A stretch of 64,000 bases of DNA from Candidatus Eiseniibacteriota bacterium (GTDB lineage Bacteria > Eisenbacteria > RBG-16-71-46). A program made the translations under genes and the position numbers. The notes beneath the pieces were generated by a model. The model did no database searches. It saw only the letters and a program-made list of their open reading frames with translations, and was not told the DNA's origin. Shown here in pieces: positions 1 through 64,000 of this stretch (positions are counted from its first letter, which is position 1; each line of letters begins with the position of its first letter). The stretch is from the NCBI GenBank assembly GCA_963717935.1, contig CAVQXP010000004.1, positions 1,266,240 to 1,330,239 on the forward strand, written 5' to 3'.

Positions 1-406
1 CGCGCTCGGGAGGCACGTCCGCCGACACGCCGGTGATCGAGCTGCCCGCGAGGTCGAAACGCTCGTAGTTGGGGACCACGCAGAAGACCAGCGGGACGCG
101 GGGCAGGTGATTGCGGGCGAAGAGGGCAGCCTTGAGCCCTACCGCCACGACCACGGCGGGACGCGTGGCCCGGATGCGGCTCAGCAGGCCGCCCGGGTCC
201 GACTCGTCCAGCAGGAAGGCGCTCACCGGGTCCGGGTAAGCGGACGAGAAGGCCGCTGCCGCCTGCTCATAGGGCGCCAGCGTTCCGCTCTTGATGAGCG
301 CGACCGTCGCGGCGAAGCCGGTGGCGGGCGCGCCGAGGCCCAGCGCGATGACCAGCGCCAGGACGGGACCCGCGCGGGGCGGATGCGCCGCGGGACAGCC
401 CCTCAT
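1..406 (-). CDS. ABC-type substrate-binding-like periplasmic protein (runs off the left edge)
   Basis: Manually translated from ATG at 406, overlapping the upstream stop (ATGA). Signal-like N-terminus, then VALIKSGTLAPYEQAAAAF...VVVAVGLKAA...PLVFCVVPN...ITGVS, typical of the ABC_sub_bind family. Confidence 0.7.
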   Translation of the reverse strand, partial: MRGCPAAHPPRAGPVLALVIALGLGAPATGFAATVALIKSGTLAPYEQAAAAFSSAYPDPVSAFLLDESDPGGLLSRIRATRPAVVVAVGLKAALFARNHLPRVPLVFCVVPNYERFDLAGSSITGVSADVPPER

Positions 407-2403
407 CTGAGCTCGAACGGGAGGCAGGAAAGGGTGACGAAGAAGGCCCGCGAGTCCTGCACGATCTGGTCCTGCACGTGCTCCGTGGAGCCCGGGTCGC
501 CGTAGCGCGCGTCGAAGAGGTTGCGGACCTCGAACCCCGCCGTGAGCCCGGCGACCAGGCGCCGGCTCACTCGCGCGTCGCAGACCATGGCCGCGGCCGT
601 GCGCTGGCCCGCGAGCGTCAGGCGCGACGACAGGTAGCGCGCGCCCGCGCCCACCGTCGTCCGCTCGCCGGGCAGGACGTGATAGGCCAGCACGTGCGCG
701 TTCCAGCGCGGAGAGTTCGTGAGCTCCGCCCCGGTGTCGCCGTCCTTGCTGTGCTGCCACGCCAGCGCCACGCGCGCGTGCGTGGTGGCGTCGGGCGTGA
801 AGCGCAGTCCGCCCTCGAGGCCCTGTGCGCGCGCCCGGGCGCGATTCTCGTAGTGCGTGTTCCCCAGCTCGTCCACCTCGGCCAGATCGATGAGGTCGCG
901 CACCTGGCTGTCGTAGGCGGTGAGCGAGGCCGTGAAGGGGCCCGCCCCGCGCTCGAGCGTGCACTCGACCGTCGTCACGCGCTCCGGACTCAACCGCGTG
1001 GCCTCCGGCGAGGGGGCCTCCGTCAGCGTCTGGTTCTCGAACGGCGACGGGGCGCGGAAGGCCGAGCCGCCGAGGAGCTTCAGACGCGTGCCCGGGCGGA
1101 GCGTCCAGACCAGGTCGGCCCGGGGACTGACGACCGCGTCGTAGCGCGAGTCGTGGTCGATCCGGGCGCCCGCCGTGACGATCAGCCGCCGGCCGAGACG
1201 GAACTCGTCCTGCACGTAGGCTCCGACGAGGCTCCCGGTGACGTTGGTGCTGTAGAAGCTGGCGTAGGGATCGACATAGTAGCTCTCGAGGCTCCCGCGC
1301 AGCGCCCGCTGGGCCTCCAGCCCGAGCGTGAGCGCCTGCCGCGCGGTGACCCCCCAGTTGGCGCGGCATTCCGCGCCGAGCACGTCGCTGTCGCCGCGAT
1401 CCTCGTTCACGACCCTGGCGGGGTCCGGGTCCAGGACGTAGATGTACTGGCCGTGGTAGCGCGATCCGTCCCAGTAGGTGCGGCCGGTGAGCTCGAGGCT
1501 GTGGCTCACCCGCCGGTTGGCCGAGAGCTCGACGTAGTCGTGTCCGTCCCAGGTGCGGTTCTGATCGTCGCCGAAGCTCGTGCCGTAGGAGGCGGTGGGG
1601 ATGGTCTTCTCGCGGTCGTTCAGCTTGACCGCGAGCTTCGCGGGCCCCCATGCGGCCGTGCCGAAGAAGGACAGGGCGCGTTCGCCATCCAGCCGGACGG
1701 CCCGCCCGGAGCAGGTCAGCGGGTCATCGAACTCGGCGAAGTAGAGGTCCGGGCCGCGGGTCTGGAGCCACGAGACGCCGGCCTGCCACTCGGGCCAGCC
1801 AGGGTGGGCCGTGGCGACCGAAGCGCGGCCGCGCCACTCGCCGGCGCCGCCGGCCCGCAGGTCGAGGCTCGCACCCGGTTCGCTGCGCGGGCGGCGGGTC
1901 ACGACGTTCACGACCGCCAGCGCGGCGTAACTGCCGTAGAGGGCGGAGCCCGGGCCCCGGACGACCTCGATGCGTTCCACCTCCTCGAGGTCGAGTCCCA
2001 GCTCCGGGCCGAAGAGCGCGTCGCCGAACACGCTTCCGTTCATCGTGTGTCCGTCGAGCGTGAGCAGGATCTTGTTGTTGTAGTCGCCGGGGCGCTGCAG
2101 TCCGCGCACGCCCACGTAGGTGTAGTTACGGTCATAGGTGACGAACACGCCACCCACCCAGCGCAGGGCGTCTCCGAGGGTCTGGTAACCCATGGCGTGG
2201 ATCTCGGCGGCGGAGATGACCGTGACCGAGGATGGGGTCTCCGAGAGCGGCAGGGGACGCTTGCTGACTCCCGTGACGATCTGCTCCTGCATGAGGGAGA
2301 AGGCGTCGTCGGCCGCTTCTAGGGCCCGGGCGGAGTCTCGGGGCGCCGCCGAGAGGAACACGCCGGTGAGGAGCGCGCCGATGAGGGCTCGTCTGCAGGA
2401 CAT
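403..2403 (-). CDS. TonB-dependent outer-membrane receptor
   Basis: Signal peptide MSCRRALIGALL; plug motifs (ETPSSVTVIS, ERIEVVRGPGSALYG); C-terminal NLFDARY. Start placed at the ATG after GGAGG. Confidence 0.9.
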   Translation of the reverse strand: MSCRRALIGALLTGVFLSAAPRDSARALEAADDAFSLMQEQIVTGVSKRPLPLSETPSSVTVISAAEIHAMGYQTLGDALRWVGGVFVTYDRNYTYVGVRGLQRPGDYNNKILLTLDGHTMNGSVFGDALFGPELGLDLEEVERIEVVRGPGSALYGSYAALAVVNVVTRRPRSEPGASLDLRAGGAGEWRGRASVATAHPGWPEWQAGVSWLQTRGPDLYFAEFDDPLTCSGRAVRLDGERALSFFGTAAWGPAKLAVKLNDREKTIPTASYGTSFGDDQNRTWDGHDYVELSANRRVSHSLELTGRTYWDGSRYHGQYIYVLDPDPARVVNEDRGDSDVLGAECRANWGVTARQALTLGLEAQRALRGSLESYYVDPYASFYSTNVTGSLVGAYVQDEFRLGRRLIVTAGARIDHDSRYDAVVSPRADLVWTLRPGTRLKLLGGSAFRAPSPFENQTLTEAPSPEATRLSPERVTTVECTLERGAGPFTASLTAYDSQVRDLIDLAEVDELGNTHYENRARARAQGLEGGLRFTPDATTHARVALAWQHSKDGDTGAELTNSPRWNAHVLAYHVLPGERTTVGAGARYLSSRLTLAGQRTAAAMVCDARVSRRLVAGLTAGFEVRNLFDARYGDPGSTEHVQDQIVQDSRAFFVTLSCLPFELR

Positions 2404-2831
2404 GATTTGACCTCCGTGTCCGGTCGTCGAGGCGGCTACTCTCCGACGCTGGAAGATGCTTCCTGATGGGCTGGAGAGTTTTCGGCATTTCTGACACGAA
2501 GCGTGAGCGCTGAATCCGGGCTCCGTCTCGCCGTCGTCGTTCGTTGCGGGCGGACCGCCGCGGAGCGGCCTCGCCGGGGCGATCGAGAGGTCCGGTCGCC
2601 ACGGGCTGCCACGTCTCCGGCTGGACGTTTCTGGGCGAAATGCCCCGGGGACGGGGTTCCGCCAGGGCGGACTCCGCGGCATCTCTCGACCCGTCGAGCC
2701 GGGGCTGGACGTCGCCATCGCGCTCCGGCGGATGGTGGTGGAGGGCCGGACCGCGAGCCTGGCGCCGAGGACCACGCACCGGGGACCCGGCACTGGCCGT
2801 CCCCCTCCCTGCGGTCTAGACTGCCGGGGTC

Positions 2832-4235
<1,404 letters not shown>

Positions 4236-4293
4236 GCGGTGGAGCGGGCCGCGCGTCCGCCGGGGGCGCCCCCGATTCGCTGTCGGGATTTGA

Positions 4294-4322
4294 TTGACCC
4301 CCGCGCGGCGCGCCCGTAATCT
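4294..4322 (+). promoter_or_regulatory. Candidate sigma70 promoter of smc
   Basis: TTGACC-17 nt-TAATCT upstream of smc. Confidence 0.5.
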
Positions 4323-4466
4323 CCGTTGCTGCGGGCCACCGGCTCTGCCCGGCGCCCCCTGAGACAGCGCTCACGCAGCCTGCTTCCCACCGAAGTCTCG
4401 GACACGATCGCACTCGGATACACCCCGGCCGCCTTCCGGCTGGCGCCGAGCGAGAGGGGAACAAGG

Positions 4467-7400
4467 ATGTTTCTGCACCGGCTCGAACTCCAGGGTTTCA
4501 AGTCATTCGTCGACAAGACCGAGCTGCTGTTCGGCGAGGGCATGACCGGCGTCATCGGGCCCAACGGCTGCGGCAAGACCAACGTCTCCGACGCCATCCG
4601 CTGGGTGATGGGCGAGCAGAGCGCCAAGCAGCTGCGCGGCGACTCGATGGAGGACGTGATCTTCAACGGCTGCCCCACCCGCAAGCCGTTCGGCATGGCC
4701 GAGGTCCACCTCACCTTCAAGAACGACCGGGGCATCCTCCCGACCGAGTTCTCCGAGGTCACGGTCTCGCGGCGCGTGTTCCGCTCGGGCGTGAGCGAGT
4801 ACTCCCTCAACCAGACCCCGTGCCGGCTCAAGGACATCCGCGACCTCTTCTTCGACACGGGCATGGGCAGCCACGCCTACTCGGTGATCGAGCGCGCCAT
4901 GGTGGACCACGTGCTCTCGGACAACTCGGGGCACCGCCGCTTCCTGTTCGAGGAGGCCTCCGGCATCACCAAGTACAAGGCGCGCAAGAAGGAGGCGCTC
5001 AACAAGCTCGACGCCACCGAGACCGACCTGGTCCGGCTCAACGACATCGTCTTCGAGCTGGAGCGCGAGCTGCGCTCGCTCGCCCGCCAGGTGGGGAAGG
5101 CCCGCCGCTACCAGCGCTGGCGCGACGAGATCCGCGATCTGGACCTGGTGCTCACCGCCAGCCACGTCGAGGCCCTGAAGCACAAGGAGGCCGAGGCGAA
5201 GGAGCAGTGGGAAGAGGAGTCCGTGAGGCGCGTGGGCGTCACCGCCGCGCTCGACGGGCTCGAGGCCACGCTCAACGACCGCAAGCTCGCCCTGCTCGAA
5301 CTGGAGCGCGAACTGTCGACCGCGCAGGGGGGACTGCGCGACCGCGAGGAGGCGCGCACCCAGGCCGAGCACCAGGTGGTGCTGCTGCGCGAGCGCGCGG
5401 CGGGCCTGCTGCGCCGGGCCGACGAGGCGGTGGCCGAGGCGCGCGGCCTGCGCGAGCGGCTCGCCGAGGTGGCGGCCCGCGAGACCGAGGCCGGCGCGCG
5501 GCTGGCGGTGCTGCGCACCGAGCGCGAGGCGGCCCAGGCCGAGGTCGAGTCGCTCGGTCAGGCGCTGGGGGCGATCGAGACCGAACTACGCGCGCGCCGC
5601 GAGGTGGCAAGCCAGCGCAAGCAGCTGTCGCTCGACCTGTTCTCGACCGAGGCCGACAAGCGCGGCACCCTCGAGAACCTGCGGGCGCGGCGCCTGTCGC
5701 TCACCGAGCGGCGGGACGCGGCGGCGGTGCGGCGCGACGAGCTCGAGGCGCGGGTGGCCGAGTTGGTCCGGATCGCGGCCGACCGGAGCGCCACGCGCAC
5801 CGGGCTCGAGACCGCGCTCGAGGCGGCGCGTGTGGCGCTGGCCACCGTGGACGAGCAGATCCGCGCGTTCGCGATCAGCCTCGAGGAGACCGGCACCCTG
5901 CTTGCGGGCCTGCGGCAGCGGTCCGCCGCGGCCGAGTCGCGGCTCGAGACCCTGCTGGACCTGAAGCGCAACTTCGACGGCGTCTCGGAGGGCGTGAAGG
6001 CCCTGCTGGCCGGGGACCATCGCGCCCCTGGCACGCTGGGCATGGTCTCCGACGTGCTCGAGGTGCCGGCGCGCTACCTCGACGCGCTCGAGGCCTCGCT
6101 GGGCGAGGCGGCTGCGTTCGTGCTGGTGGCGGACCGCGCGGCGCTCGACGCGGCGCTCGAGCACCTGCGCGGGCTGGAGAGCGGGCGGGCCACGCTGGTG
6201 GACCTGGCGGGCCTCACCACGGGGACGCTGCACGAGGTGCCGCAGGGCGCAGGCCTGGTGGGCCGCGCCTCGGACCTGGTGCGCTGCGAGGAGCGCTACC
6301 GCATCCTGGTCGAGCGCCTGCTCGGCACGGTCGTGGTGGTCGAGGACCGCGCGACCGCCGCGCGGCTGGCCGCCCACTCCGAGGCGGGACTGCGCTTCGT
6401 GAGCCTGGACGGCGAGGTCTGGGAGCGCGGGCGCGTGCGCGCCGGCTCGGCGCGGAACCTGAGCGGGCTGCTGCACCGCGAGAACGAGATCCGCGAGCTG
6501 ACGGGCGAGCTGGCCGAGCGCCGGCTCGCGATCGAGGCGCTGGAGCGCGAGCGCGAGGGCCTGGAGGCGGGGCGCCAGGAGGCGCTGGCGCTGCGCGAGG
6601 GCGCGGCCGCCGGACTCGAGCAGGCCCGCATGGCGATCGAGGCGCTGGAGCGCGAGCTCGAGGCCGGCGCGCGGGAGAGCCGCTGGGCCGATGGCGAGGC
6701 CGGCGCGCGCCGCCGCGAGATCGAGCTGTACGAGGCCGAGCGGGAGACGCTCGAGCGGGCCCTGGCCGAGGCCGAGGCCGACCTGGCCGACTACCAGCAG
6801 CAGGTCGAGAGCGCCCGCGCGCAACTCGCCGACCTGGACGGCGCGCTGCGCGGGCTCGAGGGCCGGCGTGACGAGGCGGCGGCCGCTGCCCGCGCCGCCG
6901 GCGAGCAGTTGCTGCAGATGGCCCGCGACCAGGGCGAGTGGGAGAGCCAGTGGGCGCGCGCCGAGCAGACGCGCCGCGAGCTGGAGGCCGGCATCGAGGC
7001 GCGCGATCGCGAGGACCACGAAGCGCGCTCGAAGGTGGCCGAGATCGAGGCCGAGGTCTCCGGGCTGTCGGCCGGGCTCACCGGACTGCTCGAATCCGAG
7101 TCCACGCAGCGCGAGCGCGTGGTCGAACTGCAGAAGCGCTTCCTGGCCCGCAAGCAGGAGGTGCAGGGCGGGGAGGAGGAGGCGCGCCAGTTGCGTTTCC
7201 AGCAGACCGAGCTGAGCGAGCTGATGCACCAGATCGAGCTGGACCGCGTGCAGACCCACTCCGAGCTGGAGCGCACGTTCGAGCGTCTGCACACCGAGTA
7301 CGAGCTGGATGTGGCCAACTGGGAGCCGGCGCCGCCCGCCGAGGGCTTCGACGCCGACGAGGCCCGCAAGCGGCTCGAGGAGATGCGCACGCGCTACCGC

Positions 7401-8054
7401 GCGCTCGGCCCGGTCAACCTGCTGGCGGTGGACGAGTACGCGAAGAAGAAGGAGCGCTGGCAGTTCCTCACCCGGCAGCGCACCGACCTCACCAGCGCCA
7501 AGGCGCAATTGCTCGAAGCCATCGAGAAGATCAACGTCACGGCGAGCGAGATGTTCCGCGAGACGTTCGCGAAGGTGCAGGTCCACTTCCGTGACGTCTT
7601 CAGCACGCTGTTCGAGGGCGGCGACTCGGAGCTGCGCATGGTGGGTGACGATCCGCTCGAATGCGAGATCGAGATCGTCGCCAAGCCTCGCGGCAAGCAC
7701 CTGCAGAGCATCAGCCTGATGTCCGGGGGCGAGCGGGCGCTCACCGCCATCGCCCTGTTGTTCGCCCTGTACCTGGTGAAGCCCTCGCCCTTCTGTCTGC
7801 TGGACGAGGTGGACGCGCCGCTCGACGATGCCAACGTGGACCGCTTCATCCGCATGCTCAAGCGCTTCAGCGACAAGACGCAGTTCGTGGTCATCACCCA
7901 CAACAAGCGGACCATGGAGGCCTCACGCTGCCTCTACGGCGTGACCATGGAGGAGCTGGGCGTGTCGAAGCTCGTTTCCGTGCGCTTCGACGGCCAGCCC
8001 AGGAGCGGGGAGCTGAACAGCCACGAGCTGGCGGGCGCGGCTGCCGGCCGGTGA
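4467..8054 (+). CDS. smc: Chromosome segregation protein SMC
   Basis: LQGFKSF, Walker A GPNGCGKTN, coiled coils with hinge, MSGGE signature, LLDEVDAPLD. Confidence 0.97.
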   Translation: MFLHRLELQGFKSFVDKTELLFGEGMTGVIGPNGCGKTNVSDAIRWVMGEQSAKQLRGDSMEDVIFNGCPTRKPFGMAEVHLTFKNDRGILPTEFSEVTVSRRVFRSGVSEYSLNQTPCRLKDIRDLFFDTGMGSHAYSVIERAMVDHVLSDNSGHRRFLFEEASGITKYKARKKEALNKLDATETDLVRLNDIVFELERELRSLARQVGKARRYQRWRDEIRDLDLVLTASHVEALKHKEAEAKEQWEEESVRRVGVTAALDGLEATLNDRKLALLELERELSTAQGGLRDREEARTQAEHQVVLLRERAAGLLRRADEAVAEARGLRERLAEVAARETEAGARLAVLRTEREAAQAEVESLGQALGAIETELRARREVASQRKQLSLDLFSTEADKRGTLENLRARRLSLTERRDAAAVRRDELEARVAELVRIAADRSATRTGLETALEAARVALATVDEQIRAFAISLEETGTLLAGLRQRSAAAESRLETLLDLKRNFDGVSEGVKALLAGDHRAPGTLGMVSDVLEVPARYLDALEASLGEAAAFVLVADRAALDAALEHLRGLESGRATLVDLAGLTTGTLHEVPQGAGLVGRASDLVRCEERYRILVERLLGTVVVVEDRATAARLAAHSEAGLRFVSLDGEVWERGRVRAGSARNLSGLLHRENEIRELTGELAERRLAIEALEREREGLEAGRQEALALREGAAAGLEQARMAIEALERELEAGARESRWADGEAGARRREIELYEAERETLERALAEAEADLADYQQQVESARAQLADLDGALRGLEGRRDEAAAAARAAGEQLLQMARDQGEWESQWARAEQTRRELEAGIEARDREDHEARSKVAEIEAEVSGLSAGLTGLLESESTQRERVVELQKRFLARKQEVQGGEEEARQLRFQQTELSELMHQIELDRVQTHSELERTFERLHTEYELDVANWEPAPPAEGFDADEARKRLEEMRTRYRALGPVNLLAVDEYAKKKERWQFLTRQRTDLTSAKAQLLEAIEKINVTASEMFRETFAKVQVHFRDVFSTLFEGGDSELRMVGDDPLECEIEIVAKPRGKHLQSISLMSGGERALTAIALLFALYLVKPSPFCLLDEVDAPLDDANVDRFIRMLKRFSDKTQFVVITHNKRTMEASRCLYGVTMEELGVSKLVSVRFDGQPRSGELNSHELAGAAAGR

Positions 8055-8091
8055 GGGTGCGCACGGAGTCCGACGTCCGGTTCCGCACCCC

Positions 8092-9009
8092 GTGAGCCTG
8101 TTCTCCAGCTTCCGCGCCGGGCTCGCGCGGACACGCGAGCGCCTGGTCGAGCAGGTCGGCGGGCTGCTCCAGCGTCGTGGCGCCGTGGACGCGGCCACCC
8201 TGGAGAGCCTCGAGGAGGCGCTGCTCGCGGCCGATGTCGGCCCGGCCACCACCGAGCGGCTGCTCGAGCGGGCCCAGGAGCTGCTTCAGCGCTCGCCCGA
8301 ACTCGAGTTGCACGGCGCCCTCGAGCAGGCCGCCGCCGCGCTGCTCGGGGTCGGTTCCGGCTTGGCCCCGGGCGCGCGCTTCGAGCCCGCGGGCCAGAAG
8401 CCCTGGGTGGCGCTGCTCGTCGGCGTGAACGGGGTGGGCAAGACCACGCTCGCGGGCAAGCTCGCGGCGCGCTTCGCGCGCGAGCCGCGCAGGACGCTGC
8501 TCGTGGCGGCCGACACGTTCCGGGCCGCGGCCACCGAGCAGCTCGAGATCTGGGCGGAGCGGGCGGGTGTGGAGCTGATGCGGGCCCGCTCCGGTTCGGA
8601 CCCGGCGGCGGTGGTGCACGACGCCCTCAGCGCGGCCCTCGCGCGTGGCACCGAGGTGGTGCTGGTGGACACGGCGGGGCGGCTGCACACGAAGCACAAC
8701 CTGATGGGTGAGCTGGAGAAGATCGGGCGCGTCTGCGGGCGCGTCGTCCCCGGCGCACCGCACCATGTCCTGCTGGTGCTCGACGCCACGCTGGGCCAGA
8801 ACGGCCTGCAGCAGGCCCGCGAGTTCCAGCGGGCGCTGCCGATCACCAGTCTGGCGCTCACGAAACTGGACGGGACCGCGCGGGGTGGCGCGGTGCTCTC
8901 CATCGCGGAGGCGCTCGGCCTGCCCATCAGCGTGGTCGGGATCGGCGAAGGGTTGGACGACTGGGAGCCGTTCGACGCCGAGGCCTTCGCCCGGGGGCTG
9001 TTCGAGTAG
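8092..9009 (+). CDS. ftsY: SRP receptor FtsY
   Basis: GVNGVGKTT, DTFRAAA, DTAGRLH, TKLDGTARGG; smc-ftsY synteny. Confidence 0.95.
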   Translation: MSLFSSFRAGLARTRERLVEQVGGLLQRRGAVDAATLESLEEALLAADVGPATTERLLERAQELLQRSPELELHGALEQAAAALLGVGSGLAPGARFEPAGQKPWVALLVGVNGVGKTTLAGKLAARFAREPRRTLLVAADTFRAAATEQLEIWAERAGVELMRARSGSDPAAVVHDALSAALARGTEVVLVDTAGRLHTKHNLMGELEKIGRVCGRVVPGAPHHVLLVLDATLGQNGLQQAREFQRALPITSLALTKLDGTARGGAVLSIAEALGLPISVVGIGEGLDDWEPFDAEAFARGLFE

Positions 9010-9132
9010 CGTCGCGGCTTCTTCCCCCGCTCAGCGGACGCGGGCGCCACGGGACTCGATGGCCGCGCTCCTCACGCTGGCCCCACTGCCCGGCCCCGCG
9101 CACCGGGGCGCAGGACCGGGCCGGGACGACTC

Positions 9133-10041
9133 TCAGGAGGTGCGAGGCTGGGGCTTCGCCGCGGGGGCCTTCGGCTTGCGCGCCGGAGCGGCGCGCTGCT
9201 CGGCCAGGGAGCGGCGGAACTCCACGGGCACGAGCCTCGGCTCCAGACCCTCGGTCCCGTACGCCTCGAGCTCCAGCACCCCTTTCGAGCGGTCCATGAT
9301 CCTCATGGGGCCCGACTCCTGGGAGCGGCCGGTGAGCCAGGCGCGGCGTGAGATCGAATAGTCGATTTCCTCGCGCGCGCGGCCCGTGACCGGTATCTGC
9401 GGCGTCAGGTAGGTCACGCGCACGTCGCGAACCTCGGTGTACTGGGAGCTGTCGGCGCTCTGGGCGGTGGAGCTGAGGCCCTGCTCGGTGCGCACCTTGA
9501 TACAGACGAATTCTCCCAGATCGGTCTTCAGTGTGTCCGTGCCCAGCGTATCCACCAGCGTGGTGAGGCCCGGGTTGGGCAGCGTGCGGCTCTTCATCGC
9601 GGCCGCGCCGCGCCGCATGGTCTGCTGGCGGGGCTGGTTGTTCTCGTCGAGTTCCGAGACCCGCTTGCGCTGGTAGAGCAGGACGTGGCGTGCGGCCAGA
9701 GTGTCATCGAAGATGGCGGAGGACATCAGGGTGGCTGCCGTCTCCAGCGGCCCCTGCGGCCGCTGGGTCGAGGTCTCGACCCAGAAGCACTCCTCGCCCC
9801 ACCACTCCTCCTCGCCTGCGATCTGCACGGTCACGGTGTAATCGTCGGTGACACCCATCTCGCTCTTGCCGGTCATGTGGTATCTGACCCACGATCCCAC
9901 CTTGACGACCGACCGGCCGTGGGCGTAGTCCAACGTGCCGATGGCGTCGAGGAGTGCGACCCCCTGCGCGGGCGCGGATCGTGCGGCGAGCACGAAGGAC
10001 AGTATGGCGAGCAGGGCGACCAGAACGCGGGAACGACTCAT
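9133..10041 (-). CDS. Secreted hypothetical protein
   Basis: Signal peptide MSRSRVLVALLAILSFVLAA; host-like codon usage; no family recognised. Confidence 0.7.
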   Translation of the reverse strand: MSRSRVLVALLAILSFVLAARSAPAQGVALLDAIGTLDYAHGRSVVKVGSWVRYHMTGKSEMGVTDDYTVTVQIAGEEEWWGEECFWVETSTQRPQGPLETAATLMSSAIFDDTLAARHVLLYQRKRVSELDENNQPRQQTMRRGAAAMKSRTLPNPGLTTLVDTLGTDTLKTDLGEFVCIKVRTEQGLSSTAQSADSSQYTEVRDVRVTYLTPQIPVTGRAREEIDYSISRRAWLTGRSQESGPMRIMDRSKGVLELEAYGTEGLEPRLVPVEFRRSLAEQRAAPARKPKAPAAKPQPRTS

Positions 10042-10174
10042 GCAAGCGATCTCCGGTGTCGGGTGATCCGGCGCCCGCGGCTCGGCCGGACTTCACCGGG
10101 CTCCCCCCGCAGGCAGGACGACCCCCATTATCCACGACCCGGCCCGGCATCCCAAGCGGGCCTCCCGGAGACCG

Positions 10175-10879
10175 ATGCCCGCGAGCGATCCCGCCCCGCG
10201 CGCCACCCGCGACGGCGGCACGCCTGCGCCGCCCGTACGCAGCCTGCGGCCGCGGGAGAAGTTGCGCGCCCGCGGTCCGTCCGCGCTGGCCGACGCCGAG
10301 TTGCTGGCGCTGGTGCTGGGATCGGGTACGGCCGGGCGCAGCGCGCTGCGCATCGGGCGGCATCTGGCGCGTCGCAGCCCGGACGAGTTGGGCGCCTGGT
10401 CGAGCGCCCGCTGGCTGCTCGTGCCCGGTGTGGGGCCGGCGCACGCGGCGGCGCTCGTGGCTGCCTTCGAGCTGGGACGGAGGGCGGCCGAGGGGGCGCC
10501 CGGCGGCGCCGCCATCCGCGGCCCCGAGGACGTGCTCGCCCAAGTGCGCGACCTGGCGCGGGCGCGCAAGGAGCACTTCGTCGTGCTGCTGCTCAACGCG
10601 CGGCACGAGATGCAGTGCCGCGAGGTGGTCTCGATCGGCAGCCTCAACGCGTCCATCGTACACCCGCGCGAGGTGTTCCAGCCGGCCATCATGCACTCGG
10701 CCGCGGCCGTGGTCCTGGTGCACAACCACCCCAGTGGCGACCCGGAGCCCAGCGAGGAGGACCTGAGCATCACGCGGCGGCTCGTGCAGGTGGGGGAGGT
10801 GGTCGGGATCGCGGTGCTCGACCACGTCATCGTGGCGATGCGCGGGCTCGTGAGCCTGCGCGCCCGGCAGTTGCTGTGA
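10175..10879 (+). CDS. radC: RadC-family JAB domain protein
   Basis: RPREKL...LADAELLALVL, VHPREVF, HNHPSGDPEPSEED, LDHVIV. Confidence 0.93.
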   Translation: MPASDPAPRATRDGGTPAPPVRSLRPREKLRARGPSALADAELLALVLGSGTAGRSALRIGRHLARRSPDELGAWSSARWLLVPGVGPAHAAALVAAFELGRRAAEGAPGGAAIRGPEDVLAQVRDLARARKEHFVVLLLNARHEMQCREVVSIGSLNASIVHPREVFQPAIMHSAAAVVLVHNHPSGDPEPSEEDLSITRRLVQVGEVVGIAVLDHVIVAMRGLVSLRARQLL

Positions 10880-10943
10880 GGCCGGGGGGGGGGCGCCCCG
10901 CAGGGTGCTTGCCGGGCCGCCCGCCGGGGGCCATGCTCCGGCC

Positions 10944-11363
10944 GTGGAGGAAGGTCACAGCACGTTCGACCACACCGGCGACCTCGGCCTCGAGGTCTGG
11001 GCCCCGCGTGCCGCGCGGCTCTACGCGCTGGCTGCCGAGGTCCTGATGGCGCTGGTCGCGGATGCGCGCGGGGCCGCGCCCGAGCTGGAGCGGGTGGTGC
11101 GGATCACGGGGGATGACCCCGCCGATCTGCTGGTGCACTGGCTGAACACGGTGCTGCTGGAGTCCGAGCTGGCGAAGGCCGTGTGGACGCGCGCGGAGGT
11201 GCACGTCCTGACGCCGACCGCGCTCGAGGCGACGCTGCGGGGCTCGCGACTGGATCCCGCGCGCCAGACCTTCCTGCGTGAGATCAAGGCTGTTTCCCAC
11301 CACGCGCTCGTGCTGGAGCTGAACGAGCCGGCCTGCCGCTGCCGGCTCGTGCTCGACCTCTGA
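10944..11363 (+). CDS. Archease
   Basis: FDHTGDLGL N-terminus, EIKAVSHH, C-terminal LDL. Start uncertain (10905-10944). Confidence 0.85.
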   Translation: MEEGHSTFDHTGDLGLEVWAPRAARLYALAAEVLMALVADARGAAPELERVVRITGDDPADLLVHWLNTVLLESELAKAVWTRAEVHVLTPTALEATLRGSRLDPARQTFLREIKAVSHHALVLELNEPACRCRLVLDL

Positions 11364-11478
11364 ACGGCGCTGCTGCCGGTCGCGCTACTGGCCGCTCGTG
11401 ATGACGTCGTCCCAGGATTTCGCGGCAGGTCAGAAGTAGAGCATGCTGCCCTCCGGAGGCCTACCCGGAGGGGGAGCG

Positions 11479-11745
11479 ATGAAGCGGTCGCGGTACACGG
11501 AAGAGCAGGTGGCCTACGCGCTGCGCCAGGCTGAAGCGGGCACCCCGGTGGGGGACGTCTGCCGGCAGCTGGGCATCGCGGAGGCCACGTTCTATGTCTG
11601 GAAGAAGAAGTTCGCAGGCCTGGGGGTCGGTGAGCTGCGTAAGGTGCGGCAGCTCGAGGAGGAGAACGGCCGGCTGAAGCGGGTGGTGGCGGATCTGACG
11701 CTGGACAAGCACATCCTGCAGGAGGCGCTCCGAAAAAAGGCCTGA
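11479..11745 (+). CDS. IS3 transposase OrfA
   Basis: MKRSRYTEEQV...CRQLGIAEATFYVWKKKF HTH plus leucine zipper. Confidence 0.92.
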   Translation: MKRSRYTEEQVAYALRQAEAGTPVGDVCRQLGIAEATFYVWKKKFAGLGVGELRKVRQLEEENGRLKRVVADLTLDKHILQEALRKKA

Positions 11746-12590
11746 AGCCGACGCGACGCAAGGCGCTGGCGCACTGGATCCACGAGCGGTTCCAGGTGAA
11801 CGTCCGGCGGTCGTGTCGGCTGGCGCTGATCCAGCGGGCGAGTTGGTACTACAAGTCGCAGGCGCAGGACCAGTCGGGGCTCAGGCTGCGGATCCGGGAG
11901 ATTGCCCAGGCCCGCCCGCGGTTCGGTTACGAGCGGATCCACACGCTGCTGCGTCGGGAGGGCTGGCAGGTCAACCGGAAGCGGATTCACCGGCTGTACT
12001 GCCTGGAGGGGCTGCAGGTGCGGATGCGGGTGCGGCGGCGGAAGCAGATGAGCCTGCACCGGGGCCCGGTGCCTCGTCCGACGGCAGCGAACGTCCACTG
12101 GAGCATGGATTTCGTGCACGACCAACTGGCCGACGGGCGGCCATTTCGGGTGCTGACGGTGATCGATCAATGGAGTCGTGAGAGTGTGTTGCTGGAGGCG
12201 GGTTCTTCGCTGACTGGGAAGGCGGTCGCGGAAGCGCTGGATCGGGCGTCCTGGAGGCGTCCCTTGCCCAAGGCGATCACCGTCGATCACGGCACCGAGT
12301 TCACCTCCAAGGCGCTGGACCAATGGGCCTGGCAGCGCGGGATCGAGTTGGATTTCATCCGCCCCGGTAAGCCAATCGAGAACGCGCTGATCGAGTCCTT
12401 CAACGGGCGGCTGCGGGACGAATGCCTGAACGTGAACGAGTTCGTTTCGATGGAGGATGTGCGGCACCGAATCGAGGCCTGGCGGCTCGACTACAATCAC
12501 CGCCGGCCGCATGGCTCGCTCGGGAACCTGACCCCCAGCGAGTTTGCCGAACAGAGTCAGGAACGTGCCTCAGGAGGGGCGGCAGTCTAG
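11742..12590 (+). CDS. IS3 transposase OrfB (rve integrase core; -1 frameshift fusion)
   Basis: WSMDFVHD, TVIDQWSRE, VDHGTEF, IESFNGRLRDECLN, RPHGSLG. Confidence 0.92.
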   Translation: MKPTRRKALAHWIHERFQVNVRRSCRLALIQRASWYYKSQAQDQSGLRLRIREIAQARPRFGYERIHTLLRREGWQVNRKRIHRLYCLEGLQVRMRVRRRKQMSLHRGPVPRPTAANVHWSMDFVHDQLADGRPFRVLTVIDQWSRESVLLEAGSSLTGKAVAEALDRASWRRPLPKAITVDHGTEFTSKALDQWAWQRGIELDFIRPGKPIENALIESFNGRLRDECLNVNEFVSMEDVRHRIEAWRLDYNHRRPHGSLGNLTPSEFAEQSQERASGGAAV

Positions 12591-12692
12591 TTCAGATCTG
12601 TCCGAAAACGGGGCCGACCTCAGTGAGCGGCGGAGTCCAGTTATCCTTTGTCTACTTGACGGGGAAGCTTACGGAGGCATCACGTGTCGGTC

Positions 12693-13328
12693 ATGCTGAG
12701 GACCTCGTTGCCGTGGGTGCTCGTGGGCGCGCTGGCGTGCGCGGGCGCGTGTTCGTCCGGGGACGGCGCGGCGCCCGCACCGACCAGGAGCTTTTCGGAG
12801 GTCTTCTTGAGCGTCGACGCATGGAGCGAAGCGCGCGTCATGACGCTGGTCATCGATGGAGCCGGCCGTCGGACCGGATGGAATAAGGGGGAACAGTTCC
12901 GGGAAATCGTGGGATGTGGACTGGGCTTCGGGACCGAAGAGGGCATTCCGAACCCCGAGGGGGAGCCGGACGACACGTCTGCGACCACCCCGCCGGAGCC
13001 TCTTCCAGGAGATGCAGCCGTCGACACCGTGTCCGGTGAGCGGGAACCGACGCCAAGGTACTACTACTTCCACATCTCTAACGATGCGGTTACCCCGGTT
13101 GGTCTCATCGACCAAGGTGGATGCGAGCTGCGGTTGGATCCCACAGCGGCTGGCAAGGTGCAGCTTGGGCTCAGCGCGAAGAAGGGGGTATTCATTCTGT
13201 GCGAGGACACGACATCGGTCTGGGTAAGGCCCGGGGTGCCGTTGCGCTGGCGGCTGAGCTGGAAGGCTCAGAGAGACAGATGCGTTGTGAGGATCTCCAA
13301 GCTGCCGGCAAGATCTCCCAAGCGCTGA
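12693..13328 (+). CDS. Lipoprotein of unknown function (paralogue of 18150-18764)
   Basis: Lipobox-like AGA-C; shares IDxxGRRTGWN, PTPxYYY, GGCELRL, CxDTTS, PGVPxRWxLSW with the paralogue. Confidence 0.75.
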   Translation: MLRTSLPWVLVGALACAGACSSGDGAAPAPTRSFSEVFLSVDAWSEARVMTLVIDGAGRRTGWNKGEQFREIVGCGLGFGTEEGIPNPEGEPDDTSATTPPEPLPGDAAVDTVSGEREPTPRYYYFHISNDAVTPVGLIDQGGCELRLDPTAAGKVQLGLSAKKGVFILCEDTTSVWVRPGVPLRWRLSWKAQRDRCVVRISKLPARSPKR

Positions 13329-13424
13329 GCGGCACGCAGTCGCCCCCGTTGATCTCGTTTGGAGGCAAGCGCCGCGATTGACATTGGTCGGAGGTCCAGC
13401 ACCGATTCCAATTCTCCATCCGTA

Positions 13425-13901
13425 TCAGCCTCCAATCGTCGTGAACCGCCTCCCCTCGTACGCGCGGTGCTGCAACGCCTCGGCCAACGCGCGCACGCTG
13501 ACGCACTCCTCGCTGGTGAGATCCGCGATCGTGCGCGCCACGCGCATCGCGCGGTGAACCGCGCGTGCGGACATCCCGCCGCGATCCACCGCATCGGCGA
13601 CGAGCCGGCGCCCGGCCTGATCGAGCGCGCAGCACTCGTCGAGCCGCGCAGGGGGCAGGAGTGCGTTCAGGCATCCGCGCTCGCGCTGGCGCGCCCGCGC
13701 CGCGAGCACGCGCGCCCTCACGACCGCGCTCGACTCGCCCAAGGATGCCGCCTGCAGCTCGCGCGACATCAGCGCCGGCACCTCGACCTGGAGATCGATC
13801 CGGTCCAGCACCGGTCCGCTCACCCGCGCGTGGTGCTGCGCGAGATCGGTCGGCGTGCACTTGCAGCCCCGGCGTGGATGTCCGAGCCAGCCGCACTTGC
13901 A
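13425..13901 (-). pseudogene. comM: Orphan 3' fragment of comM (from CKCG to stop)
   Basis: Colinear with 18861-19297; begins abruptly at CKCGWLGHPRRGC with no 5' part. Confidence 0.9.
13465..13901. repeat. comM 3' direct repeat, copy 1 (437 bp, diverged; partner 18861-19297)
   Basis: Hand alignment at constant offset 5396, many substitutions, no net indel. Confidence 0.9.
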
Positions 13902-13909
13902 CCGTTGCG

Positions 13910-14341
13910 TTGCCTTTCTGCAATCTCCGCCTTGTTGGCCGCCGACCTCGTGTGTTCCCAAGGGGTTACCCGCAGGCGCCCCGGTCGCTCGGGGAGCGCA
14001 TACGCCAGCGACGGATGGACCTGGGGCTGACGCAACGAACCCTTGCCGAGCGGCAGGGCTGCTGGCCGGAGACGGTCGCGGCGTGGGAAAGGGGCGAGAG
14101 CGAGCCACTGGCCCGGCGGTGGCCAGCGATCGAGGCGGTCCTCGGAACGGGGCTCGTCCTGGAATGGGGCGGCCTCCCGGGGCGGGTCCGGGCCGCCCGG
14201 CTCCGGCTGGGACTCACGCAGGAGCAGGTCGCTGCCCGTACCGGGCTCGATCCTCGGACGGTTCGGAACGTCGAGACCGGGCGGCATGGGCCGAGCCGGA
14301 GGACTGCCGAGCGGTTGGCGGCGGTCCTCGGCACACTGTGA
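13910..14341 (+). CDS. Tandem XRE/HTH_3 DNA-binding protein
   Basis: LGERIRQRRMDLGLTQ...WERGESEP and RVRAARLRLGLTQEQVA...VETGRHGP. Start uncertain (TTG 13910 or ATG 14015). Confidence 0.8.
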   Translation: MPFCNLRLVGRRPRVFPRGYPQAPRSLGERIRQRRMDLGLTQRTLAERQGCWPETVAAWERGESEPLARRWPAIEAVLGTGLVLEWGGLPGRVRAARLRLGLTQEQVAARTGLDPRTVRNVETGRHGPSRRTAERLAAVLGTL

Positions 14342-16832
14342 GCCCCAGCCCGCCAATGAGGGCGGGACGAGCGTTGCGGCTCGGCTTCGCCGCCCGGAAA
14401 CTTCCCTTGCCCGCCGTCTGCCATGGGGGTGTACTGTGCAACGGACGCACGCCCCGCCGCGGAAACAAGGACTGCTGACCACCGGACCTCATCTCCGACT
14501 CTCTGGCACGGCGGGATCGTGGGGGCCGCCGGCGGGACTCGACTCGCTAATCGAAATGAGTGCGCAAGCGCCCGCTGGCTTGTTGGCGTGCGGAATCACA
14601 CGTGTTCTGACGATGGGAGGCCCACCCATGACAATCAGACTGGCTGTCTTGGTGCTGGTGTTCGCCGCGTTCCATCCCTTGCCCGTGGTGGCGCGAACTC
14701 CGACCAACGATGCGGCCGCCTTCCGCACCTTTGATCTTTACTCGGACCGCGCCGGGGCGGTAGGGACTCTGGATCACCTCAACTTCTCCTCCTCCTACCC
14801 TTCCTACCTGATCAGTCCCGCCTACATGGTGATCCACACGGTCGGAGGCGTTCCCGATACGGTTGCGCTCCTTCACCTGCAGCCGAACGATGCCACGGGG
14901 ATGGAGGTGAACGGGAGTACCCCGACGTCCTACGCCGAGTACGCGGTGGTACCGCCAATACTCGCCACCTCCATCAGCGTCAGCGTCAACGCCGATGTCG
15001 TCTTCGCGGGGCTCGGTCAGTACTACGACTTCCTGAAGCCCCTGGCCACGATCACGGTCACCTACGAAGACGCTTCGACGTGGATGGACACGTTGCGCGT
15101 GGGCCAACACATCAGGACCTGGCTGAGCGGGAGCATCACCTGTTTGGGGGATCTCTGGTACACCTACAACACGCCGCCGTTCGACCAGTACGCGGTCCCT
15201 CTGTATGCCAGCGGGGGCGTGTTCATGGACATGCAAGAGGTCCGGCTCCCGCACGTGCCCAAGAAGATAGCCCTGATCCGAGTGCAAGCCATCGCGCTCG
15301 ACCACTTCTGCAGCATCTACAATCCGCACCTCTACGCTGGCTACCATCTCCACGCTGTCTCGATCTGGCCGACGTTCAACGTCGCAAACGCCTCGTCGCA
15401 GCCTGTCGTGTGGCAGTCCCAGTTCACGAACGTGGACCACGGCGGCTACATGTTCGGCGGCATCCCCGTCGGCACCCGACGACTGATGAACCAGACCGCG
15501 TGTCAGGTCGCATCCCAGGCGATGTGCTACACGTACAGTGGCTTCAATTGCACGCCGACAGCTCTCAACACGTATCTTCAGCAGAATAGAGGCTACGTGC
15601 CAGATCAAGTGGCCATCGTGACGTCCGTCGCACCGGGCGGAGCCTCGATTCGCTATACGGCTACAGGAAAGACAACTCTGAAGGTCGGCGACAGATTCCT
15701 CGTTGAGCACGGCACCTACACGAACCCGCTCGCAACGTACCAGGTGACGGTCGCGGGTCGCCTTGGCCAAGCATCTCGCGTCGCAACCCACAACGCGGCT
15801 GTTCCCTCGGGCGACGATCCCGGTCGTGTGTACTGGAAGATGAAGCCTCGGGTTGCCGACGGGTTCACCAGCAGCCCACAGCTTCGCTCGATTGACCTCT
15901 ACGACTCGCCGCAGCTTGCTGCTCAGGTCGAGAGCCTGCTCGTGCGGGACATCGCGGTGCAACTGAACGTGCCCGACCACTTCGTCGTCGCGTCGGGCTG
16001 GACCTCGTCGTTCCGCCCGGATGGCAGCGCACGAGGGACCTACGCGATCAAGGACCCCTTCGACGACAGGGACTACACCAAGCTCATCGAAGGGAAGTAC
16101 GCCAACAAGTTCGCGATGGCCCGCTACGTTGTCCCGACTGGCGCGCTGGAGGTGGCGGGCAGTGTCGCGGCGCTGAGTGACCCCCCGGGGCTTGGCATCC
16201 TCGCCAGTGGCGCTCGCCGCGTCGAGGTCATCGACCCGCTCGGCCGACACATGCTGCGCGACGCCAGTACGGGGGAAGGCATCTACGAGATTCCGGACGC
16301 CTGCATCGAGGACGTCTCCTCAGAGCACGACAACGGCGGGGACGTGGACGACCCGCTGACCGGCTACGACATTGAGATTCCGACGACGGTCGATGGGCAC
16401 TACACGGTGACCGCGTACTCAGACGACGGCCTCTCGCTGAGCGCGAACGGCTACACGTCGTCGGGCATCTTCGCTTCGGACGGCGCCGTGGACACGACTG
16501 CGGCGCCCGTGGGCAATATCTACGACGTGCTCTACTCGGGGTCGGGGCAATCGGTCTCGGTAAGCCACACCGCCACGCTTGGCGTGAACATCACGTCGCC
16601 CCTGTTCGGCCCGAGCCGTCTGCGGGTGCGCCAGAGCCCTGCTACGGGTCCCGTGGAGTTCGTCATCATTGCCGCGGAGATGACCGCAGACGTCATCGAC
16701 GTGTTCGACGTTAGTGGTCGCCGTGTGGACGCGGTGCAGGTGGACGGCGGCACAGGCACGCGGACGATGCTTTGACCCCCAGTTCAGCGAGACACCTCCG
16801 CAGGGTACCATTGAGGTCCTGGGAGGGCAGTC

Positions 16833-17207
16833 ATGGAGAACGTGGCCAAGGGTTCCGATGGGCGCCGACTGTTCACCGCCGAGTTCAAGCGCACGCAGAT
16901 CGATCGGATCTTGAAGGGGGAGATCACCGCCGCGGAGCTGAGTCGTGAGCTCGGCGTGGCGCGCACGCTGATCCAGCGCTGGAAGTACTTGGTTACCAAG
17001 GGGGCGGAGGCCGCGGTGGGCTCGAACGGCGAGGTCGTCGCCGTGGCCGAGCTGCGGGCGGCGCAGGGGCGGATCAAGGAACTCGAGCGGCTGGTGGGTA
17101 AACAGGCCATGGAGTTGGAGATCCTGCGCGTGGCGCGCGACGAGGTAAAAAAAAGACCGCGCTACTACGGCGTGTCCGCGAAGCGACCGGAGGGTCGGTC
17201 GCGATGA
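16833..17207 (+). CDS. IS3 transposase OrfA
   Basis: RRLFTAEFK...ELSRELGV HTH; IKELERLVGKQAMELEIL. Confidence 0.9.
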   Translation: MENVAKGSDGRRLFTAEFKRTQIDRILKGEITAAELSRELGVARTLIQRWKYLVTKGAEAAVGSNGEVVAVAELRAAQGRIKELERLVGKQAMELEILRVARDEVKKRPRYYGVSAKRPEGRSR

Positions 17208-18028
17208 TCTGCCGCACGCTGCACATCGGCCGCGCGACGGCCTACCGCAAGGATCGCCCGCGACCTCGGCGCTATCGCCGGCAGGAGGACGAAGTGGTGC
17301 TGGCCCAACTGCGGCAGATGCTACGCGAGCGCGCCAGCTACGGCTATCGCCGCGCCCGCCGGATCGTCAATCGCCAGTTCGGCACCACCTACAACCGCAA
17401 GCGGATCCAGCGGGTGATGCGCCTCTATGGCCTGGCACTGCCGGTCCGGGGTCGCCGTCGCCGCGGGCGCCGGCACGAGGGCCAGGTCGAGTGCGTGATC
17501 TCGAACCAGCGGTGGTGCTCGGACGTGCTGGAGATCGCGTGCTGGAACGGCGAGGTCGTGCACCTGGCGTTCGCGCTCGACTGCTGCGACCGCGAGGTCC
17601 CGGCCCACGTCGCGACGCCGTACCCGACGTCGGGGATCGAGATCCGCCGGCTGATCCGCAAGACCGTCTTCGCGCGCTACGGGAACGAGAAGCCCGCGGT
17701 GCCGATCGAGTGGCTCACCGACAATGAGGGGATCTACACCGCACTCGAGACGGTGATCGAGGCCGAGCGGCACCACCTGGCGCCGATCACGACGCCGGTG
17801 GCGAGCCCGGAATCCAACGGCATGGCCGAGGCGTTCGTGAACACCTTCAAGCGCGACTACGTGGCAGGTGGCGACTTGGCCTCGGCGGCACGCGTGCTGG
17901 AGCAGATCCCTGGCTGGATCGAAGACTACAACACCTTCGCGCCGCACTCCTCGCTCGGGATGCTGTCCCCGGCCGAGTTCCGACTCGAACAGCAGACAGT
18001 TGCAGACACCGGGTGTCTCACGAAATAG
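17204..18028 (+). CDS. IS3 transposase OrfB
   Basis: RWCSDVLEI, FALDCCDRE, WLTDNEG, SPESNGMAEAFVNTFKRDY, PHSSLG. Confidence 0.9.
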   Translation: MICRTLHIGRATAYRKDRPRPRRYRRQEDEVVLAQLRQMLRERASYGYRRARRIVNRQFGTTYNRKRIQRVMRLYGLALPVRGRRRRGRRHEGQVECVISNQRWCSDVLEIACWNGEVVHLAFALDCCDREVPAHVATPYPTSGIEIRRLIRKTVFARYGNEKPAVPIEWLTDNEGIYTALETVIEAERHHLAPITTPVASPESNGMAEAFVNTFKRDYVAGGDLASAARVLEQIPGWIEDYNTFAPHSSLGMLSPAEFRLEQQTVADTGCLTK

Positions 18029-18149
18029 GGGTCAAAGCAACGATCACATGGGACTGGCGCACAATCGGCACCCGCTCTGGCGTCTACCTCGCCCGGCTGC
18101 GCTCTCGGGCCAACGAGACGGCTCGGTTCGTCATCCTCCGTTGACGAAC

Positions 18150-18764
18150 ATGAAGCGAGCGTTCTACGGGGTAGTGGCCTGCGTGGTCCTGGGCGTGGGA
18201 GCATGCGCGTTGCGCTCCAGCGCGCCCTCCAGCACTTCCGGGAAGTTCTTGCAGGTGCTCGTGAGCATCTACGCCTTCGGTGATGCGCGTGTGGGTGCTG
18301 TGCTCATCGACCGCGAGGGCCGCCGAACGGGCTGGAACGTTGATCGACCGATCCGGCAGATACCGGGAGTGTTGAACGGGTACGGCTCCGACGTGGGCAT
18401 TACTGACGAGAGCACGCCGGCGGATACGACGGAACCACCCCCCGCTGACACGGTACCCGGACATCCCGAGCCGACGCCCATTTACTACTACCTCTCGATT
18501 CAGGATTCAGCAGGAACACCCGGCCTGCTCCGGGAGGGCGGGTGTGAGCTCCGCCTCGTCCCCGTTGCGGGAGGTCGCGTCAGCCTCGCGATTACCGGGA
18601 CGGGGGCCGGATTCAGCCCGTGCCAAGACACGACCTCGTTCACGGTCACACCTGGCGTCCCCACGCGATGGTGGCTGAGTTGGAGCAAGAGTGGGAACAA
18701 GTGCGTCGTGGACCTCTCCAGAATGAACCGGAGCAGGCCGCGACCTCAGTCGCGCGTCAGGTAG
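18150..18764 (+). CDS. Lipoprotein of unknown function (paralogue of 12693-13328)
   Basis: MKRAFYGVVACVVLGVGA-C lipobox; ATG lies 5 nt after the restored stop of the peptidase gene. Confidence 0.75.
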   Translation: MKRAFYGVVACVVLGVGACALRSSAPSSTSGKFLQVLVSIYAFGDARVGAVLIDREGRRTGWNVDRPIRQIPGVLNGYGSDVGITDESTPADTTEPPPADTVPGHPEPTPIYYYLSIQDSAGTPGLLREGGCELRLVPVAGGRVSLAITGTGAGFSPCQDTTSFTVTPGVPTRWWLSWSKSGNKCVVDLSRMNRSRPRPQSRVR

Positions 18765-18823
18765 CATCTTTGGGCTTGCGCTTCGCGCAGGCAATGAACG
18801 AAAGCCGTGTGTTGCGGGGCTGA

Positions 18824-20338
18824 TTACCGGGCTGCGGCATGCCACCTTACTTCGGTTGCCCGGTACTGCAACGCCTCCGCCAACGCGCGCACGCTGATGC
18901 GCTCCTCGCCTGCCAAGTCCGCGATCGTGCGCGCCACGCGCGTCGCGCGGTGCACGGCCCGGGCGCTCATCCCGCCGCGGTCCACGGCGTCGGCGACGAG
19001 CCGGCGCCCGACCTGATCCAGCGCGCAGCACTCCTCGAGCCGAGCGGGCGGCAGGAGCGCGTTCAGGCAACCGCGCTCACGCTGATGCGCCCGCGCCGCA
19101 AGCACGCGCGCGCGTACCACTGCGCTCGACTCGCCCGGCATCGCCGCCTGCAGCTCGCGTGACGTGAGCGCCGGCACCTCAATCTGAATATCAATCCGAT
19201 CCAACACTGGCCCACTAACTCGCGCGTGATGTTGTGCTATATCAGTCGGAGTGCAGCGGCAGCCGCGTCGCGGATGCCCGAGCCAGCCGCACTTGCAGGG
19301 ATTCATCGCCGCCACGAGCAGTGCGCGGGCGGGGAACTCGCTGGCGCCGCTGGCGCGGACGATGGTGACCGTGCCGTTCTCGAGCGGCTGGCGCAGGGCG
19401 TCGAGCAGGCCGCGCGCGAACTCCGACAACTCGTCGAGGAAGAGCACGCCGTGGTGGGCGAGCGAGATCTCGCCGGGGCGCGGCGGGGAGCCGCCGCCCA
19501 CCAGGCCCGCGGGCGAGACCGTGTGGTGCGGTGCGCGGTAGGGGCGGCGCGTCATGAGTCCCCGCCCGGGGCGGCGCAGCCCGGCGGCGGAGTGCAGGCG
19601 CGTGACCACCAGCGCCTCGTCGGGCTCGAGCGGCGGGAGGATGCCGGGCAGGCGCCTGGCGAGCATGGACTTGCCCGCGCCGGGCGGGCCGATGTAGAGC
19701 AGGTGGTGCCCGCCGGCAGCGGCGATCTCGAGCGCCCGGCGCGCCACGGCCTGCCCGCGCACCTCGCCGAGGTCCTCGCTCGTGGCGGGCTCCGGGTCCG
19801 GCGGCGCCGGGGCCTGGCGGGGCGACTCCGCGCCGCGCAGCCACTCGACCGCCTCGTGCAGGGTGCCCACGGCGTGCACGACGAGGCCCTCGACGAGCGC
19901 GGCCTCCGGGGCGCAGGCGGAGGCGCACAGCAGGCTCGTTACGCCCGCGCGCCACAGCGCCTCGGCCAGGGGCAGGGTGCCCCGCACGCCGCGCAGGCGG
20001 CCGTCGAGCGCGATCTCGCCCAGCGCGGCCGCGTCTTCGAGACGCTCGCGCGGGGCCTGGCCGGTGGCGACCAGCACGCCGAGGGCGACGGCGAGGTCGG
20101 CCGAGGCGCCTTCCTTGCGGCGCTCGGCGGGCGCGAGGTTCACGGTGACCTTGCGGTCGGGGAGCTGGAAGCCCGCGTTGCGCAGCGCGGGCCAGACCCG
20201 GTCGCGCGCCTCGCGGCCGGTGGCGTCGGGGAGCCCGACGAGGACGAAGCCGGGCAGGCCGGGCCCGACATCCACCTCGCACTCGACCGGGAGCGCCTCC
20301 AGGCCCCAGAGGGCGGCCGTCCGCACGCGGCTCAGCAT
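18824..20338 (-). CDS. comM: ComM/YifB Mg-chelatase-like AAA+ helicase, intact
   Basis: VGLPD, VTVNLAPA, GPPGAGKSMLARRLPGILP, RAPHH, LAHHGVLFLDE, AAMNPCKCG, SGPVLDRID. Confidence 0.95.
   Translation of the reverse strand: MLSRVRTAALWGLEALPVECEVDVGPGLPGFVLVGLPDATGREARDRVWPALRNAGFQLPDRKVTVNLAPAERRKEGASADLAVALGVLVATGQAPRERLEDAAALGEIALDGRLRGVRGTLPLAEALWRAGVTSLLCASACAPEAALVEGLVVHAVGTLHEAVEWLRGAESPRQAPAPPDPEPATSEDLGEVRGQAVARRALEIAAAGGHHLLYIGPPGAGKSMLARRLPGILPPLEPDEALVVTRLHSAAGLRRPGRGLMTRRPYRAPHHTVSPAGLVGGGSPPRPGEISLAHHGVLFLDELSEFARGLLDALRQPLENGTVTIVRASGASEFPARALLVAAMNPCKCGWLGHPRRGCRCTPTDIAQHHARVSGPVLDRIDIQIEVPALTSRELQAAMPGESSAVVRARVLAARAHQRERGCLNALLPPARLEECCALDQVGRRLVADAVDRGGMSARAVHRATRVARTIADLAGEERISVRALAEALQYRATEVRWHAAAR
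18861..19297. repeat. comM 3' direct repeat, copy 2 (inside intact comM)
   Basis: Partner of 13465-13901. Confidence 0.9.
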
Positions 20339-20401
20339 GGGCCTGCTCCCGGGGAGGCGGGTCGCGGGGGTGACGCCCGGAGCAACGCAAGCACCGCGCC
20401 A
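20201..20401. repeat. 201-bp direct repeat, copy 1 (comM promoter plus first 46 codons)
   Basis: Identical to 24572-24772 except 20393 A vs 24764 G (hand alignment). Confidence 0.95.
20387..20401 (-). promoter_or_regulatory. Candidate sigma54 -24/-12 promoter of comM
   Basis: TGGCGCGGTGCTTGC (GG-N10-GC), 48 nt upstream of the comM ATG; second copy at 24758-24772. Confidence 0.6.
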
Positions 20402-20629
20402 ACCCCAGGAACGCAACGGGCTCTCAATCCCGCGCGCCGGTTCGACCCTCCAGCGTGAGCTACAGCACGCTCCGGGGCCACGCAGACCCTCGCGGCCAGG
20501 ACCAGCCTCTCGATAAGCCACGCCCCCAAAAATACCCAATGGTCGACCTCTTCTTCGGATTGCCCCGAGGACAATCACGCAGTGCTTGCGGTAGCAGGGC
20601 TCGGCCGGGCACGTGCGTATATCTTTCCC

Positions 20630-20657
20630 TTGACACTGACCTGGCGAGGAATATCTT
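20630..20657 (+). promoter_or_regulatory. Candidate sigma70 promoter of the S8 protease gene
   Basis: TTGACA-16 nt-TATCTT in an AT-richer intergenic region. Confidence 0.35.
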
Positions 20658-20944
20658 CCGCACAGGTTCTCAGGGGAACCCAAAGCAAGGGTTCACGTGA
20701 CCTTGCCTAGGAGGGTTGTGATTGGTGCAACGCCTCTCTCGATTCGTGAGGCAACCGAATCGCTCCATAGTTCCAGACTACATTCTAACTGAGCGGCAGA
20801 ACGCACCTCGTGACACGCGACTCACCCGTCTCCTGTCCATTCATCGTCCAATGGAGGAAGGATGAGGAAGTAGCATGGGCCGCATCATGACCACACTACC
20901 CGGAAGTTTTCTGCGTCTCAGCAAGCCGCCCTGTGGAGGGTTCT

Positions 20945-23704
20945 ATGCGCTGGTACACAGTAGTGCTTCTCCTGGGATGTTGTGGCGTGGCATACGCAGG
21001 AGACAACCAAACGGGCCAAGCATGTCTGAGTTGGTCCGCAGAAGGCGTGGTCACAAGGGACGACGCTGCTCCTCAAGCGCTATTCCCGGTCTTCGTACAC
21101 GTTGACGGCGCTCCAAGCATCAGCGGTCTCTCTGTATGTCTCCGCTGGAACCCAAGCTCGTACGTGTTGGTGAATCCACCGGCGGATTGGAAGGCTGATG
21201 TCGGATACAACGTTAATGTGGCTCCGCACGCCACGTTCGCAGACGACGCCGCATTTGACGCGACAATTGTCTTTCCAGCCCCTCCTGGCGATCACGCAGT
21301 CGTAGCCTATTGGTTCCGATATGCGGCCACGGGGGCACCGCCCCCTGCCACGTTCTGCCTCGCTCAAGTCAAGGCAATGGATGGCGCTGGCGCAATCGAT
21401 GATCTCGCGCTGCTTGATGGATTGAGTCTGGGCGGCCGCGCCGTGACTGACGGGTGTCCGCCGACTCCTTCGCACATTGCCAGGGGAAAGCTGCTCGTGC
21501 TGATGCGTGCGGAGGCTCTCAGCTCAGGGAGTGACCAGGAGCTAGCGTCCCCTGAGCAACTGTTGGCTTCTCGCGGAGCAGCAGACTCCCTTGCCGCCGC
21601 CGGGGTGCTTGCCATGGTGCGGATCTCCCCGGTGGGCCTGAGCGGCGGCACGTGTTCGCGCAATCTGATCGGTGAACCGATTGTGCTGCCTGACCCCGGC
21701 GCGGTCTACGTGGCCCATCTGCGTCCTGACGTTCTGGCGAAACGTGCCGCATTCGCGCTCTCGGACGTTAGCGCCGTCAGATCCGCACGACCAATTCCCC
21801 TCGTGCAACTCTACCACACGCCACAGGATCCTATGTTCAGCCGGCAATGGGCGCTCAGCAACACGTCCCAGACCTATGGCTGTACGCTTCCTGCCTTCAA
21901 TGCGAACACAGATATTCATCTGCCTGCTGCACTGGACATGACGGTCGCTCGTGGAGCTGGGGTGCGCGTCGGGGTATTGGACTCAGGGGTTCAAAGTGAC
22001 CACCCGGAGCTTATAGGTCGCGTTGAGGCAGGTCACAACGCCATAGCACACTCATATGGGTTGGACTGGGCGACTGAAGACAGCACGTCGCACGGCACGG
22101 CGGTGGCCGGCATCATCGCGGCTGCAAGTGACAACGGCATTGGTATAGCTGGCATCGCGGATGCCGCGACGATCGTGCCAATCCGCCTTAACTCCGGATA
22201 CTACTTTCCGCTGGAGGTTGGGACCAGTTGCATGTCTGACTTCCCCAGCTTCCCGCTAGATGCTGCGCTAGACGGGTTATGGTGGGCGACTGATTCTACG
22301 TCGACGATACCGATTCTCAACATGTCGTGGGGCACCGTAGCTCCGGAGGAGTACACTCCCTATCTTGCGACGGCCTGCCTTGCGGGACTGTTGAAGGGGC
22401 AGTTTCTGGTTGCGGCATCTGGAAACGACAACTGGGGCCATCCCGACTGGGTTCCGGCACCAGCCAGGTACGCGAAGCGGGTGTTTTCGGTCGGGGCGGT
22501 CTTCGGTAATGGTCTGCGATGGGATGACCGAGTGCTCCCCCAGCCGCTAGGTGGCTGGGGAATGTTCAGCGCGTTGTCAAGCTGGGTGTTGGGCTACCCG
22601 GTCCCCATCGGCTCGAACTGGGGCCCTCACCTAACTGCCGTGGCCCCTGGCGGACACATGATCGCTGCGCTGCGTATGTACACCTTGGTCGACTCGCTCT
22701 ATCGCTGGAAATACATTTTCGACTGCGCCCACAAGTATTTCGAAGTTGACTCGTGTGGCGTGAGTTATGCAGACATGGACTCCGTGGAATTCGGTGGGAC
22801 ATCTGCGGCGGCGCCAACCGTTGCGGGTGTGGCCGCTCTGATACTCGGAGAGCATCTAGGGGCCTTGGTGGGCGAGGACATAACCCAAACACTTATCCGG
22901 ACGGCGGTGGATCCGATCACTGGCGCTCCAAGCAGTGGGAGAAGCGACACGTTAGGGGCAGGGATGATCCGTGCCGACCGGGCACTGGCCTTTCTCGCTT
23001 CCCCGAAAATCATCGATCATCCCCGTGCCACCAGCCTCGCTGTTGCGGACGTAGACACGGTACAGGTCAGCTTCACAGGAGGCACGCCCGGGATTCCTGA
23101 TGGCCAGTACGATGCTGTTAGGTATCGCCTGGCCGGTCGCGCAGCGTTCTCTCAAGCGTTGTACGCAGATACTGGGTCGACATGGGTGCGGGCATCAGGA
23201 ACTCAAGGCATGCTGGATGTCTCTACGTACAACTACTTGGCGGATGTGCCGTTTGGGCGAATCACGTCCATAGACACATTGGGCGTTGACGTGGAGACCT
23301 TTGTCTACCAGGTCTTGAGTGGTGGCAACGTGCTCGCGTGGTATCCGTGCGACACCGCGTCAGCCGCGGTGGCAACGACTGCTGTCGGGTATCCCCCCGC
23401 CGTAGCGGGAGTGGGTGTAGAGCCTGCGCTTCGCTTTGGAATCACGGTTTCCCCTACCCCAACCCGAGGACGGGCAGTGCTGAGCCTCCTCTGCCCGGGG
23501 CCGGCAATTGTCGAGGCAGGTATCTACGACGTGCAGGGGCGGGTTGTGCGTCACCTTGGTCGTCGGTCAGTGGCAGGAGGAACTGTGCAGTATGTCTGGG
23601 ACGGTCGGCGAGATGACGGTGGATATGCAGCGGACGGCGTGTACTATGCGCGCGGGATCGCCAATGCTCAGTCGAAGGTCGTAAGGGTTGTCTTACTCAG
23701 ATGA
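20945..23704 (+). CDS. Secreted S8 (subtilisin-family) serine protease with an FlgD-Ig/T9SS-like C-terminal domain
   Basis: Signal peptide; triad GVLDSG / HGTAVAGII / GTSAAAPTVAG; C-terminus IYDVQGRVVRHL...WDGR...GVYYAR...RVVLLR; visibly lower GC than the core genes. Confidence 0.9.
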   Translation: MRWYTVVLLLGCCGVAYAGDNQTGQACLSWSAEGVVTRDDAAPQALFPVFVHVDGAPSISGLSVCLRWNPSSYVLVNPPADWKADVGYNVNVAPHATFADDAAFDATIVFPAPPGDHAVVAYWFRYAATGAPPPATFCLAQVKAMDGAGAIDDLALLDGLSLGGRAVTDGCPPTPSHIARGKLLVLMRAEALSSGSDQELASPEQLLASRGAADSLAAAGVLAMVRISPVGLSGGTCSRNLIGEPIVLPDPGAVYVAHLRPDVLAKRAAFALSDVSAVRSARPIPLVQLYHTPQDPMFSRQWALSNTSQTYGCTLPAFNANTDIHLPAALDMTVARGAGVRVGVLDSGVQSDHPELIGRVEAGHNAIAHSYGLDWATEDSTSHGTAVAGIIAAASDNGIGIAGIADAATIVPIRLNSGYYFPLEVGTSCMSDFPSFPLDAALDGLWWATDSTSTIPILNMSWGTVAPEEYTPYLATACLAGLLKGQFLVAASGNDNWGHPDWVPAPARYAKRVFSVGAVFGNGLRWDDRVLPQPLGGWGMFSALSSWVLGYPVPIGSNWGPHLTAVAPGGHMIAALRMYTLVDSLYRWKYIFDCAHKYFEVDSCGVSYADMDSVEFGGTSAAAPTVAGVAALILGEHLGALVGEDITQTLIRTAVDPITGAPSSGRSDTLGAGMIRADRALAFLASPKIIDHPRATSLAVADVDTVQVSFTGGTPGIPDGQYDAVRYRLAGRAAFSQALYADTGSTWVRASGTQGMLDVSTYNYLADVPFGRITSIDTLGVDVETFVYQVLSGGNVLAWYPCDTASAAVATTAVGYPPAVAGVGVEPALRFGITVSPTPTRGRAVLSLLCPGPAIVEAGIYDVQGRVVRHLGRRSVAGGTVQYVWDGRRDDGGYAADGVYYARGIANAQSKVVRVVLLR

Positions 23705-23905
23705 TAGCCGAGCTATCACATGCCCGATCGATGGCGTCGGACGGTTGAGGACTCACCCACGGCCACCCGGACGAGGGACGTGCTCGGGGCGTTTCGTCTA
23801 TTGACGCGATGGGATCTTTGGCGCATGCTTGTTGTGGCCGGGACAGGGGCAACCTGTCGTCACTTGCCTCTGAAATCGGTCGGAGGCAATTGTTCGGGAG
23901 GAACC

Positions 23906-24505
23906 GTGAAGACGCTCATCGCCATTCTTGTCCTCGCGATGGTGGGTTTAGTGCCCCCGATCGCCCGAGCGACGGCCGCTGACAGCTGCGGATATGCATA
24001 TGCGGACGACTTCACCACGAACGCCGTAGAGGTCGACAGCTACTCGCATACAAAGATTGAGGAGAGCTTCTGCTTTACGTGTGGAAGTGGATGGCTCATG
24101 TTTGCCACCGATTCGACCGGGAACCGCGGCCTTGGCTTCTATCCTGGCCTGCTATACGGCTCGCAGAACGCCTATGTGACGTACCGATTTCCGCAGGACG
24201 GCATCGCAGGAGGGATGGTCGGCAGTCTGGCATTCGACGCTCTGTGCTATGTCGGTCTTACTGGGGATGGTGGGTTTGCTTGGGCCGATGTAGTCGTCCT
24301 CTATGACGACGTGTACGCAGCAACGGCGCACATCTCAGAACCTGGCCACTACAGGTTCGAACTAGCACCGCCCCTGACGGCGTCGAAGGTGTACCTCCAC
24401 ATCACTGGTCAGCTGTTCCGGTTGGACAATCTGTCCGTATGCTTGGACGTCTCGACGCCAACCCGCACCACGACGTGGGGAAGGCTCAAAGCGTTCTACC
24501 GTTGA
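23906..24505 (+). CDS. Secreted hypothetical protein with C-terminal TTWGRLKAFYR motif
   Basis: GGAGG RBS plus GTG; signal peptide KTLIAILVLAMVG; terminal motif. Confidence 0.75.
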   Translation: MKTLIAILVLAMVGLVPPIARATAADSCGYAYADDFTTNAVEVDSYSHTKIEESFCFTCGSGWLMFATDSTGNRGLGFYPGLLYGSQNAYVTYRFPQDGIAGGMVGSLAFDALCYVGLTGDGGFAWADVVVLYDDVYAATAHISEPGHYRFELAPPLTASKVYLHITGQLFRLDNLSVCLDVSTPTRTTTWGRLKAFYR

Positions 24506-24571
24506 CGGTAATCAGCCAACACTCTTGCGGGCCGGTCCTCTTGGATTGGTCCGCATCGTCTTGTATCCTAA

Positions 24572-24709
24572 GTCGCGCGCCTCGCGGCCGGTGGCGTCGG
24601 GGAGCCCGACGAGGACGAAGCCGGGCAGGCCGGGCCCGACATCCACCTCGCACTCGACCGGGAGCGCCTCCAGGCCCCAGAGGGCGGCCGTCCGCACGCG
24701 GCTCAGCAT
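24572..24709 (-). pseudogene. comM: Orphan 5' fragment of comM (46 codons)
   Basis: [12 protein letters not shown]...GREARD identical to the intact comM, then unrelated sequence. Confidence 0.92.
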
Positions 24710-24772
24710 GGGCCTGCTCCCGGGGAGGCGGGTCGCGGGGGTGACGCCCGGAGCAACGCAAGCGCCGCGCCA
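24572..24772. repeat. 201-bp direct repeat, copy 2
   Basis: Partner of 20201-20401. Confidence 0.95.
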
Positions 24773-24958
24773 GCTTGCGGTCAGGCCGGCGGGGGCGGGG
24801 CGGCCGCTGAGCTCCGGAGCCTCTGCAGGCCCGGGCGCCGCGGCCATCTGCCACTGCCCGGGCCGATGCCCGCCGGGGACGCTGCGGCAGCACTCGATTT
24901 GCGCTCAACCTCCTGGGCTGCTGGTCGATAACCCACTCCTGGACGCCCACCACCGGGA

Positions 24959-27295
24959 GTGACGCCATTGCGGCAAGGACGCTCGGAACCCACTCATCAT
25001 CCAGAGCACGATCTCGCACGAACGCTGGTGGGTGAACTCACCGCGGCGTTCTCGCCACGCGAGGCCGCGGCCGAGGTCCGGCTTCTCCTGAAGTCGCTGC
25101 GGATCGCGCTGCCCGGTGCGGGTCAGCGTCGATTGCGTGTCGTCCTCACGCGTGCGGCCCGCCGCTGGCGTCGGCGGGGCCTGGGTGACGACGCCGTGGC
25201 GCGGATGGTGCTGGAGTTGGCCGCGCCGGGGGTCCTCCGCACCATCCCGCGCGCCCTCCCGGGGTCCGGCTGCGCGCTGAGGGCCGTGTTGGACTCGGTG
25301 CCCATCCCCATGATCACCGGGGACCGGGATCTGCGGGTCACCGTGTGCAATGCCGCCTTCGAGGAACTCGTCCACGAGTCGAACGCCGCGCTCGAGGGCA
25401 GGCCGCTGTCGGAGCTGCTGGGGCCCGAATGCCGTGAGGACCTGCCCCGGCAGCTCGAAGCGATGAACTCCGGCGCCGGTGCGATGCAGATCGGCCGCAT
25501 GACCCTGGTCAGCGTGCCCGGGGCGGAGTTCCTCGGGGCATGGATCCCGCTCCGGCAGCCTGACGGAGTGGGGACCTGGCTGCTGCGGTTGGCCTCGGGC
25601 TCCGCCGCGTCGCTCGAGACCCTGGGCGAGCAGTTGCGCCAGGAGGAATCGCAGAAGGAAAAACTCACCGCGCTGCTCACCGTGAGCAACGCGGTGGTGA
25701 CCTCGCTCGAGCTGGACCAGATCCTCGACACCATCGCGCGTGAGGTCCGCAAGGTCATCCAGGTGGACGAGTGCATCGTATTCCTGCTCGACGAGGCGCA
25801 GAAGGTGCTCGTGCCGGCGGCCTGCGACGTGCAGGAGTTCCGCGACGAGGTCATGGCCATCCGCCTGCCGGTGGGCCAGGGCGTGACGGGCAGCGTGGTG
25901 CTGACCGGAAGGGGCGAGATCGTCAACGGTGCCCTGGATGACCCGCGGGCCGTCCAGGTGCCGGGCACGCCGGTCGAGCAGTCGGCGCTGCTCTGCGTCC
26001 CCCTGCTGGTGCGCGAGGAGGTGGCCGGGGCCATCACGCTCACGCGGGCCGGAGGCCGCGTCTTCCAGAACGAGGACCTGGAGCTGGCGACGCTGTTCGC
26101 CGGCCAGTGCAGTGCGGCCATCTCGAATGCGCGCCTCTACGAGGAGATCCGGCGCGCCTACCACGAGCTGCGCGAGGCCCAGTCTCAGCTGGTGCAGTCG
26201 GCCAAGCTCAACGCCCTCGGCGAGATGGCGGGTGGCGTGGCCCACGACTTCAACAACATCCTGGCCGCGATCCTGGGGCGCGCGCAGTTGCTGCTGCAGG
26301 GTGTTTCGGACGAGGGGCAGCGCCGCCAGCTCGAGATCATCGAGCGGGCCGCCCTCGACGGTGCGCAGGCGGTGCGCCGGGTGCAGGAATTCACGCGCCT
26401 GCGGCAGGACGAGCACTTCGAGGCACTGGACGTAAAGGAGGTGCTGCAGGGCGTGCTCGATCTGACGCGCTCGGCCTGGGAGGCGGAGTCCAAGCGGCGC
26501 GGCATCGCGCTGGCGGCCGTCCTCGACCTGCGCGCCGGGCAGCTCGTCGCGGGCAATGCCTCGGAGCTGCGCGAGGTCTTCACGAACCTGGTCCTGAACG
26601 CGCTCGACGCCATGCCGTGGGGTGGCACGCTCACGCTCTCGAGCGCCGACGCGGATGGCGAGGTCTGCATCCGCGTGAGCGACACCGGCGTGGGGATGGA
26701 CGCCGAGACGCGCGGGCACATCTTCGACCCCTTCTTCACCACCAAGCTGGTCAAGGGCACCGGGCTCGGCCTCTCGGTGGCCTACGGCATCATCACGCGC
26801 CACCACGGCCGCATCGAGGTCGAGTCCGAGCCGGATTGCGGCAGCGTCTTCAGCGTCTGGCTGCCTGCGGCGCTGGCGCGCCAGGCGGAGCCCGAGGTGC
26901 CATCGGACGCGCCGTTGCCGCGCCTGCGCGTGCTGGCGGTGGACGACGAGGAGCCGGTGGTGCAGGTGCTCGGCGACCTGCTCGCCGCGCTGGGCCAGGA
27001 GGTGGAGATCGCCCTGGGCGGCGCGGCGGGGCTCGAGCGCTACTCACCCGAGCGTTTCGACGTGGTGTTCACCGACCTCGGCATGCCCGGGGTGAACGGC
27101 TGGGACGTGGTGCAGACGGTCAAGTCGCGCTCACCGGACACGCCGGTCGTGATCGTCACCGGCTGGGGGGCGCAGATCGAGGGTGGGGCCTTGCGCGCGC
27201 GGGGCGCGGACTACGTGATCCCCAAGCCCTTCTCGCTCGAAGATGTCCGGGAGGTGCTGCGGCAGCTGAGCGTGGGCCCCGCACGTGCCGCCTGA
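24959..27295 (+). CDS. Hybrid sensor histidine kinase (PAS-GAF-HisKA-HATPase-REC)
   Basis: AHDFNNIL, NLVLNALDAM, DTGVGM, FFTTK, GTGLGL; receiver VDDEE...TDLGMP...KPF. Confidence 0.93.
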   Translation: MTPLRQGRSEPTHHPEHDLARTLVGELTAAFSPREAAAEVRLLLKSLRIALPGAGQRRLRVVLTRAARRWRRRGLGDDAVARMVLELAAPGVLRTIPRALPGSGCALRAVLDSVPIPMITGDRDLRVTVCNAAFEELVHESNAALEGRPLSELLGPECREDLPRQLEAMNSGAGAMQIGRMTLVSVPGAEFLGAWIPLRQPDGVGTWLLRLASGSAASLETLGEQLRQEESQKEKLTALLTVSNAVVTSLELDQILDTIAREVRKVIQVDECIVFLLDEAQKVLVPAACDVQEFRDEVMAIRLPVGQGVTGSVVLTGRGEIVNGALDDPRAVQVPGTPVEQSALLCVPLLVREEVAGAITLTRAGGRVFQNEDLELATLFAGQCSAAISNARLYEEIRRAYHELREAQSQLVQSAKLNALGEMAGGVAHDFNNILAAILGRAQLLLQGVSDEGQRRQLEIIERAALDGAQAVRRVQEFTRLRQDEHFEALDVKEVLQGVLDLTRSAWEAESKRRGIALAAVLDLRAGQLVAGNASELREVFTNLVLNALDAMPWGGTLTLSSADADGEVCIRVSDTGVGMDAETRGHIFDPFFTTKLVKGTGLGLSVAYGIITRHHGRIEVESEPDCGSVFSVWLPAALARQAEPEVPSDAPLPRLRVLAVDDEEPVVQVLGDLLAALGQEVEIALGGAAGLERYSPERFDVVFTDLGMPGVNGWDVVQTVKSRSPDTPVVIVTGWGAQIEGGALRARGADYVIPKPFSLEDVREVLRQLSVGPARAA

Positions 27296-27317
27296 GGCGT
27301 CCGGTCTCCTCCGTGTG

Positions 27318-27363
27318 AACGAGTGTGCGCCCGCCCCGGGTGGGGGGCGGGCGCACACTCGTT
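27318..27363. terminator. Long hairpin between convergent genes
   Basis: AACGAGTGTGCGCCCGCCCC...GGGGCGGGCGCACACTCGTT, 20-bp stem. Confidence 0.7.
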
Positions 27364-27382
27364 GGGCGCGTGTTCCCGGCGG

Positions 27383-27988
27383 TCAGCGCGTGCTGCCGGG
27401 CAGGGTCGCGCCGGGTGCCGCGAGGACCAGGGCGGTCGAGACCAGCCGCGCGTAGCCGCCCTCGGGCACGCCCGTGCGGTCGAAGCCGCGGACGCGGCCC
27501 GAGCGGTCCACCACGAACCACGCGGGCGCGGCGTGACGCGTCGCGGGGTCGAGCGCGCTGAACTGCGTGGCGATGATGTTCCGCGAGTCGGGGATGAGCG
27601 TGAAGTGCAGGCCGAGCCGGCGGGCCAGACTCGCGACCCCTGTCGCGCTCCGGTCCAACACGGCAGCCGGCACCACGCGCAGGTCGAGCAGGCGGTCCCG
27701 GTCGCGCTCGAGCGCCAGCAATTGCGCTTCGGTCGGCGAGAACACGAGCAGCACGTGGCCCTGCGCCCTCAGGTCGCGCAGCCGCTGTGGACGCGAGCCC
27801 GGGCCGTCCCAGGCCACGTCGGGCGCCGAGTCGCCGGTCGTCACGACCAGGACGGGTGGCTCGACCCCGGTCGATGCGAGCGTGACAGGCACGTGCGACG
27901 TCTCGACGTTGGTGGGGATGTGGACCTGCGGGGTCGAGGCGACCAGAACGAAACAGGTCGCGGCGACGACGGCGGGGGAGAGTCTCAA
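27383..27988 (-). CDS. Exported AhpC/TSA (redoxin-fold) protein lacking the catalytic Cys
   Basis: GDSAPD...RLRDL...VLLVF...LIPD...WFVVDRSGRVR. Confidence 0.7.
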   Translation of the reverse strand: MRLSPAVVAATCFVLVASTPQVHIPTNVETSHVPVTLASTGVEPPVLVVTTGDSAPDVAWDGPGSRPQRLRDLRAQGHVLLVFSPTEAQLLALERDRDRLLDLRVVPAAVLDRSATGVASLARRLGLHFTLIPDSRNIIATQFSALDPATRHAAPAWFVVDRSGRVRGFDRTGVPEGGYARLVSTALVLAAPGATLPGSTR

Positions 27989-28141
27989 GTGGGCCTCCGG
28001 GCGTGCGTGGTGGCAGGAACGACGAACCGCCCAGAGTCATCGGCAGGGAGACGGACGGACTTGAGCCCGCCCGCCTCCCTGCCGCCTGCAAACGCACGGA
28101 CGCGCGCCCGCCTTCGAGGGAGGCGCCGCCTCGCCCGGGCC

Positions 28142-28726
28142 TCAGGATCCGGTGACGGAGCTCTTCACCAGTGCCAGCATCTCGTCGAGGGCGATCTGCT
28201 GGCCGAGCAGGGCCATGCGCACCACACCCTGGCGGTCGATCAGCACGAAGCCCGGCCGCACCAGCCGCATCTTGGTGTCGTAGAGCCCGTAGAGCTGACT
28301 GATCTCGCCGGTGACATCGGAGAGCAGGATGACGGGCAGTTGCTCCCGCTCGGCGTGGGACTTCAGGACGTGCGCCTTGTCGGCGCAGATGCCGTAGGGC
28401 TTCACTCCCAGCCGGCGCAGGTCGGGTTCGATCTCCTTCAGGGGTGCCAGGTCCTTGCGGCGGTCGGCAAAGACCAGCAGGATCCGGTAGCCCTTGAGGT
28501 GCGCGAGCCGCACCGGCCGGCCCTGCGAGCCGTCGAGCTCGAAGTCGGGCGCCTGCTCCCCGACGTAGACCTGGCTCAGGATACGGCTCCCCTGCGGGGC
28601 GGGCGAGATCGGGCTCTCCTTGGTGGTCGGAGATGTCACGGGCGCCTTCGACTTGCTCGCCTCGTCGGCGCGGGTGGCACCCGCCAGCGCCAGCAGCATC
28701 ACGATCGTGAAGAGTGAACGTCTCAT
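28142..28726 (-). CDS. Exported AhpC/TSA (redoxin-fold) protein lacking the catalytic Cys motif
   Basis: VGEQAPDFEL...VRLAHLKG...LLVF...LLSDVTGEISQLYG...FVLIDRQGVVR. Confidence 0.8.
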   Translation of the reverse strand: MRRSLFTIVMLLALAGATRADEASKSKAPVTSPTTKESPISPAPQGSRILSQVYVGEQAPDFELDGSQGRPVRLAHLKGYRILLVFADRRKDLAPLKEIEPDLRRLGVKPYGICADKAHVLKSHAEREQLPVILLSDVTGEISQLYGLYDTKMRLVRPGFVLIDRQGVVRMALLGQQIALDEMLALVKSSVTGS

Positions 28727-28766
28727 GGCCCCACCTCCCGGTTCGGGTACGAGCTTCAGCGCACGA

Positions 28767-29780
28767 TCATCTCTCCAATGACGTCGGCAGCCGCGTGGAC
28801 GCCACCGCGTCCCGCACGGCGTGCAGGTTCTCCGCCGGAGTGCCCGGTGGGATCGAGCAACCGGGTGCGGCGAGCCAGCGGCGTCCCGCAGTCTCGGCCA
28901 GCGCGGCGCCGTACTCCGCCAGCGCGGCCCCGGGACCGGCCGCCTGCAGCGCACCGTCCTGGGAGATCCCGCCCATCACCGCGGCCCCGAGGCGCTCGAG
29001 CGCCTCGCGCAGCGTGGGATTCGTCGGGTCGGTCGTGGCCCACGAGAAGGCCGCGACCGGGTAGTCCCCGAACTCGAACAGCAGGTTCCTGCGCTTGCAG
29101 ACGTGCAGGACGTTGAAGGGAGCGCCCGCCGCCGCGGCCAGCACGCGCAGGTCGAAGGGGCGCGCCCAGGCGCGGTACTGCGCGGGCGTGAGCAGGTCCG
29201 CCGAGGCCCAGTCCACGGTGGCGAAGTAGATGCCGTCGGCCCCGGCGCGCAGCACCTCGCGCACGAAGGGCTCGTAGGTGGCCGTCACCGCCTCGAGCGC
29301 TCCGCGCACGAGGCCGGGATGCGAGTCGAGTTGAGCGCGCAGCTCCCCGGGGGTCTCGACCATCTCGCCCAGCACGGCGAGCGGCGTGAAGATCGTCTCG
29401 ATGAGCGGCACTTCGGCCGGCAGTGCCCGGCGCAGCAGGCGCACCGCCTCGATCTGCTCGCCCAGCGCCCCCGCGGTGGGCGGCCGCGGCGTGACGTGCG
29501 CCCAGTCCGTGGGGGCGTGCACGGGCCACGACTCGAGCCCGGGCTTCACGTCCGGCACGCCCGGGTAGCGGTAGCGCACGCCCCAGGGCTCGACGTGGCA
29601 GTGCTTCCGCGGGTTGAGCTTCACCCAGTCCCAGCGGTACTCGCGCCAGAACTCGAGCGTGGCCTCGACCAGCTCGGCCGCGCTGCTCTCGCGATGATAG
29701 AAGTGGCCCCAGAAGGACACCGGGGGCCGATCCACGGCACGGCCCTCGAGGGCAGCCCAGACCCGTTCGCGAGACGTCAT
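28767..29780 (-). CDS. Uroporphyrinogen decarboxylase (URO-D/CIMS) family protein
   Basis: MTSRERVWAALEG.AVDRPPV, TIFTPL, AGADGIYF, LHVC, APGCSIP. Confidence 0.85.
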   Translation of the reverse strand: MTSRERVWAALEGRAVDRPPVSFWGHFYHRESSAAELVEATLEFWREYRWDWVKLNPRKHCHVEPWGVRYRYPGVPDVKPGLESWPVHAPTDWAHVTPRPPTAGALGEQIEAVRLLRRALPAEVPLIETIFTPLAVLGEMVETPGELRAQLDSHPGLVRGALEAVTATYEPFVREVLRAGADGIYFATVDWASADLLTPAQYRAWARPFDLRVLAAAAGAPFNVLHVCKRRNLLFEFGDYPVAAFSWATTDPTNPTLREALERLGAAVMGGISQDGALQAAGPGAALAEYGAALAETAGRRWLAAPGCSIPPGTPAENLHAVRDAVASTRLPTSLER

Positions 29781-29963
29781 GCTGCCTCCCAGGGGTGCCC
29801 CGTGGCGGAGGCGCGGCCAATCGGCCCCGCCCGGCGGGGGCCGGTGGAACGGCCCGGGACGCAACCCGGCGCCACTCCTCTGCGATCACTCTAGACCCCG
29901 GGGTGGTTCGCGACAAGAGCCGGGCACTTTGCGCCGCGGGCGCTCTGCCCCTAGCGTTACGGC

Positions 29964-30581
29964 ATGCGGAAGGACCCGGGGTTGGGCTTCGGAGCGGGGG
30001 TGACCCGGGTGTGCCTTCCGCTCGCGCTCCTGCTCGCGGCCGGGTGCTCCCGGACCCCGTCGCCTGCGGCCTCGCGGCCGCCGGCTCCGCCCGTCTCCGT
30101 CCCGCTCGCCGTGCACGTCTACGCTGACACCGGCCGCGGTGGCCGCCTCGAAGTGCGTCCGCCCGCCGCCCGCGTCTGGCTCGCGAGGGTCTCCCCGACG
30201 CGCGCGCTCCCGACCGTGCCGGCTCTACCCGAGGCGCTCCCCGACAGCCTGCCGCCGCTCGAGGAGACTCCGCCCGGGCTCGAGGTGGACCCGGGGCTCA
30301 AGCCGCCCATCCTGCGCGCGCCCGGGACGCTGACGCTGCCGCCCGGCTGGGATGGCCCGCGGACGAGCGTGGATCTGGACGTGCGCGTGGACGAATCGGG
30401 CCGGGTGAGCGACGCGCTCCCGGCCCTGGTGGATGGCGACGCGGCGGCGATCGAGGCGGAGCTGGTCGAGGCGGCGCGCCGCTGCGCCTTCGGGATGCGC
30501 TTCTACCCGGCGCTCCAGGGCGGGCGAGCCGTGCCGGTGTGGTGCCGGCAACGCTTCGACTTCGGTGGGGCGCGGCGATGA
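29964..30581 (+). CDS. TonB C-terminal domain lipoprotein
   Basis: LAAGC lipobox, Pro-rich linker, VRVDESGRV...RFYPA.QGG.AVPVW. Confidence 0.75.
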   Translation: MRKDPGLGFGAGVTRVCLPLALLLAAGCSRTPSPAASRPPAPPVSVPLAVHVYADTGRGGRLEVRPPAARVWLARVSPTRALPTVPALPEALPDSLPPLEETPPGLEVDPGLKPPILRAPGTLTLPPGWDGPRTSVDLDVRVDESGRVSDALPALVDGDAAAIEAELVEAARRCAFGMRFYPALQGGRAVPVWCRQRFDFGGARR

Positions 30582-32437
30582 GCCGCCGCCGCGCGAGCGC
30601 GGCCTGGGTGGGCCCGGCGCTGGCCCTGAGCCTGGTGGCGGCACTGGTCGCGATCGTCCTCTCGCTCTCGGGGGGGGGCTGCGACCTGCTCGATCCTTCG
30701 CGGCGCCTGGTGCGCGAGCGCATCCGCGAGCAACTCACCGCCCGCCAGGCCGCGCGGCGCTGGTTCCGGCGCTCGCGTGAGCGCGCGCTGGTGGGTAACT
30801 ACGACGTCGCGCCCCTGGTGGTGCGCTTCTACGAGCGCCGCGGGTTCAACGCCGCCTGGAGCACGGCGCGGGGGCCGCGCGACGAGGCGCTCCAGCTGGC
30901 CGATGCGCTGGAGGCCGCGCCGCGCGAGGGCCTCGAGCCCGGGGACGCCCAGGCCGATCAGGTGCGCGTGCGGCTCGAGGCGCTGGCCGTGGCCCGCGAG
31001 CCGATCGGTCGCAGGCTCGAGCCGCGCGCGCTGGCCGAGACGGACGTGCTGCTGACGCGCTCGTTCCTCAAGCACGCCGCGCATCTGCACTCGGGACTCA
31101 TCGACCCGGCGCGGCTGCCCTCGGACTGGCACCTGAACCCGCGGCGGGCGGATCTGGTGAAGGTGCTCGAGCAGGCGCTCGCCACGCACGACGTGGCCGC
31201 GGCGCTCGAGGGTCTCGAGCCGGCGCACCCGGGCTACGCGGCGCTGCGGGAGATGCTCGAACGCTACCGGGAGATCGCCCGCGCGGGCGGGTGGCGCGGG
31301 GTGCCGCCGGGACGGGCGCTGCGGCGCGGGAGCGCGGGCGAGCGCGTGCGGCTGCTGCGCGAGCGGCTGGCCGCCGAGGGCGACCTCGACCGCTCGCTCG
31401 CGGGGAGGGGTATCTTCGACGCCGCGCTGGTCGCGGCGGTCAGGCGTTTCCAGGCGCGCCACGGACTCGATACCACGGGGGTCGTGGGCGAGCACGAACT
31501 CAGGGAGCTCGGCGTGCCGGTGAAGGCGCGCATCCGGCAGATCGCGCTCAACCTGGAACGCTGGCGCTGGCTGCCCGCGACCCTGGGCGAGCGTCACCTG
31601 CTCGTGAACATCCCGGGCTTCACGCTCGAGGCGCGCGAGCAGGACCGCGCCGTGCTGGCCATGCGCGTCGTGGTGGGCAAGGAGCTGAGCCGCACGCCCA
31701 TGTTCAGCGACTCGATCACCTACCTCGTCTTCAACCCCATCTGGGAGCTGCCGGCCGAGATCGCGAAGAACGAGGTGCTGCCCTCCATCCAGAATGACCC
31801 GGAGTACCTGGCGAAGAACCATCTGCGCCTCTACCGGGGTCACGGCCGCGCGGCGCGCGAGGTGGACCCCGCGAAGGTGGACTGGAAGCAGGTCACGCCG
31901 GAGGAGTTCGGCTTCGCGGTCAAGCAGGATCCCGGGCCCGAGAACTCGATCGGCCACGTGAAGTTCATGTGCCCGAACCAGTTCGCGGTCTACCTGCACG
32001 ACACGCCGGCCGGGCACCTGTTCGGCGCGACCCGGCGCGACTACAGTCATGGCTGCGTGCGCGTCGAGCGCCCGCTCGAACTGGCGCTGTACCTGCTGCG
32101 CGGCAAGGCCGACTGGGACTCCGCGCGCATCGCGGCGGCCTTCGACACGCTGAGGAACAAGGTGGTCCAGCTGCCCGAGCCCGTGCCGGTCCACATCCTG
32201 TACTGGACGACCTGGGTGGATGACCGGGGGACGGCGCAGTTTCGGCGCGACGTCTACGCCGTGGACAGCCTGCTCACGGACGCGCTCAGTCGCGCCCGCA
32301 GGCTGCCCGCGCCCGCGCTCGAGTGGGCCCGTGTCCGCCCGGTCGATTCGACGAGCGCGGTGGTGCCGCCTCGCGCCGGAGCGGCGCCGGGCCCGGAGGC
32401 CGCGGGAGCGGCTCCCGGCGCGCCCACGCGCCGTTGA
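30578..32437 (+). CDS. YcbB/LdtD-like L,D-transpeptidase
   Basis: PG-binding domain, NLERWRWLP, VNIP, VYLHDTP...SHGCVRV. Confidence 0.92.
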   Translation: MSRRRASAAWVGPALALSLVAALVAIVLSLSGGGCDLLDPSRRLVRERIREQLTARQAARRWFRRSRERALVGNYDVAPLVVRFYERRGFNAAWSTARGPRDEALQLADALEAAPREGLEPGDAQADQVRVRLEALAVAREPIGRRLEPRALAETDVLLTRSFLKHAAHLHSGLIDPARLPSDWHLNPRRADLVKVLEQALATHDVAAALEGLEPAHPGYAALREMLERYREIARAGGWRGVPPGRALRRGSAGERVRLLRERLAAEGDLDRSLAGRGIFDAALVAAVRRFQARHGLDTTGVVGEHELRELGVPVKARIRQIALNLERWRWLPATLGERHLLVNIPGFTLEAREQDRAVLAMRVVVGKELSRTPMFSDSITYLVFNPIWELPAEIAKNEVLPSIQNDPEYLAKNHLRLYRGHGRAAREVDPAKVDWKQVTPEEFGFAVKQDPGPENSIGHVKFMCPNQFAVYLHDTPAGHLFGATRRDYSHGCVRVERPLELALYLLRGKADWDSARIAAAFDTLRNKVVQLPEPVPVHILYWTTWVDDRGTAQFRRDVYAVDSLLTDALSRARRLPAPALEWARVRPVDSTSAVVPPRAGAAPGPEAAGAAPGAPTRR

Positions 32438-32472
32438 CCACCCTGCGGCACCGGTGTAGCGTCCGGCGCCAT

Positions 32473-33474
32473 ATGCGCACGCCCTCTTTCGACCTCGCGG
32501 CCCTCGAGGCCCTCGTCGCGCGCTTTGCCGGGCGCCGGGTCGCGGTGCTGGGCGACTGCATGATGGACCGCTACCTGTGGGGCCGGGTCGAACGCATCTC
32601 GCCCGAGGCCCCCGTGCCGGTGGTCGAGGTCGAACGCGAGAGCAGCACGCTGGGCGGGGCGGGCAACGTGGCCGCCAACCTGCGCGCGCTCGGCGCGGAG
32701 CCCCTGCTGCTCGGCGTGGTGGGCGAGGACGATGACGGCCGGCGGTTGCGGGAGTCCTTCGCCGCGCGCGGGCTCGACCTCGGTGGCGTGGTGACGGATG
32801 CCGCGCGGCCCACCACGGTCAAGACCCGCATCGTCGCCCACGCCCAGCAGGTCGTGCGCGCCGACCGCGAGTCGCGCGCCGACCTCTCGGGCGCCGCGCT
32901 CGCGCGCCTGCTCGAGATCGTCGAGCGCGAGCTGCCCCGCTGCGAGGGCCTGGTGGTGAGCGACTACGGCAAGGGCGTGATCCACCCCGGCACCCTCGAG
33001 CCCGCCCTGGGCGCCGCGCGGCGCGCGGGCTGCGCGGTGAGCGTGGACCCCAAGGAGAGCCACGTCGATGCCTACCATGGCGTGAGCATCCTCACGCCCA
33101 ACCAGCACGAGGCCGGCTGGGTGCAGGGCAGGCGCATCACCGACGAGGCGAGCCTGATGGAGGTGGGCTGGGGGCTTCAGCAGCGGCTCGACGCCGCGGC
33201 CGTGCTGGTGACGCGGGGTGCCGGCGGCATGAGCCTGTTCGAGCGCGGCGGCCGCTACACCCATCTACCCACCGTGGCGCGCGAGGTCTACGACGTGACC
33301 GGCGCGGGCGACACCGTGGTGAGCGTGGTGGCGCTGGCGCTGGCGGCCGGGGCCGACTTCCCCGCGGCCTGCCTGCTCGCGAACCATGCCGCCGGCATCG
33401 TCATCCGCGAGGTCGGCACGGCGACGTGCACGCGCGAGCAACTGCTCGCCTCGCTCGCGGGCGCCAGGCCGTGA
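32473..33474 (+). CDS. rfaE1: D-glycero-beta-D-manno-heptose-7-phosphate kinase
   Basis: RISPEAPVPVV, GGAGNVA, SDYGKG, DVTGAGDTV. Confidence 0.92.
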   Translation: MRTPSFDLAALEALVARFAGRRVAVLGDCMMDRYLWGRVERISPEAPVPVVEVERESSTLGGAGNVAANLRALGAEPLLLGVVGEDDDGRRLRESFAARGLDLGGVVTDAARPTTVKTRIVAHAQQVVRADRESRADLSGAALARLLEIVERELPRCEGLVVSDYGKGVIHPGTLEPALGAARRAGCAVSVDPKESHVDAYHGVSILTPNQHEAGWVQGRRITDEASLMEVGWGLQQRLDAAAVLVTRGAGGMSLFERGGRYTHLPTVAREVYDVTGAGDTVVSVVALALAAGADFPAACLLANHAAGIVIREVGTATCTREQLLASLAGARP

Positions 33475-33971
33475 ACGCGGGCTCGCCCTCCGTCCCGCTG
33501 CCCGAAGAGGCGCGGCACGCCCTGGCCGCCTGGCGCGCGGCGGGGGAGAAGATCGTCTTCACGAACGGTGTCTTCGACCTGCTCCACCGCGGCCACGCCG
33601 AGTACCTGGCCCAGGCCCGCGCGCTGGGCGGGCGGCTCGTGGTCGGGGTCAATTCCGACGCCTCGGTGCGGCGCCTGAAGGGCCCCGAGCGCCCCATCGT
33701 GGCGGCCGCGGATCGCGCCGCGCTGCTCGAAGCGCTCGCCTGCGTGGACCTGGCCGTGATCTTCGAGGACGACACGCCCGCCCGGCTCATCGAGGCCGTG
33801 CGCCCCGACGTGCTGGTGAAGGGGGGCGACTGGGCGGTGGGACAGATCGTCGGCCGCGAGTTCGTCGAGTCGTGCGGTGGCCGCGTGCTCAGCATCCCGC
33901 TGCGCGAGGGCTGCGGCACCTCCGTTCTGGTCGAGCGCATCCGGGCCGGCCGGAGCGCGCTGGAGCCGTGA
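33471..33971 (+). CDS. rfaE2: D-glycero-beta-D-manno-heptose-1-phosphate adenylyltransferase
   Basis: FTNGVFDLLHRGH, NSDASVRRLKG, LVKGGD. Confidence 0.92.
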   Translation: MNAGSPSVPLPEEARHALAAWRAAGEKIVFTNGVFDLLHRGHAEYLAQARALGGRLVVGVNSDASVRRLKGPERPIVAAADRAALLEALACVDLAVIFEDDTPARLIEAVRPDVLVKGGDWAVGQIVGREFVESCGGRVLSIPLREGCGTSVLVERIRAGRSALEP

Positions 33972-34020
33972 GCGCCGCGGTCCGCGGCGACGCGCCGGCG
34001 GACCTGCCCTCCCCCGGAGC

Positions 34021-34776
34021 GTGCCCGTGACCCTGAAGCCCACCGCCGGGCCGCCTGCGAAACGCGCCGTCGTGATCGGCGCCTCGTCGGGCATCGGCCG
34101 GGCGCTCGCGCTGCGGCTCGCCCGCGAAGGCTACGCCGTCGGCCTCACCGCGCGACGCCTGCCCCTGTTGCTCGAGTTGCAGGCGGAGATCGGACAGCGC
34201 GCGTTCGTCCGGCAGATGGACGTCACGGACACCGCTCGCGCGATGGCGCTGCTGGAGGAGTTGATCGAGGAACTGGGGGGTGCCGACCTGATCGTGGTCA
34301 ACGCCGGGACGGGGCACATCAATCCCGGCCTCGCCTGGGAGCCCGAGGAGGAGACCATCGGCGTGAACGTGCGGGGCTTCACGGCGATGGCGAACGTCGC
34401 CTACCGCCATTTCCTTCGCCGCGGCGCCGGGCACCTGGTCAGCATCTCCTCGATCGCGGCCCTGCGCGGTGGCGGTGGCGCGCCGGCCTACAACGCGTCG
34501 AAGGCGTTCGTGTCCAACTACATGGACGGTCTGCGGCACAAGCTGGCCCGGCTCGGCTCGGCGGTCGCGGTCACCGACATCCAGCCGGGCTTCGTGCGCA
34601 CCGCGATGGCACAGGGGCCGCACGTCTTCTGGGCGGCCTCGCCCGAGAAAGCGGCGGAGCAGATCTGGCAGGCCATCCGCCGCCGCCGGAAGCGGGCGAT
34701 CATCACCCGGCGCTGGCGGCCGATCGCCTGGCTGATGAGGATGGTGCCTGACGGCGTGTACCATCGGATCGGATGA
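34021..34776 (+). CDS. SDR-family oxidoreductase
   Basis: GASSGIG, NAG, YNASK. Start uncertain. Confidence 0.88.
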   Translation: MPVTLKPTAGPPAKRAVVIGASSGIGRALALRLAREGYAVGLTARRLPLLLELQAEIGQRAFVRQMDVTDTARAMALLEELIEELGGADLIVVNAGTGHINPGLAWEPEEETIGVNVRGFTAMANVAYRHFLRRGAGHLVSISSIAALRGGGGAPAYNASKAFVSNYMDGLRHKLARLGSAVAVTDIQPGFVRTAMAQGPHVFWAASPEKAAEQIWQAIRRRRKRAIITRRWRPIAWLMRMVPDGVYHRIG

Positions 34777-35090
34777 GGGTGGGCAGCCCGGTGTCGAGCG
34801 CTCCGCTGCCGGGGATCCCTGCGTGAAGAACGGCCTGGTGACGGCCTGGCGCGTCCGGGAGTGGACGACGGTCATCGGGCCGGGGGCTGCGGTGACGTCG
34901 CCGGCCACGGGCCCGCAGGTCTCCGGTCGCCCGGTCCGACGGGTCGCCGTCCAGCGCTTCCCGCTTGCTTTGCACTCCCCACCCGGTTAGCGTATCCCGT
35001 CCTTTTCCCGGGTGCTCCCCACGGAGTGCTCCTCCTTCCCCGCTTCGGGTCCGCCGGAGCGGGGCCCTCGGCCGGCACGGGATTCAGGCC

Positions 35091-36575
<1,485 letters not shown>

Positions 36576-36641
36576 ACGGAGCGTCGAGCAGGTCGCGGAC
36601 AGCGGTCCGGGACCGTCAACACCGGGCACACGGGGGCCGAG

Positions 36642-37802
36642 ATGAATCTCCACGAATATCAGGCCAAGGAGTTGTTCGCGCGCTACGGGCTGCCGGTGCT
36701 GCCGGGGCAGGTGGCGGTCACGCCCGAGGAGGCCGGCGACATCGCGGCCGCGCTGGGTGGCACGGTGGTGATCAAGGCGCAGGTGCTGGTGGGCGGGCGC
36801 GGCAAGGCGGGCGGCGTGAAGCTGGCGCACACGCCCGAGGAGGCGACCGAGAAGGCCCGCGACATCCTGGCGCTCACCATCAAGGGCCTGCCGGTGCGCA
36901 AGGTCCTGGTGACCCGGGCCGCCGACATCGCGCGCGAGCTGTACCTCTCGATCCTGCTCGACCGCAGCCGCAAGCTGCCGCTGGTCATGCTCTCGGCCGA
37001 GGGCGGCGTGGACATCGAGGAGGTCGCGCGCACGGCGCCCGAGAAGATCATCAAGTGGCCGATCCCGCTCGAGGGTCCGCGGCCCTACCAGGCGCGCGCC
37101 CTGTTCAAGCCGCTGCTCGGGGACGGCAAGCAGGTCCAGCAGGCGGCGGACATCCTGATGAAGCTGTGGCGGGTCTGGTCCGAGGGCGATTGCCAGCTGG
37201 CCGAGATCAACCCGCTCGCGGTCACGCCCGAGGGCAGGGTCCTGGCGCTCGACGCCAAGGTGTCGCTCGACGACAACGCCGACATCCGCCACCGCGACTG
37301 GGAGAACTGGCGCGACCCGGCCGACGAGACGCCGGGGCAGCGGCTGGCGCGCGAGAAGGGGCTCTCGTACGTCAAGCTCGACGGCGACATCGGCTGCGTC
37401 GTGAACGGCGCGGGGCTGGCCATGGCGACGATGGACCTGATCAAGCACTACGGCGGCGAGCCGGCCAACTTCCTCGACATCGGCGGCTCCTCGAGCCCCG
37501 AGAAGGTGACCGCGGCGCTGCGGATCATCACCGGCGAGCCGCCCGGCGGCGCGGCGGCGGCGGCGTGCGGGCCGATCCTCTTCAACATCTTCGGTGGCAT
37601 CACCCGCTGCGACGACGTGGCGAACGGCATCGTGCGCTCGCTCGAGGAGTCGCCGCTCGCCGTGCCGCTCGTGATCCGGCTCACCGGCACGAACGAGGAG
37701 GCGGCGCGCAGGATCCTGGCGGACCACGGTCTGTCGGCCACCACCAGCATGGACGAGGGCGTGCGCACCGTGATCGCCCGGGCGCAGGAGGTGACGGCGT
37801 GA
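36642..37802 (+). CDS. sucC: Succinyl-CoA synthetase beta subunit
   Basis: [37 protein letters not shown]. Confidence 0.95.
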
Positions 37803-38912
37803 GCATCCTGATCGACAAGAGCACCCGTCTGGTCGTGCAGGGCATCACCGGGCGCGACGGCGCGTTCCACACCCGGCAGATGCTGGACTACGGGACCAAG
37901 GTGGTGGCGGGCAGCGACCCCGGGCAAGGGGGGCGAGGTGCGTGCACGGCGTGCCGGTCTTCGACAGCGTGGCCGAGGCGGTCGCCGCCACGAAGGCCAA
38001 CGCCTCGGTGATCTACGTGCCCTCGGCCTTCGCGGCGGACGCCATCCACGAGGCCGCCGACGCCGGGCATCGGGCTCATCGTCTGCATCACCGAGGGCCT
38101 GCCGGTGCGCGACGCGCTGGAGGCCTGGCACCACGTGGCGCAGATGCGCGAGCGGGGTACCCAGCCGAAGGCCGGGTCGGGGAACGGCAGGCCCCGCCTG
38201 CTGGGGCCCAACTGCCCCGGGCTGATCAGCCCCGGGCAGTGCAAGGTCGGCATCCTGCCCGGCCGCATCACGAAGCCGGGGCCGGTCGGCGTGGTCTCGC
38301 GCAGCGGGACGCTGACCTACGAGGTCGTCCAGCAGCTCACCCACGCCGGGCTCGGCCAGACCACCTGCCTCGGGATCGGCGGTGACCCGGTCATCGGCAC
38401 CAACTTCATCGACGCCCTGACCCTGTTCGAGGCCGACCCGAAGACCGAGGCCATCGTTCTGATCGGCGAGATCGGCGGCACCGACGAGGAGGAGGCGGCC
38501 CTGTTCATCAAGCGCCGCGTGAAGAAGCCGGTGGTGGCCTTCATCGCCGGGCCAGACCGCGCCCCCGGGCAAGCGCATGGGGCACGCCGGCGCGATCATC
38601 GCGGGCGGCACGGGCACGGCGGCCGAGAAGATGGCGGCCTTCGAGGCGGTGGGCGTGCCGGTGGCGCGGATCCCCTCGGAGATCCCCGGCCTGATCGCCG
38701 GGGCTCTGGGGCGCAGGCGCTCGCACGGGACCCGCGTGACGCCGGGCCGGGCGAAGAAGAAGGCGGCGGGCCCGGCAAAGAGACGGCGCGCAAGGCGCGG
38801 CCCGCGGGCGGGCACGGCAAGGCCGCAGCACGTCCCGCGCGCAAGCCCGGCAAGTCCGCGCCGAAGGAAGCCGGCCAGCCGCAGGGTGCCGCGGAGCCGT
38901 CGGCCGCGCTGA
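37799..38912 (+). CDS. sucD: Succinyl-CoA synthetase alpha subunit (several indels, probably assembly errors)
   Basis: [43 protein letters not shown] spread over different frames. End approximate. Confidence 0.9.
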
Positions 38913-38970
38913 ATCACCGACCACGATCCCGGGCGCCGCACGAAGGCCCGGGTCTACCGAGGAGCAACCA

Positions 38971-39394
38971 TTGGCGCTCGAACGCACCCTCTTCATCGTC
39001 AAGCCGGACGCGGTCCGGCGGAACCTCATCGGCCGGATCCTCGCGCACGTCGAGGCGCAGGACTTCCGCGTCGTCGAGGCCCGGCTGGCCCGGCTCACGC
39101 GCGAGGAGGCCCAGACCTTCTACGCCGAGCACGTGGGCAAGCCGTTCTTCGACGACCTGGTGGATTACATGACCTCCGGTCCGGTGTTGCTGGTCTGCCT
39201 GGAGCGGGAAGGGCGCCGTGGCCGAACTGCGCCAGGTCGTGGGTGCGACCGACCCGGCCCAGGCCGCCCCCGGCACGGTCCGGAAGCTCTACGGGGAGAG
39301 CAAGCAGCTCAACTCGGTCCACGCCTCGGACAGCCCGGCCAGCTCCGAGCGCGAGGTGAGGTTCTTCTTCGGCACGGCGGCCCTCGTCCGGTGA
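38971..39394 (+). CDS. ndk: Nucleoside diphosphate kinase (one indel near 39210)
   Basis: [18 protein letters not shown]; other frame [14 protein letters not shown]...NSVHASD. Confidence 0.9.
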
Positions 39395-39560
39395 CGGGCT
39401 GGCCGTTGGACCCGGCCGGGTGCCCCGGTGCCCGGTCGGGTGCTCCGCAAACGACCGGCTGGCAGCATCCTGTCCGGGTTCGAAAGCCGGGTGGACGCGG
39501 CTCTCGGGCCTGTGCTAACTTCCCGGTGCTTCGCAGCCCGCTCAGGCGGGTTTATCTTGT

Positions 39561-40034
39561 ATGTCCAGATTTGCCATAGATCTCGGCTCGTTGCGCCAGG
39601 GCAGAACCCCTGTCGAGCTCGAGGCCGCGGCCCAGGATCTTGACTTGCCGCCCGACGGTTGGGTGGGTCCGGTCCGGGGCGTATTCGATGTCGAAAAGAC
39701 GGGTGAGAAGGTGACGGTCCGCGGCTCGGTGGCCGCGACTGCACGACTCGAGTGTGTGCGCTGCCTGACGGAGTTCGACCTGCCGGTCGAGGCGCCGCTG
39801 GAGGTGTTCGCCGAGCGTGCCGGCAGCGGCCGGCAGCGCGACGAAGAGGCGCTCGAGCGCGACGACTACATGAAGTTCCACGACGGGCGGCTGCTCGATC
39901 TGCGCGCCGACGCGCGTGAGTTGCTGCTGCTGGAGCTCCCGATGGGCCCTCATTGCCGAGAGGACTGCCGGGGGCTGTGTCCGAGGTGCGGCGCGGACTT
40001 GAACGCGGGGCCCTGCGGGTGCCCGCGCGCGTGA
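39561..40034 (+). CDS. YceD/DUF177 family protein
   Basis: ECVRCL, CREDCRGLCPRCGADLN; position upstream of rpmF. Confidence 0.9.
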   Translation: MSRFAIDLGSLRQGRTPVELEAAAQDLDLPPDGWVGPVRGVFDVEKTGEKVTVRGSVAATARLECVRCLTEFDLPVEAPLEVFAERAGSGRQRDEEALERDDYMKFHDGRLLDLRADARELLLLELPMGPHCREDCRGLCPRCGADLNAGPCGCPRA

Positions 40035-40073
40035 GCCGGCCCCGGGCGGTTTGAGCGAGGAGGAAGGACAGCC

Positions 40074-40256
40074 ATGGCGGTACCCAAGCGGAGACATTCC
40101 AGCACTCGCGGCAAGAAGCGCCGCACGCACTGGAAGCTCAAGCAGCCGGGGCTCAACACCTGCGGCCACTGCAGTTCTCCCAAGCAGCCGCACCGGATCT
40201 GTCCGAACTGCGGCTACTACGACGGCGAAGAGATCGTCCCGCCGCGCGAGGACTAG
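40074..40256 (+). CDS. rpmF: 50S ribosomal protein L32
   Basis: MAVPKRRHS...CGHC...[10 protein letters not shown]. Confidence 0.97.
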
Positions 40257-40274
40257 GGGCCTTCCGGGACCCGC

Positions 40275-41309
40275 ATGATGGCGGACTCGGTTCCCCACAT
40301 CGGTATCGACGCCATGGGCGGTGACCACGGTTCCCAGGCCGTGGTGAATGGCGTCGTGCTCGCCCAGCACGAGATGCCGGGCCGCTTCCGCGTCACCCTG
40401 GTGGGTGACGAGCCCGAGATCCGTGCCGCGCTCCGCCATGCCCGGGCGGAGTCGAGCCTGCCCCTCGAGGTGGTGCACGCGGCCGAGCGCATCGAGATGT
40501 CCGAGAAGGCCGCGAACGCGGCCCGGCGCAAGAGCGGCTCCTCGCTCGGCGTGCTGGCCCAACTGCACAAGGACGGCAAGGTGGACGCGTTCTTCAGCGC
40601 CGGGAACACGGGTGCGATGGTGGCCACCTCGCTGCTCGGCCTGGGCCGGCTCGAGTCGGTCTCGCGCCCGGCTCTGGCGGCGGTCATGCCCAGCCCGGCC
40701 GGAGGCACGGTGCTGCTCGACGTGGGGGCCAACTCGGACTGCAAGCCCTCGTGGCTCGTCCAGTTCGCCCACATGGGCGCGGTCTACGCGCGCTACCTCA
40801 TGGGCCGCGAGGAGCCACGGGTCGGGCTGCTCTCGATCGGCGAGGAGGACACCAAGGGCAATTCCCTGGTCCTGGAGACGCTGCCGCTGTTGCGGCGCGC
40901 CCGGCACCTGAATTTCGTCGGCAACGTCGAGGGTCGCGACATCCTCAAGGGCACCTGCGACGTCATCGTGACGGACGGTTTCACCGGCAACGTGGTGCTG
41001 AAGACCGCCGAGGGCGTGGCGACCATGCTGGGGCACAAGGTGAAGCAGGAGCTCAAGCACGATCTGCTCGCCCGCCTCGGGGCCCTGTTCCTGCTGCCCG
41101 CGCTCCGGCGTGTCAAGGCCGAGGTGGACTGGGAGGAGTACGGCGCCGCGCCCCTGCTCGGGGTGAACGGGGTCTGCTTCGTGGGGCACGGCTCGAGCGG
41201 ACCGAGGGCCGTCTGCAGCGCGATCCGCACCCTGAGCCGCTTCGTGGAGCTGCGAGTGAACGAACGCATCCGTGAGGAAATCGAGGCGGACCATGACCCG
41301 GCGGCCTGA
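40275..41309 (+). CDS. plsX: Phosphate acyltransferase PlsX
   Basis: IDAMGGDHG, SAGNTGA, DVGAN, DGFTGNVVLK. Confidence 0.96.
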   Translation: MMADSVPHIGIDAMGGDHGSQAVVNGVVLAQHEMPGRFRVTLVGDEPEIRAALRHARAESSLPLEVVHAAERIEMSEKAANAARRKSGSSLGVLAQLHKDGKVDAFFSAGNTGAMVATSLLGLGRLESVSRPALAAVMPSPAGGTVLLDVGANSDCKPSWLVQFAHMGAVYARYLMGREEPRVGLLSIGEEDTKGNSLVLETLPLLRRARHLNFVGNVEGRDILKGTCDVIVTDGFTGNVVLKTAEGVATMLGHKVKQELKHDLLARLGALFLLPALRRVKAEVDWEEYGAAPLLGVNGVCFVGHGSSGPRAVCSAIRTLSRFVELRVNERIREEIEADHDPAA

Positions 41310-41357
41310 CGCGGTGTGTGGCGCGGCACCAGTGACCGTGGCCAGCGGGATGGCCTC

Positions 41358-42317
41358 ATGAGGCTGGCGTTCCTCTTCCCGGGCCAGGGGGCCCAGGCGG
41401 TCGGCATGGGCAAGGCCCTGGCCGAGGCCTTCCCCGTGGCCCGCGAGGTCTTCGCCGAGGCCGACGAGGCGCTGGGCTTCCGGCTTTCCGAGATCTGCTG
41501 GGAGGGCCCGGCCGAGCGGCTCCGGGAGACGCGCTACACCCAGCCGGCGCTGCTCACGCACAGCGTGGCGGCCTGGCGCCTGGCGGAGCAGGCGGGCCTG
41601 CGGCCCGACTGGACCGCGGGGCACAGCTTGGGCGAGTACTCGGCCTGCGTGGCCGCGGGGGCGACTCGAGTTCCGCGATGCCGTGCGGCTCGTGCACCTG
41701 CGCGGCACGCTGATGTTCGAGGCCGGGCGAGCAGCGGCCGGGCACCATGGCCGCGATGCTGGGCGTGGACCGCGAGGGGGCGGAGCGCATCTGCAGAGCG
41801 GCGGCTCAGAAGGGGATCGTGGTGCCGGCGAACCTCAATGCCCCGGGACAGGTCGTGATCTCGGGGGAGCGGCCTGCGGTCGAGGAGGCCGCGCGGATCG
41901 GCGCCGAGCATCGGCGCGAAGCGCGTCGTGATGCTCGAGGTGAGCGGCGCGTTCCACTCGCCGCTGATGGAGTCGGCGGCCCGTGGGTTGGCCGAGGCGC
42001 TCGACAGGACGACGTTCCGCGAGCCCCGCTGCCCGGTGATCGCCAACGTCTCGGCCGCCCCGCTGTCGCGGGCGGACGAGATCCGCGATGCCCTGAAGCG
42101 CCAGGTGCTGGGGACGGTGCGCTGGGAGGAGTCCATGCGCGCCCTGCTCGGACTGGGCGCCGAGGGCTTCGTGGAGATCGGCACGGGCCGTGTGCTGCGC
42201 GGCCTGCTGCGGAGCATCGAGAAGGCCGCCACATCCTGGAACATCGAGGACCCCGCGACGCTCGAAGCCGACGTGGGCGAGTTGGGCGTGCAGCGCGTGG
42301 TCCCGGAGGGCACCTGA
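41358..42317 (+). CDS. fabD: Malonyl-CoA:ACP transacylase (indels)
   Basis: FPGQGAQ, TQPAL, GHSLGEY, VSGAFHS across frames. Confidence 0.92.
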
Positions 42318-43101
42318 TGGAACAGAGCGTGGATCGGACCGTGTCCGGTGTGGGCCGGGAACTGACGGGCCAGGTCGCCTTCGTCACGGGCGGGGCGGCG
42401 GGGATCGGGCTGGCGATCGCGAGGAAGCTGGGGACGCGCGGTGCGCGCCTGACGCTCTTCGACCGCGACTCGGCCGCCGTGGCGACGGCCGCCGAGGAGT
42501 TGCGCTCGCAAGGGGTCGAGGCGCGCGCGCAGGCGGTGGACGTGGCTGACGCTGCCTCGGTGGAGGCCTCGTTCCAGGAGGCGGTCGAGGCCTGCGGGCG
42601 CGTGGACATCCTGGTGAACAACGCCGGGATCACGCGCGACGGGCTGCTCATCCGGATGACGCGACGAGCAGTGGGACCAGGTGCTTGGCGGTGAACCTCA
42701 AGGGTGCCTTCAACGGGTGCCGCGCGGTCGCGCGGCCCATGATGAAGGCGCGCTGTGGCCGCATCGTGAACATCTCGTCCGTGGTGGGACTGATGGGCAA
42801 CAGCGGACAGACCAACTACTCGGCTTCCAAGGCCGGGCTGCTGGGCCTGACCCGCTCGCTGGCCCGCGAGTTGGCGTCGCGGGGCATCACGGTGAACGCC
42901 GTCTGTCCGGGGTTCATCGAGACGCGCATGACCGCGAACCTGCCCGAGACGGCGCGCACGGAGTTGATGGCCCGCATCCCGCTCGGGCGGCTGGGCCAGC
43001 CGGAGGACGTGGCGGAGGTCGTGGCGTTCCTGGCCTCGCCCCGCGCCGGCTACGTGACCGGTCAGACCTGGACGGTGGATGGCGGGATGGTGATGGAGTA
43101 G
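42317..43101 (+). CDS. fabG: 3-oxoacyl-ACP reductase (indel near 42660-42690)
   Basis: [29 protein letters not shown]. Confidence 0.92.
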
Positions 43102-43164
43102 CCGCCGGGCGCGGACGCGCCCGGGCGGCCAGGTGACGGACAACCCAATCAGGAGGTGTGGACC

Positions 43165-43407
43165 GTGGCAGCATTTTCGGAAGACCGCGTGAAGGAGATC
43201 ATCGCCAAGGAGCTGGAAGTCGGAGTGCAGCAGCTGACCCCCGAGGCGAAGTTCATCGAGGACCTGGGCGCCGACTCGCTCGACATCGTCGAGCTGGTGA
43301 TGGCGCTGGAGGAGGAGTTCGGACTCGAGATCCCGGACGAGGACGCCGAGAAGATGAAGACCGTCGGCGACGCGATGAACTACCTGAAGTCCCACGCGAC
43401 CACGTAA
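43165..43407 (+). CDS. acpP: Acyl carrier protein
   Basis: [20 protein letters not shown]. Confidence 0.96.
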
Positions 43408-43499
43408 CGGATGTTGGACAGCCGGGCGCTGGCAGGCGCGGCCACACCCCCCGGGGGGAGGCGCGGGCCGGTGTGCCGGGAACGGGAGAAGGACGCGAC

Positions 43500-44749
43500 A
43501 TGGCAGATCCTGAGTTCGCCGCGTGATGGTCACGGGCGTCGGCGTGGTGTCGCCGCTCGGCAAGGACATCGAGACGCTCTGGTCGAACCTCGTCGCGGGG
43601 GTTTCGGGCGCAGGCCCCATCACCCGCTTCGACGCATCGGCCATGGACAGCCGCATCGCCTGTGAGGTGAAGGACTTCTCGACCGAGGGCGTGCTGGACC
43701 GCAAGGACGCCAAGCGGATGGACCGCTTCGTGCAGTTCGCGGTCGTGGCCGCCCACGGGGCCATGCAGTGGGCGCGGCTGGACCCGGACGCGGTGGACCG
43801 CGACCGGGTCGGCGTCGTGATCGGCTCCGGCATCGGCGGGATGGAGACGTTCGAGTCCCAGCACCGGATCCTGCTCGAGAAGGGGCCCGGCCGGGTCAGT
43901 CCCGTACTTCATCCCGATGATGATCCGGACATGGCGGCCGGACAGGTCTCGATCCAGTTCGGCCTCCGCGGGCCGAACTTCGGCACGGTCTCGGCGTGCG
44001 CCTCGGGGGCGCACGCGATCGGCGAGGCCCTCCGGCTCCTGCGAGCCGGTGACGCGGACGTGATGATCTGTGGTGGCGCGGAGTCCACCATCACACCCAT
44101 GGCGATCGCCGGCTTCTGCTCGGCGCGCGCCCTCTCCACTCGAAACGACGACCCACAGCGGGCCAGCCGTCCCTTCGATCGCGATCGGGACGGTTTCGTG
44201 ATCGGCGAAGGCGCCGGCGTGCTCGTGCTCGAGACCGAGGAGCACGCCCGGCGCCGCGGAGCGCCGATCCTGTGCGAGCTCGCCGGCTACGGAGCCTCGG
44301 CGGACGCCTACCATCTGACCGCACCATCGGAGGATGGGAACGGCGCCGCGCGCGCCATGCGGCGCGCGCTCCAGGACGCGGGCCTCGCTCCCGAGGACGT
44401 GGACTACATCAATTCCCACGGGACCTCGACACTCGCCGGTGACCCGGTCGAGGTGCAGGCCGTGAAGTCCGTCTTCGGCGAGCATGCCCACCACCTGATG
44501 ATGAACTCGACCAAGTCCATGACTGGCCACCTGCTGGGTGCGGCCGGGGGACTCGAGGCGGCGATCACCGCGTCTGGTGCTGGCGCGCGGGGTCGTCCCA
44601 CCTACGATCAACCTGGAACATGCGGATCCTCGATGCGACCTCGATTTCGTTCCCAATCAGGCTCGGACGCAAGCGTCCGGGCAGCCGTCTCGAACTCGTT
44701 CGGGTTCGGGGGGCACAACGCGACCCTGGTGCTGAAGGTGGCGAAGTAG
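43500..44749 (+). CDS. fabF: Beta-ketoacyl-ACP synthase II (indels)
   Basis: [43 protein letters not shown]. Confidence 0.93.
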
Positions 44750-44819
44750 GGCCCCGCTCGCGCCGCGGCCGCGGCCGTCGTCGTCGTCCCCGGCCGTCCC
44801 AGCCGCCGCTCCGCCGCTC

Positions 44820-46376
44820 GTGGTGGAGCTGGCTCAGCGGCCTGTTCGTCCGGCCCCGTACGGCCGGCGGGCGCGCCATCCGTCGCGGCGCGGCAGCGAG
44901 TCGTTCGACCAGCAGGAGGCCCGCGCCATCGCGGAGTTCTCCCGCCACTTCCAGATCACCTTCCACGATCCGGAACTGCTCCGGCTGGCGCTCACGCACC
45001 GCTCGTACCTGAGCGTGACCGGCATGGGCCCGCGCGAGTCCAACGAGCGGCTGGAGTTCCTGGGCGACTCCGTGCTCGGCCTGGTGACCAGCGAGTACCT
45101 CTACCGGCAGCTCCCCGACGAGCACGAGGGCCAGCTCACGAAGACCAAGTCGCTCCTGGTCTCGAAGGCCATCCTGTTCGCGCAGGGCGCTGCTCGATGG
45201 GGCTTGGCCGCTTCGTCCTCATGAGCCACTCCGAGGTCGAATCGGGCGGCCGGCAGCGGCTCTCGATCCTGGCCGACGCCTTCGAGTCGGTGCTGGGCGC
45301 CATCTACCTCGACCAGGGCTTCGAGGAGGCGCGGCGAGTTCATCGAGTACTGGCTGCTGCGCGGCTCGCGCGAGATCGTGGCGGACAAGCGCCACCGCAA
45401 CTACAAGAGCCAGCTGCAGGAGTACGTGCAGAGCACGTTCCGCACGCACCCCGTGTACCGCATCCGCAGCCAGATGGGCCCGGACCACTCGAAGCTCTTC
45501 CTGGTGGAGGTGATGGTCGGGCGGCGGGCGTTGGGTGAGGGGCGTGGCACCGAACAAGAAGGAGGCCGAGCAGGCCGCGGCGCGCGACGCCCTGGAGCGG
45601 GTCGAGCGGCCCGGCGCAGCGCCGCGGCGAGGAGCGCGGAGCCGCGCGAGGCGCGAGCGGACCGCGAGCCGCGGGAGGCGACGTGAGCCGCGGGAGGGAC
45701 GCGAGCCGAGGGAGGGACGTGAATCCCGCGAGGAGCCCCGCGAGTCCGGCGAGCCGCGCGAGGTGCGGAGGAGCCGCGGCCGGATCGCGAGTCCCGGGGA
45801 GTCCGCGAGGCACGCCGGGAGCCGCGCGAGGCCCCCGTGGTTCCGGCGGCGCCGGAACGCGAGTCGGCCGGCTCGGATCGCGAGGGGTTCCGCAAGGCGG
45901 CGGGGTGGCCGCGGCCGCCGTGGGCGGGGCGACGATGAGGCCGACTGCGGCCGAGCCGGTGGTCCGCGCGCGTCGAGCCGGTGGTCGAGCGGATTGGGCG
46001 GCCTGCGGAAGTGGAGCCGCCTCTCAGCGTCTACGAGGAGGACGACATCGAGGAGATCGGCCGGCCGGAGGGGCCGCTCGACGAACGCCACATCGACCCC
46101 TTTGGCATTGGTGCCGCCGAGGAGCCGGTGCTGGCGGTGGAATCCCCGGATCTCGTGGACGAGCCCTGGATCGAGGTGGATCCCGCGCCATCCTGGGAGC
46201 CATCCGACGTCCGCCAGGAGGAGTCCGCGACCGATCGCTTCGAGGGCGAGCCCGGGGCCGAGCCGCAGGCCGAAGAGGGGGCCGAGGAGGACGCGCCAGG
46301 TCCGGGTGCGACGCCGTCGAAGCCTGGACCCGTGGCTGAGCCGCGCTACGGGCGCCGCCGCGCGCGCCGTCGCTGA
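44820..46376 (+). CDS. rnc: Ribonuclease III with long low-complexity C-terminal extension (indels; boundaries approximate)
   Basis: ALTHRS, NERLEFLGDSVLG, ADAFESVLGAIYLD; dsRBD NYKSQLQE...KKEAEQAAA; then EPREGR repeats and an acidic tail. Confidence 0.85.
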
Positions 46377-46389
46377 CGGACGAACCGAA

Positions 46390-46431
46390 AACACGGACGG
46401 GCGGCGAGGACTCCTGCCGCCCGTCCGTGTT
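46390..46431 (+). terminator. Intrinsic terminator-like hairpin after the fab-rnc operon
   Basis: AACACGGACGGGCGGC...GCCGCCCGTCCGTGTT followed by GTT. Confidence 0.75.
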
Positions 46432-46526
46432 GTTGGCGCCGGGACGGTCTCCCGTGCTGGAAGACCGTGGGGGCCAACTGCTCCCCGGGGACGTGGGGAG
46501 TGAGCGGGCCCTGGCGCTTCGGTATT

Positions 46527-46647
46527 ATGAAAGCGAGGGGCTTGCGCCCCTCGCTTCAAGACTGTCGTCACGCACATTCAAGACAGGCCCCTCGGATCTT
46601 CCGTGTCCGTCATGCGGTGACGACAGAAACTGAATCAGTCTGTCGTC
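46527..46647 (-). ncRNA. Candidate sigma54-dependent small RNA (about 120 nt)
   Basis: Lies between a -24/-12 promoter and a GCAA-tetraloop terminator; structured; no convincing ORF. Confidence 0.55.
46531..46556 (-). terminator. Terminator hairpin of the candidate sRNA
   Basis: Minus strand AAGCGAGGGGC-GCAA-GCCCCTCGCTT then TCATAAT. Confidence 0.7.
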
Positions 46648-46658
46648 TCAGTCGTATC

Positions 46659-46673
46659 GCATACCGGATGCCA
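46659..46673 (-). promoter_or_regulatory. sigma54 -24/-12 promoter
   Basis: TGGCATCCGGTATGC (GG-N10-GC). Confidence 0.65.
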
Positions 46674-46794
46674 TCGCCCGAATCCGTTGGCGCTGGAATC
46701 ATATCTTGCTCTCCAGCAACGGATTAGATGGCGTGATCCTGGGGCGCTTCGAGGATCCTGGCCGGAAGCGACTGCGGATGCGGTTGAGACGAAT

Positions 46795-46892
46795 GCGACA
46801 TAGTGTCGCGTATTCGGCGATTGCGATTGTGAACTGCCCAGAGCCACTTCCTGAACCGGGACAGATTGGCGTCGGTTCGTGACAGAATGTCG

Positions 46893-46893
<1 letters not shown>
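46795..46893. promoter_or_regulatory. Three palindromic enhancer-like (UAS) sites GNGACA-N3-TG(T/G)CG(C/T)
   Basis: GCGACAtagTGTCGC 46795-46809, GGGACAgatTGGCGT 46858-46872, GTGACAgaaTGTCGC 46879-46893. Confidence 0.55.
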
Positions 46894-48317
<1,424 letters not shown>

Positions 48318-48415
48318 GGGCTCCCATGATGCGCGTGGGCCTCCCGCGGCGCAAACCGCGGGACCGGGGGGCAGGCTGGCCGCTGCCGCGCGGCGCGTGC
48401 TAGGCTCTCCGGGTG

Positions 48416-50148
48416 ATGGCTTCCGTCGCGCGCGTCCTCAGCCTCATCCTCCTCGCGGCCGCGACGGCGGGGCAGCCCTCAGGGGCGGCCGAGGCCCCTG
48501 CCGTCCCCGGACCTGGCGCTGCCGTGCCCGGTGCGGGGGCCCCAGCCGTGGGCCCCGCACCGGGCGACCCCGCGGCGCTCAGCCGCTACCTCTCCGGGCG
48601 GCTCCTGGAAGAGCGCGGGATGGAAGTGGACGCGCTCGAAGAGTACCTGCAGGCCCTGCGCCTGGACCCCGGGCGGTCGGGATCGAACTCCGGGTGAGCG
48701 AGGTCGCCGCCCGGCTCGGTGAATCGCAGCGCTCTCTCGAGTACGCCGGGCGCGTGCTGGAGCACGACCCCGGCAACGCACGGCCCTCTGGCTCCAGGGC
48801 AGCGCGCTGTTCAGCCTGGGCCGGCCGTGGGAGTCCCTGGAGGCGCTCCGGGCGGCCGTGGCCGCCGATTCGCAGCAGGCGGACTACTGGAGGACGCTGG
48901 CCCGCGTGGCCGAGTCGCTCGATCAGGTCGAGCTGATGGCCACGGGCTGGCGCCATGCCGTCGAACTCGACGACGGCGACGGCGAGGCCTGGTTCCAGTT
49001 GGCCGCGGTCGAGGCCCGGCGGGGCCACTTCGAGGCCGCCGATTCGATGCTGGCGGAGGCCATGGCCCTCAATCCGGTGCGCCCGGGCGCGCTGTTCCTC
49101 GCCGGCTGGATCCAGGATGGCCTCGGGCACCCCGCCGAAGCCATGGGGCTCTACCGCCAGCATCTGGAGCGTCCACCCGGGGGACCAGGCCACGCGCCGG
49201 CGTCTGGTGAACCTGCTCGCGGACGCGGGGAGGCATGCCGAGGCCTACAGGGAGGCCGTCATCGTGCGGCGGGCGCAGCCCGACGACCCGGACGCGATCG
49301 GCGTCGAGGCCGACCTGGCGCTGCGCGTCGGTCATGTGGCGCAGGCCGACGAACTGCTCGATCAGCTGATCGGGAGCCGATCCGGCCGACCCCGCGCGCG
49401 TGGCGCAGGCGGCCGGCATCCTGGTGCAGCGGGGACGCGGGCGCGAGGCCGTGGCGCGGACCGAGGACTGGGCCCGGAGCCGCACCGCGGACTATCGCGG
49501 CCCGCTGCTGGTGGCCCAGGTCCGCTCGGACGACGGGCGATACGGCCGGGGCCGTAGCGAGCCGCGCGGCGCGCCGTCGAGATGGTGCCCGGACTCGCTG
49601 ACGCCCCGTTTCGTGCTGGGTGGGCTGCTGCAGGCGTATGGCCGATTCGCCGCGGCCGAATCCGTGTGGGCGGATCTGGCGCACCGCGGCCGGGCTCCCG
49701 TCCGGGCGGGGCTGCAGCTGGCCTATTGCCGCGAGCCGCTGGGCGACGTGGACGGCGCGGTGAGAGCGGTCCGCGACGTGCTCGCCCGCGAGCCCGACAA
49801 CAGCTCGGCGCTCAACACCCTGGGCTATCTCTTCGCCGATCACGGACCGCGATCTGGCCGAAGCCGAGGACCTGGTGCGGCAGGGCCCTGGCGCAGGAGC
49901 CGGACAACGGCGCCTACCTGGACTCGATGGGTTGGGTCTACTATCGGCTGGGCCGGCTGGCCGAGGCACGCCGGGACCTCGAGCGGGCGGTCGAGCTGAC
50001 CAACGGGGATCCGGTGGTCAGGGAGCACCTGGGAGACGTCTACAAGGACCTGAACCTCATCGAGTTGGCGAGGGAGCAGTACGCGCGGAGCCTGCGCCAG
50101 GACCAGGGCAATGCCAGGGTCCGGGCCAAGCTGTCGGAGTTGCGCTGA
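48416..50148 (+). CDS. Exported tetratricopeptide-repeat protein (indels)
   Basis: Signal peptide; TPR motifs such as ALNTLGY, AYLDSMGWVYYRLG, EHLGDVY across frames. Confidence 0.8.
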
Positions 50149-50189
50149 CCGCATGGAACCCCATTTCCCGGGCGGGGTAGGAACGATGG

Positions 50190-50825
50190 GTGAGGAGCCT
50201 GTTGCCGACTGATCGCGACGCATCGGCGCCTCCGATCCTGAGCCTCTCGGACGAGGATCTCATGGACCGGGTGGCGGTGGACGACCAGAAGGCGTTCCCC
50301 GAGCTCGTGCGCCGTTTTCAGGGCCGGGTCACCAATCTGGTGAGCCGGATCCTGAACGATCGGGAGTGCGCCGACGACCTGGCGCAGGAAGTCTTCGTGC
50401 GGGTGTTCGTGCACCGCCGAAACTACCGGCACGGGTCGAAGTTCTCGACCTGGCTCTTCACGATCGCCGCCAACCTCGCGAAGAACGAGATCCGGCGGCG
50501 GGTCCGTAGACGCAACTGGTTCAGTCTGGATGCGCTGGAAGAGACGCTGAAGGACCGCGCGATCCAACTCGCGGATTCGACGGAGAGCCAGGAGACGACG
50601 CTCGAGCGGGAGCAACTCCAGGCCGCCGTGGGGCGGGCGATCGCGACGGTGCCGGAGAAATACCGGCTGGCCCTGGTCCTGCGGGACATCGAGGGTCTGC
50701 CTTACGAGGAGATCGCACAGGTGCTGGGCATCCCGGGCGGGACGGTGCGCTCGCGCATCAACCGCGCTCGGGGCATGCTCAAGCACAAGCTCCAACCGCT
50801 ACTCGCGAAAGCAGGAGACTCATGA
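50190..50825 (+). CDS. ECF sigma factor (RpoE-like)
   Basis: DLAQEVFVRV, FSTWLFTIAAN, YEEIAQVLGIPGGTVRSRINRAR. Confidence 0.93.
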   Translation: MRSLLPTDRDASAPPILSLSDEDLMDRVAVDDQKAFPELVRRFQGRVTNLVSRILNDRECADDLAQEVFVRVFVHRRNYRHGSKFSTWLFTIAANLAKNEIRRRVRRRNWFSLDALEETLKDRAIQLADSTESQETTLEREQLQAAVGRAIATVPEKYRLALVLRDIEGLPYEEIAQVLGIPGGTVRSRINRARGMLKHKLQPLLAKAGDS

Positions 50826-51409
50826 TCTGCGACCGGGCCCGGCGGCTCTTCGGGGCCTGCTGGGATGACGAGCTCACGCAGGCCGAGCGGGATGGGCTCG
50901 AGGGCCACCTCGCGTCGTGTCCGCGGTGCCGGGCGGAGTACGACGAGTTCTCTCGCGCCCTCGAGTTGGCGGCCTCGCTGCCCAGGATCGAGGCGTCCGC
51001 CGATCTCATGGACCGGGTGCTGGCACGCTCGCGCCGCGCCACGACCGCGCCGGACATCGTCCGTGAGGCCGGCGCGCGCTGGGTGCCCGTTGCCGCGGCG
51101 GTCGCGGGCGCCGTACTCGTGGTCGCACTCGTGCTCGTCGGGTCCCGCCTCCAGTGGAGAGCTCCCGCATCGAGCCTGCCTCCCCAGATGGTCGTGATCA
51201 ATGAGCCACGGGAGCCCGTTCTCGTGCCGAAGCCCAGCGCGAAGCCGGGGGAGCGCCGTCCGGAGACTTCCCGGGGGAACCCCGAGAGCCTGTTCGACCC
51301 CGACAAGAACGTCGAGTTCATCCTCGACCCAGTCAAGCTGCATCGCGGCCGCGCCACGGTGAACAGGCGGCCTGACGCCGAGGGACAGCAAGCGACCATC
51401 ACCTTCTAG
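50822..51409 (+). CDS. Zinc-finger (zf-HC2) transmembrane anti-sigma factor
   Basis: HLASCPRC, one TM helix, translationally coupled to the sigma gene. Confidence 0.88.
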   Translation: MICDRARRLFGACWDDELTQAERDGLEGHLASCPRCRAEYDEFSRALELAASLPRIEASADLMDRVLARSRRATTAPDIVREAGARWVPVAAAVAGAVLVVALVLVGSRLQWRAPASSLPPQMVVINEPREPVLVPKPSAKPGERRPETSRGNPESLFDPDKNVEFILDPVKLHRGRATVNRRPDAEGQQATITF

Positions 51410-51427
51410 AAGAAGGCATCTGCCGGG

Positions 51428-52561
51428 ATGACGACGCAGGGCCATCGCGCGGCGCGCCGGGCGGCCTGGCTGGCCGGCGTTTTCGTGTTGCTCCTCGCTC
51501 CGGCTGCCCGCCCCCAGGGCGCGCCATCCCCTCTGTCGGTGAACGTGGATGAGATCGCGAACCGGGCCGGGCGCAGCGTGGTCACGGTCTTCGCCCAGCG
51601 CACGGAGACCCAGGCCAAGCCCAGCGCCAGGCGACCCGCGAGCAGCGTGCACACCCGGGTCGGTTCGGGCGTGGCGGTGGAGGAGAGCGTCATCCTCACC
51701 ACCGCGAGCGTCGTGCTGGGCGCCGAGCGCATCTTCGTGCGCACCTCCAACGGCCTCCAGGTCGAGGCGCAGCCGGTGGGCCTGGATTTCGTCTTCAACG
51801 TGGCCCTGCTCCGCGTGCCGGACCTGCGGCTTCCGCACCTGCGACCCGCCCGGCGCCCGGCCCAACTCGGCGACCGGGTGATCGCGGTGGGGACCTCGTA
51901 CCGGGCGCAGTCCACGCAGTCGGTCGGCACGGTCGAGTACGTCTACCGGGAGCCACGCACCTCGCTCCTGCAGCTCACCAACATCGTCTACCCCGGCAAC
52001 AGCGGCGGAGCGGTGCTCGACACCCAGGGCGAGTTGGTGGGCATCGTGCAGGGGGAATTGGGCTCGCCCGACCCCGGCGCGGGCGGGAGCATCGACCGCC
52101 GTCCGAGCGGCATGAGCTTCATCATGCCCATCCAGCAGGTGTGGCCCGTCTACGAGAGCCTCAAACGCGACGGGCGTGTGCGCCACGGCTATCTGGGCGT
52201 GAGCACGCGGGCGGAGGTGGTGCGGAGCGAGATCGACAACGCGGACGTGGGACTCGGTGCCCGGGTCGAGAACGTGCAGGCCGGCGGCCCGGCGGCGCGC
52301 GTGGGACTCAAGCCCCAGGATCTCATCGTGGGCTTCGAGAGCGAGCGGGTCGAGTATCCGGAGCAACTGGCCCGCTGGGTGGCCGAGACGCCGCCGGGGA
52401 CGGTCGTGGCGCTGGTCTGGGTCCATGGCGATGAGCGGCGCTCCGGCCGCGTGAGCCTGGTGGAAGCGCGTGACTCGCTGCCCGCGTGGGCGCTGGGCGG
52501 TCTGCGCTGGGCCCCGGTGCCGAGTCCGGCGCCTGCCACGGGCGGCGGCCCCCGGCGCTGA
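51428..52561 (+). CDS. HtrA/DegP-like S1C-PDZ protein with degenerate catalytic triad
   Basis: GSGV, PGNSGG, GYLGV plus PDZ; His and Asp positions substituted. Confidence 0.85.
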   Translation: MTTQGHRAARRAAWLAGVFVLLLAPAARPQGAPSPLSVNVDEIANRAGRSVVTVFAQRTETQAKPSARRPASSVHTRVGSGVAVEESVILTTASVVLGAERIFVRTSNGLQVEAQPVGLDFVFNVALLRVPDLRLPHLRPARRPAQLGDRVIAVGTSYRAQSTQSVGTVEYVYREPRTSLLQLTNIVYPGNSGGAVLDTQGELVGIVQGELGSPDPGAGGSIDRRPSGMSFIMPIQQVWPVYESLKRDGRVRHGYLGVSTRAEVVRSEIDNADVGLGARVENVQAGGPAARVGLKPQDLIVGFESERVEYPEQLARWVAETPPGTVVALVWVHGDERRSGRVSLVEARDSLPAWALGGLRWAPVPSPAPATGGGPRR

Positions 52562-52645
52562 GGCTCGGCGGCGGCCGCGGCGGCTGCGCTGCAGCACGCC
52601 AGGGCCGCCTTCGTGCCCGCCGCGCGGACCCCTATACTGCCTCGC

Positions 52646-53749
52646 ATGGCCGATCTGCTGCTGCGTTATCCCGCCACCCGCGTCCGCTCCCGGGTGCGCA
52701 TCGCGCGCGGTGGCCTCGACGGACTTGGTGCCTTCGTGCGGGCGGCCACCGGCGCCCGGCACGTCGTGACGGTGAGCGATGCTCGAGTGGCTCGGCTCTA
52801 CGGCGCGCGGGCCCTGCGCTCGCTGCGGGCCGCGGGGTGCGCCGCCGACCTGTTGCGCGTGCCCCCGGGCGAGTCCTCGAAGAGTCCCCGGCGCCTCGCC
52901 TGGCTGTGGGAACGCTGCGCGGCGCTGGGTCTCGACCGGGGCGGCGCGGTGGTCGCCCTTGGAGGTGGTGTCACAGGCGACCTCGCTGGCTTCCTCGCTG
53001 CCACGTACCTGAGGGGCGTGCCGTGGGTGGACGTGCCGACTTCTCTCCTGGCGCAGGTGGACAGCGGTGTGGGGGGCAAGACCGCGGTGAATCTGGCGGC
53101 CGGGAAGAACCTGGCGGGAGCCTTCCACCAGCCGGCCGGTGTGCTCGTGGACCCGGACGTTCTGGGGACGCTGCCCGTCCGTCATCGCCGGGCGGGGCTC
53201 GCCGAGGTCGTGAAGCTGGGGCTTGCAGCGGACGCGCGGCTCTTCGCCTGGCTCGAGCGACACGCCGACGCGCTCGCGGCCGGCGAGTCGCAGGCCCTTG
53301 CCGGGGCCGTGGCCCGCTCGATCCGGGTCAAGGCCCGCGTGGTGCTCGCCGACGAGCGGGAGCGCGAGAGGGGACCGCGCGCCGCGCTCAATCTGGGACA
53401 CACGACCGGGCACGCGCTCGAGGTCGTGACGGGCTATCGTGTTCTGTTGCATGGAGAAGCGGTAGCGCTGGGGTTGCGGGTGGCCACGGCGCTCTCGGTG
53501 CGTGAGGCGGATCTGCCGCTGGAGGACCGGATTCGCCTGGAGGTGTTGCTCGATCTCTTCGGCCTGCCCTGGAAGCTGCCTCCGGTCCCCGTGGCGCGCC
53601 TGCTCGAGGCCATGCGGTGCGACAAGAAGCGCTCAGCGCGAGCGATCCGGTGGGTATTGACGCCCCGGATAGGCCATGCTAGCGTCCCGCGCCTGATTTC
53701 CGGGCGGCTGGTGCGTGCCGCCCTGCTGGAGGCCGGAGCCGTGGGATGA
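52646..53749 (+). CDS. aroB: 3-dehydroquinate synthase
   Basis: GGGVTGDLAGF, QVDSGVGGKT, LNLGHT.GHA, LLHGEAV. Confidence 0.95.
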   Translation: MADLLLRYPATRVRSRVRIARGGLDGLGAFVRAATGARHVVTVSDARVARLYGARALRSLRAAGCAADLLRVPPGESSKSPRRLAWLWERCAALGLDRGGAVVALGGGVTGDLAGFLAATYLRGVPWVDVPTSLLAQVDSGVGGKTAVNLAAGKNLAGAFHQPAGVLVDPDVLGTLPVRHRRAGLAEVVKLGLAADARLFAWLERHADALAAGESQALAGAVARSIRVKARVVLADERERERGPRAALNLGHTTGHALEVVTGYRVLLHGEAVALGLRVATALSVREADLPLEDRIRLEVLLDLFGLPWKLPPVPVARLLEAMRCDKKRSARAIRWVLTPRIGHASVPRLISGRLVRAALLEAGAVG

Positions 53750-54190
53750 GCGCCAAGGTGAAGCGAATCCTCGTCCTGCACGGACCGAACCTCAACACGC
53801 TGGGGACCCGGGAACCGGCCGTCTATGGCCGGTCGACCTTGGACGACATCCACGGCCTCCTCGAGGCCCTCGCCCTGCACCTGGGGTGCGAGGTCGAGTG
53901 CCGGCAGACCAACCACGAGGGTGTGCTGATCGACGCACTTCACTCGGCGAAGGGCAGCGCGGACGGGGTCGTCCTCAACCCGGGCGGGCTGACCCACACG
54001 AGCGTGGCCTTGAGGGACGCGGTGTTGGCCGCCGGGGTCCCCGTGGTCGAGGTGCACCTGAGCAATCCCCACGCACGCGAGACGTTTCGGCACATTTCAC
54101 TGATCTCCGGGGCCGCCGTCGGGGTGGTCCAGGGATTCGGCCCGGCGGGCTACGAATTGGCACTGCGCGGGCTGGTGGGAGTCCTCTCCC

Positions 54191-54204
<14 letters not shown>
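53746..54204 (+). CDS. aroQ: Type II 3-dehydroquinate dehydratase
   Basis: HGPNLNTLGTREP.VYG, NPGGLTHTS, EVHLSN. Confidence 0.96.
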
Positions 54205-54775
<571 letters not shown>

Positions 54776-54806
54776 GCCCGGACCGGGCGCACGAAGGGTG
54801 CCGTTC

Positions 54807-56015
54807 ATGAACATCCGCCCCGTACTCGAGAAGATGATCGCGGCCCACGCCAGTGACCTGCATCTCAAGGCCGGGACCGCGCCCGTAGTGCGCGTGGATG
54901 GTGTTCTCTACACCCTCGATGAGAGTTCGCCGTCGGCGCCCGAGTTGCGCGACGTGGTGGACCAACTGCTCAACGACGAGCAGCGGCTCTACTTCTCCAC
55001 CCACAGCGAGATCGACTTCGCCTTCGGCGTCTCGGGCCTGGCCCGCTTCCGCGCCAACTGTTTCATGCAGCGCGGCACGCCCGCCCTGGCCCTGCGTCAC
55101 GTGCCGGTCGAGGTGCCGAGCATCGAGGACCTGACGCTGCCCCCGGTGGTGCGCGAGCTGGCGTTCTCGCCGCGCGGGCTGGTGCTGGTCACCGGGCGCA
55201 CCGGCTCGGGCAAGTCCACGACGCTGGCGGCCATGATCGATGCCGTCAACCGGGTCACGACGCGCAACATCATCACCATCGAGGACCCCATCGAGTTCCT
55301 GCACCGCGACCGCCTGTCCTTCATCCACCAGCGCGAGGTGGGCCTGGACACGCGCTCGTTCCACGACGGCCTCAAGTACGTGCTTCGCCAGGACCCGGAC
55401 GTCATCCTGGTGGGTGAGATCCGCGACCTGGAGACGATGAGCACCACGCTCATGGCGGCGGACACCGGGCACCTGGTGCTCTCGACCCTGCACACCACGG
55501 ACGTCGTGCAGACGCTGCAGCGCATCATCTCCTTCTATCCGCCGCACCAGCACGACGAGCTGCGGCTGTCCATGGCCTCGAACCTGCGGGCGGTGATCTC
55601 CCAGCGCCTCATCCCGCGGCGCGATGGCGCCGGCCGTGTGCCGGCGATCGAGGTCATGACCGGCACGCCGACGGTGCGCGAGTACATCCTGAACCCGGAG
55701 AAGACCCAGCTGCTGCGCGCCCTGATCGCCGAGGGGATGACCCAGTACGGGATGCAGACCTTCGACCAGTCCATCATGGGCCTGCTGCGCGAGGGCCTGA
55801 TCAGCGAGGAAGAGGCGCTCAAGAACGCCAACAACCCGAACGAGCTGGCGCTCAAGCTCAAGGGCATCGACGCTTCCTCCGACCGCACCTGGCAGCCGGT
55901 CCAGGCGAACGCGTCCCCGGCCGAGGCGAAGCCGGCTGGCGATACCCTCGCCAGCAGCGGCGGCGCTCCGCGCAGCGCCGCAGTCGCCCCACCCAGCGAG
56001 GGCTTCCTGAACTGA
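54807..56015 (+). CDS. Type IV pilus retraction ATPase (PilT/PilU family)
   Basis: [57 protein letters not shown]. Confidence 0.93.
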
Positions 56016-57404
56016 TGTTCCGCAAGGTCCTGGTGGCGAATCGGGGGGAGATCGCGCTGCGCGTCATCCGCGCCTGCCGCGAGCTCCGGATCTCGACCGT
56101 GGCCGTCTTCAGCACGGCCGACCGTGACAGCCTGCACGTGCGCCTGGCAGACGAGTCGGTGTGCATCGGGCCGCCCCCGCCGGTGCAGTCCTACAACCAC
56201 ATCGCGCGCCTGATCTCGGCTGCCGAGATCGCGGGCGCCGACGCCATCCACCCGGGCTACGGCTTCCTCGCCGAGAACGCGCACTTCGCCGAGGTCTGCG
56301 AGTCCTGCGGGTTCACCTTCATCGGCCCGACCGCCGAGATGATCCGCCGCATGGGCGACAAGATCGAGGCGCGCCGCACCATGAAGGACGCCGGCCTGCC
56401 GATCGTGCCGGGCAGCGAGGGCGCGATCCCCGACGTGGACGAGGCGGTGTCCCTGGCCCGCAGCATCGGCTTCCCGGTCATCATCAAGGCAGCGGCGGGT
56501 GGTGGTGGGCGGGGCATGCGCGTGGCATGGGACGAGAAGCAACTGCGCGTGGGCTTTGGCGTCGCGCAGGCCGAGGCGGGCGCGGCCTTCAGCAACAACG
56601 TGGTCTACCTGGAGAAGTTCATCGCCCGGCCGCGTCACATCGAGTTCCAGCTGTTCGGCGACACCCACGGCAATCTGGTCCACCTGGGCGAGCGCGAGTG
56701 CTCGGTGCAGCGGAACCATCAGAAGCTCATCGAGGAGGCGCCCAGCCCGCTCTTGACGGAGGAGCAGCGTTGCCGGATCGGCGCCCTCGCCGTGCGGGGC
56801 GCGCAGTCCATCGGCTACCGGGGCGCGGGCACCATGGAGTTCCTGTTCGACCAGGACGGCTCCTACTACTTCATGGAGATGAACACACGCATCCAGGTCG
56901 AGCACCCGGTCACCGAGGAGGTGACCGGGACTGGATCTGGTGAAGGAGCAGATCCTGGTGGCGGCCGGCGAGAAGCTCTCGGTCCGGCAGGAGGACGTGC
57001 GCTGGGAGGGGCACGCCTTCGAGTGCCGCATCAACGCCGAGGACCACGAGCACGGCTTCCGTCCGAGTCCGGGTGCGATCACCTACTTCTACCGCCCCGG
57101 CGGGCCCGGCCTGCGCATGGACAGCCACGTCTACACGGGCTACACCGTGCCGCCCTACTACGACTCGATGATCGGGAAGCTCATCGCGCGCGGGAAGGAT
57201 CGGCCCGAGGCGCTGCGCCGCATGGAGATCGCGCTCGAGGAGCTGATCGTGGAGGGCATCAAGACCACGATCCCCTTCCACCTCCTTGCGGTCCGCGACC
57301 CCGCCTTCCAGCGGGGCGATCTCGACACCCACTTCGTCGAGCGGTTGCTGGGGCCGAAGCCCGCACCGGCCGGAGCTGCCGCCACGGCCGCCGCGGCGCC
57401 CTAG
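56015..57404 (+). CDS. accC: Biotin carboxylase (indel near 56930)
   Basis: [35 protein letters not shown]; other frame YYDSMIGKL. Confidence 0.95.
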
Positions 57405-57415
57405 CCCGCCGCACC

Positions 57416-58105
57416 GTGCCGGCGCAGGTCTCCGTCCTGCTCACTCCCGCGGGCGGGGCCGTGCCCTCGCGGGCCACCGCCGTGGTGGTGGACGTGCTGC
57501 GCGCCACGAGCGTCCTCACGCTGGCGCGGTTGCACGGCGCGCGCGCCGTCCTGCCCGCGGGCACGCCCGAGGAGGCCCTGGCGCTTCGTGCCCGGCGCCC
57601 CGGCGCCCTGTTGTGCGGGGAGCGCGACGGGCGGCGGATCGCGGGCTTCCACCTCGGCAACTCACCTTTCGAGTACGGCTCCGAGGCCGTGGAGGGGCGT
57701 ACGCTCATCTTCGCCTCCACCAACGGTTCGCAGGCGCTGCTCGCCGCGCGTGGCGCACGGCGGCGCGTGCTCGGCGCCTTCGTCAACGCGAGCGCGGTTC
57801 TGGAGACGCTCGACGCGGACGAGGTGGTCGCCGTCGTGTGCTCGGGCAAGCAGGGCCACTACGCGCTCGAGGACGCGGCCTTCGCCGGCTGGCTGGTGGA
57901 GCGGCTGGCCGCGCGCGGCGCGCGCGTCACGGGAACCGCGGCCGCGTTCGCGCGCCGCACCGCCCCGCGCGACGCGGCCGACGTGCGCGCGCTGGTGCAG
58001 GGGGCGGCGCACGGGCGCTACCTGCGCTCGCTGGGGCCCGAGTTCGCGCGTGACGTGGAGTTCTGCGCGGGGCTCGATACGATCTCGCGGGCCTTCGAGG
58101 TCTGA
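57416..58105 (+). CDS. 2-phosphosulfolactate phosphatase (ComB family)
   Basis: [33 protein letters not shown]. Confidence 0.88.
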
Positions 58106-58132
58106 GCCGGAGCCGACCCCGGCCCCCGTCGC

Positions 58133-59213
58133 CTACCGCTTCTGGGCCTGGGCCATCATGACGGCGCCCACCGCGCCGAAGACCAGGTCCCCCAGCCAGC
58201 CCGCCAGATACGGGTTCAGCGCGCCGCTGTGGCCCAGGGCCTGCCCGGTGCGCAGCAGGGCGTAGTAGCAGAAGGAGATGATGATCGAGAGCCCGAAGCC
58301 GAGCGCGGCGCTCTGCATCCGCAGGCGCGTGGCCACGGGCGCGCCGATGAGCACGACGATCAGGTTGACGAGGGGGAAGGCCAGCTTCACCTGCAGGTCC
58401 ACCAGGTAGTTCGCCACGCGTGCCCCGCTGGCGCGCAGCTTCTGCACGTAGGACCACAGCTCGAAGAAGTTCATCTCGCCCGGGTTGCGGCTCTCCTTGG
58501 CGAAGTCCGCGGGCTGCTCGACGATCCCGTTCACCGCCATGCGGTCGAAGGCCTTCACCTGCTCCCGGTTGCCCGAGAACCTGCGCAGGAAGCCCGAGGA
58601 GAACACCCATCGTGTTCCGTCCCAACTGGCCTCGGCGGCGTCGATGCGCCGCACCAGGGCGCCGCCGAAGAACTCCTGCAGCGAGACCTCGTGCATGCGC
58701 TGCTCGCCCACCAGGTACAGCCGCATGTAGAAGATGCGGCCGCCCTCGCCGAGATAGGTGACGTCGGCCCGCTCGGTCACCTGGCGGCGCCGCATGCCCT
58801 GGATCTCCTGGTCGTAGATCGCGTCCCGCTGGCGGTTCGTCTCCGGCACGACGGATTCGCTCAGGGCCAGGGAGAACAGCGTGGAGGCGACGGACACCGC
58901 CAGCACCGGCGCGAGGATGCCGCATCAGCGAGCGTCCGGACGTGCGCATCGCGGTCAGCTCGCCGAACTTGTTGAGCTGGCCGAGCGCGAGGAAGGTGGC
59001 CATCAGGAGCGCGATGGGCAGCACCTGCACCAGCCATTCGGGCAGACGGTAGAGGTAGTAGCGCCCGATCAGCGGGAAGGCGGCGTGGTGGTCGAGGAAC
59101 ACGTCGATCTTCTCGAACACGTCCACCACCACGAAGATGGCGAGGATGCCGACGAGCCCGAGGGCGAGGTAGCCGGCGAACTCCCGAAGCAGGTAGCGGT
59201 CGAGGATCTTCAC
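58133..59213 (-). CDS. lptG: LPS export ABC permease LptG (indel near 58915)
   Basis: KILDRYLLREF, GELTAMR, KLAFP; paired with lptF. Confidence 0.88.
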
Positions 59214-60640
59214 GCGGGCGGTCCTCCTCCGGGTGGGCCCGCGGGCAGTGCCTCCCGGGAGCCTTCGCGCCAGCGGCCCCAGGACGTCGCGCGGGGGGCC
59301 CGGGGCCGCCAGACCTCGATCGAGCGCAGGGTGGCCAGCAGGCCCCAGGTCCCGAGTGCCAGATTCGGGAGCCACATGGCCAGCCAGGGCGGCAGCAGCA
59401 GCCGGTTGGCCAACTCCTCGCCACCGACCAGGCAGAGATAGTAGAAGAGGAAGAACGCCACCGAGACGAAGGCCACCGCGGGGCCCGCGCGCCGCACGCG
59501 CATGCCGAGCGGTGCCCCGATGAAGACGAACACCACGCAGGCCGCCGGCAGCGAGAACTTCTTGTGGATCTCGACCGAAAGCGAGCCCGCCCGCCGCTCG
59601 AGCGCCTCGCGCTCCATCCGCCAGAGCTCCAACTCGATCCGCACCTGGGGGTTCTCCTGCTGCACGCGCTCGAGCATCGGGTTGCCGCCAAACAGCGCCC
59701 GCAGGGTCGTGGCCACCCGCGCGTCCCACGAGAGCCCGGCGGGGATCACGGCCTCCAGGTCGCGGGCGGTGAGCCCGTAGGTGGCGAGGTGCTCCAGGTG
59801 CTGGGCGGTCGAGCGCTGATCCTGCTCGATCACCCGTTGCCGCTCCTGCGCGAGCTGGCCGGCGCTCATCTCGCGATCGCTGCGCGCTTCGCGTACGCTG
59901 CGCTCCAGGATGGCGCCCGCGCCCTGGATGTGGATGATGTGGGTCTTGAAGACCATGCGCCGGTACTTCCGCGGGCCGCCCTCGTCGGCCGGGATCTCGT
60001 GGATCTCCCCGTCCTTCAGTTCGAGCACGGCCGTGCGGCCGTCGGGCGTGTAGGTCAGGAAGCCGCGGTTGGCCAGGATGAGGTTGGGGGGACCGCCGGC
60101 GTTCATCTGGTAGATGGTCACACCCCGCATCTCGTTGGTGCGCCCGTTCACGGACTGGACCAGCAGGTTGTAGCCCGGGAAGTCGGTGATGAAGACTCCC
60201 TCCTGGAGCTTTACCGTGGGCCGCATGCGGCCGATGTCGATGAGCAGGTTGGCGAAGGCATGGTTGGACTCGGGCAATACCCGGTCGTTGAAGAACGTGA
60301 GGCCCGCCGCCAGCAGCGTGGCCGCCAGCAGCGGGCCGACGAGGATGGAGGCCAGGTTGACGCCGCTGGCGCGCAGTGCGGTGATCTCGTTGTCCTGGGA
60401 GAGGCGGCCGAAGGTCATCAGCACGGCTACCAGGACCGCGCAGGGCACCGACAGCGCCACGATGTAGCCCAGGGAGAGCAGGAAGAGCTGGAGCACCGCC
60501 AGGGGGGCCACGCCCCGGTTGATCACCAGGTCCAGGTAGTCGAACAGGACGTCCATCTCGAGGATGAACGTGACCACCCCGAAACCCAGCAGTAAGGGAA
60601 CCAGATGCTGCTTCAGGATGTACCAGTGGAGGATACGCAT
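59210..60640 (-). CDS. lptF: LPS export ABC permease LptF
   Basis: RILHWYIL, FGRLSQDNEITALRASG, EIHKKFSLP. Confidence 0.9.
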   Translation of the reverse strand: MRILHWYILKQHLVPLLLGFGVVTFILEMDVLFDYLDLVINRGVAPLAVLQLFLLSLGYIVALSVPCAVLVAVLMTFGRLSQDNEITALRASGVNLASILVGPLLAATLLAAGLTFFNDRVLPESNHAFANLLIDIGRMRPTVKLQEGVFITDFPGYNLLVQSVNGRTNEMRGVTIYQMNAGGPPNLILANRGFLTYTPDGRTAVLELKDGEIHEIPADEGGPRKYRRMVFKTHIIHIQGAGAILERSVREARSDREMSAGQLAQERQRVIEQDQRSTAQHLEHLATYGLTARDLEAVIPAGLSWDARVATTLRALFGGNPMLERVQQENPQVRIELELWRMEREALERRAGSLSVEIHKKFSLPAACVVFVFIGAPLGMRVRRAGPAVAFVSVAFFLFYYLCLVGGEELANRLLLPPWLAMWLPNLALGTWGLLATLRSIEVWRPRAPRATSWGRWREGSREALPAGPPGGGPPA

Positions 60641-60776
60641 GGCTGCGCAGCCTACCTCATGGGTCGGGACGGGAGCGACGGATTTCCTTCGATGGCCTTT
60701 GACCGGCAGGGGTTCCCCTGCTAGGGTCACCGGCTGCGCCTCCTCCCACGGGGGCGCAGCCGTTTAGGCTGCCTGC

Positions 60777-63700
60777 ATGCTGACCGCTCTTCCGGCCCTC
60801 CTGTTGTTCATCGGGTTTCCCCATTTCGGGCTGAAGCCCAGCCGCCCGGCGTCCCCCGCGGACTCTCTCCCGCCGGCCTGGAAGAGCGCGTCCCGGCTGG
60901 CGCTGGAGGACCAGTTCGTCCTGGGCGCCCTGCGCCCCCTTCGGCTGCGCTCCCCGGGCCTGCGGCTGAACCTCGACCCGCGCTCGCTGCGGGTGACCAT
61001 GGACCCCGACTCCGGCACGGTGAGCACGTCCACGCGTCTGGGCGAGATCCCCCTGGGCCCGGGCGCGGCTCGCTCGCTCTCGGCTTTCTCCCGCGAGACC
61101 GGCCGGCTCACCTTCGAGCGGTTGTGGCTCGAGACCTCCACGCGGAACCTCAACGTCAAGGCGCAGGGCTCTGGCCGCGGGGCCTCCACGACGGGGCTCT
61201 CCTTCAAGCTGCCCTCGCCGCTGCCGGCGCGCGTGCAGAACCTGCTCGGGCCCGGCGGTCCGGCGCTGAACGTCTCCGGTTCCGAGAACATCCGGCTTTC
61301 GGGGCAGAGCGACTGGAGCAACCAGCAGGTGGGTCTGCTGGGCCAGCGGCGCTCGCTGTTCCCGACGCTGAACATGCAGCAGGACCTGGACATCCGCCTC
61401 GAGGGGCAGCTCTCCGATCGCATCAAGGTCAACCTGCTGCAGAACTCCGCCAACCAGATCCCGCTCGCCAACCGGATCGCCATCAACTACCGCGGCGATG
61501 AGGACGACCTGGTCCAGGCGCTCGACCTGGGCAACACCAGCCTGACGTTGCCGGGCACCCAGTACGTCTCCTACAGCGGCCGCAACGAGGGCCTGTTCGG
61601 CGTCAAGGCGGCGCTGCGCTACGGCCTGCTCGACTTCACGATTCTGGCGAGCAAGCAGGAGGGCAAGAGCGAGCGCGCGAGCTACGCCGGGGGCGCCTCG
61701 AAGCAGAACCAGACCCTGAACGACTTCGACTACGTGCGCGGGACCTATTTCTTCCTCTACGACCCCAGCACCCCGACGCTCGACATCGAGGACGCCAGCA
61801 TCGTGCTCTACCGTGACAACGCGGACTACACCAGCAACGTGAGCACGGTGCGCGGCCGGGCGCTGGTGGATCCGACCCTGGGCCCGGGCACGGCGCCCGA
61901 CACGGCGGCGGTGCTCGGCCTCTTCACGCAGCTGACGGCCGGGGCGGACAAGGACTACGAGATCCTGCGGGACATCTACGGTCCGAACTTCAAGGTCATC
62001 CGGCTCCGGCGCCAGATGGTGGGAGACCAACGCCTGGCCGTGACCTATCGTCGGCGCCCGGCGGGTTCGACGGGGCCCTACGAGCAGGTGGGGAGCACCG
62101 GGCTCGTGGACGACCTCGATGGGGTGCCGACCATCCAGATGAAGCTGCTGCGCGCGCCCGCCAACCGGCTCGTGCCGGACTCCACCGGCGTCAGGTTCGA
62201 GATCGGACCCTGCCCGGGCGCCATTCAACGCGACGCGGGAGCTCGAGCTCAGGAACTTCTACCAGCTCGGCGGCCAGCGCATCGACCCCGGCACCATCAA
62301 GCTCAACGTCCGCCAGGGCTACTCCGATCCGCCGCACTACTCCGAACCCGATGCGCCCGGGATCCCCTACATCGAGATGCTGGGCCTCGACAACTACGAC
62401 GAGTCCGGGGGGTCGGCGGTGCGCGGCGCCCACGACAACCAGGTGGACGGCACGGTGGTGACCTCGAACATGCGCGCCTTCGTGGACTTCGAGAACGGCG
62501 TCCTGTTCCTGCCCGACCCGCGTCCCTTCGCGCCGCGGCTCGGCCCGGACGGGAAGGCCTTCGACCGCGCGGTCAGCGACCTGCTCTCGCGGCGCGACTC
62601 GCTCATCGGATCCCCCGACCCCCACTCCAGCGCCGCCGGCCTGGAGCAGAACGCCTCCAATCCCGCCATCTACGACGACTACAACCCGCGCCGCGACCTC
62701 GCGCTCGAGTTACTTCATCGACGTGGAGTTCACCGCGGCGATGGCCCAGGGCGAGATCATGCTGGGGCGCGGCAATCTGCTCGAGGGCTCCGAGGTCGTC
62801 TCGGTGGGCGGCGAGCAGTGGGTGCGCGACAAGGACTACACGATCGACTACGACCTCGGCCGCCTCACGCTCAAGCGCCAGTTGCCCGCCCGGCGGCCAG
62901 CTCAGCGTGAACTACTCCTACGCCCCGCTCTTCCAGCAGGCCGGCCGCACGCTGGTCGGGAGCGCCTTCCGCCTCGAGGGGCGCGAGAAGAGCCTTGGCG
63001 GGGCCTTCATGTACGAGAGCAAGGGCGCGCAGGACCTGCGTCCGCGGCTGGGGGAGGAGCCCTCGCGCAGTCTCATCACCGACCTCAACACCGAATGGAC
63101 GTTCCACCCGGACTGGATGACCCGGATGGTGGACCGCCTGCCCGGGATCCGCACCACCGCCCCCTCGAGTTTCCACGTGCAGGCCGAGATGGGCATGTCG
63201 CTTCCCCAATCCCAACACCCGGAACGAAGTCTTCATCGACGACATGGAGGGGGTGCGCGACGCGGTCTCCCTGGCCATGATGCAGGAACGCTGGCACTGG
63301 GCGAGCCCGCCGCTGCTCAAGCTGGTGACGGGCACGGAGATACCGATCACGGACCCGGACGTGAAGACGAACTTCGAGACCTACGGCCTCCACGCCACCG
63401 AACTGCACTGGTACTCGCCGCCCAACTACGTCAGGGAACGCGACCTCAAGCCCAATCTCATCGACGCCCAGGGCGCGCTCAACCCGCACCAGGTGCTGTG
63501 CCTGAGCGTGCCGCGCCGGCCGCGCGGGGCGATCAGCGATTCCACCCGGCTGTGGGCGGGCGTGGGCTACGTGCTCGACCAGGTGGGCCTCGATCTCTCC
63601 CGCTCCCAGTTCATCGAGCTGTGGGTGAACGACTTCCGCGACCAGCATGCCGCGGATGGGTTGGGCCGCGTGCGCGGGCGCCACGTCCAGCTCCACGTGG

Positions 63701-64000
63701 ATCTGGGCACGATGAGCGAGGACCAGATGCGCTCGCCGGACCAGCCGCCCAACGGTCTGCTGGACAGTGAGGACAAGGCCCGCGACAACGTGCTCACGGT
63801 GGAAGAGGACACGGGACTCGACGGGTTGATGAACCCCGACTCGAGCCGGGTGCGCGACCTGGTCACCTCGAACGGGACGGATCCCGAGGGCGATGACTTC
63901 CATCCGCCGGAGGAAATCGTGACCCGGGAGGAGGACAAGTCCATCGACCCGCGCAACTGGGTGTCGGTGAACGGCACCGAGGGCAACCGCACCATCAACC
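60777..64000 (+). CDS. sprA: SprA/Sov-like T9SS outer-membrane translocon (runs off the right edge; indels)
   Basis: INYRGDEDDLVQALDLGN.SL, GLFGVK, ASKQEGK, ELRNFYQL, KDYTIDYDLG, RPRLGEEP, FIDDMEG, QFIELWV, DLGTMSED, EDTGLDG resemble the SprA N-terminal region. Confidence 0.8.

Follow-up and report, generated by a model that had tools for sequence, protein, structure and literature searches.

In Acinetobacter, the AbaR and Tn6019-Tn6022 islands enter comM by Tn7-like transposition, leaving short target duplications and disrupting the gene. Phage 21 and e14 at icd, and islands in tRNA genes, supply a diverged replacement 3' end with the incoming element, and the target stays functional. In the accretion of cis-mobilisable elements at ICESt1-type att sites, reportedly described by Pavlovic et al. 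2004, non-autonomous units bounded by att sites are said to gather beside a recombinase-bearing element and to be able to move with it. In the parts of a survey of predicted site-specific LSRs drawn on here, homologues of the Mg-chelatase/ATP-dependent protease are the commonest target, accounting for 12.4% of these LSRs, and competence genes are enriched among the targets (Durrant et al. 2022, PMC10083194). Phage WO is described, in the portion of the report used here, as integrating into the Wolbachia Mg-chelatase gene by means of the serine recombinase sr1WO, with HTH_XRE genes at the far end (PMC9203015). The ssrA islands of Dehalococcoides, as presented in the sections consulted, lie in tandem downstream of a single gene, with direct repeats of its 3' end as boundaries; their integration depends on a CcrB-like serine recombinase together with a small second one, and some of the islands have no integration module (McMurdie et al. 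2011, PMC3146451).

That LSRs target Mg-chelatase/comM genes and that elements accrete in tandem is already known, and the locus presented here is a variant of these. It lies in a window of 64 kb, the term being used for the whole stretch of DNA analyzed. The reading that we favor, and hold to be rather probable, is that comM has two recurrent hot spots: block 1 would be a recombinase-less derivative of an LSR element, with the LSR acting in trans, and block 2 would occupy the second hot spot, at codon 46.

Organization of the comM locus

Self-comparison of the window sequence places an intact comM between a displaced comM 3' fragment and a copy of the comM 5' end, with foreign gene blocks on both sides of the intact gene, each of which bears a spare copy of one comM end (Table 1). 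A preliminary description of this DNA had stated that both ends of comM are duplicated and the gene itself is intact, and the coordinates and the complete Pfam domains confirm this. The GC content is 56-68% in both blocks, as against 72-80% for comM and its flanks. Between the repeats are genes for a double HTH_3 protein, a secreted protein, an IS3 transposase, a lipoprotein, an S8 protease with a FlgD_ig tail and a 199-aa secreted protein. Pfam analysis of all large ORFs identified transposases of the IS3 rve type only, and searches (PF00589 and Pfam on the ORFs) detected no tyrosine or serine recombinase in the 64-kb window, in agreement with the preliminary description. The host genome, a MAG-like assembly of five contigs that is 93% complete, contains two PF00589 matches, both on another contig, and a single LSR located ~540 kb away with ~26% identity to the comM-associated LSR clades; no LSR belonging to those clades was found in this 93% complete genome. 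Scans of positions 11000-26000 for tRNA and tmRNA genes and for Rfam families returned no match, so an RNA gene is not the integration target.

The RadC-like and archease genes downstream of comM have homologs with 93-96% and 84% identity in G004 and G005, carrying RadC and Archease Pfam domains, and both genes are found near comM in G004, G005, G007, G010, G019 and G022. The hybrid histidine kinase gene of the upstream flank directly adjoins the comM start in G006 and G007. The leftmost IS3 element has a 98% identical copy elsewhere on the same contig; its flanking bases differ, i.e., there is no target duplication, and it probably marks an adjacent deletion. The earlier statement that the IS3 elements carry their own target duplications therefore holds for the element in block 1 and not for this one.

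Table 1. Features of the comM locus (positions in the 64-kb window).
Feature	Position	Strand	Remarks
Native downstream flank of comM	10175..11363	+	RadC-like gene 10175-10879; archease gene 10905-11363
IS3-family element	11405..12673	+	orfA 11479-11745; orfB 11796-12590; Pfam HTH_Tnp_1 and rve
Lipoprotein 1	12684..13328	+	Convergent with B; signal peptide and lipobox read from translation
B, displaced comM 3' fragment, codons 344 to end	13425..13901	-	Mg_chelatase_C and end of Mg_chelatase domain
LSR attP half-site AAAGGCAACGCAACGG	13902..13917	-	Abuts crossover dinucleotide TG (13901-13900)
Xre-type regulator, two HTH_3 domains	13952..14341	+	Pfam HTH_3 x2; head-to-head with B
Cargo: secreted protein	14628..16775	+	~708-715 aa; signal-like N-terminus
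IS3-family insertion, recent	16764..18043	+	Element 16768-18039; Pfam; terminal inverted repeats; 4-bp target duplication ACGA
Lipoprotein 2 (cargo)	18150..18764	+	Convergent with comM
Intact comM	18824..20338	-	504 aa; full ChlI, Mg_chelatase and Mg_chelatase_C domains (Pfam)
B', cassette-borne replacement comM 3' end	18824-19297	-	Part of intact comM
A, resident comM 5' part	19298-20338	-	Part of intact comM
R', comM promoter region (-63) to codon 46	20201..20401	-	Attached to intact gene
Second copy of arm motif (GGAACGCAACGG)	20408..20419	+	6 nt beyond R'; inverted relative to arm 13902-13917
S8 subtilase with FlgD_ig C-terminal tail (cargo 2)	20933..23704	+	Pfam; GC 56-62%
Secreted 199-aa protein (cargo 2)	23906..24505	+	Translation
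R, comM promoter region and codons 1-46	24572..24772	-	Beside native upstream flank
Native upstream flank: hybrid histidine kinase	25028..27295	+	Pfam

Block 1 retains one end of an LSR element, consisting of the Xre-type double-HTH gene and the attP half-site GGCAACGCAACGG/TG (a slash marks the junction), and the replacement comM 3' end occupies the place where the LSR end would be. Fragment B is about 84% identical in nucleotide sequence to positions 18858-19297, over ~440 nt; its homology begins exactly at the Cys codon of MNP/CKCGW, and together with the adjoining half-site it forms an attR-type junction. The HTH gene is the first gene of the cassette operon. The 708-715-aa cargo protein is 38.5% identical to a 1024-aa protein adjoining comM in G004 and has no match in Pfam, NCBIfam, PHROGs, PDB sequences or the Atlas; these same collections lent no support to the earlier label of a C39-like peptidase. 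Contigs of runs X1 and X2 join position 16763 to 18040 without the IS3 element and with no mismatch. The two lipoproteins are paralogs with 42% amino acid identity, with no family in any of the five collections, and lipoprotein 1 is probably the end of an older, truncated cassette. Describing the cargo as secreted effectors, as had been done previously, goes too far, as these are secreted or surface proteins without an assigned role.

LSR elements at the 3' crossover

The break at MNP/CxCGW is the crossover of a group of LSR elements, with the dinucleotide TG. Of the 102 genomes of the order, five have an LSR gene that adjoins exactly this crossover; the gene reads into the comM 3' part in G005 and G046 and converges with the comM 5' part in G022, G027 and G047. 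When attP is rebuilt from the two element ends, it is an inverted repeat centered on TG in G022 (GGCAACGCC-N4-TG-N4-GGCGTTGCC), G027 (GGCAACG-N6-TG-N6-CGTTGCC) and G005 (CAATTG-N13-TG-N13-CAATTG), and TG was present at all junctions read. The window arm at 13902-13917 matches the HTH-side half-site of the palindromic attP rebuilt in G022 and G027. The LSR end of the G022 element lies at the comM 5' part and its HTH end at the 3' fragment, and in G046 an HTH protein 69% identical to that of the window is encoded directly after the comM 5' part. Recombinases do use the site, as the LSR genes at the exact crossover and the identity of the HTH-side arm as an attP half-site show. The missing-recombinase puzzle is largely solved for the 3' side.

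Neither the window nor any cassette has an LSR of its own (Resolvase, Recombinase and zinc ribbon domains). The preliminary description would have taken integrase-bearing relatives at these sites as a sign of simple decayed islands. LSR elements do occur at the site, and to that extent this reading is borne out; they split comM, however, in G022, G027, G046 and G047, where the full element is present, and none of the five full LSR elements carries a replacement comM end, whose origin we infer. Given these two differences, the cassettes are more than decayed copies of the full elements. The G005 element also encodes a second, small serine recombinase. Its LSR type was considered as a general helper and set aside: an 80% relative (G055) sits at a different site, and 50% relatives sit at a sequence that is tRNA-like by eye.

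Distribution of cassettes and arrays

The survey comprised 102 genomes of the order, with a tblastn recombinase search over all 158 loci. The 3' side yielded 22 comM fragments starting at residue 342-348, in 17 of the 102 genomes, a count that leaves out two fragments ending at a contig end. HTH homologs are present in 23 genomes, and half of the matches (17 of 34, in 14 genomes) lie 16-44 nt from a comM fragment of this kind. A recombinase-free unit like block 1 recurs in these 14 genomes, compared with five that have an LSR at the site. Homology breaks at the identical nucleotide in the window and in at least 20 junctions from other genomes, where the conserved arm GGCAACGC-N5/TG precedes a homologous HTH gene by ~40 nt. 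By Pfam, and by tblastn over the 158 loci, the cassette intervals examined contain no LSR or tyrosine recombinase and no detectable piece of an LSR.

Tandem arrays consist of three units in G071 and two in L116, and comM is intact, not split, in the window and in nine arrays of the order; the proposal that cassettes stack while comM is preserved is borne out by these arrays. When G076 and G071 are compared, only the distal unit of G071 is common to both, at 75-78% nucleotide identity. The module also appears in MAGs labeled Verrucomicrobiaceae (HTH and replacement end only), Armatimonadota and Rhodothermales. The boundaries of the recombinase-free unit, arm/TG/comM 3' and comM 5'/TG/comM 3' (attB-like), are related to those of a potential helper, as in a non-autonomous element. 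A cassette stands in tandem with an LSR element on one contig of G046, where the LSR adjoins the replacement end of the cassette; in G005 a cassette arm runs directly into the candidate arm of an LSR element, the other end of which is on a separate contig, and no such tandem is present in the host genome. Partial comM duplications with shared breakpoints and variable cargo, predicted in the preliminary description, are thus recurrent, on the 3' side and, in three of the 102 genomes, on the 5' side as well.

Block 2 and the 5' repeat

R and R' are identical at 200 of 201 bases, span -63 to +138 of comM and terminate after codon 46 (REARD). Fragments of comM ending at codon 46-52 on the 5' side were found in the three genomes mentioned above; G000 and G091 share the break ...CGCGAGGCGCGCG(A)/, and G031 breaks at the same codon. 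How far the duplicated copy reaches upstream varies, with limits at -63 in G000, about -25 in G031 and ~-30 in G091 (the last estimated by eye), and the three insertions have no common element-side sequence at the fragment junction. The 1.7 kb that precede the intact comM of G031 contain no recombinase. The S8 protease has no close ortholog and no comM context elsewhere in the order, its best relatives being 37-40% identical, and the 199-aa protein has no family in any of the five collections named above.

Outside the arm at 13902-13917, the 64-kb window has an exact AACGCAACGG only in the arm motif at 20408-20419, and a similar motif precedes the intact comM of G091 by ~70 nt. The polarity and neighboring dinucleotide (GC) of the motif at 20408-20419 are wrong for a simple LSR junction. 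Two placements of a crossover were rejected. A crossover at the upstream (-63) limit of R and R', which both start with TG, conflicts with the polarity of the arm motif and with the recurrence between genomes of the codon-46 end rather than the variable upstream end. A single element carrying the whole of comM between the inverted arms conflicts with the differing adjoining dinucleotides, TG and GC, and with the 98-99% identity of the comM 5' part, and not the 3' part, to the closest relative.

Proposed mechanism

In the reading favored here, the 3' hot spot between Pro343 and Cys344 (crossover TG) would be the attB of a family of LSR mobile elements, the full members of which have the LSR gene at one end and the Xre-type double-HTH gene at the other, with attP predicted to lie between them when circular. 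Block 1 would have kept the HTH end, whose attP half-site is joined to the old comM 3' end of the resident in an attR-type junction. The place of the LSR end would be taken by a diverged replacement 3' end that continues the reading frame of the resident 5' part, and this fusion is predicted to regenerate both comM and an attB-like site. The cargo appears to be an HTH-led operon (secreted protein and lipoprotein) recently split by an IS3 element, and the lipoprotein and fragment further left probably remain from an older unit that another IS3 truncated. Entry and exit of units would depend on a full element that provides the LSR in trans, and units may pile up because each restores the landing site. 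As the host genome is without a cognate LSR, the array is presumably stranded at present. At the 5' hot spot, block 2 would bring in a replacement promoter and the first 46 codons.

Against the favored reading is the composition of the cassette site, which has one P-type and one comM-type half-site and is not a canonical attP; canonical LSRs are not known to recombine hybrid P/host half-sites without a directionality factor. Also against it are the lack of a comM-clade LSR in the host genome, the rarity of LSRs at the site (5 of 102 genomes, compared with 14 for cassettes), the missing replacement end in all five full elements, the polarity and dinucleotide of the arm motif at 20408-20419 and the lack of a common element-side sequence among the three 5' insertions. 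A more far-reaching version, which we put forward tentatively and rate well short of even, is that comM is an integron-like serine-recombinase platform on which the comM 3' copy makes the site of the cassette mimic the attR of a full LSR element. The cassette could then divert the excision-type reaction with the attL of a resident element, or recombine with attB, thereby repairing the gene and renewing the landing site, so that arrays could grow indefinitely and be reshuffled; a mirror system with a replacement promoter and 46 codons would operate at codon 46.

Alternative explanations

That the repeats are mis-joined strain variants in a MAG is very improbable, even though the assembly is MAG-like with five contigs and the assemblies of relatives often break at the comM repeats: the 3' copies are 16% apart and cannot be collapsed or mis-joined variants, and a like architecture is present in the single-contig genome G004, on a 1.16-Mb contig of G059 and in many other assemblies. 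The preliminary description had asked for sequences spanning the repeats. One such junction, 20401/20402, is bridged with no mismatch by an independent short-read contig of run X3, and the other, 24571/24572, is bridged by no contig among the matches listed; runs X1-X3 are of low depth, and coverage gaps such as the latter carry no evidential weight. The empty-site alleles also called for were found in a relative represented in run X4 (98-99% identical), where both sites are empty and the contig runs from R into the native flank (24650-24991). The 3' side of G006 is not a clean empty site, as the spacer holds other DNA and archease is absent, and the duplicated comM 3' end of G007 may be split over two contigs. 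A different possibility is that the blocks are plain decayed islands, dead remnants of LSR elements with a replacement end whose recombinase has been deleted and in which nothing moves. The use of the site by LSR elements, the absence of a cognate LSR from the host genome, and the IS3 elements and IS-associated deletion in the window, G004, G057, G080 and G098 all favor it. We nevertheless regard it as unlikely, since the cassette intervals examined retain no LSR or piece of one, the full elements provide no precedent for the replacement end (0 of 5), units reduced to the HTH gene and replacement end exist (L117, the smallest), the arm is conserved across genera and phylum labels, and ordered tandem arrays are hard to obtain from independent decays.

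Homologous recombination as the entry route, either Campbell-style within the 480-nt homology or by array swaps in transformation, would make the LSR junction a scar, and the 201-nt repeat likewise. Within a genome, the displaced fragment and the 3' part of the intact gene are usually mutual closest relatives, 7-16% apart, which fits kin exchange or homologous recombination as well as site-specific entry. Mosaic-looking comM 3' parts within the genus and in the run X4 contig point the same way, as do the near identity of R and R', which a single crossover with DNA from within the population would produce, and the role of comM itself in transformation. Among congeners all pairs of 3' copies are 80-86% identical, with no copy singled out as native, and this level of identity makes a poor RecA substrate. 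In A, the run X4 relative retains 98-99% identity to a point no more than 30 nt from TG, and its next 120 nt match B (5 mismatches) and not the 3' part of the intact gene; this switch in identity near TG places the exchange point at the crossover. It also suggests, from 120 nt of one metagenome contig, that B is the old comM 3' end of the resident. Homologous recombination further does not predict a 5' break on the same nucleotides in three genera. As the entry route we therefore consider it possible but doubtful. A recombinase acting in trans, one of the two entry routes named in the preliminary description, is the leading mechanism, and homologous recombination may be a route by which whole arrays spread between close relatives.

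Comparison with known systems

The AbaR-type islands have the comM target in common with this locus; they differ from it in that here TnsABC(D)-type genes are absent, the repeats are 201 and ~480 nt long and comM is intact. Phage 21, e14 and the tRNA-gene islands resemble block 1 in their replacement end, but have a tyrosine integrase adjoining the att site. ICESt1-type elements use tyrosine integrases and short att repeats, and for the comM cassettes mobilization is a prediction. Nor is the locus an integron: PF00589 is absent from the window, its boundaries are comM sequence and an LSR half-site, and no attC-like inverted repeats were reported in the window.

The portion of the sr1WO report used here describes an arrangement like that of the comM-site elements, with an LSR at one end, HTH_XRE at the other and pieces of the target gene flanking (PMC9203015), but of a full prophage that splits the gene, whereas the window unit has no recombinase, no phage genes among those examined, a replacement 3' end and a whole gene. 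Similarity of the window HTH protein to Wmk is weak and confined to the HTH level (29.6 bits; the cut-off is 300). The ssrA islands, in the sections consulted, have tandem units and 3'-end repeats in common with the cassettes, and a second small serine recombinase in common with the G005 element; their repeat is 20 bp of a tmRNA gene and most keep the integrase module, whereas the cassettes have a diverged protein-gene copy of ~480 nt and no unit with a recombinase (PMC3146451). The LSR survey, in the parts drawn on here, describes target genes as disrupted, and replacement ends, recombinase-free units and arrays are not reported in those parts (PMC10083194).

Insertions of LSR elements in comM-family genes are found very often and are generally interpreted as the silencing of competence by mobile elements. 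The comM cassettes do the opposite at the same site: they restore the gene, have no recombinase and build up in ordered arrays of secreted-protein operons, in an uncultured phylum and apparently also outside it. If mobilized in trans, they would be the equivalent, in serine-recombinase systems, of integron cassettes or cis-mobilisable elements, would possess a natural att site made of one phage-type and one host-type half-site, and would offer hosts or hitch-hiking elements a route to undo competence knock-outs.

Organization of the comM region

The layout given in the preliminary description, an intact comM gene with both ends duplicated and two cargo blocks lying between the copies, holds, with coordinates and domains as found (see table). 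The GC content is 56–68% in blocks 1 and 2 and 72–80% in comM and its flanks. The absence of tyrosine and serine recombinases from the window was likewise borne out. The whole genome (G000; 5 contigs, 3.0 Mb, 93% complete) contains two PF00589 genes, both on another contig, and a single large serine recombinase (LSR) ~540 kb from the window (C4:1829517-1831100), which is ~26% identical to the comM-associated LSR clades described below. No family was found for the ~715-aa secreted protein of block 1, and the "C39-like peptidase" label of the preliminary description is without support. The N terminus of the block 2 S8 protease (~150 residues) is homologous (29–35% identity) to the N termini of unrelated large cargo proteins in two other genomes of the order, G004 (L023 5955-6443) and G010 (L028 1786-2274), which suggests an N-terminal module common to these cargo proteins.

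Features of the comM array in the window
Feature	Position	Strand	Remarks
comM, intact	18824-20338	minus	504 aa; ChlI, Mg_chelatase and Mg_chelatase_C domains complete
comM 3' copy	13425-13901		last ~155 codons; ~440 nt at 84% identity
Repeat R'	20201-20401		201 nt, -63 to codon 46
Repeat R	24572-24772		201 nt; single mismatch to R'
HTH-side arm	13902-13917		arm motif GGCAACGC
Arm-like motif upstream of comM	20408-20419		similar to GGCAACGC
Block 1, double-HTH_3 Xre protein	13952-14341		
Block 1, IS3	16768-18039		
Block 1, other genes			~715-aa secreted protein; lipoprotein
Second lipoprotein			left of 3' copy; paralogue of block 1 lipoprotein (42% aa identity)
Second IS3	11405-12673		left of 3' copy
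Block 2			S8 subtilase with FlgD_ig tail; 199-aa secreted protein
S8 subtilase N terminus	20933-21450		

The two comM 3' copies are 16% apart and therefore do not represent a collapsed repeat. The 20401/20402 junction is spanned with zero mismatches by a contig of metagenome run X3; the 24571/24572 junction is spanned by none of the contigs listed. A close relative in run X4, from a separate study, is 98–99% identical to the window in the comM 5' part and has neither site occupied: 564 nt separate archease from comM, the comM 5' end leads directly into the kinase flank, and depth on block 2 is zero. The kinase gene also directly adjoins comM in genomes G006 and G007. Contigs of runs X1 and X2 run from 16763 straight into 18040, otherwise matching without mismatch, so that the IS3 at 16764-18043 is polymorphic in the population, part of which acquired it recently. 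Both IS3 elements had been credited with their own target duplications; this is correct for the block 1 element (ACGA), but the second element has none, unlike its 98% identical counterpart at another position of the contig. The element lies where the remainder of an older cassette, or the native spacer, would be expected, and probably marks an adjacent IS-mediated deletion.

A conserved crossover in comM

A search of 102 genomes of the order with the last 172 residues of ComM detected 24 extra copies starting at residue 342-348. With two that run into a contig end discounted, 22 copies in 17 genomes remain (the unpublished G026 is counted in all 102-genome tallies, but none of the specific claims depends on it). 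In nucleotide alignments homology invariably sets in at the TG belonging to the Cys codon of MNP/CxCGW, and on the far side of this TG a conserved arm, AAAGGCAACGC-N5, is found at 20 or more junctions. Reading away from the junction, a homologue of the window HTH gene follows ~40 nt past the arm. This HTH family has 34 matches in 23 of the 102 genomes, half of them (17, in 14 genomes) located 16–44 nt from a comM 3' fragment. The remaining 17 include those of G005 (joined to another element's arm), G046 (directly after the comM 5' part) and G010 C148 (joined to non-comM DNA), and in several a comM 3' copy is present solely at the unit's opposite end.

Large serine recombinases were found at this crossover in five of the 102 genomes. 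In G005, a congener, the native flanking gene RadC is followed by a comM fragment and a 574-aa LSR whose frame runs across the comM junction, with genes for an HTH_17 protein and a Prim-Pol behind it. The G005 element begins with a second, small serine recombinase (L037, C171 4103-4549), and the pair recalls CcrA/CcrB and DsiA/DsiB. A second LSR clade (65–72% mutual identity) comprises G046, G022, G027, G047 and G097, and abuts comM at the same crossover in the first four; for G097, the 4 kb covered at the LSR contain no comM. The G046 LSR reads into the comM 3' part, and those of G022, G027 and G047 converge with the 5' part (residues 1–349). The full plan is visible in G022, where the comM 5' part is followed by the LSR, the HTH gene at the opposite end, and the comM 3' fragment; G046 has the same element type in opposite orientation, with an HTH gene (69% identical to that of the window) directly after the comM 5' part. 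When both ends of one element are joined, inverted repeats centred on TG result: GGCAACGCC-N4-TG-N4-GGCGTTGCC in G022, GGCAACG-N6-TG-N6-CGTTGCC in G027 and, with two contigs combined, CAATTG-N13-TG-N13-CAATTG in G005. It follows that the HTH-side arm of the window is an LSR attP half-site and that 13901/13902 is an attR-type junction.

Recombinase-free cassettes

Full LSR elements split comM and lack a spare gene end. Cassettes keep the HTH end, and their LSR end is replaced by a diverged comM 3' segment in frame with the resident 5' part, so that comM is whole and the left boundary is again attB-like. Pfam searches of called ORFs identified no LSR or tyrosine recombinase in the cassette intervals checked (the window, G004, G010 (x3), G021, G057, G059, G060, G071 (x3), G073, G076, G098, G046, G005 and G101), and tblastn with three LSRs across 158 loci placed no LSR in any cassette interval examined; IS3 transposases are frequent inside these intervals. 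One cargo pair recurs, a GH32/43-like protein bearing a FlgD_ig tail together with a DUF5122 beta-propeller that has a Por_Secre_tail; other cargo includes an FG-GAP protein, the protein/lipoprotein pair of the window, and a KaiC/KaiB/kinase set. The last is found in the G073 cassette (L077 2544-6680), where KaiC, KaiB and a hybrid histidine kinase stand in place of secreted proteins.

Units occur in tandem in G071 (three) and at L116 (two). G076, a congener of G071, has just the most distal G071 unit, with 75–78% nucleotide identity along its full length; entry of new units at the comM-proximal site would produce this order. A cassette and a full LSR element lie side by side on one contig in G046, and in G005 a cassette arm is joined to a candidate LSR-element arm, across the same pair of contigs that was combined for its attP. 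The module was found too in MAGs labelled Verrucomicrobiaceae, Armatimonadota and Rhodothermales; in the first, the unit is the HTH gene and replacement end alone, with the arm AAAATTGGCAATGTATCCA abutting TG and 3' copies 74% identical.

G010 (L024, L027, L028, L032, L064) has four HTH units, and eight comM pieces, spread over six contigs; two of the units adjoin thiolase genes, one of them truncated, and the C38 fragments nest within another genus's clade in the tree, which could reflect inter-genus transfer or faulty binning. In G004 (L023 9715-13088) a near-identical inverted IS3 pair brackets a comM fragment and HTH gene, resembling a composite transposon. G021 comM (L025 6844-8628) reads as a single 651-aa frame with a truncated Pfam ChlI domain; codons 96–109 are repeated, and an insertion of ~316 nt separates codon 109 from the repeat. 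G019 comM (L031 7929-9446) matches in several frames with stop codons and looks like a pseudogene.

The 5' break

Fragments ending at codon 46–52 were found in 3 of the 102 genomes (G000, G091 and G031), representing three genera and two families. The break falls at identical nucleotides in G000 and G091 and at the identical codon in G031; the duplicated upstream extent is -63 in G000, ~-25 in G031 and ~-30 in G091 (by eye). This recurrence points to codon 46 as a second site-specific hot spot, at which incoming DNA would bring a promoter and the first 46 codons. Neither a recombinase nor a common element-side sequence was found for the 5' insertions of these three genomes, and one homologous crossover could also account for how closely R and R' agree in the window. 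The exact sequence AACGCAACGG has its sole other window copy 8 nt beyond R', inverted with respect to the arm. The arm 12-mer has two matches in the window at ≤1 mismatch; at ≤2 mismatches there are nine, no excess over the shuffle mean of 9.9. A similar motif lies ~70 nt upstream of the intact G091 comM (L156, C21). An arm-like motif is thus present in two genera just upstream of the replacement 5' end; it could serve the HTH protein as an operator or represent a relic half-site.

Origin of the array and relation to known elements

The array most probably arose when a circular unit carrying arm, TG and comM 3' end underwent exchange with the resident comM at TG, the LSR being supplied in trans. 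The X4 relative, the best native proxy, retains its 98–99% identity to the window 5' part until less than 30 nt from TG; over the 120 nt that follow it agrees with the displaced fragment (5 mismatches) and not with the 3' part of the intact gene, which is thin evidence for TG as the exchange point. The replacement end and neighbouring genes resemble a captured stretch of comM-downstream DNA. The window cargo parallels the genes beside the fragment here and in G004, as aberrant excision of an integrated element taking attR and flank along would predict. On this view the lipoprotein and fragment at the left would be what remains of an older unit, cut short at the IS3 that lacks a target duplication. 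Entry by an LSR in trans has three weak points: a hybrid att site is, to our knowledge, not a canonical LSR substrate; cognate LSRs are rare and missing from this genome; and two 3' copies of one genome are usually sisters, 7–16% apart, so that movement is mostly among close kin. Arrays may spread by homologous recombination.

The cassette accretion on comM proposed in the preliminary description is partly right: as a gene-preserving and recombinase-free arrangement it is recurrent, but it rests on well-known serine-recombinase machinery targeting comM, and the window array is best filed as non-autonomous units at an LSR site carrying a replacement gene end. Mg-chelatase-family genes are the commonest predicted LSR target (PMC10083194). 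In Wolbachia, phage WO of the sr1WO type integrates in the Mg-chelatase gene, its recombinase and its HTH_XRE genes lying at opposite ends (PMC9203015). The comM LSR elements and sr1WO are thus alike in having an Mg-chelatase-family target and recombinase and HTH genes at opposite ends.

Follow-up and report, generated by a model that had tools for sequence, protein, structure and literature searches.

A family-restricted candidate small RNA cassette of a known regulatory type in Candidatus Eisenbacteria

What is encoded between the gene for an NtrC-family activator and the convergent rnc gene in an uncultured member of Candidatus Eisenbacteria? The locus lies in a 64,000-nucleotide stretch of DNA (the window), for which an earlier note had proposed a complete sigma54 transcription unit without a protein gene, driven by the adjacent regulator. 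We find a -24/-12 site, a structured sequence of about 120 nt and no conserved ORF, and we consider the ~120-nt unit very probably an activator-driven sigma54 sRNA, judging from the sequences of the locus and its relatives. That this candidate sRNA acts by pairing of its loop with mRNA has, in our estimate, an even chance of being correct.

Anatomy of the locus

All features lie on the minus strand unless stated otherwise. The gene of the enhancer-binding protein (46893..48317), recognized by NCBIfam matches on its ORF pieces, encodes a receiver, a sigma54 AAA+ and a Fis-type HTH domain, which agrees with the regulator class named in the note. Both this gene and rnc are frameshifted in the source assembly (G000) and intact in the congener G004, whose 475-aa activator orthologue carries Response_reg, Sigma54_activat and HTH_8. 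Many genes between 36500 and 56000 of the window are frameshifted, likely by assembly errors; fab is also intact in G004. The source genome encodes rpoN, and no kinase gene was seen adjacent to the activator among its neighbours in the window. Beyond the activator, at 48413-52561, lie a TPR gene, an ECF sigma factor, an anti-sigma-like gene and a DegS/HtrA protease. On the other side, the region 44820-46376 corresponds to a 587-aa RNase III frame in G004 (L196:6757-8520), with a nuclease domain (115-244), a dsRBD (259-323) and a tail of ~260 aa without a Pfam match. Long RNase III open frames recur in most genomes of the family and of f3.

The stop codon of the activator gene shares one base with the first of three enhancer sites. 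Three palindromes, two of them 21 bp apart, had been described here, and this description holds for the spacing and for two exact copies of GNGACA-N3-TGTCNC: site 1 (46879..46893; -220 here, ~-214 in most relatives) and site 3 (46795..46809; -136 here, ~-125 in relatives), which is a perfect palindrome. Site 2 (46858..46872; -199 here, ~-194 in relatives), 21 bp from site 1, is degenerate, with 2 of 10 positions mismatched. The exact motif occurs at four distinct sites in the 3.0-Mb genome, two of them at this locus. Downstream lies a sigma54 -24/-12 promoter, TGGC-N8-TGC (46659..46673), with the correct GG-N10-GC spacing, and the distance from the -12 element predicts a transcription start at ~46647. 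Just one other sigma54-like site in G000 has any such enhancer site, and the RNA therefore looks like the main direct output of the activator. The other site (C2:78317, plus strand), which has a single near-match to the enhancer motif at -213, precedes the gene of a probably secreted protein, and is a possible second target of the same or a paralogous activator.

The predicted transcript starts with a variable 5' leader (46627..46647) of unconserved sequence; the distance from promoter to stem ranges from 21 to 150 nt in the 18 loci compared. A long hairpin follows (46562..46626), in which covariation supports a basal helix (46626-46616 with 46571-46562) and an apical helix with a bulged base and a GG/CC closure (46607-46601 with 46587-46582), separated by a variable middle. 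The apical loop (46588..46600) contains an invariant CCGAGGGG at 46595-46588; in the predicted fold its CC pairs with its last GG and GAGG is most exposed, a point against the pairing model discussed below. The fold of a 127-nt stretch has an energy of -59.9 kcal/mol (z -5.9), which none of 200 shuffles equalled. At the 3' end, an intrinsic-terminator-like hairpin (46529..46557) has the 11-bp stem and GCAA loop previously described, and its stem is supported by covariation, but the U tail in the source genome is weak and a strict terminator scan of 46200-47000 gave no call. A neighbouring plus-strand hairpin 3' of rnc (46390..46431), outside the RNA, is likely the convergent rnc terminator.

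Two further resemblances were observed at the locus. The invariant basal helix (46562-46571 / 46616-46626) looks like the enhancer half-site TGTCG / CGACA, and the start of the G000 leader (46647-46640) duplicates the basal 3' arm and is a potential pairing partner of the 5' arm.

Conservation and distribution of the RNA family

A DNA search of 61 genomes yielded matches mostly to the activator 3' end and to the hairpin and terminator, with the spacer unmatched, and the conservation maximum falls on the RNA rather than on its flanks. With a model (R1) built from 18 sequences, the RNA was found in 42 of 89 genomes of one Candidatus Eisenbacteria family at E < 1e-10. A second model restricted to the hairpin and including variant units (R2) matched 44 of 102 genomes of the order; all 44 are among the 89 family genomes, in 17 of 28 genera, and the 13 genomes of the order's two other families gave no match. 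The RNA was not found in genus g22 (18/18 genomes) or genus g16 (8/8); absence from an incomplete genome does not prove that the RNA is lacking. One genome, G030, in which the activator and promoter lie at a contig end, was counted as RNA-positive in the duplex-energy, RNase III tree and independent-pairs analyses described below.

Outside the family, three of 91 genomes in a phylum sample gave weak R1 matches (E 0.004-0.007). Weak R1 matches in G012, G020 and G022 disappeared with R2 and were dropped, and, of the three phylum-sample matches, the one in the order likewise had no R2 match. Of 38 matches in a metagenome motif scan, 36 were ordinary family members; those from a pattern scan of a wider contig collection were attributed to chance, as 0 of 80 among the matches listed fit R1. 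Nothing in Rfam came near its gathering score for the window or for 14 homologous loci, the best match among the latter being asX1 at one locus (37 of 70 bits). The unit is thus undescribed in Rfam, in line with the novelty suggested for it earlier. An available RNA run consists of contigs, one of which, from a relative, spans the locus, and carries no information on expression.

The structure is supported by covariation in both the long hairpin and the terminator. When the 42 members are aligned to the model, 95.7% of the cells form pairs, compared with 41-52% in slid registers, and double-sided changes occur in 20 of 32 pairs, compared with 10.1 after shuffling, in an alignment that, being fitted to the model, favours it. 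Unfitted MAFFT alignments, used as a cross-check, have double-sided changes in 16 of 35 pairs and, in another, in 9 of 18 (4.3 when shuffled); kinship among members inflates all such counts. The terminator hairpin has double-sided changes in 10 of 11 pairs and is 99.4% paired. The apical loop, which the note had not picked out, is the invariant element: CGAGGGGCC is present in all 42 aligned members and is preceded by C in 41, as measured on members that were collected by similarity, and CGAGGGG is kept in tandem and variant units too. We presume that the loop CCGAGGGG is a seed or recognition element. The GYCG/CGRC bases of the basal helix are also invariant, which suggests that the stem is read by a protein or nuclease.

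Some loci depart from the single unit. Tandem hairpins, each with the loop, were observed in G017 (L188:1506-1690) and G021 (L195:1648-1812), the first loop of G017 alone among the 42 having U ahead of CGAGGGG, and a second hairpin type stands alone in G016 (L306:2470-2541, minus strand). In variant units the closing GG/CC is changed to GA/UC or GG/UC, and CUGA/UC takes the place of CAYGG/CC. As these closing pairs are swapped while CCGAGGGG is kept, the variants support the closing helix and mark the loop as the functional part.

The regulatory region is conserved together with the RNA. Of 43 homologous loci, 42 have a sigma54 -24/-12 site, whose -12 element is a variant in one of them; the single miss is a locus with just 74 bp upstream. 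Enhancer sites with at most one mismatch are found in 39 of 42 loci (0.4 expected by shuffle), at fixed spacing in clusters near -214, -194 and -125. The activator gene lies directly upstream of the RNA in 38 of 42 loci; three of the misses are at contig ends and the fourth is G017. Downstream, rnc is found in 37 of 43 loci, with five truncated loci and one unexplained case (G010). Promoter, enhancer sites, structure, terminator and synteny, whose loss in relatives would have told against the earlier proposal, are thus all kept.

In carriers, the activator and the RNA lie between rnc and the TPR gene. In 19 of 28 loci from R1-negative family genomes rnc is joined directly to the TPR gene; six of the others are truncated, two are unresolved and one (G016) has the activator with a variant hairpin. 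A tree of RNase III with 69 rows, 6 of them belonging to another family, requires the presence of the RNA to change 10 times, at least four of these changes falling on well-supported branches, and the cassette has therefore been repeatedly gained or lost. From synteny and this joint gain and loss we infer that the activator binds the palindromes and activates the putative promoter. Two exceptions count against a strict link between activator and RNA: G017 retains enhancer sites, promoter and a tandem RNA with just a remnant of the activator, and G016 has enhancer sites and the activator without a recognisable sigma54 site. At L370 (G026:C129:1-600) the activator 3' end is followed by what by eye resembles an IS transposase, and the RNA is on another contig.

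A related module was observed on two near-identical short metagenome contigs (L383:274-342, plus strand; L393:448-516, minus strand), where the apical module is carried by another long stem. Upstream of the module are a sigma70-like promoter, identified by eye, and a short ORF; downstream is a Sak4-like gene (phrog_124), and there is no sigma54 site. R2, trained on neither contig, gives them 39 and 34 bits, compared with 15-17 bits for chance viral matches, and the fold has a z of -2.45; they were found by a 23-letter motif for which about one chance occurrence was estimated in that collection. The hairpin is absent from two viral relatives of the phage-like ATPase. Five matches of a viral scan scored just 15-17 bits and were set aside as chance, and none of 142 further viral matches has the family hairpin. 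At about even odds, the phage-like hairpin is a real copy of the RNA module.

Candidate targets and competing explanations

Two genes of G000 have a complement of the loop at the ribosome-binding site. This complement overlaps the Shine-Dalgarno sequence in the leader of C4:729745 (L618:1501 onward), whose product, with two treble-clef zinc fingers (zf_Tbcl x2) and a cold-shock domain (CSD), has a match in 29 of the 30 family genomes tested for it. At C4:1624634 (L206:2785-3135, minus strand) it adjoins the Shine-Dalgarno sequence of an HTH gene; the product is a basic, HTH_Tnp_1-like protein of 117 aa. It has matches, mostly a single one per genome, in 83 of the 89 family genomes, and is labelled a transposase by the sources, but is more likely a regulator or nucleoid protein. 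Among genomes with the RNA, exact CCC(C)UCGG precedes the HTH gene in 5 of 38 and the zinc-finger/CSD gene in 4 of 21; among the others the counts are 0 of 32 and 0 of 8. No perfect target site common to the whole family was found.

Predicted leader-loop duplexes, with energies taken per genus and the discovery genera removed, are more stable where the RNA is present: -12.0 vs -8.5 kcal/mol for the zinc-finger/CSD gene (12 RNA-bearing vs 7 lacking genus groups, p 0.002) and -11.4 vs -9.2 kcal/mol for the HTH gene (15 vs 12, p 0.009); the target genes were chosen after seeing matches, and genera are not independent. The same comparison for 182 background leaders gave -9.4 vs -9.6 kcal/mol (p 0.54). 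An energy difference as large was reached by 0-1 of 200 shuffled probes when the discovery genomes alone were left out. An independent-pairs test had just two supported pairs, too few for significance, and in it a binarised M32 peptidase leaned like the candidates. Genome-wide, genomes with the RNA show no excess of seed sites (2.70 vs 2.50 per Mb, p 0.69), and among 40 hand-picked leaders with a seed complement no gene was common to more than two genera.

Other candidates were rejected. The M32 peptidase fails as a third target on its energies (p 0.62), and the top duplex match in G000, C2:331345, is a false start within a frameshifted ORF. By eye, and in a biased selection (L566-L605), many leaders have CCCCUCGGA at the ribosome-binding site before signal-peptide-like starts.

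The RNA of the same cassette could instead, like CrcZ or GlmY, serve as a decoy for a non-CsrA protein, with the loop and the basal helix as recognition elements. Both elements are strictly invariant, tandem units would add titration capacity, the lack of a perfect family-wide mRNA complement would be expected, and a similar hairpin stands in the phage-like leader. We nevertheless consider a decoy rather unlikely. Known sponge RNAs carry many binding sites, whereas there is usually one unit per genome here; Hfq, RapZ and TROVE/Ro60 are absent from G000 (93% complete), with Hfq absent in 6 of 6 genomes tested; and leader complementarity tracks the presence of the RNA for two genes. A more elaborate version of the pairing model, which we regard as improbable, is that of a portable cassette gained and lost whole, whose G-rich, Shine-Dalgarno-like loop silences, independently of Hfq, regulators that bind nucleic acids (the zinc-finger/cold-shock protein and the nucleoid-like HTH protein) and whose hairpin a phage has taken over in an early transcript as a hijack of that circuit.

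Titration of CsrA/RsmA through ANGGA motifs, as hinted in the earlier note, is very improbable. The genome does encode csrA, the two ACGGA motifs of the source copy are where they were reported (46610 and 46604), and at least one ANGGA occurs in 36 of 42 members. However, just 11 of 42 have at least two, the other 31 having one or none, and CANGGANG is present in 9 of 42. The GG is predicted to pair with the 3' CC (mean probability 0.74, fold favoured in 40 of 42), variant units swap CAYGG/CC for CUGA/UC, and GGA is absent from the invariant stretch. An alternative GGA/UCC mini-hairpin, with the register slid by -1, is possible in 98% of cells; it is without covariation and its fold is disfavoured. 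The accessible part of a published survey predicts few hag-repressing CsrA proteins in Eisenbacteria, though its authors caution that binding of other RNAs is possible for these proteins (PMC13443453).

Conditional antisense control of rnc, in which the loop pairs with the terminator 3' arm and causes read-through into the RNase III gene, we judge to be still more doubtful. The convergent arrangement anticipated in the note is general (37 of 43 loci), the loop in G000 is identical to the 5' arm of the terminator, and pairing of the loop with the 3' arm is possible in 88% of cells. Against this, the loop/3'-arm pairing shows no covariation, 33 of 42 members lack its central A-U pair, the terminator covaries with its own arm (10 of 11 pairs), and the RNA and rnc are separated by a second hairpin. 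Hardly credible is a small-peptide gene or an untranscribed conserved DNA element: the 11-codon ORF reported earlier is present, with its ATG at 46613, and of the 35 units with a loop-spanning ATG ORF 20 use the commonest frame (the other two frames 11 and 4). However, none of the ORFs is conserved, such an ORF is lacking in 42 of 77 units (in a survey whose pattern missed 3 of 80 loci), frames differ, indels occur, the loop is invariant at every codon position, and G-U wobble pairs together with terminator covariation point to RNA.

Proposed action and relation to known RNAs

The best overall explanation, to which we give an even chance, is a cassette of activator and sRNA in which the loop pairs with mRNA leaders. 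We propose that phosphorylation by a kinase would switch the NtrC-type activator on, and that the activator would then bind the three palindromes ~125-215 bp upstream and open the sigma54 promoter, as suggested by the anatomy of the locus and by the established biology of enhancer-binding proteins. A non-coding RNA of ~120 nt would be made and would stop at its own terminator. Its long hairpin, a structure derived from covariation, would stabilise the RNA and display the invariant CCGAGGGG loop. This loop may pair, independently of Hfq, with C-rich CCCUCGG-like stretches at or next to the Shine-Dalgarno sequence, presumably lowering translation; repression rather than activation is favoured because the target sites overlap the ribosome-binding site. 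The zinc-finger/CSD and HTH genes would be the candidate targets.

The closest parallel is PxrR (Nla19)-Pxr of Myxococcus xanthus, which the Eisenbacteria RNA resembles in the regulator, the spacer, the sigma54 promoter, the order with respect to the sRNA, and the absence of Hfq. As far as the accessible texts describe it, the Pxr locus has an NtrC-like gene, a spacer of ~260 nt with an enhancer region and a sigma54 promoter, and a stem-loop sRNA of ~108 nt; the first loop is essential, the RNA co-evolves with the regulator, some species have several paralogues per locus, and the Myxococcus host is without Hfq (PMC5684412; PMC5568312; for the layout also PMC11928866 and PMC10217877, likewise from their accessible parts). 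However, the Pxr model (RF01812) did not match the RNA locus in five genomes at E up to 10, and the first stem-loop region of Pxr is C-rich, according to a primer table in the supplement of PMC5568312, in contrast to the G-rich Eisenbacteria loop. In addition, no kinase gene was seen adjacent at the locus of the window, and the phylum differs. The Eisenbacteria RNA is not a Pxr homologue.

With Qrr and GlmY-GlmZ only the regulatory logic is shared. In LuxO-Qrr of Vibrio and GlrR-GlmY of Enterobacteriaceae an enhancer-binding protein drives a sigma54 sRNA promoter, according to the accessible text of PMC10162802 and PMC3045617, and these RNAs need Hfq or RapZ, according to that of PMC7073468, whereas the Eisenbacteria RNA is without an Rfam match, Hfq or RapZ. 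An SRP or 6S RNA identity was rejected, as both genes are elsewhere in G000, and a Y RNA identity likewise, as the TROVE (Ro60) partner was not found in G000. CsrB, RsmY, RsmZ and the CrcZ of CbrB-CrcZ are two-component-controlled RNAs without an ORF, CrcZ being sigma54-driven. The repeated protein-binding motifs of these sponges are absent here; there is usually one ANGGA, located in the stem, unlike the several unpaired or loop-borne GGA motifs of Csr/Rsm RNAs.

Comparison supports the architecture well, and we regard the locus as a genuine cassette of activator and probable sRNA that is restricted to one family, belongs to a known regulatory type and is apparently undescribed; no description of the RNA was found among the top-ranked papers of the openly readable literature, large motif-discovery supplements being outside that scope. 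If correct, this would give an uncultured phylum, where we found none described, a well-defined family of regulatory RNAs, and would parallel PxrR-Pxr independently in a GC-rich host that lacks Hfq, bearing on chaperone-free sRNA action. As the RNA is accompanied by a promoter, enhancer sites, a likely activator, a seed and candidate targets, the circuit could be rebuilt in E. coli. The near-even division into carriers and non-carriers within one family would provide a natural experiment for target finding, for what is likely a regulatory RNA of uncultured soil and sediment bacteria.
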